A DNA stretch of 27,479 nucleotides, taken from contig DATFWE010000262.1 of the NCBI GenBank assembly GCA_035259575.1, positions 1 through 27,479 on the forward strand, given 5' to 3'. The notes below the pieces were generated by a model. It saw only the letters and a program-made list of their open reading frames with translations. It ran no database searches and was not told the DNA's origin. This document shows, piece by piece, positions 1 to 27,479 of the stretch; within the stretch, counting starts at the first letter, position 1; each line of letters begins with the position of its first letter. The stretch comes from Haliangiales bacterium (lineage in GTDB: Bacteria > Myxococcota_A > Polyangia > Haliangiales > SHYZ01). A program made the translations under genes and the position numbers.

Positions 1-2805
1 CTCGCCGCGGCCGCAGCGGACGCCGCCGCGCTCGCCGAGCTTCTGGGCGGCCCGGTCCCTGCCGAGCGCGTCGTCCGCCTCGGCGCCGGACCCTGTCGCG
101 CCGTGGTCCTGGACCCCACGCCGGAACGGCTCGCGCGCGCACGCGCGATCGTCGCCAAGGGCGAGGCGTGGATGGGCCGGAACGGTTTCTGGCACGCGCC
201 GCGGCCGCTCCTCGGCGAGGGCGGCAAGGTCGCGTTCGCGTTCCCCGGCGTCGACTCGTCATTTCAGCCGCGCGTCGACGACGTGGCGGCGCAGTTCGGC
301 CTACCGCTGCCGACGGGGACGGCTCCGGGGAGCCTGGAGGAGACCGGCGTCGGCATCGTGGGCGTGAACCGCCTCCTCCACCGGGTGCTGGTCGAGCTGG
401 GGGTCCGCCCCGACGTCCTCCTCGGTCACAGCATCGGCGAGTGGAGCGGCATGCTCGCCGCCGGGATCGTCGCCGAGAACGACGGCGACGCGTTCATCGC
501 GTCGGCCCGCCCGGGATCGCTCGAGGTCCCCGGGGTCGCGTTCGCCGCGGTGGGCTGCGGGATCGAGCGGGCCGCGGCCGCCATCGCCGGCCTGCCCGAC
601 GTCGCCGTGTCGCACGACAACTGCCCGCACCAGGTGATCCTGTGCGGGGCGGAGGCGAGCGTCGACGCGGCGCTGGCGCGCCTGCGCGCGGACGCCGTCC
701 TCGGACAGAAGCTGCCGTTCCGCTCCGGTTTCCATTCGCCGCTGTTCGCCGATTTTATGGGGCCGCACCGCGACAACTTCGCGCGCCTCGCGCTCGAGCC
801 GGCGCGCGTGCCGCTGTGGTCGGCGACGACGTGCGCCGAGTATCCCGCCGACGCGGCGGGCGTGCGCGCGCTCGCCCTTTCCCACCTCGTCGAGCCGGTC
901 CGTTTCCGCGAGCTCACCCTCGCGCTCCACGACCGCGGCGTGCGCGCGTTCGTGCAGGTCGGGACCGGGAGCCTTCCCGGCTTCATCGAGGACACGCTGC
1001 GCGGCCGCCCGCACGTCGCCGTGGCGGCGAACGTGCCCCAGCGGAGCGGCCTGGAGCAGCTCCAGCGCGTCCTGGCGACGCTGTTCGTCGAGGGCGCGGG
1101 CGGCGACGACGGCCGGGGCGTCGCGTTCGAGCGGCTCGCCGCCGCGCGGCCGGCGCGCGCCGCGACACCGCTGCGGCTGGGCGTGCCGCTGGTCCGCCTC
1201 ACCCGCCCGCTGTCGGTCGCGGCGGCGGCGCCCGAGGTGCCCGCCCATCCGGTGGCCGCCGCGTTCGCCGCATCGGTGGACTCGTTGCGGCGCGCCCAGG
1301 AGGACGTCCTCCTGCGCTTCGCCGCCCCGAAGCGGCCGCGGAGCGGCCCGCGCCAGGCGCGCTTCACCCGGCGCGTGTCGGTGGACGCGTTCCCCGAGCT
1401 CGCCGACCACACGTTCTTCCGCCAGCCCCCCGGCTGGACGACGATGACCGATCGCCACCCGGTCGTCCCGATGACCATGACCCTCGCCCTCATGATGGAG
1501 GCGGCGGCGGCGCTGGTCCCCGAGCGCACCGTCGTCGGCGTCGAGGACGTGCGCGCGTTCCGCTGGATCGCCGTGGGGGCGCCCATCGACGCCGAGCTGT
1601 CGCTCCGCTTCGACGGGAAGGATCGCGTGAGCGCGTCGATCGCCGGCTACGCCGAGGGCACGGTCGTCCTGGGCGAGCGCTATCCCGACGCGCCGCCGGC
1701 GTCCGCGGGGACGCTCGCCGCCGAGCGCCCCACCCCGAGCGACGCGGCGCGGCTCTACCGCGACCGGTGGATGTTCCACGGTCCCGCCTACCAAGGTGTC
1801 GTCGATCTCGGCCCCATGGGCGACGACGGCATCCGCGGCGTCCTCGAGGCGGGCGCGGCCAAGGGCGCGCTCCTCGACAACGCCGGCCAGCTGTTCGGCT
1901 ACTGGATCATGGTCACCAACGCCGTCGACCGGATGGCGATGCCGGTGCGGATCCGCCGCCTGCGCTTCTACGGCCCGCACCCGGCGCCGCGGGAGCGCCT
2001 CGACTGCCGCGTCGCGATCCGCAGGCAGGGCCCGCGCGAAGTGGTCGCCGATCTGGAGCTCGCGCGCGACGGGCGGGTGTGGTGCGCGATCGAGGAGTGG
2101 GAGGACCGCCGCTTCGACACCGACGCGCGCTTGTGGGACGTCTTTCGGTACCCGGAGCGTCACCTGCTCGCCGAGCCGCGCCCCGGCGGGTACGTCGTGT
2201 TCCACGACGTGTATCGCGCCGCGCCGACGCGCGAGCAGCTGTGCCGGCGTTTCCTGGGCGAGCGCGAGCGCGCCGCCTACGACGCGCAGGGGCCGCGCGG
2301 CCAGCGGGGCTGGCTGGCGGCGCGGATCGCCGGCAAGGACGCGGTGCGCGCGCACCTGTGGCGCGCCGGCCGGCGCGACGTGTTTCCCGTCGAGGTGGAG
2401 CTGGCGAACGAGCCGAACGGCCGGCCCGTCGTCGTCGCCCCGCGCGGCGCGGATCTGCGCATCTCGCTGGCGCACAAGGGCGACCTGGCGGTGGCGATGG
2501 TGGGCGAAGGGCGGGACGTGGGCATCGACGTGGAGCGGATCGAGCCGCGCGCGCCCGCGTTCGTCGCCGCGGCGTTCTCCGCCGAGGAGGCGGCGATGGC
2601 CGCCCCGGGCGAGGACCGCGAAGAGTGGTTGACCCGGCTGTGGACGGCGAAGGAGGCGGTGGGCAAGGCGCGCGGCACGGGTCTCGCGGGCAACCCGCGC
2701 CGGTGGCGGGCGACCGACCGCACCGGGGAGCGCATTCTCGTCGACGACGTCTGGGTGGAGACGCGCCGCGAGGGCGACCACATCATTGGCTGGAGCCACG
2801 CATGA
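1..2805 (+). CDS. C-terminal part of a type I PKS/FAS-like multidomain protein (5' partial, open to window edge): acyltransferase - dehydratase (double hotdog) - Sfp-type phosphopantetheinyl transferase
   Basis: No stop codon lies between position 1 and the first ATG (103) in this frame, so the gene likely continues upstream of the window. AT motifs are GKVAFAFPG, GHSIGE (nt ~424-441) and GFHSPLF. DH motifs are LADHTFF...P...LMMEAA (HxxxGxxxxP-like), HGPAYQGV (YGPxFQG-like) and LLDNAGQL. PPTase motifs in aa ~725-900 are GIDVERIE (GxDxE) and WTAKEAVGKARG (WxxKEAxxKxxG). Third-position GC is high throughout. Confidence 0.8.
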   Translation, partial: LAAAAADAAALAELLGGPVPAERVVRLGAGPCRAVVLDPTPERLARARAIVAKGEAWMGRNGFWHAPRPLLGEGGKVAFAFPGVDSSFQPRVDDVAAQFGLPLPTGTAPGSLEETGVGIVGVNRLLHRVLVELGVRPDVLLGHSIGEWSGMLAAGIVAENDGDAFIASARPGSLEVPGVAFAAVGCGIERAAAAIAGLPDVAVSHDNCPHQVILCGAEASVDAALARLRADAVLGQKLPFRSGFHSPLFADFMGPHRDNFARLALEPARVPLWSATTCAEYPADAAGVRALALSHLVEPVRFRELTLALHDRGVRAFVQVGTGSLPGFIEDTLRGRPHVAVAANVPQRSGLEQLQRVLATLFVEGAGGDDGRGVAFERLAAARPARAATPLRLGVPLVRLTRPLSVAAAAPEVPAHPVAAAFAASVDSLRRAQEDVLLRFAAPKRPRSGPRQARFTRRVSVDAFPELADHTFFRQPPGWTTMTDRHPVVPMTMTLALMMEAAAALVPERTVVGVEDVRAFRWIAVGAPIDAELSLRFDGKDRVSASIAGYAEGTVVLGERYPDAPPASAGTLAAERPTPSDAARLYRDRWMFHGPAYQGVVDLGPMGDDGIRGVLEAGAAKGALLDNAGQLFGYWIMVTNAVDRMAMPVRIRRLRFYGPHPAPRERLDCRVAIRRQGPREVVADLELARDGRVWCAIEEWEDRRFDTDARLWDVFRYPERHLLAEPRPGGYVVFHDVYRAAPTREQLCRRFLGERERAAYDAQGPRGQRGWLAARIAGKDAVRAHLWRAGRRDVFPVEVELANEPNGRPVVVAPRGADLRISLAHKGDLAVAMVGEGRDVGIDVERIEPRAPAFVAAAFSAEEAAMAAPGEDREEWLTRLWTAKEAVGKARGTGLAGNPRRWRATDRTGERILVDDVWVETRREGDHIIGWSHA

Positions 2806-3089
2806 GGGACGACGTCCTGGCCACGCTGCAGGCGATCCTGCGCGAGGTGATCGGCGAGGCGTGGGCCCAGGACGTCGAGATCACGCGCGCGACGTCGTTC
2901 AACCACGACCTCGAGCTGGAGAGCATCGAGTTCGTCGCGCTGGCGGAGAAGCTGCAAGCCGCCTACGGCCGCAGCGTCGATTTCACCGGTTGGCTGTCGG
3001 AGATGGAGCTCGACGAGATCATCGCCCTCCGCGTGGGGGACGTGGTGGAGTTCATCGAATCATGCCCGTCGTCCAGCAAAACGGCCTGA
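2802..3089 (+). CDS. Discrete acyl carrier protein (about 95 aa)
   Basis: Translation is MRDDVLATLQAILREV...FNHDLELESIEFVALAEKL. DLELESIEF matches the DLGxDSL phosphopantetheine-attachment motif with the Ser retained. The ATG at 2802 overlaps the upstream TGA (ATGA). This is the in-frame tail of track ORF 168..3089, whose upstream 880 codons are an Arg/Gly-rich artefact. Confidence 0.8.
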   Translation: MRDDVLATLQAILREVIGEAWAQDVEITRATSFNHDLELESIEFVALAEKLQAAYGRSVDFTGWLSEMELDEIIALRVGDVVEFIESCPSSSKTA

Positions 3090-3829
3090 GCTTCCACACG
3101 CAGGCCTTCGGCGCCGGTCCCCCGGCGGTGATGCTGCACGGCCTGCTCATCGGCAGCATGACGACGTGGTATTTCGGCGCGGCGCCGCGGCTGGCGCGCA
3201 GCCACCGGGTGCTCCTCTACGATCTGCGCGGGCACGGCAAGAGCGCCCGCGCGCGCCGGGGGTACGACCTGGCCACGATGGTGCGCGACCTCGACGCGCT
3301 CCTCGGCGACTTCACCGACGAGCCGGCGACGCTGGTGGGCCACAGCTACGGCGCGCTGACCGCGCTGCGCTTCGCCATGCTCCACCCCGAGCGGGTGGCG
3401 CGGCTCGTCCTCGTCGAGGCGCCGCTGCCGCCGCTCCGCCTGCCCGAGCTCGACCATTTCCTGCGCCGCCCGCGCGGCGAGATGGAGTCGGCGCTGCCCG
3501 ACGAGATCCGCCACGCGCTCCGTCGGGGCGGGCGCCAGGCGCTGCGTCTCGTGGATCAGCTCGCGTTCCTGGCCGCGGAGAGCAGCCTGCTCGCCGACCT
3601 CGACGCCGAGCCGGAGATCGGCGACGACGAGCTGGCCGCGCTCGCCTGCCCGCTGCTCGCGATCTACGGCAACCGCTCGAGCTGCCGGCCGGCGGGCGAT
3701 CGCCTGCGCCGGGTGGTGCCCGGCGCGCAGCTGGTCCTGCTTCCCGGCGGACACTTCCTGCCCACCGAGGCGGCCGAGGCGCTCACCCACGAGATCGTGC
3801 GCTTCTGCGCGGGGGACGTCGATGGCTGA
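3062..3829 (+). CDS. Alpha/beta-hydrolase fold protein (esterase/thioesterase/acyltransferase-like), paralog 1
   Basis: Starts MPVVQQNGLSFHTQAFGAGPPAVMLHGLL. The HG oxyanion region and the nucleophile elbow GHSYG (LVGHSYGALTA) are present. It is about 255 aa, typical of the family, and overlaps the ACP 3' end by 28 nt. Confidence 0.75.
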   Translation: MPVVQQNGLSFHTQAFGAGPPAVMLHGLLIGSMTTWYFGAAPRLARSHRVLLYDLRGHGKSARARRGYDLATMVRDLDALLGDFTDEPATLVGHSYGALTALRFAMLHPERVARLVLVEAPLPPLRLPELDHFLRRPRGEMESALPDEIRHALRRGGRQALRLVDQLAFLAAESSLLADLDAEPEIGDDELAALACPLLAIYGNRSSCRPAGDRLRRVVPGAQLVLLPGGHFLPTEAAEALTHEIVRFCAGDVDG

Positions 3830-4601
3830 GGTCGTGTGTCGCGGCGTGCGCCTGCACGTGCAGCGCCTGGGCGAGCCGGGGCGCGGGACGCCGGTCGTGT
3901 TCGTCCACGGCCTGGTGATGGACAACCTGTCGAGCTGGTATTTCACGCTCGCCAACCTGGCGGCGCGCACGACCGACGTGATCCTCTACGACCTGCGCGG
4001 CCACGGCCTCAGCGAGCGGCCGGCGACCGGTTACACGACCGAGGACATGGTGGCCGACCTGGCGGCGCTCCTCGACGAGCTGGGCGTGGACCAGCCGGTG
4101 GCGCTGGTCGGCAACAGCTTCGGCGGGATGGTCGCGCTCGCGTTCGCGCGCGCGCACCCCGATCGCGTCGATCGCATCGTGCTCGTCGACGCCCACGTCG
4201 GCGGCGACGGGTTCACAGGCAAGATGGTCGAGACGCTGAGCCTCGACGGCGACGAGCGCGACCGCAAGATCGCCGAGCATTTCGCGTCCTGGCTGGGGCG
4301 GCACAGCGCGCGCAAGCGCACGCGCCTCGCCGACGCCGCCGAGGGTCTCGTGCGGGGGACGACGCTCGTCGACGATCTCCGCCGGACGCCCCCGGTCACC
4401 GCCGAGGAGTTGACGCGCATCCGCGCGCCCGTCCTGGCGCTCTACGGCGAACGGTCCGACATCGTCCACGACTGCGCGCCGCTGCTCGCGTTCGTGCCCG
4501 AGTGCACGGTCGCGCTCGTCCCCGGCTGCACCCACTCGCTCCTGTGGGAGGCGACCGAGGAGGTCAAGCGGCGCACGCTCGCCTTCCTGGAGTCGCGCTG
4601 A
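3822..4601 (+). CDS. Alpha/beta-hydrolase fold protein, paralog 2 (tandem duplicate of the preceding gene)
   Basis: Starts MAEVVCRGVRLHVQRLGEPGRGTPVVFVHGL. The nucleophile elbow is GNSFGG. It shares the LYDLRGHG(K/L)S and AxDLxALLD blocks with paralog 1. Its ATG overlaps the upstream stop (ATGGCTGA, 8-nt overlap). Confidence 0.8.
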   Translation: MAEVVCRGVRLHVQRLGEPGRGTPVVFVHGLVMDNLSSWYFTLANLAARTTDVILYDLRGHGLSERPATGYTTEDMVADLAALLDELGVDQPVALVGNSFGGMVALAFARAHPDRVDRIVLVDAHVGGDGFTGKMVETLSLDGDERDRKIAEHFASWLGRHSARKRTRLADAAEGLVRGTTLVDDLRRTPPVTAEELTRIRAPVLALYGERSDIVHDCAPLLAFVPECTVALVPGCTHSLLWEATEEVKRRTLAFLESR

Positions 4602-4602
4602 C

Positions 4603-5757
4603 GTGGCGCGGATCCTGTTCGTGGTCCCGCCGCTCGTCGGCCACACCAACCCCACCGTGTCGGTGGCGGCGGCGCTCGGCGCGCTCGGACACGCGGTGGC
4701 GTGGGCGGCGCACCCCGACAAGGCGGCGCCGCTCCTGCCGCCCCGGGCGCGCATCCTGTCTCTGGGCGCTTGCGACGAGTCGGTGTTCGCGCCGATCTTA
4801 GAAAGGTCGCGACGGGTGCGCGGGCTCGAGGGGCTGCAGTTTCTGTGGCGGGACTTCCTGGTGCCGCTGGCGCGCGCGATGCTCCCCGCCGTCGACGTCG
4901 CGATCGCCGAGGCGCGTCCGGATCTCGTCGTCGTCGACCAGCAGGCGATCGGCGGCGCGCTGGCGGCGCGGCGCCGCGGCGTCCCCTGGGCGACGCTGTG
5001 CACGACCAGCGCCGAGCTCACCGATCCGCTCGCGGGGCTGCCCAAGGTCAAGGCGTGGACGATCGCCCAGCTCGCCGCGCTGCAGGAGGAGGCGGGGCTG
5101 CCGGTGGTGGAGCGCCCCGACCTGTCGCCGCGGCTGGTGGTGGTGCTGTCGACGCCGGCGCTCATCGGCGACGTGTCGGCGTTTCCGCCGCAGTGCCGCT
5201 TCGTCGGGCCGTCCATCCACGAAAGGCCCGACGCGACGCCGTTCCCGTGGGACGCGCTGGAGGAGCGCCCGCGCGTGCTCGTCTCGCTGGGGACGGTCAA
5301 CGCCGAACGGGGCGAGGCGTTCTATCGCACCGCGTTCGCGGCGCTCGCGGGCGCGCCGTTCCAGGTGATCCTCGTCGCGCCGGACGGCCTCGGCGGCGCG
5401 CCGCCGCCGGGGTTCCTCGTGCGCCCGCGCGTGCCGCAGCTCGCGCTCCTCCCCCACGTGCAGGCGGTGGTGAGCCACGGCGGGCACAACACGGTGTGCG
5501 AGGCGCTGGCGCACGGCATCCCGCTTGTGGTGACGCCGATCAAGGACGACCAGCCGGTGATCGCCGAGCAGGTCGTGCGGGCCGGCTGCGGGCTGCGCCT
5601 GCGCTTCGGGCGGCTGGAGCCGGCGGCGCTGCGCGCCGCGGTGGACCGCGTGCTGAACGAGCCGTCGTTCCGGGACAACGCGGCGCGCGTGGCTGCGTCG
5701 TTCGCCACGGCCGGCGGGGCGCGCGCCGCCGCGCGGCTGCTGGACGAGGTCGTATGA
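4603..5757 (+). CDS. GT1-family UDP-glycosyltransferase (MGT/UGT-like, OleD/CrtX-type)
   Basis: The N-terminus ILFVVPPLVGHTNPTVSVAAALGALGH is a typical GT1 acceptor-domain start. The C-terminal UDPGT signature is VSHGGHNTVCEALAHGIPLVVTPIKDDQPVIAEQV. A GTG start sits 1 nt after the upstream stop. Confidence 0.85.
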   Translation: MARILFVVPPLVGHTNPTVSVAAALGALGHAVAWAAHPDKAAPLLPPRARILSLGACDESVFAPILERSRRVRGLEGLQFLWRDFLVPLARAMLPAVDVAIAEARPDLVVVDQQAIGGALAARRRGVPWATLCTTSAELTDPLAGLPKVKAWTIAQLAALQEEAGLPVVERPDLSPRLVVVLSTPALIGDVSAFPPQCRFVGPSIHERPDATPFPWDALEERPRVLVSLGTVNAERGEAFYRTAFAALAGAPFQVILVAPDGLGGAPPPGFLVRPRVPQLALLPHVQAVVSHGGHNTVCEALAHGIPLVVTPIKDDQPVIAEQVVRAGCGLRLRFGRLEPAALRAAVDRVLNEPSFRDNAARVAASFATAGGARAAARLLDEVV

Positions 5758-7043
5758 CCCGGCCGCGCCACGCGTTCGTGGTGCGGGATCGGGCGACGAT
5801 CCCGCCGCTCGGAGCGCCCGCGGCGGAGTCGTGGCTGCTCGGCGGCCGGCTCCACGGCGAGATGCGGCGGCGCCTCGAGGCGTTCGGCCTCACGGTCGAG
5901 CGAGTCGACGGTGTGGAGGAGGCGGTCGCGCGCGCCGGCCGCTGCGCCGACGGGGCGATCGTGACGCACGATTCGGTGGCGTTCTCGCGCTCGGTCGTGC
6001 GCGGGCTCCTCGACGCGGTCGCGCGCGATCCGCGGCCGGCGCTGGCCGCGGCGCTGCCGCGCGCGCTGGCGACACGGCGGCTGTCGCACATCGGCGGCCT
6101 GGACGAGACGACCGTCGGCGGGACGCCCGCGTTCACCGCGCCGCTCTACGCCGTGCGCGCCGGCGCCGGCGTCGCCGCCGCCGAGCCCGTGCTGTTGCCG
6201 TATCGCGAGCTCGAGTGGAAGCTCCCCGTCCCCGTCGGCATGCTCGGCCGCAGCGAGGAGCCGTTCGGCGCGACCGACACCTACCTGGTGCGGGTGGACC
6301 ACTGGGGGCACATCCTGCACCTCAACGTCGCCGCGATGATCGCCGCGTGGTTCGAGCGTGGGCAGACGCTGGGCGGCAAGCTGTGGTACCTGTGGCGCGC
6401 GCTGTGCGGCTTCCCCTGGCGACGGGGGCGTCTCGCCGCGGCGATCCGGCGCGTGCACCGCACGGCGAAGGTCCACCACACGGCGCACGTCGAGCTGTCG
6501 GTGGTGGAGGCGGGCGCCGAGATCGGCCCGCACGCCGTGGTGAAGAACTCGTACGTGGCGCGCGGCGCGCGCATCGACGACGGGGCGCTGGTGAACGCGT
6601 GCGTCGTGGGCGAGGGGGCGTTCGTGGGATCGGCCGCCGCCGTGTTCAGCTCGGTGCTCTATCCCGGCGCGTTCGCGGCGCAGCACAAGATGCAGTTCTC
6701 GGTGCTGGGGGAGAGCTCGGTGGCGTTCACCGGGTCATATTTCTACGACACGAACTTCGAGCGCAACGTGCACGTGGCCCATCGCGGCCGCGTCGTCGAT
6801 TCGGGGGGGCGATTCATGTCCGTCTGTCTCGGCCCCTGGGCGCGCGTCGCGGGCGGCGTATGGATCGCGAGCGGGCGCGAGGTGCCGGCGCACGCGCTCA
6901 TCGTGCAGCCCCCCGATCGCGTGCTCCACCGCGTCGACGACGCGCTGGCCGCGAGCCGCATGACGACCGTGAAGGACCGCGGGCTCGTCGACGTGGGCCC
7001 GCTTCCGGCGGAGGCGGAGGAAGGACCGAAGCGGCTCGCGTGA
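5754..7043 (+). CDS. Hexapeptide-repeat (left-handed beta-helix) protein with an N-terminal domain of unknown function; possible sugar-nucleotidyltransferase-like or acyltransferase
   Basis: The ATG at 5754 overlaps the GT stop (ATGA). The C-terminal half has imperfect [LIV]-G-x-x-x-x repeats (VVKNSYVARGARIDDGALVNACVVGEGAFVGSAAAVFSSVL...). It is the in-frame tail of track ORF 4701..7043. The N-terminal 200 aa were not recognised. Confidence 0.55.
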   Translation: MTRPRHAFVVRDRATIPPLGAPAAESWLLGGRLHGEMRRRLEAFGLTVERVDGVEEAVARAGRCADGAIVTHDSVAFSRSVVRGLLDAVARDPRPALAAALPRALATRRLSHIGGLDETTVGGTPAFTAPLYAVRAGAGVAAAEPVLLPYRELEWKLPVPVGMLGRSEEPFGATDTYLVRVDHWGHILHLNVAAMIAAWFERGQTLGGKLWYLWRALCGFPWRRGRLAAAIRRVHRTAKVHHTAHVELSVVEAGAEIGPHAVVKNSYVARGARIDDGALVNACVVGEGAFVGSAAAVFSSVLYPGAFAAQHKMQFSVLGESSVAFTGSYFYDTNFERNVHVAHRGRVVDSGGRFMSVCLGPWARVAGGVWIASGREVPAHALIVQPPDRVLHRVDDALAASRMTTVKDRGLVDVGPLPAEAEEGPKRLA

Positions 7044-7053
7044 GGCGGGCGCC

Positions 7054-7377
7054 TCAGAACCAGGCCACGTATCCGGTGACGAAGCTGACGCTTCTGGGGT
7101 CGGTGGGGTGCACGCGCACGCCGCCCACGCTGACCTCCACGTAGAGCTCGGCCGCCTTCCAGATCATGCCCGCCGTTCCGCGCGGGTCGCGGGTGTTCTC
7201 CCGTCGAGGATCGGCCGTCTGCGGCAGCGGCGGAAGCTCCAGCGACCCGATGTACATGGTCGCGGTCGGTCGCGGGTGGTGGGAGACCACCTTGGTGAGG
7301 CGTTCGCGCACGTCGTCCGCGCGGGCGGCAGATGTGCCACCAAGGAGCACCAGCAACACGATGAGGCGGGACCGCAT
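7054..7377 (-). CDS. Small exported hypothetical protein (107 aa) with an N-terminal signal peptide
   Basis: Translation is MRSRLIVLLVLLGGTSAARADD...GYVAWF. GC3 is about 89%. It is the in-frame tail of artefactual track ORF 7054..10248, and the ATG (rc of cat at 7375-7377) was verified. Confidence 0.5.
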   Translation of the reverse strand: MRSRLIVLLVLLGGTSAARADDVRERLTKVVSHHPRPTATMYIGSLELPPLPQTADPRRENTRDPRGTAGMIWKAAELYVEVSVGGVRVHPTDPRSVSFVTGYVAWF

Positions 7378-7436
7378 GAGTCCCAGGGGGAGCTGCACGC
7401 GGCGTACCACCGCCCCGGGCACGGCATGACATGTAC

Positions 7437-8984
7437 TTACGGCTCGCGCTGGGGTGAACGCTCCCCACCGCCTGGTAACGCGCTCCCCGGCGCGCGCCGC
7501 CAACGGTTCTCGCGCCACGGCGACTTCACGAGCTTCCCATCGATCGCCGACAGCGACGGCTTCGCCCCCAGCGCGGCCGCGGGGCAGGTCGAGGTCGCGC
7601 GGTACGCGAGCGCGGCCGCGAGGCGCCCTTCGCCCGGGTCCCCGAGCGCGTGGGTGAAATCGTCCGCCACCTGGCAGCCGGGCAGGCCCGTCGGCCCCGT
7701 GCCGCCCGGCGTGAACCCGTCGGCGTAGTCCCCGAACCCCTTGTCGTTCACCCCCTGGAACTCGATCGAGAAATACGTCGTCCCGCAATTGTCCTGCGGA
7801 TAGAACCCGTACGGCTTGCCGCACGTCGTCGAGCCGATCTGGATCACGTCCACGTCGATGCCGCGAAGGCTGTTCATCACCGATTCGCTCGCGGAACAGG
7901 TATCGAGGCCGGTCAGCACGAACACCCGCCCCAGGCCGAGCGAGGGCAGCGGCGCCCCGTTCGGCGCGGTGAACCCGAGCGACTTGTCCCAGAACGGCAT
8001 GGGCGCCAGCACTTCGCCGGTGACCGGGTCCCTCGTCGGGTACTTGTCGTTGAACTCGGTCCGCTCGAAGGTCTTGCCGGCCGTCCTCGCCCGACCCGCG
8101 ATCATGAAGGCGAGCTCGCTCGCGATGTCGAGGTAGCCGCCGCCGTTGTAGCGCATGTCGATCACGAGGTCGGTGACCCCGGCGGTCCGGAGCTGGCCGA
8201 TCGCGGCGATGAGCGCCGCCTCGGCGGTCGCGAGGTGATCGTTGAACGTCATGTAGCCGAGCGAGCCCGTCGCCGTCGATAGCACCTTGACGTTCTTGAC
8301 CGGCACGCTCATGACCTTCGCCGACGTCAGCACGACCGTGCGCGCCGTCGCCGCGCCGAGGTCCCGCAGCACGAACGTGTGGCTCTCGTTGAGCGCCGAC
8401 GGATAGAGCCCCTCGTTGAGCGTGCGGACGTCCGAACCGTTCTGTACGTCCACGCCGTCGATGGTCAGCACCTCCGCCCCGCGCGCCACGTTGGCCGCGG
8501 CTGCCGGAGTGCCGGGGTCGACGTCCGCCACTACCAGCTTGCGCGGCGGCCGAGCCGCGAGCAGCGCCCACTGCAGGCCGTAGCCCGCCTGCACGCCCGA
8601 CTGCGACAGCGCCTCCCAGTCCGCCGTCGCGTACGTGAAGTGGAACTGGTCCTTGGGCTTGCCCGACGCCGTGATCGCCGGGGTCTTGAGCGCCTCGAAG
8701 TAGGTGACGGCCGTCGCGTAGTCGCCCGGATTCACCGACGGCACCTCGCGGTACCACAGGTAGAGCTCGTCGGTCCAGGAGCGCAGCCAGCTCTTCTCGT
8801 CGTCGAGCGTGCCCTGCGTGTCGGGGTAGGGCCTGTTCGTCCCGGGGTCGATGCCGGTCCGCGGCGACGCGCACTTCGCGGCGAACATCGACGACGGTGG
8901 AAACGGTGAAGACGGACCCTCGTCGCCCCCGCACGCGGCCGCGGCCAGTGCCAGCCCGCACATTGCTCGTGACGCCATGACCAC
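7437..8984 (-). CDS. S41-family peptidase (C-terminal processing/tail-specific protease-like), lipoprotein
   Basis: Signal peptide with lipobox MASRAMCGLALAAAAC|GG. The S41 signature block is LVIDMRYNGGGYLDIASELA, upstream of a PDZ-like region. The start is a GTG at 8984 or, more likely, the ATG at 8978. Confidence 0.8.
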   Translation of the reverse strand: MVMASRAMCGLALAAAACGGDEGPSSPFPPSSMFAAKCASPRTGIDPGTNRPYPDTQGTLDDEKSWLRSWTDELYLWYREVPSVNPGDYATAVTYFEALKTPAITASGKPKDQFHFTYATADWEALSQSGVQAGYGLQWALLAARPPRKLVVADVDPGTPAAAANVARGAEVLTIDGVDVQNGSDVRTLNEGLYPSALNESHTFVLRDLGAATARTVVLTSAKVMSVPVKNVKVLSTATGSLGYMTFNDHLATAEAALIAAIGQLRTAGVTDLVIDMRYNGGGYLDIASELAFMIAGRARTAGKTFERTEFNDKYPTRDPVTGEVLAPMPFWDKSLGFTAPNGAPLPSLGLGRVFVLTGLDTCSASESVMNSLRGIDVDVIQIGSTTCGKPYGFYPQDNCGTTYFSIEFQGVNDKGFGDYADGFTPGGTGPTGLPGCQVADDFTHALGDPGEGRLAAALAYRATSTCPAAALGAKPSLSAIDGKLVKSPWRENRWRRAPGSALPGGGERSPQREP

Positions 8985-9089
8985 GTTCGCTCGACCATGC
9001 TGGCATCGCCGGCGCGCGCCTGCAAGTGCGCGCGATCACGCCGGCGCGAGGAGCGCACGCGCCGCGTGGGAATCGATCGTCATCCGCCG

Positions 9090-9206
9090 CTAGGGCCGCA
9101 TCGCGATGACGAGGCCGAGCAAGGCGAGCAACACCAGAACGATGGTGAGCGAGGCGTGCTTCTCCCAGAAACGGCGCGGTCCGCGGTCGTGCTTGTCTGC
9201 GTGCAT
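9090..9206 (-). CDS. Small single-pass membrane protein (38 aa), not present in the supplied ORF track
   Basis: The reverse complement reads ...GGAGGAGACCATC ATG CAC GCA GAC AAG..., giving MHADKHDRGPRRFWEKHASLTIVLVLLALLGLVIAMRP*. There is a strong Shine-Dalgarno 6 nt upstream. GC3 is about 87%. It has a charged N-terminus followed by a hydrophobic helix and lies 105 nt upstream of the S41 peptidase gene on the same strand. Confidence 0.4.
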   Translation of the reverse strand: MHADKHDRGPRRFWEKHASLTIVLVLLALLGLVIAMRP

Positions 9207-9278
9207 GATGGTCTCCTCCGTGGCGGCCGCCGCGCGACCGCCGAAAACAGCGTTTCCGTGTGCTGGATGCGTGTCGGC

Positions 9279-9602
9279 TCAGACCGACGGAGGAGGAGCG
9301 CGGGCGTGGAGCGTGCGGGCGGCGGGCTCCCCGGCGAGACCCGCGCACGCCGGCCGCGCCGGCGCCGGCCGCACGCCGCGATCGGCGTCGCCGCGGGCCA
9401 CGCTCGGCGGCAGGATCGCCGCCTGGCGGCCGGGCGCCGAGCGGCGGGCCGCGGCATGGTCGCGAGCGGGCGCGACCACCGCGTCGCCGCGATCGCCGCG
9501 CGCCGATACGCCCGCCCGGCCTGGTCCCGCGCCGAGCGGCTCCCACCCCGTCGCGAGCGACGCGACGAGACAGATGCCGAGGAGCCACGTCCGGACGCGC
9601 AT
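9279..9602 (-). CDS. Possible small secreted protein (107 aa), low-complexity Ala/Arg/Pro-rich after the signal peptide
   Basis: The N-terminus MRVRTWLLGICLVASLATGW is a convincing signal peptide and GC3 is high. The remainder is low complexity, so this may instead be a GC-frame artefact. It lies divergent to the oxygenase gene. Confidence 0.3.
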   Translation of the reverse strand: MRVRTWLLGICLVASLATGWEPLGAGPGRAGVSARGDRGDAVVAPARDHAAARRSAPGRQAAILPPSVARGDADRGVRPAPARPACAGLAGEPAARTLHARAPPPSV

Positions 9603-9675
9603 GGGGGATCGTCACCGTAGCAGCTTCCCGCGCGCCGGCAATCGACTTTGGCGGTCCGTGATAGGGTCTCCAGCG

Positions 9676-10266
9676 GTGCGCAGCAACCCCGCGACGGCGA
9701 TCGTCTGCCTGCCCCTCCTCGACGCGGGGGAGTGCGACGCATGGCTCGCGCATCTCCAGGGGTGCGACTGGCAGGACGCGCGCGTCGCCTCGCCGGCCTA
9801 CGGCTCGTCGGTCGAGCGGGTCATCCGCAGCACGGCGACGACCGAGTGCCGCGACCCCGAGCGCATGGCGCGCATCGTCGACTGGATCGCCGAGCTCAAC
9901 CGCGGGCTGTTCCGCTTCGACCTCGACGGTCCGTCGCCGTCCGACCCGCTGCTGGCGATGCGCTACCGCGAGGGCGACCACTTCGACTGGCACATCGACA
10001 ACTCGATCGAAGCGGTCGCCACGCGCAAGCTGAGCTTCACGCTCCAGCTCACCCCGCCGGACGAATACGACGGCGGCGACCTCGAGTTCGCCATGTACGC
10101 CGCGAGCTACGGCGGCACCGCCCCGTTCGCCGGCTACACCCGCGACGTGCGCCGGCGCGGCGCGATCACCGTGTTTCCCGCGTTCCACCTCCACCGCGTG
10201 AGCCCCGTCACCCGCGGCACACGCCTCGCCTTGGTCGGCTGGCTTCACGGCCCGCGGTTCCGATGA
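9676..10266 (+). CDS. Fe(II)/2-oxoglutarate-dependent oxygenase (PKHD/PiuC-YbiX-like hydroxylase family)
   Basis: HxD...H facial triad: DHFDWHIDNS and FHLHRVSPVTRGTRLALVGW. A GTG start at 9676 is preferred over the in-frame ATG at 9601, because codons 9601-9675 have AT-rich third positions. Confidence 0.7.
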   Translation: MRSNPATAIVCLPLLDAGECDAWLAHLQGCDWQDARVASPAYGSSVERVIRSTATTECRDPERMARIVDWIAELNRGLFRFDLDGPSPSDPLLAMRYREGDHFDWHIDNSIEAVATRKLSFTLQLTPPDEYDGGDLEFAMYAASYGGTAPFAGYTRDVRRRGAITVFPAFHLHRVSPVTRGTRLALVGWLHGPRFR

Positions 10267-11003
10267 TCGTGGACTCGCGCGAACGCTTCAGCGCCACCGC
10301 CGACGCCTATCGGCGCTATCGGCCCGGTTACCCCGCCCCGCTCCTCGACTGGATCGCGGCCACCACCGGCGCGCCGCCCGACGCCCGCGTGGCCGACATC
10401 GGCTGCGGCACCGGCATCTCCAGCCGCTTTCTGGCGACGCGCGGCTTCCGCGTCGTGGGCGTCGAGCCGAACGCGGACATGCTCGCGCACGCCCGCGCGG
10501 CCGGCGGCGGGCCCACCTACGTCCGGGGGGAGGCCGCGCGCACCGGCCTCCCCGACGCCTCGGTCGACCTCGTCACCGCGGCCCAGGCGTTCCACTGGTT
10601 CGAGCTCGAGCCGACGCTCGTCGAGATCCGGCGGATCGCCGTGCCCGGAGCGTGGATGTGCGCATTCTGGAACGTCCGCGTCGCGACCCCGTTCAACGAC
10701 GAGTACGAGCGCATCCTCCACGCTTACTCCAGCGAGTACGCGCCGCTGTCCGACACCCTCGATCCGCGCGACGCGATCCGCGCGGCCGTCGCCGGAACGG
10801 TGTGCACCGAGATGCACAACGACGAGGCGCTGGCGTGGGACGCGGTCCTGGGGCGCGCGCGTTCCGCGTCGTACGTCGCGCACGGCGTGGCCGATCTCGC
10901 CGGTTTCGAACGGGAGCTGCGGGCGGCCTACGAGCGCCACGCGCGGCCCGACGGCACGCTCGTGTGGGCGCTGCGCACCGTGGCGGCGGCGTGGCCGGCG
11001 TGA
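10263..11003 (+). CDS. Class I SAM-dependent methyltransferase
   Basis: Motif I is VADIGCGTGISSRFLATRGFRVVGVEPNADML, with an acidic residue at the end of beta-2 and motif II DLVTAAQAFHWF. The ATG overlaps the oxygenase stop (ATGA). Confidence 0.8.
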   Translation: MIVDSRERFSATADAYRRYRPGYPAPLLDWIAATTGAPPDARVADIGCGTGISSRFLATRGFRVVGVEPNADMLAHARAAGGGPTYVRGEAARTGLPDASVDLVTAAQAFHWFELEPTLVEIRRIAVPGAWMCAFWNVRVATPFNDEYERILHAYSSEYAPLSDTLDPRDAIRAAVAGTVCTEMHNDEALAWDAVLGRARSASYVAHGVADLAGFERELRAAYERHARPDGTLVWALRTVAAAWPA

Positions 11004-12469
11004 TGGCGCCCAGGCGCTACGCCATCGCGCGCCTCGTCGGGCTGGCCGTCCATTTCGTCGAGGTCCTGGCGCTGACGCGCCTGTTCCCCGACGTACGGCT
11101 CGCCCTGGCGCTGGGGATGGCCGGCGTCTGCCGCCTCGTCGGCGCGATCGCGGGGACGCGCCCGGCCCGCGCGACGGGCGCGGTCGCGCTCGCCTCCCTG
11201 GCGGTGTGCCTGGTCGTCGTGCGCCTCTACGGCGGACCGCCCGGCGCGCTCGACGTCTACGCCGTGGTGTGCGCGGCGCGCCTCGCGTTGCAGGTCGGCG
11301 GCCGTCTGGACGAGATCGAGGCCGGCCTGGCGCCCGGCTCGCTCCTCGTGGTCGCGCTCGCCACCGCGGCGGCGTCGCTCCACACCCTCGTCGTCGTCCA
11401 TCTCCTCGCCGGCGCCTTCGCCGTCGCGCTGACGTGGCCGCGCGCGGTCGATCCCGCGTCGGTCGCCGAGGCCGCCGTGGGGCGACTGGCGCCGACGGTC
11501 GGCGCGGTCGCGTGGCTCGTCGGTCAGGGGATGGTCGCGGGCGCGGGCGCCGGCGTCGACGTCGTGGCCGCCGTCGTCTCCCTGCCCGCGTTCCTCGCGG
11601 CCGGCCAGCTCGCCGGCAACCGCCTCCGCCGCGCCGCCGCCGACCGGCACGGCGATCTCTCGGTGACCGCGCTCTACACCAGCGGCGCCTGGAGCTGGGG
11701 GCGCCTCCCGGGCGCCGAGCTCCTCGCCAGCCGCGAGGCGAAGGCCGCGTTCGACGGCACCAACCTCGTCCTGGCGGTGACCAGTCTGTTCGCGTCGGGA
11801 CCGTCGCTGCGCTGCTCGCTCATCCAGCGGCACCTCATGATCGATCGCCTGCTCGCCGACGCCGGCGCCAAGCACGTCCTCGAGCTCGCCGCCGGCCTGT
11901 CGCGGCGGGGCGTGGCGGTCACCGCCGACCCGACCGTGCGCTACACCGAGGTCGACCGCGCCCCGGTGATCGCCCACAAACGCCGCCTGCTCGCGCGCAG
12001 CGACGCCGGCCGCGCGGCGCTCGCCCGGCCCAACCTCCGCCTCGTCGGGGCGGATGTCGTCGACGCCCCGCTGGGCGATCTCGCCGACGCGCCCGACGGC
12101 GCGCCGCTGTTCGTCATCGCCGAGGGTCTGCTCATGTACCTCGACGCGCCGGCGCAGCGCTCGCTGTGGCGCCGCATCCGGGCGCTGTTCGACCGCCGCC
12201 CCGGCGTCCTGGTGTTCGATCTCGTGCCCCTCGCCGAGCACGCCCGCGTGGGCCGCGCCGGCCGGGCGCTCCGCTGGCTGTTCCGGCGCGCCACCCGCGG
12301 CGCCCGCTTCGCGCGGGATGCGCGCACCCGCCACGACATCGCCGCCGAGCTCCGGGACCTCGGCTTCGCCGTCGAGCTCCTCGAGCCGAGCGCGGTGATC
12401 GATCGCTGGCGGCTGCCCCACGGCGACGTCCGCACCCAGCAGCTGTTGTTCGTGTGCCGCGTGGGCTGA
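11003..12469 (+). CDS. Fusion protein: N-terminal polytopic membrane domain (~230 aa, 5-6 predicted TM helices) + C-terminal TcmP / leucine-carboxyl-methyltransferase-family SAM-dependent O-methyltransferase domain
   Basis: Hydrophobic N-terminal segments include LVGLAVHFVEVLALT, LALALGMAGVCRLVGAI, AVALASLAVCLVVV, LLVVALATAAASLHTLVVVHLLAGAFAVAL and VAAVVSLPAFLAAG. C-terminal motifs are VLELAAGLSRRG (motif I), YTEVDRAPV and the LCM/TcmP hallmark FVIAEGLLMYL. The start overlaps the upstream stop (TGATG). Confidence 0.7.
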   Translation: MAPRRYAIARLVGLAVHFVEVLALTRLFPDVRLALALGMAGVCRLVGAIAGTRPARATGAVALASLAVCLVVVRLYGGPPGALDVYAVVCAARLALQVGGRLDEIEAGLAPGSLLVVALATAAASLHTLVVVHLLAGAFAVALTWPRAVDPASVAEAAVGRLAPTVGAVAWLVGQGMVAGAGAGVDVVAAVVSLPAFLAAGQLAGNRLRRAAADRHGDLSVTALYTSGAWSWGRLPGAELLASREAKAAFDGTNLVLAVTSLFASGPSLRCSLIQRHLMIDRLLADAGAKHVLELAAGLSRRGVAVTADPTVRYTEVDRAPVIAHKRRLLARSDAGRAALARPNLRLVGADVVDAPLGDLADAPDGAPLFVIAEGLLMYLDAPAQRSLWRRIRALFDRRPGVLVFDLVPLAEHARVGRAGRALRWLFRRATRGARFARDARTRHDIAAELRDLGFAVELLEPSAVIDRWRLPHGDVRTQQLLFVCRVG

Positions 12470-12486
12470 CGGGGTAAGCTTTCCCC

Positions 12487-13374
12487 GTGCCCGACGCACC
12501 GCGCTGGTTCCGAGACGCGCTCGCCGCGCCGCGGTCCGAGCACACGATCCATGTGGCGGGCGCCGGCATCCACTACGTTCGCTGGGGCGACGGCGGCAAG
12601 CCGGGGCTCGTCCTGGTCCACGGCGGCGCCGCGCACGCCGAGTGGTGGTCGTTCCTGGCGCCGCTGCTCACGCGCCAGTACGACGTCGTGGCGCTGGACC
12701 TGAGCGGCCACGGCGACAGCGACCGCCGCGAGGAGTATCCGCGTCGCGTGTGGGCCGACGAGGTTCTGGCCGTCATCGCCGACGCCCACTTCCCCGGCCC
12801 GCCGGTGCTGATCGGCCACAGCATGGGCGGGCTGGTGAGCATCGTCGCCGCGTCCGTCTACGGCGACGAGCTCGCCGGCGCGATCATCGTCGACGCGCCG
12901 GTGCGCAAGCCCGACCCGGAGAGCGAGGAGGGCAACTACGGGCGGAGCTTCCGCCACCCCAAGGTCTACCCGACGCTCGACGAGGCGGCGGCGCGGTTCC
13001 GCCTGATCCCGCCCCAGCCCGTCGAGGCCGCGTACATCGTCGACCACATCGCGCGCGCCTCCCTGCGCCGCGTCGACGGCGGCTGGACGTGGAAGTTCGA
13101 CCCGCGCGTGTTCATCAAGTTCTCCAAGGAGAAGATGAGCGACTACCTGTCGAGCACGCGCTGCCGGGTGGCGCTCCTGCGCGGCGAGAAGAGCATCGTC
13201 GTGCCCCCCGAGACGGGGACCTACATGTACGAGCTCCTCAGCCGCACCTCGCCCCTGGTCGAGATCCCCGAGGCGCACCACCACCTCATCCTCGATCAGC
13301 CGCTGGCGTTCATCGCGGCGGTGCGGGCGATCCTCGCCGACTGGGAGCACTCGATCCCGCGCGGGCCGGCGTGA
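12487..13374 (+). CDS. Alpha/beta-hydrolase fold protein, paralog 3
   Basis: PGLVLVHGGAAHAEWW, ALDLSGHGDSD and nucleophile elbow IGHSMGG. A GTG start is given, and codon bias supports coding from 12487. An alternative start is the GTG at 12553. Confidence 0.75.
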   Translation: MPDAPRWFRDALAAPRSEHTIHVAGAGIHYVRWGDGGKPGLVLVHGGAAHAEWWSFLAPLLTRQYDVVALDLSGHGDSDRREEYPRRVWADEVLAVIADAHFPGPPVLIGHSMGGLVSIVAASVYGDELAGAIIVDAPVRKPDPESEEGNYGRSFRHPKVYPTLDEAAARFRLIPPQPVEAAYIVDHIARASLRRVDGGWTWKFDPRVFIKFSKEKMSDYLSSTRCRVALLRGEKSIVVPPETGTYMYELLSRTSPLVEIPEAHHHLILDQPLAFIAAVRAILADWEHSIPRGPA

Positions 13375-14143
13375 GCGTGGCGACCAGCGTGCCGCGGTCG
13401 AACACCCACAGGTCCCCGGGGCGGCCCTGGGTCCACGTCTCGTTGTGGGTGAGCGGCGCGGTGGCGACGATCGCGACCCGATCGCGCGCCGTGGTCACCC
13501 GCGAGAAGTCGATGCGGACGTCCTCGTCGGCGAGCTGGGCCACGCCGAACGGCGCCTTGCGGATGATGTACCACAGCTTCGTGGAGCAGCGCGCGTAGAG
13601 GTGGCGGCCGTCGCCGAGGAGGAAGTTGAACGTGCCGTCGGCGCCGAGCTCGGCCCCGATGTCGGCGACCGCTTCCCACAGGTCGCTCGGCCGGCGCGGG
13701 TAGCCGGCGAACCGGCGATCCAGGCGCGCGAGCAGGCAGCAGAACGCGTGCTCGCTGTCGGTCTGCCCGATCGGGCGAAAGCGCCCGAGCCGCCGCCGCC
13801 GGACGCGGCGCAGCGTGCCGTTGTGGGCGAACACCCAGGTGCGACCCCACAGCTCGCGCGCGAACGGATGGGTGTTGGCGAGCGTGGTCTTCCCGCGCGT
13901 CCGGCGCCGCACGTGCCCCACCGCGAGCATCGTCTTGATCGGGTGCTCGCCGAGGAAGCTCGCGAGCGGGCTGCGCGCGGCCGGCGCCGGCTCGAGGAAC
14001 ACGCGCGCCGCGCGCCCCTCGTAAAACGCCAGCCCCCAGCCGTCGCCGTGCGGTCCGGTCTTGCCGCCGCGGAGCCGGAGACCCGTGAACGAGAACACGA
14101 TGTCGGTCGGCACGTTGCATTCCATCCCGAGGAGCTCACACAT
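13310..14143 (-). CDS. Class II (Ntn-type) glutamine amidotransferase, YafJ-like
   Basis: N-terminal Met-Cys nucleophile MCELLGM, with GxxGxxHGDGWG and HxRxAT-like blocks (GHVRRRTRGKTTLANTHPF). The 3' end overlaps the convergent hydrolase by 65 nt. Confidence 0.75.
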   Translation of the reverse strand: MCELLGMECNVPTDIVFSFTGLRLRGGKTGPHGDGWGLAFYEGRAARVFLEPAPAARSPLASFLGEHPIKTMLAVGHVRRRTRGKTTLANTHPFARELWGRTWVFAHNGTLRRVRRRRLGRFRPIGQTDSEHAFCCLLARLDRRFAGYPRRPSDLWEAVADIGAELGADGTFNFLLGDGRHLYARCSTKLWYIIRKAPFGVAQLADEDVRIDFSRVTTARDRVAIVATAPLTHNETWTQGRPGDLWVFDRGTLVATLTPARAGSSAPSRRGSPAPPR

Positions 14144-14174
14144 CGCGGCGACCGACGATTATACTGGCGGCGCG

Positions 14175-15968
14175 ATGCGCGGCACCGTGCTCGATGCATT
14201 GGGGCGCGCCGGCGATGCCGGCGACGGCGGCGTGGCCGCCGAGCTGGGCGTGCGGGGCGATCCGCTCCTGCGCGCGCGCGCCCGCCGCCAGCTCCACCGC
14301 GCGGTGTCGGTGGCGCGCGCCCGCACCGCCCTCACCGACGAGGTCCACGTCGTCCGCGTCGCCTACCTCATCGCCGCCGGCGCGCCGCCCGAGGCGCCCG
14401 ATGACGCCCCCGCGGTCGCCGAGGCCTACGCGCGCGTCCGCCGCGGCGCGCGGCGGCGGCTGCGCCCGTGGTGGCTGACCGGCGCGCTGGTCCTCGTCGC
14501 CGTCGGCGCCTTCGGCTACGCCCGGGGGTGGTGGCCGTCGCGCGGCGCGTACCGCCCCGCCGCCGCGCCCATCCGCGCCGCCGAGGCCGGGTCCACCGCG
14601 GCGGCGGCGTTCTGGCCGATGGCGGCGGCGCTCACCGAGTACGTGTCCGTCCTCGACGCGTGGGCGCGGGCCCGCCGCGCGGGCGACTCCGCCGGGACCG
14701 CGCGCGCCGACGAGCTCCTTGGGATGGCCCGCGCCGCCGTCATGCGCACCGCCGCCGGGCTGGGCGGCGCCACGCGCCGCTTCGACGAGCTTCTGACCGC
14801 GGCGCGCGAGGCGGCGGCCGCCGCGCCGTGGGCGCTGGAGGATGCCGCCGCCAAGCTCTACGCCGCCGTGGCCGCCGCCGACGACGAGGCGCCCGCCTAC
14901 GGCGTCTACTTCGACGCCGACGTCGTCATGGGGCAGAAGGGGCAGGAGGTCCTCGTCTGGATCTACGCCGTCGATCGCGTCGCGCGCTACGCCGCCGGGG
15001 CGACCGAGATCCGGGCCATCCAAGTGCGCCGGCTCGACAACCTCAACATGGTGCCCGACCTGGCCGGGCTCACCCGCCCCCACCTGCGCGAGGCGATCGT
15101 GCTGCTCGAGGTGCTCGAGCAGCTCATGGCGACCCTGTTCCTGCCCGCGCTCGCCGACGGCGCCTCCCTGCGCGTGGTGGATCCGCCGTCAGGCGCGAGC
15201 TTCGCCGAGCTCGCCGCGGTGGAGGCGCGCGCCGGCGAGATCGTGCGCGCCGAGCTGGGCGCCGCCCTCGGCGCGGACCGCGCCGCCGCCGCCAAGCTAG
15301 GCGAGTCGCTGACGCGGCGACGCGAGCTGTTCGCGCGCCTCGGCCGGGCGCTCGCCCCGCGCGGAATCTCGCTCGCGACGCCGCGCGGCCTGCGCCTGCC
15401 GGAGCAGGCGCGCTCCGAGCTCGACGCGATCCTGCCCCCGATCGAGCTCATGGAGATCGACGCCCTCGAGGCGGAGATCGGCGGCGAGCCCGCATCCAAG
15501 GCGTTCGCCGCGGCGATGGGAGCCATGGTCGACACCGTCGAACGGCACGAGGTGCAGCACCGGCTCGATCACGAGGCGGGCGGCCTGCCGCCGGTGGCGG
15601 CGCTGACCGCGCTCGGGGCCGACGACCGGGCGCGCGCCGAGCTCAGCGCCTACCTCGCCGAGATCCATCGCGACCCGCGCACGCCGCGGATCGGCCTCAC
15701 CCTCCTCATGAGGTTCGTGTTCGATTCCCGCCGTTGGGGCACGTCGGAATCGCTCGCGGGGATCGTCCTCCTCGAAGGGCTGGGCCGCGAGCTCGCCATC
15801 GGCGCGACCCCCATCGCCAAGAAAGGCGAGATCGACCGCGCCGCCGCCGCCAGGCTCTACCTCGCGGTGACCGACGCCCAGCCGGACCGGCTGCGCGACG
15901 CGGCGGGCCGGCTGTGGGCCAAGCTGTTCGGCTCGCCCCTGCCTCCGCTCGTGCGGGCGCAGCCCTGA
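14175..15968 (+). CDS. Ala-rich hypothetical membrane-anchored protein with an HExxH motif
   Basis: Tail of track ORF 14061..15968. The ATG at 14175 is the first start after the convergent GATase gene. There is a single predicted [20 protein letters not shown], and the motif [10 protein letters not shown] near the C-terminal domain. No other family signature was recognised. Confidence 0.5.
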
Positions 15969-16006
15969 GGCTGGCTCAGATTTCCGCGCGGGCCTACACT
16001 GACATC

Positions 16007-16891
16007 ATGTTGCAGTTCCTCGCCGTCATGGGCGGCGTCGCCCTCATGTCGATCTTCACCGGCGTGAGGATCCTGCGCGAGTACGAGCGCGCGATCGTGT
16101 TCCGCCTGGGCCGCGCGCGCCGGCAGCCGGCCGGGCCGGGCCTGGTTCTGCTCCTGCCTTTCGGCATCGACCGCGCCCAGGTCGTCGACACGCGCACCAA
16201 GGTGATCCAGATCCCCGCCCAGGAGGTCATCACCCGCGACAACATCTCGATCGGCGTCGACGCGGTCGTCTACGCCGAGGTGGCGTCGCCCGCCGACGCG
16301 GTGCTGCGCGTCGAGGAGTACATGCCGGCCACGCTCCAGCTCGCCGCCACCACCCTGCGCTCGATCATCGGGCGGATGGAGCTCGACGAGGTCCTGGCAA
16401 AGCGCTCCGAGATCAACGACGAGGTGCGCACGATCCTCGATCTGCGCACCGAGCAGTGGGGGGTGGAGATCACCGCCGTCGAGATCAAGGACATCACGCT
16501 GCCGACGGAGATGAAGCGCGCCATGGCGCGGCAGGCCGAGGCGGAGCGCGAGCGGCGCGCCAAGGTGATCATCTCCGAGGGCGAGCTGCAGGCGGCGGAG
16601 AAGCTGGCGCAGGCGGCGCGGCTGATCGCGGGGGAGCCGGCGGCGCTCCAGCTGCGCCTGTACCAGACGCTCGTCGAGGTGTCGGCCGAGCCCAACATGA
16701 CGATCGTCGTGCCGGTGCCGATCGATCTTTTCGGCGGGGCCGGCGCGCAGGCGGCGGAGAAGGTCGCCGCCGGCGTCGCGGGCGCGCTCGGCCGCCCGTC
16801 GGCGACCGAGCAGCTGCCCAGCGGCGAGCGGCGCGACCCGCTGGCCGATCTCAAGCGCGCGAAGGCGGAGCTCGACAAGAAGCCCAAGTGA
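16007..16891 (+). CDS. SPFH/band-7 (stomatin/prohibitin-like) membrane protein
   Basis: N-terminal TM, then [16 protein letters not shown] and [18 protein letters not shown], followed by a coiled-coil Ala/Glu-rich tail. It is the in-frame tail of track ORF 14468..16891. Confidence 0.85.
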
Positions 16892-16926
16892 CAGCGCGCC
16901 CCGCGCGGGTGCAGAATACGCGCACC

Positions 16927-19824
16927 ATGCCCCGCTTGTGCCGCCTCGTGGTCCTGGTCGGCATCGCCGCGTGCGGAAGTGGAAGCGACACCGGCGGATC
17001 TCCCGACGCCCCACCCGGCGGCACGCCCGACGCGGCGCCCGCGGATGCGCCCACCTCGACGGTCGGACCCGGGGCGCAGCTCACGTTCGAGAGCGGCCCG
17101 GTGCGCCCGCTGGCGCTGTCGCCCGACGGGACGCGCCTCTACGTCGCGAACATCCCGAACGGCTCGCTCGATGTGCTGCGCGTCACCCCCGGCGGTCTCG
17201 CCTTCGACGGCTCGACCTACGTCGGCATCGACCCCGTCGCGGTGGCGGTGCGCGGCGACGGCGAGGTCTGGGTCGTCAACCACGTGTCGGACGACGTGAG
17301 CGTCGTCGACGTGTCCCGGAGCCCGCCGCGCGTCGTGCGCACGCTCCTCGTCGGCGACGAGCCGAGCGACATCGTCTTCGCCGGCCCCGGACGCGCGCGC
17401 GCGTTCGTCACCACCGCACACCGCGGCCAGCAGCGCACCAGCCCCGACCTCGCCGGCGTCCCCGGCGCGGGCGACCCCGCGCTCACCGTCGCCGGCACCG
17501 GGCGCGCCGACGTGTGGGTGTTCGACGCGACCGATCTCGGCACCGTGCTCGGCGGCCGCCCCGTCGCCATCATCACCCTGTTCGGCGACACCCCGCGCGC
17601 GCTGGCGACGACCCCCGACGGCAACACGGTATACGCCGCGGTGTTCAAATCGGGCAACGGCACCACCGCCACCGGGTCGCTGCTCTCCTGCAACGGCTTC
17701 GGCAACAACACGCCCTGCACGGTGGACGGCACCGTGCTGCCCGGCGCGGCGCCCGGACCGGGGACCAACCACGCCGGCGTCCCCGCGCCGCGCATCGGCG
17801 TGATCCTCAAGGTCGATGCGGGCGGCGCCTGGCGCGACGTCCTCGGGCGCGACTGGTCGGCGGCGGTGCGCTTCGACCTCCCCGACCAGGACGTCTTCGC
17901 CATCGACGCCGCGTCGCTCGCCACCACCGCGGTCTACCGCCACGTCGGCACGACGCTGTTCAACATGGCGGTGAACCCGAAGAGCGGCGTCGTCTACGTG
18001 TCCAACACCGAGTCGCGCAACGACCTCCGCTTCGAGGGGCCGGGGACGTTCGCCGGCACGACGCTGCAGGGGCACTTGGCCGAGACGCGCGTCACCGTCA
18101 TCACCGTCGCCGGGGCGGCTGCGGGCCAGGTGCTCCCACGCCATCTCAACAAGCACATCGATTATGCCGTCCTCCCCGCGCCGGCGGGCGTGAAGGACCA
18201 CAGCCTGGCCACGCCGCTCGACGTGGCCGTCACCGCCGACGGCGCGACGCTGTACGTGGCGGCGTTCGGCTCCGGCAAGGTCGGCGTCCTGCCCACCGCC
18301 GCGCTGGAGGACGACACCTTCGATCCCGTCGCCGCCAGCGCCGGCTACATCGCCGTGACGGGGGGTGGGCCCGGTGGGCTCGCCCTCGACGAGACCCGGC
18401 GCCGCCTGTACGTCGCCACCCGCTTCGACGACGGCGTGTCGGTGATCGACCTCGACACGCGTGCCGAAACGGCGCACCTCACGCTCGCCGACCCCGAGCC
18501 GGCCAAGGTGACCCAGGGGCGGCGGTTCCTCTACGACGCCGCGCTGTCGTCGTCGAACGGCGAGGCCGCGTGCGCCAGCTGCCACACGTTCGGCGACATG
18601 GACCACCTTGCCTGGGATCTCGGCAACCCCGACGGCGACGTCGTGCACACCCCGATCAACATCAAGCTCGCCGCCGGCGCGGGCTCGACCATCAACGGCT
18701 CCGGCGACGTCAGCGGCCTCCACCCGATGAAGGGGCCGATGACGACGCAGACGCTGCGCGGGATGGTGAACCACGGCGCGATGCACTGGCGCGGCGATCG
18801 CGTGTCCGGGTTCTTCGGCACCGACACGCGCACGCAGCCGCCGTACGACTCGGAGCTGGCGTTCAAGAACTTCATCGTGGCGTTCAACGGCCTGCTCGGC
18901 CGCGACGCCATGCTGCCGCCCGACGCGATGCAGGCGTTCTCCGACTTCGCGCTGCGCATCGTCGTGCCGCCCAACCCGGTGCGCCCGCTCGACAACTCCC
19001 TCACCGATGCGCAGGCGCGCGGCCGCAGGTTCTTCATGGGGTGCGACGGCCTCGACAGCATCGCGGCGACGGACGTCGTCTGCTCGGGCGACCGCCCGGT
19101 CGGCGCCGGCCACTTCTCCGACGGGGTGGGCTTCCCCGGCTTCGGCTTCACCTGCGAGGGGTGCCACACGCTCCGCCCCGAGCTCGGCTTCTTCGGCACC
19201 GACGGCGAGTCGAGCTTCGAGGCGCTGCCGCAGATCAACAAGGTCCCCCACCTGCGCAACGTCTACGACAAGATCGGCATGTTCGGCGTGCCATCGCAGC
19301 CCGCGGCCAACCCGGGCGACAACGGGCCGATGGGAAACCAGATCCGCGGATTCGGCTTCGAGAACGACGGCAGCGTGGATACGCTGTTCCGCTTCCTCCA
19401 GGCGCGCGTGTTCAACCGCGCCCAGAGCGGCCGCGTCGGCTTCGCCAACGGTGACCCGCAGCGGCGCGACGTGGAGCAGTTCCTCCTCGCGTTCGACAAC
19501 GACCTCGCGCCGATCGTGGGCCAGCAGGTGACGTTGCGCGCCGATAACGCCGGCGCCGCCGGCCCGCGCATCGCCCTGCTCATCGCGCGGGCGCAGACGC
19601 CGTTCGCCTCCAAGATCCTGGGCGCGGGCGCGACCGAGTGCGACCTCGTCGCGCGCGCGGTCATCGGCGGCGCGGCCACGACGTATCACCTCGTCGGTGG
19701 GCAGTTCGCGCCCGAGGGCGGCGGCGCCGCGCTGTCCGACACCGCGCTGCGCGCGCTCGCGCAGACGCCGGGCCAGGAGATCACCTACACCTGCCTGCCG
19801 CCGGGATGGGGCGCGCGCAGATGA
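16927..19824 (+). CDS. Lipoprotein fusing an N-terminal YVTN-type beta-propeller to a C-terminal di-haem cytochrome c peroxidase / MauG-family domain
   Basis: Lipobox LVGIAAC|GSG. Propeller repeats are LSPDGTRLYVAN, TTPDGNTVYAAV, VTADGATLYVAA and DETRRRLYVAT. The first haem site, GRRFLYDAALSSSNGEAACASCHTF, resembles the CCP N-terminal block LFFD..LS....SC.SCH. The second CxxCH is FTCEGCHT, about 170 aa downstream. It is the in-frame tail of track ORF 16456..19824. Confidence 0.75.
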   Translation: MPRLCRLVVLVGIAACGSGSDTGGSPDAPPGGTPDAAPADAPTSTVGPGAQLTFESGPVRPLALSPDGTRLYVANIPNGSLDVLRVTPGGLAFDGSTYVGIDPVAVAVRGDGEVWVVNHVSDDVSVVDVSRSPPRVVRTLLVGDEPSDIVFAGPGRARAFVTTAHRGQQRTSPDLAGVPGAGDPALTVAGTGRADVWVFDATDLGTVLGGRPVAIITLFGDTPRALATTPDGNTVYAAVFKSGNGTTATGSLLSCNGFGNNTPCTVDGTVLPGAAPGPGTNHAGVPAPRIGVILKVDAGGAWRDVLGRDWSAAVRFDLPDQDVFAIDAASLATTAVYRHVGTTLFNMAVNPKSGVVYVSNTESRNDLRFEGPGTFAGTTLQGHLAETRVTVITVAGAAAGQVLPRHLNKHIDYAVLPAPAGVKDHSLATPLDVAVTADGATLYVAAFGSGKVGVLPTAALEDDTFDPVAASAGYIAVTGGGPGGLALDETRRRLYVATRFDDGVSVIDLDTRAETAHLTLADPEPAKVTQGRRFLYDAALSSSNGEAACASCHTFGDMDHLAWDLGNPDGDVVHTPINIKLAAGAGSTINGSGDVSGLHPMKGPMTTQTLRGMVNHGAMHWRGDRVSGFFGTDTRTQPPYDSELAFKNFIVAFNGLLGRDAMLPPDAMQAFSDFALRIVVPPNPVRPLDNSLTDAQARGRRFFMGCDGLDSIAATDVVCSGDRPVGAGHFSDGVGFPGFGFTCEGCHTLRPELGFFGTDGESSFEALPQINKVPHLRNVYDKIGMFGVPSQPAANPGDNGPMGNQIRGFGFENDGSVDTLFRFLQARVFNRAQSGRVGFANGDPQRRDVEQFLLAFDNDLAPIVGQQVTLRADNAGAAGPRIALLIARAQTPFASKILGAGATECDLVARAVIGGAATTYHLVGGQFAPEGGGAALSDTALRALAQTPGQEITYTCLPPGWGARR

Positions 19825-20840
19825 GCGAGCACCCCGTAAAGCGGATCGTGCCGCTCGGCTTTCCGTGGGAGACGTCCGACCCGTTCCTGTTCTGCGTCCA
19901 CCACGACGACCGCTACCCCGCGGGCAACGAGGACATGGGCCCCGCCGCGTCGCTCGAGGGGCGGAACCTCGGCCAGGACTTCGACGTCAAGGACGGCTGG
20001 CGCATGTACCACGGCGAGGTGGTGCCGGGGTTCCCGCAGCACCCGCACCGCGGCTTCGAGACGGTGACGCTGGCGCGCCGCGGCACCATCGATCACTCGG
20101 ACTCGCTCGGCGCGGCGGCGCGCTTCGGCCGCGGCGACGTGCAGTGGCTCACCGCCGGCAAGGGCATCGTCCACGCCGAGATGTTCCCGCTCCTCGACCG
20201 CACCGGGCCGAACCCGCTCGAGCTGTTCCAGATCTGGCTCAACCTGCCCGGGGCGGACAAGATGGTCGAGCCGCATTTCGCGATGCTGTGGGACGACGCG
20301 ATCCCGCGCCACGCGAGCGCCGACGACGCCGGCCGGCCGACCGAGGTCACCGTCATCGCCGGCCGGCTCGCCGGCCTGACCCCGCCCCCGCCGCCGCCCA
20401 AGTCGTGGGCGTCGCGGCCGGACACCGACGTGGCGATCTGGCTCCTCAAGATGGCGCCCGGCGCGCGCTTCGCCCTGCCGCCGGCGGCGCGGGGCACGAA
20501 TCGCACGCTGTACTTCTTCCGCGGCGGCTCGCTGCGCGCCGGCGACCGCGCGATCCCGCCCTACCACGGCGTGGAGCTCCGCCCCGAAGCCGAGGTGACG
20601 CTGGCCAACGGCTCCGACGAGGCCGAGCTCCTGCTCCTCGGCGGGCGGCCGATCGGCGAGCCGGTCGTGCAGTACGGTCCGTTCGTGATGAACACGCGCG
20701 CCCAGATCCACCAGGCGATGGCCGACTACCGGCGCACGCAGTTCGGCGGCTGGCCGTGGCCGAGCGACGCGCCGGTGCACCCGCGCGAAGAGGGCCGCTT
20801 CGCCCGCCACGCCGACGGCCGGATCGAGCGCGCGGGGTAG
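19821..20840 (+). CDS. Pirin-family bicupin protein
   Basis: HPHRGFETVTLA and QWLTAGKGIVHAEMF are pirin metal-site blocks. The ATG overlaps the lipoprotein stop (ATGA). Confidence 0.85.
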   Translation: MSEHPVKRIVPLGFPWETSDPFLFCVHHDDRYPAGNEDMGPAASLEGRNLGQDFDVKDGWRMYHGEVVPGFPQHPHRGFETVTLARRGTIDHSDSLGAAARFGRGDVQWLTAGKGIVHAEMFPLLDRTGPNPLELFQIWLNLPGADKMVEPHFAMLWDDAIPRHASADDAGRPTEVTVIAGRLAGLTPPPPPPKSWASRPDTDVAIWLLKMAPGARFALPPAARGTNRTLYFFRGGSLRAGDRAIPPYHGVELRPEAEVTLANGSDEAELLLLGGRPIGEPVVQYGPFVMNTRAQIHQAMADYRRTQFGGWPWPSDAPVHPREEGRFARHADGRIERAG

Positions 20841-20861
20841 CGCGCGGGTATCCTTCACCGC

Positions 20862-21563
20862 ATGTCCAAACCCGTCTGCATCATCGTGGGCATCGGCCCC
20901 GGCAACGGCGCGGCGCTGGCGCGGCGATTCGCCGCCGAGGGCTACGCCGTGGCGCTCCTCACCCGCGACCAGGCCTACGCCGGGCGGCTCGCCGCCGAGC
21001 TCGACGGCGCGCGCGCCTACCCCTGCGACGCATCCGACCCGTCGTCGATCGAGACCGCGTTCGCGGCGGCGCGGCGCGACCTCGGCGACGCGGCGGTGCT
21101 CGTGTACAACGCCGGCTCGGGCGTATTCGGCAACGTCGAAGAGCTGTCGGTCGACGCGTTCGAGTCGGCGTGGCGCATCAACGCGCTCGGCGCGTTCGTC
21201 GCGTCGCGCCAGGTCATCCCGGCGATGAAGGCGCACGGCGGCGGCGCGATCGTGTTCATCGGCGCGACCGCCTCGCGGAAGGGCGGAGCGCGCAGCGCCG
21301 GGTTCGCGTCGGCCAAGGCCGCGCAACGCACGCTGGCCGAGTCGATGGCGCGCCACTTGTGGCCGTCCGGGATCCACGTCGCGGTCGTGATCATCGACGG
21401 CGTCGTCGATCTGCCGCGCACGCGCGAGCGCATGCCGGGCAAGCCCGACAGCTTCTTCGTCAAGCCCGACGCCGTCGCCCAGACCGTCGTGGCGATCGCG
21501 CGCCAGGACCGGTCGGCCTGGTCGTTCGAGGTCGAGGCGCGCCCGTTCGGCGAGACCTGGTGA
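20862..21563 (+). CDS. Short-chain dehydrogenase/reductase family protein, with non-canonical active site
   Basis: The Rossmann start is IIVGIGPGNGAALARRFAAEG, followed by NAG (VYNAGSG). The YxxxK region reads AGFASAK, with Phe at the usual Tyr position. Confidence 0.75.
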   Translation: MSKPVCIIVGIGPGNGAALARRFAAEGYAVALLTRDQAYAGRLAAELDGARAYPCDASDPSSIETAFAAARRDLGDAAVLVYNAGSGVFGNVEELSVDAFESAWRINALGAFVASRQVIPAMKAHGGGAIVFIGATASRKGGARSAGFASAKAAQRTLAESMARHLWPSGIHVAVVIIDGVVDLPRTRERMPGKPDSFFVKPDAVAQTVVAIARQDRSAWSFEVEARPFGETW

Positions 21564-21586
21564 TCCGAGGAGACAAACTCGTCGGC

Positions 21587-22264
21587 ATGCGCGCCGGCGC
21601 CCCCCGGGCCTTCGTGCGACGGGTGCTCGAACGGCTCGGGCGGGCCTATGGCGCGGTCCGGTGGCGGCGGGAGGATCCGGTCGTGTGCCTCATCGGCACC
21701 ATCCTCGCCCAGGCGACCAACGATCCCCTCGCGGAGCGCGCCTATCGTTCCCTGCGCCGCCGCTTCCCCACCTGGATGGACGTGCTCGAGGCGCCGCCCG
21801 CCGAGGTCGAGGAAGCCATCAAGATGTCCGGCCTGGCGGCGCAGAAGGCCCGCGCCATCCAGGCGTTCCTCGCGCACCTTCTGGCCACGCGCGGGCGCTT
21901 CTCGCTCGCCGACCTGCGCCGCCCCGGCCTCGACGTCGACGCCGCGCTCGCCGACCTGTCGAGCATCCCCGGCGTGGGGATCAAGACGGCGGCGATCACC
22001 CTGATGTTCGGCGCCGGCGTGTCGCTGTGCGCCGTGGACACGCACCTCGTGCGCATCCTGCGCCGCCTCGCGATCGTGCCGCCCAAGGCCGCGCCCGACC
22101 GCGCGTTCCGGATCCTGCGCCCGCTCGTGCCCGATGGCCGCGGCATCGAGCTCCACATGCAGCTCATCCGGTTCGGGCGGAACGTCTGCCGCGCGCCCGT
22201 ACCGCGCTGCTTCGACTGCGCGCTCCGGGAGATCTGCCCGTTCCCCGACAAGACGCCGAGCTGA
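21587..22264 (+). CDS. Endonuclease III-like HhH-GPD DNA glycosylase with a [4Fe-4S] cluster loop
   Basis: LIGTILAQATND, the HhH-GPD element LSSIPGVGIKTAAITL...AVDTHLVRI, and the C-terminal Cys-x6-Cys-x2-Cys-x5-Cys loop (CRAPVPRCFDCALREIC). An alternative GTG start at 21560 overlaps the SDR stop. Confidence 0.75.
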   Translation: MRAGAPRAFVRRVLERLGRAYGAVRWRREDPVVCLIGTILAQATNDPLAERAYRSLRRRFPTWMDVLEAPPAEVEEAIKMSGLAAQKARAIQAFLAHLLATRGRFSLADLRRPGLDVDAALADLSSIPGVGIKTAAITLMFGAGVSLCAVDTHLVRILRRLAIVPPKAAPDRAFRILRPLVPDGRGIELHMQLIRFGRNVCRAPVPRCFDCALREICPFPDKTPS

Positions 22265-22274
22265 CCCCGGTAGC

Positions 22275-22619
22275 TCACGGCCACTCGCGGGCGAGGCGGA
22301 ACGCCCGGCCCCGCCGGCGTACGAGCCCCTCGGTGCGCAGGCGCGTGAGGATCGCGCGCACCTCGGCGGCGCGGTAGACCGAGTGATTGATCCAGTCGAT
22401 GAACGAGACAAGGTCGGCGACGTCCGCCGACCCGCCGAAATACACCAGGCCCGAAAGCACGAGCTCGTCGTCGGTCCAGGCGAGCTCGGCCCGGCGGTCG
22501 CGCTTGGCCTTCTGGTACGCGCCGCGCGACACGCCGAAACGGGCGCACGCTTCCGCCACGGTCTTCCCGGGGACGCGGGCGAGCTTGAGCGCGCGCAGCA
22601 GCGTCGCCGGATCGGCCAT
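22275..22619 (-). CDS. Small helix-turn-helix DNA-binding protein (putative transcriptional regulator)
   Basis: MADPATLLRALKLARVPGKTVAEACARFGVSRGAYQKAKRD is an HTH-like segment, followed by a second winged-helix-like stretch. The ATG at 22619 sits next to a palindromic operator candidate. Confidence 0.5.
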   Translation of the reverse strand: MADPATLLRALKLARVPGKTVAEACARFGVSRGAYQKAKRDRRAELAWTDDELVLSGLVYFGGSADVADLVSFIDWINHSVYRAAEVRAILTRLRTEGLVRRRGRAFRLAREWP

Positions 22620-22639
22620 CGCCTCGATCGTATACCGAG

Positions 22640-22657
22640 CTGACGTCAGGGTTGACG
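22640..22657. promoter_or_regulatory. Candidate operator: perfect 10-bp palindrome CTGACGTCAG followed by a third TGACG half-site (TTGACG), in the divergent intergenic region between the HTH gene and the RraA/NeuB operon
   Basis: Read directly at 22640-22649 (ctgacgtcag) and 22652-22657 (ttgacg). An adjacent GTATAC palindrome lies at 22630-22635. These are the only conspicuous symmetric elements in a 123-nt divergent promoter region. Confidence 0.35.
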
Positions 22658-22742
22658 CCGCAGGCGGGTTCCGCGCGGGGACGTTCGCCAGCAAAGACGG
22701 ATGCTTACCGATGGCGCTCGCCTTGCAACGACCCCGGGCGAT

Positions 22743-23414
22743 ATGGATCTCCACCGCCGATTCGCCCGCCTCTACCTGGGCGTCGTGTACGACGCCATGC
22801 GCTTCGACCTACGTGTGGACCGCGCGTTCGTCGTCCACCGCGAGATCAAGCCGACCTGGCCGCTCGGGGCCGACGAGGTGCTTTTCGGGCAGGCGTTCAC
22901 CTGCCGCGGCGCGCGCGTGCTCGAGCCCGATCACATCGACGACACCATCCGCATCCGCATGTTCCGCGACTTCACGCCCGGCAGCGTCCAGGTCATCGAC
23001 ACCGGCGGCGACGACGGCGTGGCCCACTTCGGCGACATCTCGGGCAAGCTCGCCCGCAAGTTCGGCGCGCGCGGCGCGGTGATCGACGGCTACACCCGCG
23101 ACGCCCGCATCCTCCATCAAGATCGTTTCCCCGTGTTCTGCCGCGGCACGCAGCCCACCGACGCGTACGGCCGGTGGCAGATCGTCGCCTGGAACGAGCC
23201 GGTGATGCTTCCCGGCTCGGAGGGGGTCGTCGGCGTGTCGCCCGGCGACTACATCTTCGGCGATCCCGACGGCGTGCTCGTCATCCCGCACCGACTCGGG
23301 GCGGAAGTGTGCGCCCTCGCCGAGGCCCGCCTCGCCCGCGAGGACGAGGTGCGCGCCGAGCTCAGGGAGACCGACGACATCCAGGGCCTCTATGACCGCA
23401 TCGGGAGGTGGTAG
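22743..23414 (+). CDS. RraA-family protein (RraA / 4-hydroxy-4-methyl-2-oxoglutarate aldolase-oxaloacetate decarboxylase-like)
   Basis: VQVIDTGGDDGVAHFGDISGKLARKFGARGAVIDGYTRDARIL matches the conserved GDVxV.D.G...A.xGxxx...A...G..GxVxDGxxRD core of the family. An alternative start at 22701 is possible. Confidence 0.65.
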   Translation: MDLHRRFARLYLGVVYDAMRFDLRVDRAFVVHREIKPTWPLGADEVLFGQAFTCRGARVLEPDHIDDTIRIRMFRDFTPGSVQVIDTGGDDGVAHFGDISGKLARKFGARGAVIDGYTRDARILHQDRFPVFCRGTQPTDAYGRWQIVAWNEPVMLPGSEGVVGVSPGDYIFGDPDGVLVIPHRLGAEVCALAEARLAREDEVRAELRETDDIQGLYDRIGRW

Positions 23415-23415
23415 C

Positions 23416-24348
23416 GTGACCACGTTCGTCGCCGAGTTCACCACCAACCACATGGGGAACCTCAACGTCCTCCTGCGCATGGTCGAGGAGGCCGCGCGCG
23501 CGGGCGCGAGCCTCATCAAGATGCAGAAGAAGGACGTCGACACGTTCTACTCCAAGGAGAAGCTCGACTCGCCCTACCAGAGCCCCTACGGCAAGACCTA
23601 CCGCGACTACCGCCGCATGTTCGAGTTCGACCGAGAGGACTTCCAGCGTTTCGATCGCAAGTGCCGGCAGGAGGGGATCGGCTGGTTCTCGACGGTGCAG
23701 GACATCCCGTCGCTCCGCTTCATGCTCGAGCTCGGCCTCGACCACTTCAAGGTCGCGTCGTCCAACGCGCGCAACCGCCCGCTCCTCGAGGAGTGCGCGC
23801 GCTCGATCCCCCGGGACGCGACGATCGTGATCTCGGTCGCCGGCTCGACGCTCGCCCAGGTCGACGAGGCGCTGTCGATCTTCCCCGATCACAAGATCTG
23901 GCTGCTCCACTGCGTCGCCCAGTACCCCTGCCCGCCGGAGAACCTGCGCCTGGGCAACATCGCCGAGCTGCGCCGGTCGTTCGCGTCCGAGCGGGTGCGC
24001 ATCGGCTACTCCGGCCACGAGGAGGGCATCCCGCCGTCGCTCGCCGCCATCTCGATGGGCGCCGAGCTCGTCGAGCGCCATTTCTGCCTGTCGCGCCACT
24101 CGTTCGTCCACCACATCGAGTGCAGCCTCGAGCCGGACGAATTCCGCGCCCTAGTCGACGCCGCCCGCTCCCGGGCGGAGATCGCCGCCGCGGTCGCCGG
24201 GATGCCGCCGGCCGCGTTCGCGCAGAAGCTGGGCATGACCGAGACCGAGAAGACGTTCCTCGTCGCGCAGACGTACGGCAAGCGGTTCATCCAGGGGGGC
24301 GCGTCGTTCCCCGAGGGCGAGCCGGCGCCGGTGGAGAAGGCGGCGTGA
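23416..24348 (+). CDS. NeuB-family ulosonic acid synthase (sialic/pseudaminic/legionaminic acid synthase-like, PEP-condensing TIM barrel), apparently without a canonical C-terminal SAF domain
   Basis: GTG at 23416, preceded by GGGAGG 7 nt upstream. The N-terminus TTFVAEFTTNHMGNLNVLLRMVEEAARAGASLIKMQKK parallels NeuB (IIAEIGxNHNGSLE...AGADAVKFQ). The metal-site region is VERHFCLSRHSFVHHIECSLEPDE. The protein is about 310 aa. Confidence 0.8.
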   Translation: MTTFVAEFTTNHMGNLNVLLRMVEEAARAGASLIKMQKKDVDTFYSKEKLDSPYQSPYGKTYRDYRRMFEFDREDFQRFDRKCRQEGIGWFSTVQDIPSLRFMLELGLDHFKVASSNARNRPLLEECARSIPRDATIVISVAGSTLAQVDEALSIFPDHKIWLLHCVAQYPCPPENLRLGNIAELRRSFASERVRIGYSGHEEGIPPSLAAISMGAELVERHFCLSRHSFVHHIECSLEPDEFRALVDAARSRAEIAAAVAGMPPAAFAQKLGMTETEKTFLVAQTYGKRFIQGGASFPEGEPAPVEKAA

Positions 24349-25016
24349 CCCCCACGGTCGTCGCATTCGTCCACGCCAAGGGCAAGAGCGAGCGCGTCCA
24401 CCGGAAGAACCTGCGGCGCCTGGGCGACCGGCCGCTGTTCTGCCACGCCATCGCCAACGCGCGCGCCGCCCGCAACGTCGACCTCGTGGTCATCGACAGC
24501 GAGGACGACGACATCCTGGCGATCGGGGCGCACGCCGGGGCGCGGCCGCTCAAGCGGCCCGTCGAGCTCGCCGACAACCGCACGTCGGGCGACCAGCTCG
24601 CCTACTGGCAGGCGTCGAATTTCCCCGGGTCGACGTACGTCGTGCAGGTGATCCCCACGTCGCCGTTCCTGCGTCCGGCGACGATCGACCGCGCCATCGA
24701 CATGCTGCGCGACGGCGACGCGGACAGCGTCGCCGGCGTGTTCTCCGACGTGCAGTACACCTGGCGCGACAATCGCCCCACCTACTACCGCGCCGACGGC
24801 ACGCTGCCCAACTCGAGCGAGATGGAGCCCACGATCTTCGAGACCACGGGCCTGTACGCCAACCGCACCGAGGCCGTACTGCGCACGCGCCGCCGCATGA
24901 ACCCCGACCGCGCGCTGCCGCTCGTCGTCTCGCGCATCGAGGCGATCGACGTCAACACGCCCGAGGACTTCGAGATGGCCGAGATCGTGTGGCGGGGGAT
25001 GGGAGGGCGGGAATGA
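24345..25016 (+). CDS. CMP-ulosonic acid synthetase (acylneuraminate / Kdo cytidylyltransferase family)
   Basis: The N-terminus VAFVHAKGKSERVHRKNLRRLGDRPL matches the IPARGGSKRIPRKNI nucleotidyltransferase P-loop. A GTG start overlaps the upstream stop (GTGA). It is the in-frame tail of track ORF 23661..25016. Confidence 0.75.
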   Translation: MTPTVVAFVHAKGKSERVHRKNLRRLGDRPLFCHAIANARAARNVDLVVIDSEDDDILAIGAHAGARPLKRPVELADNRTSGDQLAYWQASNFPGSTYVVQVIPTSPFLRPATIDRAIDMLRDGDADSVAGVFSDVQYTWRDNRPTYYRADGTLPNSSEMEPTIFETTGLYANRTEAVLRTRRRMNPDRALPLVVSRIEAIDVNTPEDFEMAEIVWRGMGGRE

Positions 25017-25645
25017 GGTTCTTCCTCGCGCGCCACGGCGAGACGGAGTGGAACCGCGCCGGACGGATGCAGGGCCGCCACGGCGGCAAGCTCACCGACA
25101 AGGGGATCGCTCAGGCCCACGCGCTCGGCGGCGCGGCGCGCCGGCTGGGCGTCGCCCGCGTGGTCACGAGCGCGCTCGATCGAGCCGTCGAGACCGCGCG
25201 CATCGTCGCCGACGCGGCGGGGTGCCCCCTCCTCGCCTGCGACGCGCTGGTGGAGACCGATTTCGGCGCCTGCGCCGGCCTCACCGAAGCGGAGATAGCG
25301 GCGCGGTTCCCCGACCTGCGCGCCGAGCGCGAGCGCGACAAGTGGCGCCATCGCTGGCCCGGCGGCGAGAGCTACGCCGACATGGCCGAGCGGGTGTGGC
25401 AGGCCGGTCCGCTCATCCGCGAGGCCGACGCGCTCGTCGTCGCCCACCAGTCGATGAACCGCGTCCTCGCGCACGTGTTCGCCCCCGCGGCGGTGGCGGA
25501 CGTCCTGCGCATGGCCCAGCCCTCCGACGTGCTGCTCCGCCTCGACGGCAGCGGCGCCGCCGCGCACGCCCAGGTCCCCGGATCCGGCGACGCGCTCGCC
25601 TGGCAGGACGGCCTGTACTTCGGCGGTGCGGTCCGGTTGAACTGA
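25013..25645 (+). CDS. Histidine phosphatase superfamily protein (phosphoglycerate-mutase-like branch)
   Basis: MRFFLARHGETEWN carries the RHG catalytic motif, with a downstream His in ALVVAHQSMNR. The ATG overlaps the upstream stop (ATGA). Confidence 0.8.
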   Translation: MRFFLARHGETEWNRAGRMQGRHGGKLTDKGIAQAHALGGAARRLGVARVVTSALDRAVETARIVADAAGCPLLACDALVETDFGACAGLTEAEIAARFPDLRAERERDKWRHRWPGGESYADMAERVWQAGPLIREADALVVAHQSMNRVLAHVFAPAAVADVLRMAQPSDVLLRLDGSGAAAHAQVPGSGDALAWQDGLYFGGAVRLN

Positions 25646-27469
25646 TCAGAACGCGACCGGCTCGAGCCGCACGTCCGCGAGCTCGAACGACGCGGCGCCC
25701 GCCTCCGGCGGAAGCGCGAACACGACCTCGACGTGGCTTGCCGGGCCGGGTTTGCGGCCGACGAGCGGGGGGACGAGCCCGACGTGGACGAGCTCGCGCC
25801 ATTCGCGGTCGAGCGCGACGAGCTGCGCCTGGGTGCCCATGCCGGGCCTTCCGTCGTCGAGCTGGAGATAGAGGTAGACGAGCAGGGATGCGCGCTCGGC
25901 GCTGCGCGCGCGGAAGCGCAGGCGGGCGAGCGATCCGGCGCACGCGGCCGCGTCGGGCACGCGCGCGAGGAACAGCATCGGGCCGTCGCCGGCGCGCCTC
26001 CGCCGGACGGAGGCCGACGGCCCGGCCTCGCCGTCGGCGCGGCGGACCTCGCCGATCCCCCCCGAGAAGTCGAGGAAGTGCCAGCCGTCGGGGCCCTCCT
26101 GCCCCACCCACAGCGGGCCGGGGCCGCGCGACCAGGCGGCGAAGTCGCCGTTCGGCACGACGCCGCGCAGCTTGCGCGCGGACAGTTCGTCGAGGTTGCG
26201 AAACAACAGCGCCGCCAGCTCGTCGACCGGGGCGATCGGGTCGAAGAAATCGAGCCCGCACCGGCCGGCGCGGGCCCGCTCGACGCCGCGCTCTAGGAAG
26301 GGGACGAGCCAGCCGGGCGTCCGGCACAGCTCGAGCGGCACGAAGTAATGGGTGGCGAGCCAGGCCAGCGCTCGGTCCGTGCGCGGGTCTGCGCGCGGCA
26401 GCGTCGCGGGGAAGCGGTCGAGGCCGACGTGGGCGGCGAACGGGGCGAGATGGCTCGTGCCGATCGCGAACAGCGGCCGCTCGAAGAACAGCGCCTGGAA
26501 CGCCAGCGAGCTCGACACCGACACGACGAAGTCGGCGTGGTGGACGAGGTACTGCCCTGCGCTCTCGGCGGCGCGGAAATCGACGAGCGTCACGCGCGGA
26601 TGGCGCTCCGCCAGGTAGTCGCGCGTCTCCTCGTCGAGGAAATCGCCCAGCCAGTGAGCCGTGGGGTGCTCGACCACGATCAGCCCGACGTCGGGGGGAA
26701 GCTTTTCCATCACGTGAAACAGGTACTCGCCCTGGTTGCGGAACGGGGCGTTCGCGTCGAAGCCCGACTCCCCGCCGAATTGCAGGGGCAGAAATCCGAG
26801 GCGCGCGTGGCGAGCGCGCAGCTCGCGCTCGAGCGCGGCGAACGGCGTGGTCGCCGCGAAGTACGCTGAGAAGCGGCGGCGGAGCTCGGCGAGGAGGTCG
26901 CGCTCGCCGCCGCCGGGCTCGCGGGCAAAAAGCTCCGCCGCGCGCGCCGCGGGCACCGATCGATCCCACAGCCCGGCGGGATCGAAGAACAGGCACATCG
27001 GGTAGGGGGCGCGCGAATAGGCGGCGGTCTCGGTGGCGAGGTGGAGCGCGCGCGGGTAGGCGGCGCGCAGCTGGGCGGCGGGCGTGAGGGACAGGACCAC
27101 GTCTGGCTCGAACTCGCCGACGGCCGCGCGCACGAGCGCGGCGTAGGCCTCGACCTGGGCGGGCGCGAAGCTTCCCCGGTGAAGCCCGGCGAGGATGGCG
27201 ACGTTGGGGGCGTCGAACGTAGCGCGAATCGCTTCCTGCCCAAGGACGACCACGTCGGTCGGGGCGAGCCCGTGCCCCGCGCGCGCGCCCGCGCCGGCGT
27301 CGCGCGGCGCCGTGGCGCGCCCCGCCAGCGCATCGTTCGTCACCACCCGGACGCGGCCGCCCGCGGCGCCGATCGCGCGCGCCATGTCGGCGAAGAACCC
27401 GAGCCACGCCCAGTAGTGGAACGGCCGCCCGTGCATGACCAGCGGCTCGACGAAGAACAGGACGTCCAC
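25646..27469 (-). CDS. KpsS/KpsC-like capsule-polysaccharide biosynthesis protein family (beta-Kdo glycosyltransferase family); the 5' end may extend beyond the window
   Basis: VLFFVEPLVMHGRPF resembles LLLQGPMGPFF. GLIVVEHPTAHWLG resembles LVIKHHPMDRG. FVVSVSSSLAFQALFFERPLFAIGTSHLA resembles VVTINSTAGISALIHNKPLKVMGNALY. The comparison KpsS sequence is recalled from memory and not verified. The frame remains open upstream of the annotated GTG to the window edge. Confidence 0.55.
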   Translation of the reverse strand: MDVLFFVEPLVMHGRPFHYWAWLGFFADMARAIGAAGGRVRVVTNDALAGRATAPRDAGAGARAGHGLAPTDVVVLGQEAIRATFDAPNVAILAGLHRGSFAPAQVEAYAALVRAAVGEFEPDVVLSLTPAAQLRAAYPRALHLATETAAYSRAPYPMCLFFDPAGLWDRSVPAARAAELFAREPGGGERDLLAELRRRFSAYFAATTPFAALERELRARHARLGFLPLQFGGESGFDANAPFRNQGEYLFHVMEKLPPDVGLIVVEHPTAHWLGDFLDEETRDYLAERHPRVTLVDFRAAESAGQYLVHHADFVVSVSSSLAFQALFFERPLFAIGTSHLAPFAAHVGLDRFPATLPRADPRTDRALAWLATHYFVPLELCRTPGWLVPFLERGVERARAGRCGLDFFDPIAPVDELAALLFRNLDELSARKLRGVVPNGDFAAWSRGPGPLWVGQEGPDGWHFLDFSGGIGEVRRADGEAGPSASVRRRRAGDGPMLFLARVPDAAACAGSLARLRFRARSAERASLLVYLYLQLDDGRPGMGTQAQLVALDREWRELVHVGLVPPLVGRKPGPASHVEVVFALPPEAGAASFELADVRLEPVAF

Positions 27470-27479
27470 GCGGCGATTG

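Follow-up and report, generated by a model that had tools for sequence, protein, structure and literature searches.

A conserved ACP-hydrolase-GT1 tail follows a predicted secondary lipid synthase in a Haliangiales operon that most likely makes a long-chain glycolipid

The first genes of a contig from a Haliangiales (Myxococcota) MAG encode the end of a megasynthase, an ACP, two hydrolases and a glycosyltransferase, which raises the question of what such a set makes. The whole contig, 27,479 nucleotides, is the window analysed here. GC3 frame analysis and translation agree with the original prediction of six successive + strand genes and with every junction it gave: g1-g6 occupy positions 1-7043, consecutive and overlapping. 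Because the window is a complete contig whose edge cuts g1 (1-2805, 934 codons), the 5' end of this gene is open. Translation places the g1/g2 junction at an ATGA (2802-2805). The free-standing ACP gene g2 (2802-3089, 95 aa) overlaps g3 (3062-3829, alpha/beta hydrolase 1, 255 aa) by 28 nt, from the g3 ATG at 3062 to the end of the g2 stop at 3089. The second alpha/beta hydrolase gene, g4 (3822-4601, 259 aa), meets g3 at ATGGCTGA (3822-3829), and its TGA (4599-4601) is separated by one base from the GTG at 4603 that starts g5 (4603-5757, GT1-family glycosyltransferase, 384 aa). A further ATGA (5754-5757) joins g5 to g6 (5754-7043), which encodes a GlmU/ST0452-like two-domain protein of 429 aa. 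In GC-rich genomes, short gene overlaps are by themselves commonplace in operons; it is the conservation of gene order across relatives, not the overlaps, that sets this locus beyond chance. The set had been taken for a complete make-and-decorate unit, but the KS of g1 and the entire upstream subunit lie off the contig. Positions 1-7043 hold the distal genes, roughly the last two-thirds, of what is most likely a seven-gene 'secondary lipid' operon.

Domains were called by Pfam and NCBIfam profile searches, and the assignments made earlier from the letters (AT, DH, PPTase, ACP, two alpha/beta hydrolases and GT1) passed these HMM tests. In g1, Pfam detected Acyl_transf_1 at residues 117-346 (62 bits) and ACPS at residues 840-915 (62.5 bits), PS-DH/PKS_DH_N was matched at residues 450-707 (Pfam/NCBIfam), and neither an ACP nor a KR was found by Pfam between the AT and the DH. 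The malonyl-type AT (residues ~70-380) carries GHSIG with Ser144, the PS-type dehydratase (residues 450-707) has His470 and Asp626xxxGln630, and the Sfp-type PPTase (residues 720-934) has the motifs GIDVE, WTAKEA and ISLAH; the catalytic residues are invariant in alignment A1. Full-length homologs of g1 are KS-AT-DH-PPTase proteins of 1400-1450 aa, among them the complete counterpart of 1408 aa in L085, an 87%-identical syntenic relative that is colinear with the window, with nucleotide identities of 82-88%. A KS fragment from the window's own MAG (P0177) has its Cys/His/His motifs intact. Together, these comparisons indicate that g1 is the 3' part of the 'D' subunit of a secondary lipid synthase and that its missing N-terminus is a KS.

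Recovery of the upstream part had been proposed as a check, and in relatives it consists of the KS domain of D and an ER-KS-AT-ACP-KR subunit. Just 5' of its D gene, L085 has a gene for 2176 aa; the orthologous gene of a relative further away has this domain order. The domains of subunit A in L084 are NMO/ER (264-520), KS (616-1005), AT (1141-1423), PP-binding (1616-1659) and KR (1937-2152), and the subunit A gene lies directly 5' of the D gene in L002, L003, L084 and L085. Such a fused pfaDA plus pfaBC-PPTase architecture is classed as a secondary lipid synthase (PMC3098273, PMC13291983). Judged by its domains, the synthase is an enzyme of this kind in the PUFA-synthase family, predicted to be iterative, fully reducing and type I FAS-like. 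The g1 PPTase motifs NGRP and ISLAH match the patterns x(G/D)xP and hShxH that Shulse and Allen give for their Types M-T, a group to which the Ars fatty-acid synthase belongs (PMC3098273). A modular PKS was considered and rejected, as there is no modular repetition and the KR-DH-ER set is full. The enzyme earlier labelled a PKS is not a classical polyketide synthase; its two subunits fit the iterative, fully reducing type of secondary lipid synthase described in the literature (PMC3098273, PMC13291983). The domain calls found no FabA-type DH and no CLF in g1 or L084 subunit A, and the latter has a single ACP domain; these features speak against a PUFA or polyene product. The synthase is predicted to yield, most likely, a saturated chain.

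The genes that follow encode a small tail. The ACP, g2, matches PP-binding at 22 bits (Pfam cutoff 20.8), with its phosphopantetheine serine in DLELESIEF; both serine and motif are conserved in 78 orthologs. The hydrolases had been called paralogs, and this was borne out: both belong to Abhydrolase_1 (84 bits for g3 and 105 bits for g4) and they share ~36% identity. In g3, an HG oxyanion motif, the GHSYG nucleophile and a C-terminal His are conserved in 34 orthologs, among which the acidic triad residue is not clearly conserved at the canonical position. In g4, which also matches Thioesterase PF00975 (31 bits; Pfam cutoff 26.4), the GNSFG nucleophile and a His are conserved in 47 orthologs. 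It is g4 that is retained universally; actinobacterial versions of the operon lack a g3 counterpart. Both hydrolases resemble generic esterases only, and the PDB matches of g4 are of this kind. Its similarity to RhlA is local (38% identity over the first 106 residues), with at least 59 other PDB hydrolases scoring higher, and g3 has barely any similarity to RhlA. The OlsI O-acyltransferase model of NCBIfam matches g4 over its full length (E 1.8e-12) at 47 bits, with a cutoff of 385. Matches of g5 to UDPGT (68 bits), EryCIII-like_C (72 bits) and Glyco_tran_28_C in Pfam and to TIGR01426 in NCBIfam (178 bits, under the cutoff of 260), together with YjiC and OleD/OleI as nearest solved structures, indicate that g5 is a GT1-family (GT-B) nucleotide-sugar glycosyltransferase, close to small-molecule GT1 enzymes.

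Conservation was counted in the 67 related loci whose downstream sequence reaches at least 3.5 kb; they span at least five phyla (Myxococcota, Acidobacteriota, Actinomycetota, Planctomycetota, Gemmatimonadota and beta/gamma-proteobacteria). An ACP-like gene lies immediately 3' of the D-subunit gene in all 67, a GT1 gene is present in 65, and in 64 an ACP, at least one hydrolase and a GT1 lie directly 3' of the synthase, the hydrolases numbering one or two per locus. Gene content, domain integrity and conservation of gene order are observed directly. The original prediction could match the composition to no characterised cluster. The composition is not unique: the same core of synthase plus ACP-hydrolase-GT1 was found in hundreds of genomes. 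Within phyla the distribution of the synthase is patchy, and Sulfidibacter has two copies (L034, L080). Sugar-biosynthesis genes are not conserved in the core of the 67 loci, nor are resistance or export genes conserved alongside it in the related loci.

Lineage-specific methyl-, sulfo- or acyltransferases lie 3' of the core; neighbours in related loci encode enzymes that decorate lipids or sugars, including membrane methyltransferases, LCM, Sulfotransfer_3, WS/DGAT and GDSL lipase genes, with WS/DGAT acyltransferases 3' of the GT in some actinobacterial loci. The LbH gene, g6, had been counted as part of the set, but few loci have one: a g6-type gene 3' of the GT is confined to L084/L056, L085 and L014, and the family is small (~50 proteins). 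It is a lineage-specific accessory gene outside the conserved core. Pfam and NCBIfam gave only LbH matches below threshold for g6. Its AlphaFold model (pLDDT 90.5) has a GlmU/ST0452-like fold, with full-length Foldseek matches to ST0452 (E 7e-11), GlmU, GMPPB and eIF2B, indicating a predicted nucleotidyltransferase-like N-domain, in which the GxGxR signature is missing, and a left-handed beta-helix after it. Two convergent genes separate the operon from three further + strand genes, called by Pfam with limits taken from L085: one at 9676-10266 for a 2OG-Fe(II) oxygenase, one at 10263-11003 for a class I SAM methyltransferase and one at 10991-12469 for an LCM-family methyltransferase with a membrane anchor. 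The last shares 56% identity in its LCM domain with the LCM gene inside the L002 operon and with those of L004, L008 and other loci, and these three genes are possibly associated with the operon.

The closest known systems are the uncharacterised Type M synthases of Shulse and Allen, as in Renibacterium salmoninarum, Frankia and Streptomyces avermitilis (PMC3098273, PMC13291983). These share the two-gene order (ER-KS-AT-ACP-KR, then KS-AT-DH-PPTase) and the Type M-T PPTase motifs, a likeness of architecture and motifs. The ACP-hydrolase-GT1 tail is not described in the literature searched, and the Haliangiales copy adds the GlmU-like gene. ArsA/ArsD of the Azotobacter vinelandii ars operon (Type P) keep C22-C26 saturated acyl chains on the ACP and pass them to downstream enzymes (PMC3098273, PMC6274091). 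They belong to the same Types M-T branch of PUFA-synthase-like enzymes; their partners are two type III PKSs building a phenolic head group, whereas in the window locus, which has no type III PKS, the synthase is accompanied by a free-standing ACP, the alpha/beta hydrolases and a GT1. In the rhamnolipid pathway, an alpha/beta-hydrolase-fold enzyme (RhlA) likewise acts on acyl-ACP before a GT-B glycosyltransferase (RhlB), but the likeness of RhlA to g4 and g3 is generic to the fold, and the substrates in the window locus would come from a dedicated megasynthase and ACP rather than from FAS II. The enediyne PKSE (KS-AT-ACP-KR-DH-PPTase) is also iterative, with a C-terminal Sfp-type PPTase and a PS-type DH; all its domains, ACP and KR included, lie on one protein and it lacks an ER, whereas the window family has ACP, KR and ER on a separate subunit and no enediyne accessory genes. 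The cyanobacterial heterocyst glycolipid pathway (hgl genes and HglT, Type F) offers a PUFA-synthase-like enzyme whose very long chain is glycosylated into a specialised envelope lipid. A reductase frees the chain of the Hgl synthase as a fatty alcohol, while the window locus has no reductase and its GT is a GT1 enzyme. The subunit and domain layout also differs, with KS-CLF-AT on HglC and no fused PPTase (PMC3098273).

Four other readings of the locus were weighed. The strongest competitor, which we consider unlikely, is that GT1 does not act on the free lipid but makes or lengthens a sugar head group, onto which the hydrolases, as O-acyltransferases, would move the long acyl chain from the ACP; a sugar ester would result, much as in transfers of the RhlA, OlsI or mycolyl type. 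Alpha/beta-fold O-acyltransferases using carrier-bound acyl groups exist, a saturated chain would have no hydroxyl to glycosylate, and the dedicated ACP immediately 5' of the hydrolases in all 67 loci, the OlsI and RhlA matches of g4 and the actinobacterial WS/DGAT genes are consistent with such a route. Against it, the O-acyltransferase matches fall far under their family cutoffs and are outscored by generic esterases, and the core lacks conserved sugar-biosynthesis genes. Rather less probable is a PKS whose partially reduced polyketide would be released, receive a sugar and serve as a diffusible specialised metabolite such as an antibiotic. Its domains are of PKS type (PS-DH, with PKS-like best matches for KS and AT), the nearest relatives of the GT1 are natural-product/macrolide glycosyltransferases, and iterative synthases can skip reductions. 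The full reductive set without modular repetition, the lack of a TE or R domain, of a methylmalonyl signature and of conserved resistance/export genes, and the classification of the architecture (PMC3098273, PMC13291983) argue otherwise, and a near-identical core in at least five phyla is more in keeping with a physiological lipid of the envelope than with an antibiotic.

A PUFA synthase, or an iterative PKS of enediyne/polyene type that carries its own PPTase, seems very improbable. A C-terminal PPTase on KS-AT-...-DH is the enediyne PKSE hallmark and PfaA is among the weak best NCBIfam matches, but in g1 the AT and the DH are not separated by an ACP or a KR, its partner carries an ER, FabA-type DH/isomerase, CLF and tandem ACPs are lacking, the PPTase has hShxH rather than the PUFA-type FNxSH motif (PMC3098273), and enediyne cassette genes are absent from the window and related loci. 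A housekeeping type I FAS, named at the outset as the finding that would overturn a specialised pathway, is the least credible of all. The type I FAS-like character holds, in that a complete reductive domain set is spread across two subunits; the housekeeping role does not, given the patchy distribution, the two Sulfidibacter copies and the linkage of ACP, hydrolase(s) and GT1 to the synthase. Bulk fatty acids in Myxococcota come from type II FAS, which also counts against it.

The long-chain glycolipid is the most likely product, rather than a classical polyketide drug. With somewhat better than even confidence, the two-subunit synthase makes a long, predominantly saturated acyl chain that the tail releases or transfers and glycosylates to an amphiphilic long-chain glycolipid; the earlier idea of an acyl chain that is synthesised, then set free or passed on, and given a sugar is supported. 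The synthase steps are drawn from homology and the tail steps from conservation and family chemistry, and from these we infer the chain length, saturation, sugar, acceptor atom and order of the post-synthase steps. The PPTase domain of D would convert the carrier proteins to the holo form, the ATs of A and D would load malonyl units, the KSs would elongate, and each round would be reduced by KR, PS-type DH and ER, leaving on the ACP a long, mainly saturated chain comparable to the ArsA/ArsD acids. The discrete ACP may receive or carry the final intermediate. It may be the cognate carrier for the KS-AT of subunit D, in which case the last beta-position may remain oxygenated. One or both Ser-His hydrolases would free the chain, as thioesterase or O-acyltransferase, and GT1 would place a sugar from an NDP-sugar on a lipid hydroxyl (or carboxyl), the acceptor being uncertain because a fully saturated acid has no hydroxyl for GT1. 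The sugar may be modified or supplied by g6. In the window's lineage the product is probably also decorated by the membrane-bound LCM and SAM methyltransferases and by the 2OG oxygenase encoded nearby, a role that sulfotransferases or a WS/DGAT acyltransferase take in other lineages. What is new here is the conserved ACP-hydrolase-GT1 tail, attached to a synthase architecture of an already known, uncharacterised kind.

The window has a G+C content of 74%, which makes raw ORF lists noisy, and the gene set was taken from third-position GC analysis and translation. Translation showed that positions 1-7043 are filled by six plus-strand genes, with the overlapping junctions exactly as in the original prediction. 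The gene for the synthase D subunit (gene 1, 1-2805) is joined by an ATGA at 2802 to the gene for a free ACP (gene 2, 2802-3089), which in turn overlaps the first α/β hydrolase gene (gene 3, 3062-3829) by 28 nt (3062-3089). The junction of gene 3 with the second hydrolase gene (gene 4, 3822-4601) is ATGGCTGA at 3822. The GT1 glycosyltransferase gene (gene 5, 4603-5757) starts with a GTG at 4603, the preceding stop lying one base before, and an ATGA at 5754 links it to the gene for a left-handed β-helix (LbH) protein (gene 6, 5754-7043). Pfam and NCBIfam supported all of the AT, DH, PPTase, ACP, hydrolase, GT1 and hexapeptide assignments, the ACP barely over threshold and gene 6 weakly. The second hydrolase is an exact sequence match to HKA90633.1, and a glutamine amidotransferase encoded at 13310-14143 to HKA90643.1, both proteins of a Haliangiales bacterium MAG. 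The operon ends at 7043, with the stop codon of a convergent gene lying 10 bases beyond it. A minus-strand gene at 7054-7377 encodes a small protein of 107 codons (MRSRLIVLLVLLGGTSAARA) with a clear signal peptide, and beyond it, downstream of the operon, lies a minus-strand S41 peptidase gene (Pfam). A scan for promoter and terminator consensus sequences near the operon end gave no match, only a short GC hairpin (7042-7055) that covers both convergent stop codons.

The window is a complete metagenomic contig of a myxobacterium, so gene 1 is cut by the contig end. Pfam and NCBIfam identified in its product an AT (residues 117-346), a polyketide-type (PS-type) DH (450-707) and a 4'-phosphopantetheinyl transferase (PPTase; ACPS, 840-915). 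A homolog search returned full-length proteins of 1400-1450 aa with the domain order KS-AT-DH-PPTase; the top homolog was just 60% identical, and the matches came chiefly from Myxococcota and Acidobacteriota metagenomes. In an alignment of twelve full-length homologs, the KS, which lies outside gene 1, is active, and no fewer than 90% of the homologs share its DAACASS, HGTGT and GH motifs. The AT serine of GHSxG (Ser144 of gene 1), the DH His470 and DxxxQ motif (Asp626 to Gln630), and the PPTase motifs GxDxE and WxAKEA are invariant. The missing KS N-terminus was found on another contig of this MAG, 2089 nt long, as a fragment, P0177, that is 93% identical to the protein of a relative and has an intact KS active site. 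We also considered whether the AT acts as a PfaB-like "terminal acyltransferase" and set this aside: the best solved structures to match it are those of ordinary FabD-type malonyl transacylases, and PfaB was not among the matches. The domain looks like an ordinary malonyl transacylase.

To obtain the upstream part of the locus, we turned to related loci. The only exact-protein match for the ACP was a 4-kb Logan contig, and the 87%-identical relative L085 was used instead. L085 is colinear with the window at 82-88% nucleotide identity and holds the whole locus: a 2176-aa gene, a 1408-aa KS-AT-DH-PPTase gene, the ACP, two hydrolases, the GT1 and the LbH gene. Gene 1 corresponds to about residues 475-1408 of the 1408-aa protein. 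After the LbH gene, L085 carries an S41 peptidase, a 2OG oxygenase, a methyltransferase and an LCM methyltransferase in an order matching the window; positions 7048-7504 of the window have no counterpart there, and an unrelated 181-aa ORF is found instead. The same seven-gene operon occurs in a more distant relative, L084. A domain search of its first gene located a nitronate-monooxygenase/PfaD-type ER (264-520), a KS (616-1005), an AT (1141-1423), a PP-binding ACP (1616-1659) and a KR (1937-2152), and the first gene is likewise ER-KS-AT-ACP-KR in L002 and in Pendulispora brunnea, whose locus lies at about 6.47-6.50 Mb of CP089982. A counterpart of this gene, subunit A of the synthase, lies directly before the D subunit in L085, L002, L003 and L084; in the window it would be off contig. 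The operon had been predicted to be a complete unit, but within the window it is incomplete, with gene 1 truncated and subunit A seen in relatives.

We next assigned the synthase to a class. The NGRP and ISLAH motifs of the gene 1 PPTase fit x(G/D)xP and hShxH, the PPTase motifs that are diagnostic of Types M-T (PMC3098273), and S822, A824 and H825 are invariant in the alignment of homologs; the PUFA-type (F/S)NxSH (FNxSH) motif was not found in gene 1. The presence of KS, AT, DH and PPTase on one polypeptide is a trait of Types M-P, and here the AT, PS-type DH and ACPS are in gene 1, with the KS in the homologs and the same-MAG fragment. By domain order and PPTase motifs set against published descriptions, the synthase is most likely a FAS-like secondary lipid synthase of the fused pfaDA plus pfaBC-PPTase type. 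Shulse and Allen placed such clusters in Types M-T (PMC3098273), and a 2026 survey, citing Renibacterium, termed the architecture an uncharacterised secondary lipid synthase (PMC13291983). Two other megasynthase classes were rejected. Neither gene 1 nor subunit A of L084, which has one PP-binding domain, contains a FabA-type DH/isomerase, a KS-CLF pair or tandem ACPs. The enzyme is not a PUFA synthase (PfaABCDE), because subunit A has one ACP domain, there is no chain-length-factor domain and no FabA-type dehydratase/isomerase, the only DH is PS-type, and the alignment shows just one KS, with an active Cys, in the D subunit. It is not an enediyne PKSE either, since by Pfam no ACP or KR lies between the AT and DH of gene 1, an ER is present, and no enediyne cassette genes were found within the window or in the related loci searched. 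Together, a KR, a PS-type DH and an ER predict that the synthase will by default put out a long saturated acyl chain. The Ars enzymes of the same branch make C22-C26 saturated chains that stay ACP-bound and are passed on directly (PMC3098273, PMC6274091). Few products are known for the widespread secondary lipid synthases of the PUFA-synthase family: heterocyst glycolipids, Azotobacter phenolic lipids and zeamine-type hybrids (PMC13291983).

The composition of the operon had been considered unmatched. It proved to be common: in a scan of one genome per species, at least 545 species encode a relative of gene 1. The best 80 loci from these species are from Myxococcota, Acidobacteriota, Actinomycetota (Pseudonocardiaceae and Acidimicrobiia), Planctomycetota, Gemmatimonadota, and beta- and gamma-proteobacteria. 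These loci were searched with the window's proteins, and the counts were limited to the 67 loci having at least 3.5 kb of downstream sequence. An ACP-like gene directly follows the synthase in all 67, a GT1 is present after the synthase in 65/67, and an ACP, at least one hydrolase and a GT1 occur in that order in 64/67. Two hydrolases are found in 38 loci; a single hydrolase, always of the gene 4 type, is found in 26, chiefly actinobacterial. The 28-nt overlap of the ACP and first hydrolase genes recurs among related loci. The synthase is strictly linked to an ACP, hydrolase(s) and a GT1. A cultured acidobacterium, Sulfidibacter corallicola M133, has the whole synthase-ACP-hydrolase-GT1 locus twice on its chromosome, as separate copies (L034 and L080). 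In these two loci and in L083, the tblastn match to gene 1 is broken and the ACP lies ~1.8-1.9 kb past the best-matching segment; the D subunit may have an insertion in these loci.

The tail proteins retain their catalytic motifs. The free ACP scored 22 bits against PP-binding (PF00550), barely over the gathering cutoff of 20.8, and its DLELESIEF motif with the attachment serine is essentially invariant among 78 orthologs. In L008, L012, L016, L021, L027 and others, the ACP-like frame lacks the usual stop and reads on across the first hydrolase gene, in a frame other than that of the hydrolase. The ACP's conserved C-terminal "C(P/L)SS..TA" tail is the N-terminus of the hydrolase read out of frame. 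The two hydrolases share about 36% identity. An HG oxyanion motif, a GxSxG serine and a C-terminal histidine are kept in the orthologs of both, and among characterised proteins the two come closest to generic esterases, lactonases and haloperoxidases. The GT1 is above the Pfam cutoffs for UDPGT (68 bits vs 19.5) and EryCIII-like_C (72 vs 31.7) and under that of the MGT subfamily TIGR01426 (178 bits vs 260); its closest solved relatives are YjiC and OleD/OleI.

Gene 6 had been counted as a member of the unit, but it is peripheral: few loci have a similar gene after the GT1 (L085, L084/L056 and L014), and its family is small, with about 50 proteins. Its hexapeptide-repeat matches are weak, with Pfam and NCBIfam scores under cutoff. 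The AlphaFold model (pLDDT 90.5) has a nucleotidyltransferase plus left-handed β-helix fold. Foldseek matched it over its full length to ST0452 (E 6.6e-11, TM 0.57-0.66), an archaeal bifunctional sugar-1-phosphate nucleotidylyltransferase/acetyltransferase, and over its whole length to GlmU, GMPPB (GDP-mannose pyrophosphorylase) and eIF2B. The G-x-G-x-R(L) nucleotide-binding signature is absent from the N-terminus (AFVVRDRATIPPLG), and the invariant columns of the gene 6 alignment contain no glycine-rich loop. Because this signature is missing, an active pyrophosphorylase is less likely than an LbH protein that modifies sugars or acyl groups or acts as a regulator.

The lipid- and sugar-decorating neighbours of the core vary. 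In many Myxococcota, the core is followed by a ~600-aa membrane methyltransferase and an LCM-family methyltransferase. The ~600-aa protein has no similarity to the LbH protein, so a fusion of the two was rejected, and none to the product of gene 10 of the window. Sulfotransfer_3 enzymes of two families occur in nine loci (L015, L071, L073, L082 and L084; L018, L064, L067 and L078), a WS/DGAT acyltransferase directly follows the GT1 in four actinobacterial loci (L038, L063, L065 and L077), and a GDSL lipase is among the genes after the core elsewhere. These lineage-varying genes suggest sulfated or further acylated versions of one lipid. In the window, an LCM-family methyltransferase with a ~220-aa N-terminal multi-pass membrane domain of several hydrophobic helices is encoded on the plus strand at 10991-12469, 3.9 kb downstream. 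This LCM domain shares 56% identity with the LCM encoded inside the L002 operon, and the 2OG-oxygenase/methyltransferase/LCM trio at 9676-12469 therefore probably belongs to the same pathway. A third α/β hydrolase gene (12487-13374, plus strand), about 30% identical to genes 3 and 4, is absent from the otherwise colinear L085, indicating an indel between close relatives. Further along the plus strand are genes for a 635-aa protein without a Pfam match (14061-15968) and an about 970-aa protein with only weak β-propeller (lactonase/SGL) matches (~16900-19824), with a Band 7/SPFH gene between them. A NeuB-family synthase, a cytidylyltransferase (CTP_transf_3), a histidine phosphatase and a capsule-synthesis protein are encoded at 23392-27479, a set that resembles a locus for nonulosonic-acid or capsule sugars, unrelated to the operon.

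In the pathway that we propose, the PPTase domain would activate both carriers, and the two subunits would work iteratively to make a long chain that is mostly saturated. Hand-over would fall to the free ACP, which may also be the cognate carrier for the KS-AT of the D subunit; in that case the last β-carbon could stay oxygenated, giving a hydroxyl. The chain would then be released or transferred by a hydrolase, and the GT1 enzyme would add a sugar. Methyl-, sulfo- or acyltransferases may complete a lineage-specific amphiphile, and the LCM enzyme, being of the carboxyl-methyltransferase type, would be consistent with a free carboxylate on the product. In the main rival to this scheme, a sugar is acylated by the hydrolases to form a sugar ester. 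Membership of the hydrolases in the RhlA-type acyl-ACP O-acyltransferases was examined using an RhlA sequence verified against PDB 8ik2. RhlA matched gene 4 only locally (38% over 106 residues, 47 bits) and barely matched gene 3 (E 0.002), and generic esterases scored higher, so membership was rejected. As the similarity is local in gene 4 and slight in gene 3, RhlA/RhlB offers a mechanistic analogy and not a family assignment. Returning to the glycosylated chain, we tentatively suggest, with somewhat less than even confidence, that the ACP, hydrolase(s) and GT1 of the tail mark out a class of very-long-chain glycolipids not described before. Type M-like synthases in five or more phyla would make them, their methylation, sulfation or acylation would differ by lineage, and the free ACP would be a dedicated hand-over from megasynthase to tailoring.

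Of the pathway first predicted, the making, decoration and glycosylation of an acyl chain was retained, but the synthase most likely belongs, on its motifs, to the known FAS-like secondary lipid synthases and is not a novel PKS. In the searchable literature, we found no characterised product or glycolipid for the operon family and no specific account of its architecture. The locus remains an orphan of a kind already known and uncharacterised. For the window itself, one incomplete copy among hundreds, the gain is modest; the value lies in a family-wide glycolipid prediction. The carrier protein-hydrolase(s)-glycosyltransferase tail is fixed across Myxococcota, Acidobacteriota, Actinomycetota, Planctomycetota, Gemmatimonadota and Proteobacteria. 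It turns an "unknown lipid" into a specific, testable prediction of a glycosylated long-chain lipid, and points to Pendulispora brunnea and Sulfidibacter corallicola as cultured carriers.

Follow-up and report, generated by a model that had tools for sequence, protein, structure and literature searches.

Synthases that combine a dehydratase with a phosphopantetheinyl transferase

Enediyne polyketide synthases (PKSE; SgcE, CalE8 and DynE8) have the domain order KS-AT-ACP-KR-DH-PPTase, and their C-terminal Sfp-type PPTase self-activates the carrier. The PKSE and the polyunsaturated fatty acid (PUFA) synthases are akin (PMC11563203). In Rhodococcus erythropolis PR4, the Type Q synthase, whose product formation reportedly depends on the PPTase domain (PMC11563203), consists of RerA (KS-AT-ACP-ACP-KR-DH) and RerB (PPTase-Y-TE), has no ER, and makes conjugated polyenes. 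The Type M secondary lipid synthase was described from Renibacterium salmoninarum, Frankia, Streptomyces avermitilis and Actinosynnema by Shulse and Allen in 2011 (PMC3098273); it has a two-gene core, ER-KS-AT-ACP-KR followed by KS-AT-DH-PPTase, and its product is uncharacterised. The motifs P1a, x(G/D)xP, and P1b', hShxH, were reported for the PPTases of Types M-T (PMC3098273). A fused pfaDA gene beside a homologue of pfaBC that includes a PPTase domain has also been described (PMC13291983).

In the Ars systems, the ACP on which dehydratase and PPTase act in trans is that of a partner with the layout ER-KS-AT-ACP-KR, and a glycosyltransferase and transporters lie nearby. ArsD is the PPTase for ArsA of Azotobacter vinelandii (PMC4824345), and Beijerinckia indica was assigned to Type P, the type making the C22-C26 acyl chains of the Azotobacter phenolic lipids (PMC3098273). 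The ars-type cluster of B. indica pBIND02 encoded an ER-KS-AT-ACP-KR protein (2,674 aa), two type III PKSs and a stand-alone DH-PPTase (629 aa), and the cluster of Methylosinus sp. C49 had the same layout. By analogy, the architecture of ArsD was taken to be that encoded in the B. indica Type P cluster.

The locus described here begins a 27,479-nucleotide stretch of DNA (the window; 74% GC) from a Haliangiales bacterium. The gene at its left end shared with Type M the PPTase motifs P1a (NGRP) and P1b' (ISLAH), and the two-gene core of Type M was the same as that of the relatives of this gene. From the published description of Type M, rather than from the sequences of Type M loci, we infer that the window system belongs to this type; the window member differed in having two hydrolases and extra tailoring genes. 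When the protein database was searched with the Streptomyces DH-PPTase, the matches were mostly truncated gene calls with generic names, and S. avermitilis, Frankia and Renibacterium were not among them. Like the window system, RerA/RerB is an iterative PUFA/PKSE-like synthase spread over two proteins with the PPTase on the second multifunctional one, but its DH is on the first protein and is not fused to the PPTase.

Domains and catalytic residues of the probable second subunit

The gene was a single frame on the forward strand that was already open at nt 1 and ended with a TGA at 2803-2805 (935 codons), with a GC3 of about 0.95 all along. The open frame, GC3, Pfam matches and long-form relatives identified it as the gene of the second subunit of a synthase, (KS?)-AT-DH-PPTase (1..2805). 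Its 5' end was cut by the window edge, which left the C-terminal 935 codons visible, so the preliminary description of a megasynthase ending in DH and PPTase covers this visible part only. Pfam matched Acyl_transf_1 (aa 117-346, E = 8e-17), PKS_DH_N (aa 450-546, weak match), PS-DH (aa 577-707, E = 7e-10) and ACPS (aa 840-915, E = 4.5e-17), whereas neither PP-binding nor KR was matched in the visible 934 residues. Between the AT, which ended at ~aa 367, and the DH, which began at ~aa 450, there were only about 85 residues, so that an ACP-KR segment would not fit there. The full-length homologues also lacked ACP and KR between AT and DH. The preliminary description had read the order AT, double-hotdog DH and Sfp-type PPTase in cis, with no KR or ACP between AT and PPTase. 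The absence was borne out by these results, and the order was supported by the HMMs, two confident AlphaFold models and the invariant catalytic residues; every motif that it quoted was found at the positions given below.

Full-length relatives were either KS-AT-DH-PPT proteins of ~1,400 aa or AT-DH-PPT proteins of ~910 aa, and the closest ones in the databases (protein search, GTDB scan and plasmid search) had 56-64% identity over the full length, with one 540-aa fragment at 81%. A neighbour-joining tree placed the window protein with the KS-bearing long forms, while the true short forms made up a separate clade. The first 20 visible residues aligned to the KS-AT linker, a segment that was present in the short forms as well. 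The missing N-terminus of the second subunit probably carries a catalytically intact KS. The KS of the long forms kept its Cys-His-His residues in 91 of 91 sequences, and these proteins contained no second KS-like domain and no CLF.

The acyltransferase (aa ~75-367; 223..1101, forward strand) was found to be atypical by Pfam, PDB phmmer and column counts. The Ser-His dyad was retained in GHSIGE (aa 142-147) and GFHS (aa 243-246). In the window AT, PGVDSSF stood in place of GQGxQ, and no conserved malonyl-binding Arg was present when columns were counted over 117 homologues; the Acyl_transf_1 profile was covered only at positions 64-292 by the window AT. The best PDB phmmer match was Thermus FabD with 80 bits, and the best NCBIfam matches were a PKS-plus-SDR model and PfaA. 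In lacking the malonyl-binding Arg and GQGxQ the domain appears to be PfaB-like, PfaB being a terminal long-chain acyltransferase (PMC12895367). The AT-less loci (Beijerinckia and Methylosinus) were also without a discrete ACP, and AT-bearing loci almost always had one, a co-occurrence defined by just these two counter-examples.

The dehydratase (aa ~450-707; 1348..2121, forward strand) was assigned to the PKS-type double-hotdog fold by Pfam, AF2 and Foldseek, a profile match and invariant columns. The AlphaFold model of aa 425-934 had a pLDDT of 92.6 and a pTM of 0.87, and its Foldseek matches in the PDB were the dehydratases of CurH, CurF, CurJ, MlnB and MAS-like PKS (E ~1e-14, ~290 columns). 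Both the hotdog DH and the PPTase folds that the preliminary description had proposed for the region from aa 425 onwards were recovered. The profile search of the PDB, which aligned the C-terminal two-thirds of the DH only, matched the CurK DH with E = 3.5e-7. Residues H470 (LADH), H593-P595 (HGP, in WMFHGPAYQGV, aa 590-600), D626 and Q630 (LLDNAGQ, in LLDNAGQL, aa 624-631) were invariant in 48 sequences of 45-61% identity. The His motif was non-canonical, DHxFFxQ instead of HxxxGxxxxP, and was located ~20 residues before the PxxP preceding the central helix; H470 is the putative counterpart of the canonical catalytic His. The departure from HxxxGxxxxP, together with the modest Pfam scores of the two DH halves (39 and 20 bits), might suggest that one of the two domains, DH or PPTase, has degenerated into a structural relic without a catalytic role. 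Such a relic is scarcely credible, however, because the catalytic residues of both domains were invariant in the 48 sequences and were kept in the 31%-identical Beijerinckia protein too, and because the conserved cassette of the related loci encoded no DH other than that of the second subunit.

The C-terminal domain (aa 708-934; 2122..2802, forward strand) was identified as an Sfp-type (group II) 4'-phosphopantetheinyl transferase by Pfam ACPS, NCBIfam AcpT and HetI, AF2 and Foldseek. Its motifs were NGRP (aa 806-809), ISLAH (aa 821-825), GIDVE (aa 841-845) and WTAKEAVGK (aa 881-889, followed by A890). The G, P, S and H of the first two, which correspond to P1a and P1b', were conserved in the homologues. 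Residues D843, E845, W881, K884, E885 and K889 were invariant in 48 sequences, and the catalytic Asp and Glu of GxDxE (D843 and E845, the Mg-binding pair) and Lys of WxxKEA (K884), expected from the preliminary description, were among them. The AF2 model of aa 708-934 had a pLDDT of 94.7 and matched Sfp (4mrt) best in Foldseek (E = 6e-12, TM 0.69/0.70, 211 columns); the next best matches were human AASDHPPT, PptAb and PptT. Only ~110-120 columns aligned for AcpS and for the PPT domain of fungal FAS, with E ~1e-3 for the latter. In the predicted structure the domain is a full-length Sfp-type pseudo-dimer, not AcpS-like as in fungal FAS. The fungal FAS alpha subunit also has its PPTase inside a fatty-acid megasynthase, but that PPT is AcpS-like, ~120 aa long and oligomeric, and aligned to half of the window PPTase.

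Partner subunit and conserved neighbours

The domains absent from the second subunit were located on the protein encoded before it in the related loci. In four of them (L001, L002, L003 and L086) a partner with the layout ER/NMO-KS-AT-ACP-KR (2,214-2,375 aa) was encoded directly upstream. In the set of 83 loci, KR was found on the upstream partner in all 64 with enough upstream sequence, and ER in 56 of the 59 with enough upstream sequence. The partner of the relatives had a single ACP, and its NMO-type, PfaD-like ER was fused to a PfaA-like KS-AT-ACP-KR. By analogy with these loci, the partner gene would also lie just upstream in the source genome, at a position outside the window. The gene order in the window operon was the same as in the relatives, with ATGA and other short overlaps. 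The preliminary description had called the architecture an unusual variant of PKSE or fungal FAS, a view that did not hold: since the “missing” ACP, KR and ER are on the partner protein in the related loci, the architecture is of an already catalogued kind. The DH-PPTase didomain was found in at least 572 GTDB species, and the arrangement is already in the literature (PMC13291983; Type M, PMC3098273). A full-text search found no paper using “KS-AT-DH-PPT(ase)” or “ER-KS-AT-ACP-KR” as an architecture string.

The partner also bears on another reading, in which the gene product works on its own as an iterative PKS of the PKSE-like (enediyne or polyene) kind, its internal ACP-KR having been lost and its carrier being the discrete ACP encoded downstream. 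In its domain order the window protein resembles PKSE in having a C-terminal Sfp-type PPTase straight after the DH. A discrete ACP comes next, and the related RerA/RerB polyene synthase likewise uses an embedded PPTase domain (PMC11563203). This reading is nevertheless highly improbable. A DH requires a beta-hydroxy substrate, but the second subunit has no KR; the partner of the relatives holds KR together with an ER, and an ER cannot be reconciled with conjugated polyenes or enediynes as products. The enediyne accessory genes (hotdog TE and UnbL/UnbU/UnbV-type) were not found in the window, where the neighbours were ACP, hydrolase, glycosyltransferase and methyltransferase genes, and the top NCBIfam matches of the AT were to the PKS-plus-SDR model and PfaA. 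Separately, a Streptomyces plasmid match (H14) considered as a PKSE was rejected as a stand-alone PPTase in an unrelated cluster.

The discrete ACP that the preliminary description had seen downstream was confirmed as a 95-aa protein (2802..3089, forward strand) by Pfam PP-binding (22 bits, slightly over the cut-off) and NCBIfam ACP models. Its start ATG overlapped the stop codon of the second-subunit gene (ATGA). The attachment Ser was residue 41 (DLELESIEF, nt 2922-2924) and was invariant in four orthologues; in Streptomyces sp. NBC_01243 the protein was annotated “acyl carrier protein” by PGAP. Two alpha/beta-hydrolase genes followed on the same strand, the first (3062..3829; Pfam Abhydrolase_1, E = 1e-23) with a 28-nt overlap with the ACP gene and the second (3822..4601; Abhydrolase_1, E = 7e-30) with a weak Thioesterase match; Myxococcota loci had two such genes, and most Actinomycetota loci one. 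Next was a GT1 (MGT/UDPGT family) glycosyltransferase gene (4603..5757, forward strand), identified by Pfam UDPGT and EryCIII-like_C and by TIGR01426 (E = 3e-52, 178 bits, under the 260-bit cut-off). Downstream of the second-subunit gene in the 83-locus set, the ACP was found in 77 of 81 loci, directly after the PPTase, a hydrolase following the ACP in 70 of 74 and the GT in 61 of 66.

These neighbours argue against two further readings. In the first, the protein is an ArsD-like subunit of an ars-type type I FAS, which passes C22-C26 acyl chains to type III PKSs for phenolic lipids. The didomain does have homologues in the ars-type clusters of Beijerinckia and Methylosinus, where the DH-PPTase stands alone: the 629-aa B. 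indica protein aligned to it over both domains with 31% identity (E = 6e-59) and shared its motifs, LADH, MFHGP and ALLDxxGQ in the DH as well as those of the PPTase. The partner layout is also the same as in the window's relatives. However, the Ars didomain makes up a protein by itself (560-630 aa), beside one or two type III PKSs and without a discrete ACP, whereas the window didomain is behind an AT, and probably a KS, that the ars proteins lack, and is followed by ACP, hydrolases and GT1. The window proteins scanned included no type III PKS (Chal_sti_synt or ACP_syn_III_C), and the PPTase is followed, here as in most related loci, by the gene of the small ACP instead. An ArsD-like role is therefore very unlikely.

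In the second, the protein is a PfaC/PfaB-type subunit of a canonical PUFA synthase making polyunsaturated fatty acids. A general kinship to the pfa genes is evident from the partner, with its PfaD-like ER and PfaA-like KS-AT-ACP-KR, and the AT is PfaB-like in lacking the malonyl-recognition motifs (PMC12895367). The canonical hallmarks (KS-CLF pair, tandem FabA-like DH/isomerase and tandem ACPs) were nevertheless absent from the visible part of the window protein and from its relatives. The sole DH is one PKS-type double hotdog rather than the tandem FabA-like DH/isomerase pair of PfaC (PMC3098273), the KS of the long forms is intact and without a CLF, the partner has one ACP, and ACP, hydrolase and GT genes are conserved nearby instead of pfaE or AGPAT. 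A canonical PUFA synthase is thus very unlikely.

Further downstream, a protein of 428 aa containing a left-handed beta-helix (hexapeptide) region was encoded at 5754..7043 (forward strand; ATGA overlap with the GT gene). Its weak Pfam and NCBIfam matches were to LbH_EIF2B, Hexapep_GlmU and the C-terminus of mannose-1-P guanylyltransferase, and it is possibly a sugar-nucleotide enzyme; only one related locus (L009) had a homologue, so its membership of the cluster is uncertain. Two reverse-strand genes (7054-8984) were located between the GT side and a probable tailoring block (9106..13374, forward strand), in which Pfam identified a 2OG-Fe(II) oxygenase ORF (9106-10266, with a clear coding signal only from ~9600), a SAM methyltransferase (~10260-11003), an LCM-type methyltransferase (~10928-12469) and a third alpha/beta-hydrolase (12487-13374). 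Straight after the GT, the related loci had a 600-aa methyltransferase in 29 of 51 cases and an LCM methyltransferase in 9 of 50. The block may belong to the cluster, although in the window it is set off from the GT by the reverse-strand genes.

Proposed function and distribution

Nt 1-2805 likely encode the C-terminal 935 aa of the second of two proteins that together form an iterative, type I FAS-like “secondary lipid synthase” belonging to the PUFA-synthase/Ars family. This assignment is directly supported by the domain identities and folds, the catalytic residues, the operon structure, the synteny and the homology to the ars-type stand-alone DH-PPTase. With the ER-KS-AT-ACP-KR layout of the relatives, the putative partner would supply carrier, ketoreductase and enoylreductase in trans from just upstream, and the second subunit would bring the atypical AT, the system's single dehydratase, the Sfp-type PPTase and probably a second intact KS. 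Using CoA, the PPTase would convert two apo-carriers to the holo form, the ACP domain of the partner and the small ACP encoded downstream. The two subunits would jointly build a long, largely saturated acyl chain, which the PfaB-like AT may move onto the discrete ACP after completion; the alpha/beta-hydrolases would release or transfer it, and the GT1 enzyme and methyltransferases would convert it to a glycolipid. The puzzle of a PKS with DH and PPTase but no carrier or KR thus has an ordinary answer in a split FAS-like synthase, and with the missing domains on the partner subunit, genome miners should not take the gene for a new PKSE-like enzyme.

The product is probably a glycosylated long-chain lipid. 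No product of any member of the exact cassette was found in the literature searched, so the glycolipid outcome and the hand-off from AT to ACP are conjecture. It is possible, at somewhat less than an even chance, that the cassette makes a class of glycosylated, possibly methylated long-chain lipids that has yet to be described and that the Arg-less AT, instead of loading malonate, hands the finished chain over from the ACP of the megasynthase to the discrete ACP, where it would be tailored. By analogy with the heterocyst glycolipids and the phenolic lipids of Azotobacter cysts, the lipid might belong to the envelope of cells that are differentiating or resting; a paper on the evolution of heterocyst glycolipids made no mention of non-cyanobacterial homologues.

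The DH-PPTase didomain is a conserved evolutionary module common to the ars-type phenolic-lipid synthases and a much larger family. The protein search matched 1,301 clusters at E <= 1e-10, and the carriers included Myxococcota, Actinomycetota (with Streptomyces), Proteobacteria, Acidobacteriota and Planctomycetota. The same cassette was found in Streptomyces, Pseudonocardiaceae and Nocardioides, and it was kept from Streptomyces to myxobacteria, Burkholderiales, Acidobacteriota and Planctomycetota. The clusters of pfa genes that have been described from Sulfidibacter and Minicystis were set aside, as they are canonical PUFA loci distinct from the ACP-hydrolase-GT cassette. The ACP-hydrolase-glycosyltransferase tail was constant across several phyla, and the cultured carriers, which make the product directly testable, included Pendulispora brunnea, Sulfidibacter corallicola, Nocardioides solisilvae and Streptomyces sp. 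NBC_01243, in the last of which the genes were on a linear plasmid.

Domain order and predicted folds of a probable synthase subunit B

In the window (GC about 74%), frame 1 contained no stop codon between nt 1 and the TGA at 2803-2805, and its third-position GC was about 0.95 over its full length. The gene of the probable second synthase subunit, here called subunit B (nt 1-2805, forward strand), was therefore read as a single gene running past the 5' edge. Pfam analysis of the 934 visible residues revealed an acyltransferase (aa 117-346, E = 8e-17), a PKS dehydratase in two halves (a weak PKS_DH_N match at aa 450-546, then PS-DH at aa 577-707 with E = 7e-10) and a 4'-phosphopantetheinyl transferase (aa 840-915, E = 4.5e-17), with no match to PP-binding or KR in this span. 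This bore out the order AT, DH and PPTase without KR or ACP in between, which the preliminary description had read by eye, and the motifs quoted there were all located where it had placed them.

The double-hotdog DH and the PPTase proposed for residues ~425-900 were recovered as folds by HMMs together with AlphaFold2 and Foldseek. The AlphaFold2 model of aa 425-934, built with 48 homologues, reached a pLDDT of 92.6 and a pTM of 0.87, and its Foldseek matches in the PDB included the PKS double-hotdog dehydratases CurH, CurF, CurJ, MlnB, MAS-like PKS, PpsC and DEBS (E down to 2e-14, ~290 columns). When aa 708-934 were modelled separately (pLDDT 94.7), the best match was Sfp (4mrt; E = 6e-12, TM 0.7, 211 columns), in agreement with the proposed Sfp type; human AASDHPPT, PptAb and PptT followed, and AcpS and the fungal FAS PPT domain aligned with only about half of this region. 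The PPTase motifs P1a (NGRP) and P1b' (ISLAH), reported for cluster Types M-T (PMC3098273), were present, and the metal- and CoA-binding residues were all invariant in the family. The pTM of the two-domain model suggests a fixed packing of DH against PPTase within one didomain, instead of two flexibly tethered units.

Residues D469-H470, the HGP motif, D626 and Q630 of the DH were invariant in the family. The putative catalytic-histidine motif (nt 1399-1476, aa 467-492) was non-canonical, reading DHxFFxQxxxWxxxxDxxPVVPMT instead of HxxxGxxxxP, and H470 was separated from the Pro of the PxxP before the central helix by about 20 residues, compared with 9 in the canonical motif. H486, which was closer to that Pro than H470, was variable in the family.

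In the AT (nt 223-1101, aa 75-367), the Ser-His dyad was kept, with GHSxGE and GFHS found in 91/91 sequences. PGVDSSF (also written PGVDASF) occupied the position of GQGxQ in malonyl transferases, and the Pfam match began only at profile position 64. No malonate-binding Arg was conserved at or near its expected position, the nearest column containing Arg in only 39 of 117 homologues. In these motif losses the AT resembles PfaB, for which a role as terminal long-chain acyltransferase has recently been demonstrated (PMC12895367), and the AT may, from its sequence, be a PfaB-like enzyme of this kind rather than a malonyl loader.

The start of the window fell in a segment matching the KS-AT linker of long forms of the protein. 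Short forms also carried this segment, 10-25 residues past the start codon, so the N-terminal sequence did not decide between the two. When the AT-DH-PPTase region common to both forms was used for a neighbour-joining tree, the true short forms fell into one clade and the window protein was placed among the long forms, nearest to the related proteins P0012 and P0014 (64% identity); thus KS-AT-DH-PPTase is likelier, and the window protein more likely has an N-terminal KS. The Cys-His-His triad was present in 91/91 long-form sequences, so that their KS is genuine and does not represent a chain-length factor. The short form (AT-DH-PPTase, ~910 aa; loci L003, L033, L064, L065, L070 and L084; proteins P0011, P0019, P0039, P0044-P0051, P0060 and P0070) wholly lacked the KS and was monophyletic, so that some lineages can do without the second KS.

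Relatives and the partner subunit

A search of 5.8 billion proteins returned 1,301 relatives at E <= 1e-10, with at most about 60% identity for full-length matches. Nearly all of these were ~1,400-aa KS-AT-DH-PPTase proteins, and a minority were the ~910-aa AT-DH-PPTase form. Scanning GTDB, one genome per species, with two family-specific DH peptides confirmed relatives in at least 572 species. These included Myxococcota (Kofleriaceae, Polyangiaceae, Haliangiales), Actinomycetota (Pseudonocardiaceae, Streptomyces, Nocardioides, Acidimicrobiales), Burkholderiales, Rhodocyclaceae, Sulfidibacter (Acidobacteriota) and Planctomycetota. In Streptomyces sp. NBC_01243 the entire cassette lay on a linear plasmid under generic PGAP names (type I PKS, 'beta-ketoacyl synthase N-terminal-like domain-containing protein', ACP, alpha/beta hydrolase, glycosyltransferase, methyltransferase), and many further Streptomyces family proteins were likewise named generically.

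Directly upstream of the subunit B gene, three loci from genomes or metagenomes (L001, L002 from Pendulispora brunnea, and L003) encoded a protein of 2,214-2,375 aa with the domain order NMO-type enoylreductase, KS, AT, one ACP and KR. Downstream of the subunit B gene were a small ACP as in the window, two hydrolases, a GT and methyltransferases. Synteny was counted by tblastn with individual domains in 83 loci, comprising the best 80 GTDB loci of the at least 572 relatives and three others, so that the counts are biased to close relatives; the denominators are the loci with enough flanking DNA. A KR was found upstream in 64/64 loci and an ER in 56/59, a KS was fused ahead of the AT in 63/70, and a small ACP directly followed the PPTase in 77/81. 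Hydrolase, GT and 600-aa methyltransferase were found in 70/74, 61/66 and 29/51 loci, respectively. The upstream KR and ER, together with the partner protein of L001-L003, indicate that ACP, KR and ER are provided in trans by this partner, subunit A. From these arrangements we infer that subunit A of the window genome would lie just past the left edge of the window.

Stand-alone didomains and named synthase types

Compared with plasmids by tblastn, the DH-PPTase region matched pBIND02 of Beijerinckia indica ATCC 9039, which carried in order a 2,674-aa ER-KS-AT-ACP-KR protein, a pair of type III PKSs, a 629-aa PS-DH + ACPS protein (L085, 15821-17710), a GT and an ABC exporter. The 629-aa protein was 31% identical to the window didomain across both domains (E = 6e-59), with the common motifs LADH, PV(V/L)PMT, MFHGP, ALLDxxGQ, G(I/V)D(V/I)E and W(T/C)AKEAxGK. 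Methylosinus sp. C49 (L087, 12923-14617) shared this layout, with one type III PKS. Shulse and Allen grouped B. indica with Azotobacter vinelandii in Type P, in which a pair of type III PKS genes lies between the type I FAS/PKS genes that make the acyl chains (C22-C26) of cyst phenolic lipids (PMC3098273); ArsD has been reported as the PPTase for ArsA (PMC4824345). The homology and this role together indicate that the didomain is an old module acting in trans with ER-KS-AT-ACP-KR, stand-alone in the ars type but fused behind (KS)-AT in the window family. Fixed DH-PPTase packing would fit its conservation as a unit from one to the other.

The stand-alone proteins of L085 and L087 were 560-630 aa long and plasmid-borne, adjoined type III PKS genes and an ER-KS-AT-ACP-KR protein, and had an ABC/RND-type exporter downstream; no discrete ACP followed them in either locus. 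On a plasmid of Rhodobacteraceae bacterium SC52 (L088, 10649-14539), DH-PPTase matched a 1,296-aa protein annotated 'PPTase superfamily', with a 94-aa ORF after it. Between the 1,296-aa protein and a very large 'SDR family' protein further upstream lay a TauD dioxygenase, two hypothetical proteins and a methyltransferase. This looks like another variant of the cassette, perhaps Type O.

Subunit B had been likened to the enediyne PKS (PKSE), from which it is set apart by the lack of the defining ACP-KR between AT and DH; the likeness may still stem from a true shared origin of the DH-PPTase pair. The ars type was rejected because no type III PKS was present among the window proteins scanned, which likewise included no KR, hotdog-type thioesterase or enediyne accessory protein. 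The canonical PUFA synthase was also rejected, as its KS-CLF, tandem FabA-like DHs and tandem ACPs are not matched here. Subunit B fits the published type with a fused pfaDA and a pfaBC homologue bearing a PPTase domain (PMC13291983), which corresponds to Type M of PMC3098273 as compared by verbal description. The window protein is a fairly divergent instance of an already published, widespread synthase type, and its architecture is ordinary once subunit A is counted in. What keeps the case from being trivial is the product of a cassette found in hundreds of species.

Downstream genes and a proposed pathway

The genes after subunit B, all on the forward strand, were tightly coupled by short overlaps and spacings (2802-7043). 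A 95-aa acyl carrier protein (2802-3089), whose attachment Ser lay within DLELESIEF, began at an ATG overlapping the subunit B stop as ATGA. It was followed by two alpha/beta-hydrolases (3062-3829, with a 28-nt overlap with the ACP gene, and 3822-4601), a GT1 glycosyltransferase of the MGT family (4603-5757) and a hexapeptide-repeat protein (5754-7043) with an ATGA overlap with the glycosyltransferase gene. Further along, at ~9.1-13.4 kb (+), a 2OG-Fe(II) oxygenase was encoded together with two methyltransferases and another hydrolase, the third of the window.

Judging from the Ars homology and the completeness of the domain set, subunits A and B most likely form an iterative FAS-like synthase. 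Subunit A would carry out condensation, malonyl loading, ketoreduction and enoylreduction, and its ACP would carry the chain as it grows. Subunit B would perform dehydration, its PPTase would self-prime the carriers, and it would probably also contribute a second KS for part of the elongation cycles. The atypical AT may hand the finished chain to the discrete ACP: the AT-less loci (n=2, Beijerinckia and Methylosinus) also lacked a discrete ACP, and AT-bearing loci nearly always had one. The hydrolases would then release or transfer the chain, and the GT1 enzyme and methyltransferases would convert it to a glycolipid.

The hexapeptide protein was separated from the oxygenase/methyltransferase block by two reverse-strand genes (7054-8984), a 128-aa ORF without Pfam match and an S41 peptidase with a PDZ domain. 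The oxygenase ORF (9106-10266) showed domain matches in its C-terminal half only, and the codon-position GC signal was weak or ambiguous at nt 9001-9650, so its start at 9106 is uncertain. At 10260-12469 the window encoded a 247-aa methyltransferase and a 513-aa protein with a C-terminal LCM domain, and the counterpart in L001 (17252-19914) encoded a 599-aa methyltransferase and a 288-aa LCM protein. This boundary difference could have arisen if an unknown middle domain was split off or fused, or if a frameshift lies near 10.9-11.0 kb. Two further forward-strand ORFs had strong coding signals, one of 635 aa (14061-15968) without Pfam match and one of ~974 aa (16900-19824) with only weak beta-propeller (Lactonase/SGL) and CCP_MauG matches. 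A separate sugar cluster (22701-27469), unrelated to the lipid synthase genes, contained an RraA-like aldolase, a NeuB-family synthase, a CMP-sugar-type cytidylyltransferase and a histidine phosphatase, along with a capsule-synthesis-like protein on the reverse strand. This gene content suggests nonulosonic-acid or capsule biosynthesis.

Follow-up and report, generated by a model that had tools for sequence, protein, structure and literature searches.

The window analysed here, a 27,479-nt stretch of DNA from a Haliangiales bacterium, holds four plus-strand genes at 9676–13374 whose reading frames were evident from GC3 periodicity (GC3 of 0.94–0.97 versus GC2 of 0.48–0.57). The first, g1 (9676–10266, start GTG), encodes a 196-aa 2OG-Fe(II) oxygenase of a short P4H/PKHD-like clade; g2 (10263–11003) a 246-aa class-I SAM methyltransferase; g3 (11003–12469) a 488-aa protein in which a membrane domain is fused to an LCM/TcmP-type methyltransferase; and g4 (12487–13374, start GTG) a 295-aa alpha/beta hydrolase whose gene overlaps a convergent GATase_4 gene by 65 nt at its 3′ end. 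A first-pass annotation of this DNA had proposed four coupled genes in the same place, with an ATGA at 10263, a TGATG at 11003 and g4 beginning 18 nt after g3, and periodicity and direct reading of the sequence bore out both the calls and the junctions: g1 and g2 overlap by 4 nt (ATG at 10263, TGA at 10264–10266), g2 and g3 share 1 nt in GTGATGG (TGA at 11001–11003, ATG at 11003), and 17 nt lie between the g3 stop, which ends at 12469, and the GTG of g4 at 12487. NCBI places the g3 start at GTG 10991, not at ATG 11003.

Short stop/start overlaps are routine in compact high-GC operons and unremarkable alone. The four genes are nevertheless real and constrained, because dN/dS relative to related genomes is 0.18–0.32 across all of them, indicating purifying selection (the absolute values are only rough, as dS is compressed by the extreme GC3). 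Their co-directional, coupled arrangement is compatible with one transcript, a scan found no terminator-like site within the four-gene region, and we infer that g1–g4 are co-transcribed.

One conserved promoter-like element stands upstream of the whole set. This element (GTGATAGGGT, 9658–9667, plus strand) carries a −10-like TAGGGT at 9662–9667 and lies 8 nt before the g1 GTG; at the same distance of 8–9 nt before the first start codon, GTGATAGGGT precedes g1 in the related locus L086 and GTGGTAGGTT precedes g3 in L001. A consensus sigma-70 scan of the region gave no match, as expected at 74% GC. The element is a putative promoter, and its 8-nt spacing to the g1 GTG suggests a leaderless transcript. 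The left border of this region is also conserved, being formed by a divergent 107-aa ORF (sm107; 9279–9602, minus strand) with a signal-peptide-like N-terminus, which had no Pfam match and has a 42% identical homologue at the corresponding place in L001 and L002.

Domain content of the four proteins

All four domain assignments of the first-pass annotation were matched by Pfam. The oxygenase g1 belongs to PF13640 (2OG-FeII_Oxy_3, 53.6 bits), and an alignment of 24 sequences showed H106, D108, H173 and R183 to be invariant, giving the HxD...H iron triad and the 2OG-binding arginine. The g2 protein matched PF08241 (Methyltransf_11, 69.1 bits) and has motif I as GCGTG; g4 matched the alpha/beta hydrolase families PF00561 and PF12697 (81 and 80 bits) and retains GHSMGG and a C-terminal histidine.

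The N-terminal part of g3 (11003–11650) is an orphan membrane domain. Its first ~216 aa are hydrophobic, and an AlphaFold2 model places eight helices at residues 3–216 (pLDDT 65–83), an arrangement that would put the methyltransferase domain on the cytoplasmic side of the membrane. The domain had no Pfam match, and an exhaustive phmmer search of 1.84 billion representative proteins returned four credible matches, P0004 (the protein itself), P0003, P0303 and P0006, along with one further weak low-complexity match; it is restricted to its own clade, where it is constrained (dN/dS of 0.28 relative to L086).

Downstream of this domain, the C-terminal part of g3 (11651–12469) is an LCM/TcmP-type (COG3315) SAM-dependent O-methyltransferase. 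Residues 264–392 matched PF04072 (LCM) at 47.1 bits, above its cut-off of 22.3, the motifs ELAAGLS.RG and AEGL..YL are invariant, as are E294, G298, D318 and E374 in the family alignment, and the methyltransferase core was modelled with pLDDT of 75–95. Foldseek matched the model to PPM1, LCMT-1, ML2640c, Rv0731c and TYW4 with a probability of 1.00 and target-normalised TM scores of 0.5–0.64. With LCM/TcmP-type enzymes the domain shares PF04072, SAM-binding motifs and a predicted Rossmann fold; it differs from them in its very low sequence similarity to solved members (no phmmer match, profile E of 9e-7) and in carrying an eight-helix N-terminal membrane domain that occurs in no characterised member. 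It also scored below TIGR00027, the mycobacterial subfamily (40.3 bits; cut-off 93.55), and its nearest solved relatives, ML2640c and Rv0731c, are without a known substrate. Since the characterised near structural matches, PPM1/LCMT-1 and TYW4, methylate carboxylates, a carboxyl group is by analogy the most likely methylation target of g3, and the chemistry of these enzymes and of TcmP points to carboxyl O-methylation.

Linkage of the g3 methyltransferase to a Pfa-like PKS cluster

The left end of the window (1–7043, plus strand) is occupied by the 3′ part of a Pfa-like PKS cluster, identified with Pfam and NCBIfam, comprising PKS-B (AT-DH-PPTase; truncated where the contig stops), an ACP, two alpha/beta hydrolases (hydA and hydB), an MGT-type glycosyltransferase and an LbH gene. 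The LbH gene ends at 7043, in agreement with the PKS/GT cassette previously placed 2.6 kb upstream of g1; g3 itself lies 3.96 kb past the cluster end, behind intervening unrelated minus-strand genes. The window's cluster genes are 33–69% identical to those of related loci, of which L007 and L025 show the full architecture. In it, PKS-A (KS-AT-ACP-KR) and PKS-B (KS-AT-DH-PPTase) are joined by a discrete ACP, a macrolide-type glycosyltransferase and either one or two alpha/beta hydrolases. In some variants PKS-A carries a fused PfaD-like NMO/ER domain, and the MT23 methyltransferase, to which g2 shows no similarity, and LbH are optional.

Close homologues of the g3 methyltransferase domain, defined by at least 41% identity, lie within 10 kb of PKS-A, PKS-B, ACP, hydrolase or glycosyltransferase genes in 41 of 56 genome loci, versus none of 23 genomes for remote homologues; the other 15 of the 56, which include some on short contigs, lack a PKS gene at that range. 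The PKS-linked homologues come from at least four phyla (Myxococcota, Acidobacteriota, Actinomycetota and Planctomycetota), and in seven loci (L007, L015, L019, L021, L025, L033 and L054) the LCM methyltransferase is directly adjacent and coupled to the cluster, in the order PKSA-PKSB-ACP-hyd-hyd-GT-(MT23)-LCM in L007 and GT-LCM-LbH in L054, whose LbH is 68% identical to that of the window. This linkage of the clade, together with the presence of the same cluster at 1–7043, argues that g3 is the cluster’s own tailoring methyltransferase, displaced by ~4 kb, and predicts that it methylates the cluster product. The earlier proposal that the four genes could modify the product of the upstream PKS/GT genes is upheld in this way for g3 and finds no such link for g1, g2 or g4. 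Homologues of g3 carry the JGI name ‘O-methyltransferase involved in polyketide biosynthesis’.

Several features suggest that the cluster product is of a lipid type: its KS is PfaA-type (TIGR02813, E of 4e-129), some loci carry the PfaD-like NMO/ER domain, and the cluster neighbours include WS/DGAT, GDSL lipase, PMT_2 and sulfotransferase genes. With its HetI/AcpT-like PPTase domain and its glycosyltransferase added to these, the cluster resembles Pfa-like ‘secondary lipid’ or heterocyst-glycolipid-like synthases, and it is presumably akin to the antiSMASH ‘hglE-KS’ class. Its combination of PKS-A, PKS-B, ACP, hydrolases, MGT-type glycosyltransferase and LCM or MT23 methyltransferase is, however, unlike any type in the text of Shulse & Allen 2011 (PMC3098273), and our literature search found no paper describing a PKS cluster of this architecture. 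As no product is known for this cluster type, the substrate of g3 and its carboxyl chemistry rest on analogy.

Origin and role of the four-gene set

Among the genomes compared, g1, g2, g3 and g4 occur together only in the window contig. The sister lineage L086/L087 (~83% identity) keeps g1-g2-g3, in the layout PKS...LbH...S41(-)...g1-g2-g3, followed by a stump of g4 from which a 510-bp deletion has removed residues 133–295, equivalent to 12881–13390 of the window. The cousin lineage L001, in which g3 is 64% identical, has only g3 and g4, behind the same promoter-like element and without g1 and g2 (LbH...sm107(-)-g3-g4-GATase4...); g4 is 82% identical there, and the flanking genes 80–86%. None of the 56 other genomes has g1, g2, g4 or the g3 N-terminal domain near the methyltransferase domain. 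Away from these lineages the partners of g3 are solitary: g1 homologues at 45–66% identity are single genes in unrelated neighbourhoods, three g2 homologues (60–67% identity) from a family of >3000 members at 50–68% identity across phyla stand alone in unrelated contexts, and g4 has no consistent partner gene among the loci examined, with g3 upstream of it in only 2 of 53 metagenomic loci that have enough upstream sequence. Gene-neighbourhood conservation, the check that the first-pass annotation had put forward, hence speaks against its reading of the four genes as one tailoring system: they are not co-conserved in related genomes, an outcome that the annotation had itself named as refuting, with g1-g2 missing from L001, g4 half-deleted in L086/L087, and g1, g2 and g4 solitary elsewhere.

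These distributions bear directly on whether g1–g4 could form a single dedicated pathway, newly assembled in this lineage, that acts in sequence on the PKS/GT product, hydroxylating it, methylating it twice and hydrolysing an ester or thioester. We consider such a pathway unlikely, even though the genes are tightly coupled, their catalytic motifs are all intact, all four are under purifying selection, and g1-g2-g3 are kept together in the sister lineage beside the same PKS cluster. The loss of g4 in that lineage and the absence of g1-g2 from the cousin that keeps g3-g4 count against it, as do the 56 other methyltransferase-bearing genomes that have none of g1, g2 and g4 nearby and the finding that, of 20 genes lying downstream of g3-type methyltransferases on the same strand, only 2 encode hydrolases. 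The families of g1, g2 and g4 are, moreover, large, and the 50–80% identity that each keeps in unrelated contexts points to independent conserved functions. Canonical clusters do have a second methyltransferase, MT23, which is absent from the window variant and whose role g2 could in principle fill, but L054, the closest cluster variant, lacks both MT23 and g2, so no replacement is needed. Far less probable still, to the point of being nearly negligible, is that g1 is a PiuC/YbiX-type hydroxylase serving the uptake of iron or siderophores, in an operon unrelated to secondary metabolism, a caveat raised in the first-pass annotation. The best NCBIfam and PDB matches of g1 are indeed PKHD-type/PiuC proteins, the nearest PDB entries being PiuC at an E of only ~1e-8, and g1 shares their double-stranded beta-helix core and HxD...H plus arginine motif. 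It is, however, ~30 aa shorter, falls far below every PiuC/YbiX equivalog cut-off in NCBIfam (75.9 against 143, 53.8 against 180, 53.6 against 336 and 36.8 against 399 bits) and, like its close homologues, lacks the PiuC C-terminal domain PKHD_C (PF18331), which only the distant matches P0180–P0182 have. PiuC/YbiX genes pair with TonB-dependent receptors (PMC12004947); none is encoded anywhere in the window, and the g1 homologues in the loci examined have no TonB-dependent receptor or iron-uptake genes beside them. We rejected the PiuC assignment on these scores, the missing domain and the missing receptor.

A different possibility is that g3 has left the PKS pathway and methylates some other membrane-associated substrate, a lipid or a protein carboxyl group, with g4 as the matching methylesterase of a reversible pair. 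Here a methyltransferase adjoins an alpha/beta hydrolase, as in LCMT-1/PME-1 (with g3 as the carboxyl-type enzyme) or BioC/BioH (with g2 as the class-I enzyme); PME-1 and BioH are alpha/beta hydrolases, and BioC and BioH are among the weak NCBIfam matches. The physical separation of g3 from the cluster, its orphan eight-helix domain seen nowhere else, its faster evolution than its neighbours in L001 (64% versus 80–86% identity), the conservation of the g3/g4 junction in two lineages and the carboxyl methyltransferase activity of its near fold matches PPM1/LCMT-1 and TYW4 would all fit such a pair. We nonetheless judge it quite improbable. The PKS cluster still adjoins in both lineages with a visible left flank (the window and L086), and it would lose its hallmark methyltransferase if g3 had left, since no other LCM methyltransferase copy is seen in it. 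The hydrolase, for its part, is dispensable in the sister lineage and stands alone at 51 of 53 other loci. Conservation of the methyltransferase–hydrolase pairing is lacking; LCMT-1/PME-1 and BioC/BioH serve as an analogy only, and membership of the BioC/BioH pair was rejected with both genes below the NCBIfam equivalog cut-offs (g4 at 49.4 bits against 207 for BioH, g2 at 41.9–42.4 bits against 185 and 342 for BioC).

We therefore favour, with good though not complete confidence, the explanation that g1–g4 came together recently, as an operon specific to this lineage, around a single gene, g3, that truly belongs to the PKS cluster. Its catalytic domain would be the O-methyltransferase partner of an iterative Pfa-like PKS cluster that is widespread and uncharacterised. 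In the Haliangiales lineage this gene would have been parted from the cluster by ~4 kb and have gained its orphan N-terminal domain of ~8 transmembrane helices; g4 would have been attached downstream in the ancestor of the three related lineages and later half-deleted in one of them. The g1-g2 pair, present only in the window and in the sister lineage of ~83% identity, sits exactly between the conserved promoter-like element and g3, a pattern that may reflect either an insertion or a deletion in L001. Against this explanation, the overlapping stops and starts and the intact g1-g2-g3 of two ~83% identical lineages, with dN/dS of 0.2–0.3, are compatible with a functional coupling that is real, though young.

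Under the lineage-specific operon explanation, the PKS would build a lipid-like acyl chain on its ACP, a hydrolase would release the chain and the glycosyltransferase would glycosylate it; g3, tethered by its helical domain at the cytoplasmic membrane face, would then O-methylate the membrane-partitioned product. The g1, g2 and g4 genes are intact, and nothing ties their substrates to the PKS product. The locus would accordingly be a lineage-specific mosaic on an orphan glycolipid-type cluster, in which g1, g2 and g4 are genes that are common, and stand alone, elsewhere.

Four coupled genes and their surroundings

Because raw open reading frame (ORF) lists are useless at ~74% GC, genes in the window were called from third-position GC periodicity. 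Four plus-strand genes were evident: a 2OG-Fe(II) oxygenase, g1 (9676-10266; 2OG-FeII_Oxy_3); a class-I SAM methyltransferase (MTase), g2 (10263-11003; Methyltransf_11); a 488-aa fusion of a membrane domain to an LCM/TcmP-type MTase, g3 (11003-12469; LCM, PF04072, in the C-terminal half); and an alpha/beta hydrolase, g4 (12487-13374), the enzyme domains being assigned with Pfam/NCBIfam. The NCBI annotation places the g3 start at GTG 10991, versus 11003 here. The junctions, read from the sequence, are ATGA for g1/g2, GTGATGG for g2/g3 and a 17-nt spacer for g3/g4. Catalytic residues are all present in g1-g4 and pairwise dN/dS against relatives is 0.18-0.32; together with the domain calls, these confirm the four-gene observation. 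The genes, overlaps and domain assignments proposed in the first-pass annotation were thus borne out by GC periodicity, junction sequence and Pfam/NCBIfam. A scan of 8900-14200 for consensus sigma-70 promoters and intrinsic terminators found none, although such a scan is uninformative at 74% GC.

Upstream of g1, also on the plus strand, the 3' part of a Pfa-like PKS cluster occupies 1-7043: the remaining 3' portion (AT-DH-PPTase) of a PKS that runs off the contig, a discrete ACP, two alpha/beta hydrolases, an MGT/EryCIII-type glycosyltransferase (GT) and a 429-aa protein, LbH, that ends at 7043. Between LbH and g1 the minus strand carries a 122-aa gene without assigned function and an S41 peptidase, followed, between the peptidase and g1, by a 41-aa hydrophobic ORF (9080-9205) preceded by GGAGGAGACC, and by a 107-aa ORF with a signal-peptide-like N terminus (9279-9602), 73 nt from g1. 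Neither of the two small ORFs matches any Pfam family; a homologue of the 107-aa ORF, with 42% identity, lies in the corresponding place in L001 and L002, two loci of a cousin lineage.

On the other side, g4 and the GATase_4 gene run convergently, their 3' ends sharing 65 nt (13310-13374), and the genes beyond GATase_4 are unrelated: an SPFH/Band 7-domain protein, a large lactonase-like protein, a pirin and an SDR, with NeuB/cytidylyltransferase/capsule-type genes further downstream. The assumed TTG start (14061) of a 635-aa gene of unassigned function overlaps the GATase_4 5' end by 83 nt (14061-14143); its true start is probably further downstream, since the L001 orthologue has 598 aa. A sugar-related group at 22743-27469 comprises an RraA-like aldolase, a NeuB-family synthase, a cytidylyltransferase and a histidine phosphatase, plus, on the minus strand, a weak match to Capsule_synth; the group resembles a nonulosonic-acid or capsule pathway and apparently has no connection with g1-g4.

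Conservation and assembly of g1-g4

The first-pass annotation had read the four genes as one tailoring pathway, but they are not co-conserved in relatives. The full-length g3 fusion occurs elsewhere in only three lineages. In the cousin lineage (L001-L003) g3 is 64% identical to that of the window and the locus is syntenic on both sides (LbH 86%, GATase_4 80% and the Band 7 (SPFH) gene 83% identical), but only g3-g4 follow the homologue of the 107-aa ORF, without g1-g2. The sister lineage (L004-L006 and L086-L088), 82-84% identical to the window, has the order PKS, LbH, S41 peptidase (minus strand), g1-g2-g3; there g4 ends after residue 132, nucleotide alignment revealing a 510-bp deletion, equivalent to 12881-13390 of the window, that removes the catalytic Asp and His of g4 and shortens GATase_4 at its 3' end as well. 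The fusion of the third lineage, P0006, is 49% identical, and no hydrolase lies 3' of its gene. A 62-aa TrkA_C fragment occurs on the minus strand of the sister locus L086 (9311-9499), versus intact TrkA_C, Na+/H+ exchanger and TerC genes on the minus strand of L001 (1328-3439), which points to repeated rearrangement and gene decay between the PKS cluster and g3.

Beyond these lineages g1, g2 and g4 are found apart. Homologues of g1 with identities of 66%, 56%, 55%, 48% and 45% occur singly, next to a Zn-ribbon protein, a PAS-kinase and its accompanying response regulator, an M14 peptidase or a HisKA/sigma-54 regulator pair. The g2 family has >3000 proteins, 50-68% identical across phyla, and three members at 60-67% identity stand alone in unrelated contexts. 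For g4 there are 365 confirmed metagenomic relatives; of the 53 metagenomic loci whose upstream sequence spans 900 nt or more, two have g3 there, both of the L001 lineage, and no recurring partner of g4 was found, an SDR lying 3' of it in 6 of 35 long loci. Each of the three therefore represents an independently conserved stand-alone gene family. The more distant g1-type oxygenases (45-56%) lie repeatedly beside two-component signalling genes (L090 6001-6594, L091 6001-6618 and L179 648-1235), with HisKA and a sigma-54 response regulator upstream or PAS-HisKA and a response regulator downstream, a possible sign that they act in regulation or oxygen sensing instead of biosynthesis.

The upstream sequence of the operon bears on how it was assembled. 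We found GTGATAGGGT 8 nt before the first-gene start in both the window (g1 GTG) and L086 (g1 TTG), and GTGGTAGGTT 9 nt before the g3 ATG in L001; a -10-like hexamer so near the start codon suggests a leaderless transcript. With the same upstream element before g1 in the window and L086 and before g3 in L001, g1-g2 sit exactly between a shared putative promoter and g3, and would have been inserted there before the window and the sister lineage diverged. The same arrangement could have arisen by deletion of g1-g2 in L001; insertion is the simpler reading, given that g1 and g2 otherwise occur only as single genes.

Other readings of the gene set fare less well. That g1-g4 form a genuine, newly assembled four-step pathway would fit their coupling, intact motifs and constraint, all of which are present, but the comparative evidence runs against it and we regard it as unlikely. 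A reversible methylation pair of g3 and g4 is a possible analogy, weakened because the sister lineage has lost g4 and because g4 stands alone in other loci. An assignment of g1 as a PiuC-like siderophore-uptake hydroxylase (PiuC/YbiX) fails on score, domain content and context: it falls below score cut-offs, lacks PF18331 and has no TonB-dependent receptor nearby. A BioC/BioH-like pairing of g2 and g4 likewise fails on score. Nor is there support for g2 as a displaced or replacement form of MT23, the Methyltransf_23 methyltransferase of the PKS cluster, as the two share no blastp similarity and L054, the cluster variant closest to that of the window, lacks both.

Linkage of the g3 methyltransferase to a PKS cluster

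We searched one genome per species with a profile of the g3 catalytic domain and examined the resulting 79 loci by tblastn, using window proteins and full-length cluster proteins as queries. Cluster genes lie within 10 kb in 41 of the 56 loci (73%) whose MTase is at least 41% identical to g3 (PKS-A in 34, PKS-B in 36, GT in 19, ACP in 16, hydrolase in 17, MT23 in 11 and LbH in 7), against none of 23 loci with remote homologues (28-35%). Neither g1, g2 nor the N-terminal domain of g3 was found in any of the 56, and the apparent g4 matches there are the cluster's own hydrolases (26-37%). The earlier suggestion that the genes could act on what the PKS/GT cassette makes is accordingly well supported, though for g3 alone. 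An MTase followed by a hydrolase is not a recurrent arrangement: two of 20 same-strand downstream neighbours are hydrolases, of different families.

The hosts are Myxococcota, Acidobacteriota, Actinomycetota (Pseudonocardiaceae, Mycobacteriales) and Planctomycetota, and cluster loci include L007, L014, L015, L019, L021, L025, L026, L028, L032, L033, L046, L054 and L055. The canonical order, at L007, is (..KR), KS-AT-DH-PPTase, ACP, hydA, hydB, GT, MT23 and LCM MTase, all translationally coupled. PKS-A is KS-AT-ACP-KR and PKS-B is KS-AT-DH-PPTase; besides these two proteins, the clusters encode a discrete ACP, one or two alpha/beta hydrolases, a GT of the MGT type and the LCM MTase, together with MT23, LbH or both. 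A second architecture has the MTase immediately before a PKS-A whose N terminus bears a PfaD-like NMO/ER domain. L054, with GT-LCM-LbH, an LbH 68% identical to that of the window and no MT23, models the ancestral form of the window's cluster most closely. The MT23 of L007 (8076-9944; 622 aa, Methyltransf_23) has predicted transmembrane (TM) segments in its N-terminal, middle and C-terminal parts and a CPICG...CGGCGH zinc-ribbon-like motif; its TM segments suggest that in canonical clusters membrane association lies in MT23, not in the LCM MTase.

The product is inferred to be a lipid-like polyketide, glycosylated and methylated, because the KS is PfaA-type (TIGR02813, E 4e-129), the PPTase domain is AcpT/HetI-like, an ER domain resembling PfaD is present in some PKS-A proteins, WS/DGAT, GDSL lipase, Hydrolase_4, PMT_2 and sulfotransferase genes are among the cluster's neighbours, and the LCM domain is fused to a sulfotransferase in P0059. 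This 611-aa protein is encoded on a 49-kb JGI contig, and at L039 (3494-4546) the same LCM-type MTase occurs with Sulfotransfer_3, the domain being fused or following in the two cases; this suggests sulfation as an alternative decoration of the same product class. The cluster presumably resembles the antiSMASH 'hglE-KS' class, a genome-mining label that in the literature is applied mostly to orphan clusters. A literature search for this PKS architecture or product found no paper describing it, and the architecture is unlike every type described in the text of Shulse & Allen 2011.

The membrane domain of g3 and the reading of the operon

The N-terminal part of g3 (residues 1-216) is hydrophobic and matches no Pfam family. 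An exhaustive HMMER search of 1.84 billion representative proteins gave four credible matches to this domain, all from this clade and one of them g3 itself. Coding periodicity is nevertheless evident in this region, and its dN/dS relative to the sister lineage is 0.28. AlphaFold predicted eight helices in residues 1-216 (pLDDT 65-83 despite a nine-sequence alignment), then a disordered linker (212-226) and a confident Rossmann domain; the even number of helices would place the SAM-dependent domain in the cytoplasm. Derivation of the N-terminal domain from the TM-containing 622-aa MT23 or from another family was rejected, as no similarity was found.

Foldseek placed PPM1/LCMT-1, ML2640c, Rv0731c and TYW4 nearest to the catalytic domain; phmmer with the MTase domain found no match in the PDB, and an alignment profile reached Rv0731c and ML2640c weakly. 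Carboxyl groups are the targets of the characterised fold matches PPM1/LCMT-1 and TYW4, as well as of TcmP, which belongs to the same Pfam family; by analogy, g3 may form a methyl ester on a membrane-partitioned product. We consider it unlikely, if conceivable, that the eight-helix domain does not just anchor g3 but is a new lipid-binding or presenting module that hands the membrane-embedded PKS glycolipid to the MTase, with the newly recruited g1 as hydroxylase, g2 as second MTase and g4 as esterase then diversifying it in this Haliangiales lineage; if true, the operon would be a biosynthetic sub-cluster at the moment of its birth.

The region is best explained as a lineage-specific mosaic operon whose sole biosynthetically meaningful member is g3, the displaced, membrane-fused tailoring MTase of an orphan Pfa-like PKS-GT cluster. 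Listing the four genes as a new system would be unwarranted; they illustrate how coupled translation in a compact, GC-rich genome can disguise an evolutionary mosaic as a pathway. With a membrane domain that has no relatives beyond a narrow clade, g3 is a small natural experiment in which a tailoring enzyme has been relocated to the membrane. The more useful by-product is the definition of a widespread PKS-ACP-hydrolase-GT cluster family for which this specific LCM/TcmP-type MTase clade is a reliable marker, so that those working on natural products or lipids have a defined family to explore, with a methylated glycolipid as its predicted product.

Follow-up and report, generated by a model that had tools for sequence, protein, structure and literature searches.

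A five-gene island of a Haliangiales bacterium with an unusual combination of enzymes, most likely for an activated acidic sugar of the sialic acid/Kdo class

Ulosonic acids (Kdo, sialic acids, Pse, Leg) are key bacterial surface determinants, and both the pathways that make them and the transferases that attach them are used as drug targets, typing markers, and tools in glycoengineering. In a 27,479-nucleotide stretch of DNA from a Haliangiales bacterium (contig DATFWE010000262.1; the window), 5 adjacent genes at positions 22743 to 27469 raise the question of which sugar of this class they might make, and for what acceptor. The initial annotation proposed an unusual route to an activated ulosonic acid that serves a KpsS/KpsC-like transferase, perhaps for a novel glycolipid anchor. 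According to our analysis, the most likely product of the island is an acidic sugar of the sialic acid/Kdo class in activated form, made by an unusual combination of enzymes. We estimate at roughly two in three the probability that it makes a CMP-activated 3-deoxy-2-ulosonic acid and moves it onto a glycan.

Layout and distribution of the island

The window has a GC content of 74%, and GC3 frame analysis backs exactly the 5 reading frames named in the initial annotation. Four are on the + strand, starting with an RraA-like gene (22743..23414; 223 aa) as the first of the operon, followed by genes for a SAF-less NeuB-like synthase (23416..24348; 310 aa), a NeuA/PseF-like cytidylyltransferase (24345..25016; 223 aa), and a branch 1 histidine phosphatase (25013..25645; 210 aa). 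The fifth, a convergent transferase-like gene (25646..27469; 607 aa), is on the - strand. The sequence agrees with the proposed coupling of the + strand genes: the RraA-like stop codon ends at 23414 and the GTG start of the NeuB-like gene follows at 23416 with GGGAGG in front, while the next 2 junctions are a GTGA overlap (24345-24348) and an ATGA overlap (25013-25016), the latter preceded by GGGAGGG. Shine-Dalgarno-like motifs thus accompany coupled junctions. The phosphatase stop codon ends at 25645 and that of the convergent gene begins at 25646, leaving zero spacer. The start at 22743 gives an RraA-like protein of 223 aa, in agreement with homologues of 222 to 223 aa, and translation from the GTG at 27469 yields the 607 aa of protein P0121, with no difference in length or sequence. 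A promoter and terminator scan of 22000-27479 yielded nothing informative. A small HTH gene (22275-22754, - strand) has no phmmer match in 37 related loci and is not part of the island.

The arrangement is far beyond chance: at least 15 independent loci, found in Myxococcota (Polyangia), Eisenbacteria, Burkholderiaceae, and further MAGs, have the 5 genes in identical order and orientation although their flanks are unrelated. The 5 genes are a self-contained, horizontally mobile island that has been widely transferred. All homologues of the 607-aa protein that were examined adjoin the synthesis module, which by itself is also found beside other transferases in Alphaproteobacteria, Pelagibacteraceae, Prochlorococcus, Melainabacteria, and Firmicutes. 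Its NeuB-cytidylyltransferase-phosphatase core is kept from Myxococcota to Prochlorococcus, Pelagibacteraceae, Gastranaerophilales, and Oscillospiraceae and is paired with a different candidate transferase in each group, which is the usual pattern of a nucleotide-sugar supply module. The RraA-like gene lies directly upstream of the NeuB-like gene in more than 20 loci, and the histidine phosphatase is found in nearly all module loci. Paraburkholderia youngii, however, has RraA-NeuB-cytidylyltransferase without an adjoining histidine phosphatase, and Geminicoccaceae-type loci have the module without RraA, so that neither accessory enzyme is universally required. A literature search found no description of a gene set combining an RraA-like protein with NeuB and a cytidylyltransferase.

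The surroundings of the island do not favour the proposed group 2 capsule glycolipid anchor. By Pfam, kpsM/T/E/D/F/U-like genes, including the exporter genes whose presence nearby was to be checked, are absent from the window and from up to 9-10 kb around the island in 6 related loci. The nearest homologues of the island, moreover, point to a high-GC, myxobacterium-like genome. The five-gene islands examined are all free of transporters, flippases, polymerases, and initiating transferases; with no linked exporter, flippase, or acceptor-synthesis gene, a surface glycan as the target is an assumption. The window also has no homologues of genes that neighbour the module in other loci (an 829-aa Bcs3-like protein, a 328-aa protein, TylF and FkbM methyltransferases, and DUF115-like proteins).

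A NeuB-type synthesis module

Pfam searches bore out the family proposed for each of the 4 soluble enzymes, all of which keep their catalytic motifs, and all NCBIfam matches were far below cut-off. The proposed enzyme set, with a NeuB-like synthase instead of KdsA and a histidine phosphatase, is confirmed, and an unusual route to the activated sugar is its probable function.

The NeuB-like synthase matches PF03102 over aa 22-254 (1.2e-53; 182.5 bits versus a cut-off of 22.1). It stays below equivalog level for NeuB (TIGR03569; 178.3 bits versus 399.65) and PseI (TIGR03586; 126.7 bits versus 340.25); these NCBIfam matches end at approximately position 256 of 329 in the model, and no SAF domain was matched in the Pfam search. 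The C-terminal SAF (antifreeze-like) domain completes the sugar site of the partner subunit, with Arg314 as the residue in N. meningitidis NeuB. The best PDB match is likewise a SAF-less NeuB, of 290 aa (6ncs), and all family members have 299 to 325 aa, with a mean column identity of 58% across phyla. In the alignment to SpsE (1vli), KVASSN lies opposite KIASYE, placing Asn117, invariant in a 30-sequence family alignment, opposite the SpsE Glu that we take to be the equivalent of N. meningitidis NeuB E134. E134, a conserved acidic residue with a catalytic role, belongs to the K-I-[AG]-S-x-E motif (PMC8208679); by this alignment, the NeuB-like synthase does not have it.

The cytidylyltransferase (PF02348; 2.7e-13, 50.7 bits versus a cut-off of 22.6) resembles NeuA/PseF rather than KdsB, as judged by sequence matches. 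It scores 79 bits with PseF (cut-off 205.7, hence below equivalog level) and 15.6 to 33.6 bits with KdsB models (cut-offs 155 to 281), and a PDB search at E<=1e-3 returned only NeuA/CMP-sialic acid synthetases, PpNeuA among the best, and no KdsB. CMP-ulosonate synthetases have an N-terminal K/R-x-S-x-R...K-N nucleotide-binding motif; here, AFVHAKG.S.RV..KN is kept in 28 copies.

The histidine phosphatase (PF00300; 2e-42, 145.5 bits) has its best PDB matches among fructose-2,6-bisphosphatase domains (1.6e-22), so that its nearest solved relatives are sugar-phosphate phosphatases. The motifs RHG.T.WN, E..fG, and H...n, which include the catalytic RHG...H, are kept in 30 module copies. We regard it as a putative ulosonate-phosphate phosphatase; a phosphatase step is a hallmark of the Kdo-8-P, Neu5Ac-9-P, and Kdn-9-P routes, and the Kdn-9-P and Neu5Ac-9-P phosphatases known to us are HAD-type.

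The RraA-like protein matches PF03737 (6.9e-24, 85.2 bits), with all NCBIfam aldolase and RraA equivalogs far under cut-off. In the PDB, it is matched best by 5ir2 (8.6e-14), along with the HMG/CHA aldolase 3noj (5e-7). The G-D...D-G-x-x-R-D segment (VAhFGDISG...GaV.Dg.tRD) is kept in 21 module copies; in HMG/CHA aldolase, the Arg-Asp pair of this segment is a ligand for Mg2+ and the enolate of pyruvate. The protein is a putative Mg-dependent pyruvate aldolase/decarboxylase-type enzyme.

Could these enzymes simply be a non-orthologous version of the ordinary CMP-Kdo route? The NeuB-like synthase would then act on arabinose-5-P, the histidine phosphatase would stand in for KdsC, and a dedicated beta-Kdo transferase would be fed, much as kpsF/kpsU duplicate the Kdo supply in capsule loci. 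We consider this rather unlikely, since the synthase is of NeuB and not KdsA type, the cytidylyltransferase sides with NeuA/PseF, no arabinose-5-P isomerase is linked to the island, and Kdo synthesis has no known step for an RraA-like enzyme. In addition, the module is present in Oscillospiraceae and other Firmicutes MAGs, groups that are not known to make Kdo.

A divergent transferase-like protein with a glycan-binding-type domain

The 607-aa protein consists of a retaining beta-Kdo-transferase-like modified GT-B domain (N-terminal approximately 430 aa; 26180..27469, - strand) and a CBM4/CBM22-like beta-sandwich (C-terminal approximately 170 aa plus stop codon; 25646..26152, - strand), the latter a putative acceptor-glycan binding domain. 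The KpsS/KpsC likeness put forward initially stands in part. PF05159 matches aa 199-342 (21.2 bits, E 2.3e-4) just above its gathering score of 20, a match that is real but marginal; structurally, however, the protein is nearest to WbbB/GT99, an O-antigen-capping enzyme, and not to KpsC. It has the highly modified GT-B fold common to WbbB, KpsC, and KrkA. When PDB sequences were searched with profiles of the full alignment or of a 211-column sub-alignment, KpsC was matched weakly and over the C-terminal nucleotide-binding segment only, and the search from the 607-aa family did not retrieve WbbB.

The HP motif of retaining beta-Kdo transferases provides the CMP-phosphate-binding general acid. 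It is kept in the 607-aa protein (E267-H268-P269, with H268-P269 at nt 26668-26663, - strand), its His being invariant in 38/38 family members and present in 48/49 sequences of a wider set. In the N-terminal half, WbbB has a general-base Glu and a sugar-binding Arg (E158/R163), for which E147 (41/49) and R153 (48/49) are candidate counterparts by their similar spacing. In GT99, GT107, and GT140, the Asp nucleophile of a QXXXD motif is absolutely conserved (PMC9587256, PMC10148158, PMC12887879). The 607-aa protein does not have this Asp: Gln230 is invariant and the residue at +4 is an invariant Glu (LPLQFGGE; Q230-x3-E234, nt 26782-26768, - strand). At the level of sequence, LPLQFGGE(234)SGFD lines up with the published KpsC peptide VVDQTFND(160)MSV (PMC10148158). 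More distant homologues have Tyr or Phe at +4, and the acid that they keep is at +8, D238 (nt 26758-26756, - strand). With Glu replacing the strictly conserved Asp, the mechanism may differ, a point of direct relevance to the double displacement that recent work has established for such enzymes.

Members of the wider GT-domain family are N-terminal modules of multi-domain glycan polymerase or terminator proteins, fused to GT2, GT4, WbsX, methyltransferase, and ribofuranosyltransferase modules; WbbB and KrkA are likewise multi-module fusions (PMC12887879). A 633-aa protein beside the P. youngii module is unrelated to the 607-aa protein (hhalign probability 0.1) and has no Pfam match.

A PKS-type cluster lies approximately 15 kb upstream of the island in the window. 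Together with the missing linked exporter or other glycosyltransferase in the five-gene loci examined, it could be accommodated if the cassette made a cytoplasmic or small-molecule glycoside (a compatible solute, secondary-metabolite tailoring sugar, or lipid head group) instead of decorating a surface glycan. We think this improbable: no other island copy examined has a PKS cluster, the transferase carries a CBM4-like glycan-binding domain, homologous GT domains are fused to polysaccharide polymerase modules, and modules without a 607-aa-type transferase are surrounded by the GT2, GT4, sulfotransferase, and methyltransferase genes of polysaccharide clusters. An ordinary locus for sialic, legionaminic, or pseudaminic acid (decorating flagellin, LPS, or capsule) that looks odd through divergence would explain why NeuB_NnaB, PseI, and PseF score best among the NCBIfam models and why source databases label homologues 'N-acetylneuraminate synthase', but it is very improbable given scores all below half of the equivalog cut-offs, a synthase without SAF domain and with Asn for the SpsE Glu, a dedicated phosphatase and RraA-like enzyme foreign to such bacterial pathways, and the absence of NeuC, PseB/C/H/G, LegB/C/H/G, aminotransferase, acetyltransferase, Maf, and flagellin genes from the window and, by Pfam, from the annotated flanks of related islands.

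Proposed pathway and relation to known systems

From the domain identities, fold, motif conservation, and gene linkage of the island, we infer substrates, step order, mechanism, and acceptor for the preferred reading, transfer of a CMP-activated ulosonic acid to a glycan. The SAF-less NeuB-like enzyme would condense PEP with a phosphorylated aldose to an ulosonate phosphate, the histidine phosphatase would take off the distal phosphate, and the NeuA-like cytidylyltransferase would convert the ulosonate to CMP-ulosonate. The 607-aa enzyme, with its GT99/GT107-like fold and CBM4-like domain, would then act in the cytoplasm and add the sugar, as a cap or repeat-unit sugar, to a glycan of other origin at its non-reducing end. 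Transfer would probably be by retaining double displacement as in beta-Kdo transferases, in which case Glu234 (or Asp238) would be the nucleophile and the HP-motif residue His268 the acid. The RraA-like enzyme would be integral; it may supply a substrate or set the C4 stereochemistry, via aldol chemistry on a 2-keto-4-hydroxy acid.

As to the sugar, a deaminated nonulosonic acid of Kdn type is more likely than Kdo. The linked synthesis genes, among them a cytidylyltransferase gene that is NeuA/PseF-like and not KdsB-like, argue for a donor other than Kdo; to our knowledge, however, CMP-Kdo is the donor of every known member of the GT99/GT107/GT140 fold, which counts for Kdo and against a nonulosonic acid. 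Tentatively, one could go further and suppose an ulosonic acid other than Kdo, Kdn, Neu, Leg, or Pse, its carbon skeleton or C4 configuration set jointly by the SAF-less NeuB-type synthase and the RraA-type metal-dependent aldolase, with the 607-aa protein founding a new CAZy family of CMP-ulosonate transferases that have a Glu nucleophile and an in-built CBM and cap glycans; this is possible but doubtful. The island would be a third enzyme solution for synthase-phosphatase-activation (NeuB-type, histidine phosphatase, RraA-type), and the 607-aa protein would add a deeply divergent branch to the small retaining Kdo-transferase fold. The spread of the module over Prochlorococcus, Pelagibacteraceae, soil myxobacteria, and Melainabacteria of the gut suggests that glycans in the environment contain an acidic sugar that has been overlooked. 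As the unit is compact, with 5 genes, heterologous expression could identify the sugar.

Among characterised transferases, the N-terminal GT99 domain of WbbB (Raoultella terrigena/Klebsiella O12 O-antigen terminator, PDB 5fa0) has 16% identity to the 607-aa protein, which differs in having Glu for the nucleophile Asp, in being a stand-alone protein in which a CBM4-like domain at the C-terminus takes the place of polymerase modules, and in being linked to its own sugar-synthesis operon and not to an O-antigen cluster. KpsC/KpsS (GT107), which build the group 2 poly-Kdo linker, have 2 GT modules and QxxxD, whereas the 607-aa protein has one, plus the CBM-like domain, and QxxxE, and the island is without kpsMTED/FU genes. 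KrkA (GT140, PDB 9yfx) combines a Kdo-transferase with a ribofuranosyltransferase for the E. coli K13 capsule (PMC12887879); its sequence similarity to the 607-aa protein is not detectable, and the window holds no ribofuranosyltransferase partner.

In Streptomyces, SCO4873-SCO4882 contains NeuB/NeuA homologues beside a NeuE-like capsule-type protein and makes a wall polymer that contains Kdn (PMC3479208, PMC11481543); Streptomyces scabiei has SAF-less NeuB homologues, and Streptomyces belongs to a mostly SAF-less NulO synthase group I (PMC8208679). Compared by published descriptions, this teichulosonic acid cluster differs from the island in host phylum and has no reported RraA-like gene or histidine phosphatase. 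The idea of an actinobacterial Kdn/teichulosonic ortholog, which arose from the 74% GC, was rejected on this ground and because the nearest homologues of the island are in Polyangia and other Myxococcota. In the Kdn route of Bacteroides thetaiotaomicron and Prymnesium parvum, Man-6-P and PEP give Kdn-9-P, then Kdn and CMP-Kdn (PMC6200933). The island departs from it in having a phosphatase of the histidine-phosphatase superfamily, an additional RraA-like enzyme, and a synthase without SAF, but shares with it a NeuB-family synthase on a sugar phosphate, a dedicated phosphatase, a NeuA-type cytidylyltransferase, and a gene set free of amino-sugar tailoring.

The genes of the island and the predicted pathway

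At approximately 74% GC, raw ORF lists for the window are unreliable, and we used a third-position GC frame plot instead. This plot backed the five frames of the initial annotation and, together with the sequence itself and Pfam, confirmed the genes and junctions named there. On the plus strand lie genes for an RraA-like protein (22743-23414; PF03737, 6.9e-24), a NeuB-like synthase (23416-24348; PF03102, 1.2e-53), a cytidylyltransferase (24345-25016; PF02348, 2.7e-13) and a histidine phosphatase (25013-25645; PF00300, 2e-42). A convergent gene on the minus strand (25646-27469) encodes a 607-aa transferase, whose anticipated match to PF05159 is present but marginal (21.2 bits versus a gathering score of 20). 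The RraA-like gene is translationally coupled to the synthase gene across a gap of 1 nt (23414/23416), the synthase and cytidylyltransferase genes share a GTGA overlap at 24345, and the cytidylyltransferase and phosphatase genes an ATGA overlap at 25013, with a GGAGG-like motif 5' of each start. Starting at 22743, the RraA-like protein has 223 residues (222-223 in homologues), and the GTG at 27469 yields a 607-aa product identical to the database protein P0121. The stop codons of the phosphatase and transferase genes abut directly at 25643-25648, so that neither an intergenic base nor a terminator-like hairpin separates them; the corresponding gap in relatives is 5-130 nt.

For the four soluble enzymes, every NCBIfam match falls far under its equivalog cut-off: NeuB (178 versus 399.65), PseI (127 versus 340), PseF (79 versus 206), KdsB (at most 34 versus 155-281) and HMG/CHA aldolase (55-57 versus 179-305). 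The synthase has no SAF domain, and its best solved relative, 6ncs, is likewise a SAF-less NeuB homologue (290 aa). In the printed alignment with SpsE (1vli), its KVASSN segment stands opposite KIASYE, and the Asn is invariant in the family; we take the SpsE Glu to be equivalent to E134 of N. meningitidis NeuB. The alignment would thus place an invariant Asn at the position of the catalytic Glu of canonical NeuB (E134 in N. meningitidis numbering; PMC8208679). For the cytidylyltransferase, the PDB matches are exclusively NeuA-type CMP-sialic acid synthetases, including Prymnesium PpNeuA, with no KdsB among them. The phosphatase retains the catalytic RHG/His residues and finds its closest PDB matches in fructose-2,6-bisphosphatase domains (1.6e-22), which are sugar-phosphate phosphatases. 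All 21 RraA-like copies (21/21) keep the D-G-x-x-R-D segment known from metal-dependent pyruvate aldolases.

By analogy with known routes, a sugar phosphate and PEP would be condensed to an ulosonate phosphate, which would be dephosphorylated to the ulosonate and then activated to CMP-ulosonate. A dedicated phosphatase is a hallmark of the Kdo-8-P, Neu5Ac-9-P and Kdn-9-P routes, and we put the probability of this general mechanism at about 0.7. As to the sugar, a Kdn-type deaminated nonulosonic acid is favoured, because the activating enzyme is NeuA-like, the synthase is of the NeuB type and there is no aminotransferase or acetyltransferase. Kdo draws its support from the precedents for the transferase fold, which are exclusively Kdo-specific; among known sugars we weight the Kdn type and Kdo roughly 2:1. 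A sugar not yet described is a less likely but appreciable possibility. In Geminicoccaceae-type loci, an SDR and a 328-aa protein take the place of RraA, and since the core appears to work there without it, the RraA-like step is more likely to serve in tailoring or substrate supply, e.g., C4 epimerisation by retro-aldol/aldol chemistry, than in the minimal route.

The 607-aa transferase and its relatives

The beta-Kdo transferase family is defined by its modified GT-B fold together with two motifs, HP and QXXXD; the Asp of the latter is the covalent nucleophile and "absolutely conserved" (PMC9587256, PMC10148158, PMC12887879). The 607-aa protein has the fold and the HP motif and lacks a canonical QXXXD, with Glu at the Asp position; E-H268-P and L-P-L-Q230-F-G-G-E234 are invariant in its family. 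When the published KpsC peptide VVDQ156TFND160MSV is aligned with LPLQ230FGGE234SGFD238, the nucleophile position would be filled by Glu234, and both Glu234 and Asp238 are candidates for the nucleophile. By CAZy practice, as with KrkA, the protein would probably constitute a new family. The initial annotation had proposed an uncharacterised CMP-ulosonic-acid system serving a KpsS/KpsC-like enzyme, possibly for a novel ulosonic acid glycolipid anchor. The uncharacterised system, paired with an enzyme of the Kdo-transferase fold, stands, but a glycolipid anchor of a group 2 capsule is unsupported. The enzyme has its closest analogues in WbbB, which caps O-antigen, and in the capsule polymerase KrkA, and it contains a putative glycan-binding (CBM-like) module.

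When 1.84 billion representative proteins were searched with a profile of the transferase domain, 485 relatives were returned at E<1e-30. Most carry a domain of approximately 430 residues at the N terminus of proteins of 600-2000 aa, with GT2, GT4, WbsX, methyltransferase or HAD modules as partners and, as read from the sequences (database proteins P0187-P0315), long coiled-coil-like stretches; this architecture is of the WbbB/KrkA type. Distant relatives have Tyr or Phe at position 234, and their conserved acid is Asp238, four residues later. They may use a chemistry other than that of the retaining Kdo transferases known so far.

A lead on the type of product comes from five related loci (L007, L009, L011, L016 and L035), in which an 829-aa HAD-domain gene lies upstream of the module (282-2771 in L009). 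Its product shares homology with the part of Bcs3 that comprises the phosphatase and the ribofuranosyltransferase, Bcs3 being the H. influenzae (Hib) capsule polymerase (9h50, 3e-11), and with the ribofuranosyltransferase 7shg. In several distant relatives of 1149-1199 aa, the transferase-like domain precedes a HAD module and a long C-terminal region like those of the 829-aa protein (proteins listed for these observations: P0233, P0239, P0247, P0259, P0286 and P0308), a layout that mirrors KrkA, where a Kdo transferase is joined to a ribofuranosyltransferase. These observations point tentatively to ribofuranose-ulosonate polymers, as in E. coli K13. The window has no gene of the 829-aa type.

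Distribution and surroundings

The closest homologues of the NeuB-like protein (75-92% identity) are from Polyangiaceae and Polyangia MAGs, and identity within the family is still approximately 60% in Burkholderiaceae, Geminicoccaceae and Eisenbacteria. Linkage was surveyed via encoding-contig look-ups and by scanning 185,579 species genomes, which gave 33 loci; the window proteins were compared by phmmer with six-frame ORFs of the related loci L001-L037. The full five-gene set, including the convergent 607-aa gene, occurs in Polyangia, other Myxococcota, Eisenbacteria, Burkholderiaceae and other MAGs. The four sugar-synthesis genes without the 607-aa transferase are found in Eilatimonas milleporae DSM 25217, single-cell genomes of Pelagibacteraceae and Prochlorococcus, Gastranaerophilales, one Oscillospiraceae MAG and one gammaproteobacterium, while Geminicoccaceae-type Alphaproteobacteria have the NeuB-cytidylyltransferase-phosphatase core without RraA.

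When the search was begun from 607-aa homologues, the gene was convergent on the module in 3/3 long contigs examined, and the flanks of these contigs were unrelated, with housekeeping, chemotaxis and sigma-factor genes among them. Neither an exporter, flippase, second glycosyltransferase or kps gene nor a Pse/Leg/NeuC tailoring gene is linked to the island in the window and the Pfam-annotated flanks of relatives, so that both the kps exporters and the conventional Pse/Leg surroundings of the NeuB-like gene raised in the initial annotation are absent there. The recurrence with unrelated flanks, together with the lack of linked accessory genes, identifies the five genes as a discrete island, which is probably horizontally mobile. 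GC is 0.69-0.71 across 22001-25000 versus 0.73-0.78 over most of the window, consistent with horizontal acquisition.

The neighbours of the module elsewhere support the view that it supplies a nucleotide sugar for polysaccharides. In Eilatimonas, GT2, FkbM methyltransferase and sulfotransferase genes surround it, along with the gene of a 414-aa protein that matches PF05159 weakly. In the cultured carrier Paraburkholderia youngii (L041; GCA_014200925.1, JACHDE010000009.1), RraA-NeuB-cytidylyltransferase genes without an adjacent histidine phosphatase adjoin APS kinase, methyltransferase and 845-aa sulfotransferase genes; a 633-aa protein without a Pfam match follows the cytidylyltransferase, and RepB, recombinase and IS21 genes are close by. 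The Prochlorococcus and Pelagibacteraceae modules adjoin GT4, sulfotransferase-like and radical SAM genes. Sulfotransferase genes thus adjoin the module in Eilatimonas, P. youngii and Pelagibacteraceae (L024:7918-8997; L041:7467-10004 and 1190-1798; L029:3578-4588), lineages unrelated to one another, and the ulosonate-containing glycans may therefore be sulfated. Gastranaerophilales have DUF115/MptE-like (Maf-type) proteins directly upstream and a cytidylyltransferase fused to a second CTP_transf_3 domain (220 bits; L032:11473-12867, L025:3195-4580). The RraA-less Geminicoccaceae-type variant (L003:7032-9840; same in L017, L019, L021-L023 and L034) has a conserved FkbM methyltransferase (minus strand), an SDR (plus strand) and the 328-aa protein, followed by NeuB-cytidylyltransferase-phosphatase. 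The 328-aa protein has no Pfam match; its T-D-G and F-H-P motifs are, to our eye, reminiscent of GT52 sialyltransferases.

Elsewhere in the window, the region at 1-7043 (plus strand) is headed by the C-terminal portion of a large PKS comprising acyltransferase, PKS dehydratase and C-terminal 4'-phosphopantetheinyl transferase domains, a layout reminiscent of synthases of the iterative enediyne or PUFA type. Behind it come a small ACP-like ORF, two alpha/beta hydrolases, a GT1 glycosyltransferase (EryCIII/UDPGT-like) and a hexapeptide-repeat protein; other copies of the island lack this PKS cluster. The run at 9574-13374 (plus strand) encodes a 2OG-Fe(II) oxygenase, a class I methyltransferase, a 501-aa leucine carboxyl methyltransferase-domain protein and an alpha/beta hydrolase, and is overlapped by approximately 65 nt by a convergent class II glutamine amidotransferase gene (GATase_4; 13310-14143, minus strand). 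Beyond are plus-strand genes for a 635-aa protein without a Pfam match (14061-15968) and a 978-aa protein with weak lactonase/SMP-30 beta-propeller and di-haem cytochrome c peroxidase matches (16888-19824), with a Band 7/SPFH gene between them. Band_7 and Pirin genes are also near the island in the relative L038, which suggests partial synteny with the window. A small divergent gene (22275-22754, minus strand) with weak helix-turn-helix matches (HTH_23, MarR_2) overlaps a longer possible RraA-like start (22701) and has no conserved counterpart next to the island in L001-L037.

Comparison with known systems

A literature search for this gene combination found no paper describing it. We regard the teichulosonic (Kdn) cluster of Streptomyces as an analogue of the island and not as a demonstrated ortholog. 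The phosphatases of the known Kdn-9-P and Neu5Ac-9-P routes are HAD-type. The pathway logic is familiar, but three elements are new: the phosphatase is a histidine phosphatase and not a HAD enzyme, an RraA-type enzyme has been added, and the transferase is divergent, with QxxxE and a CBM.
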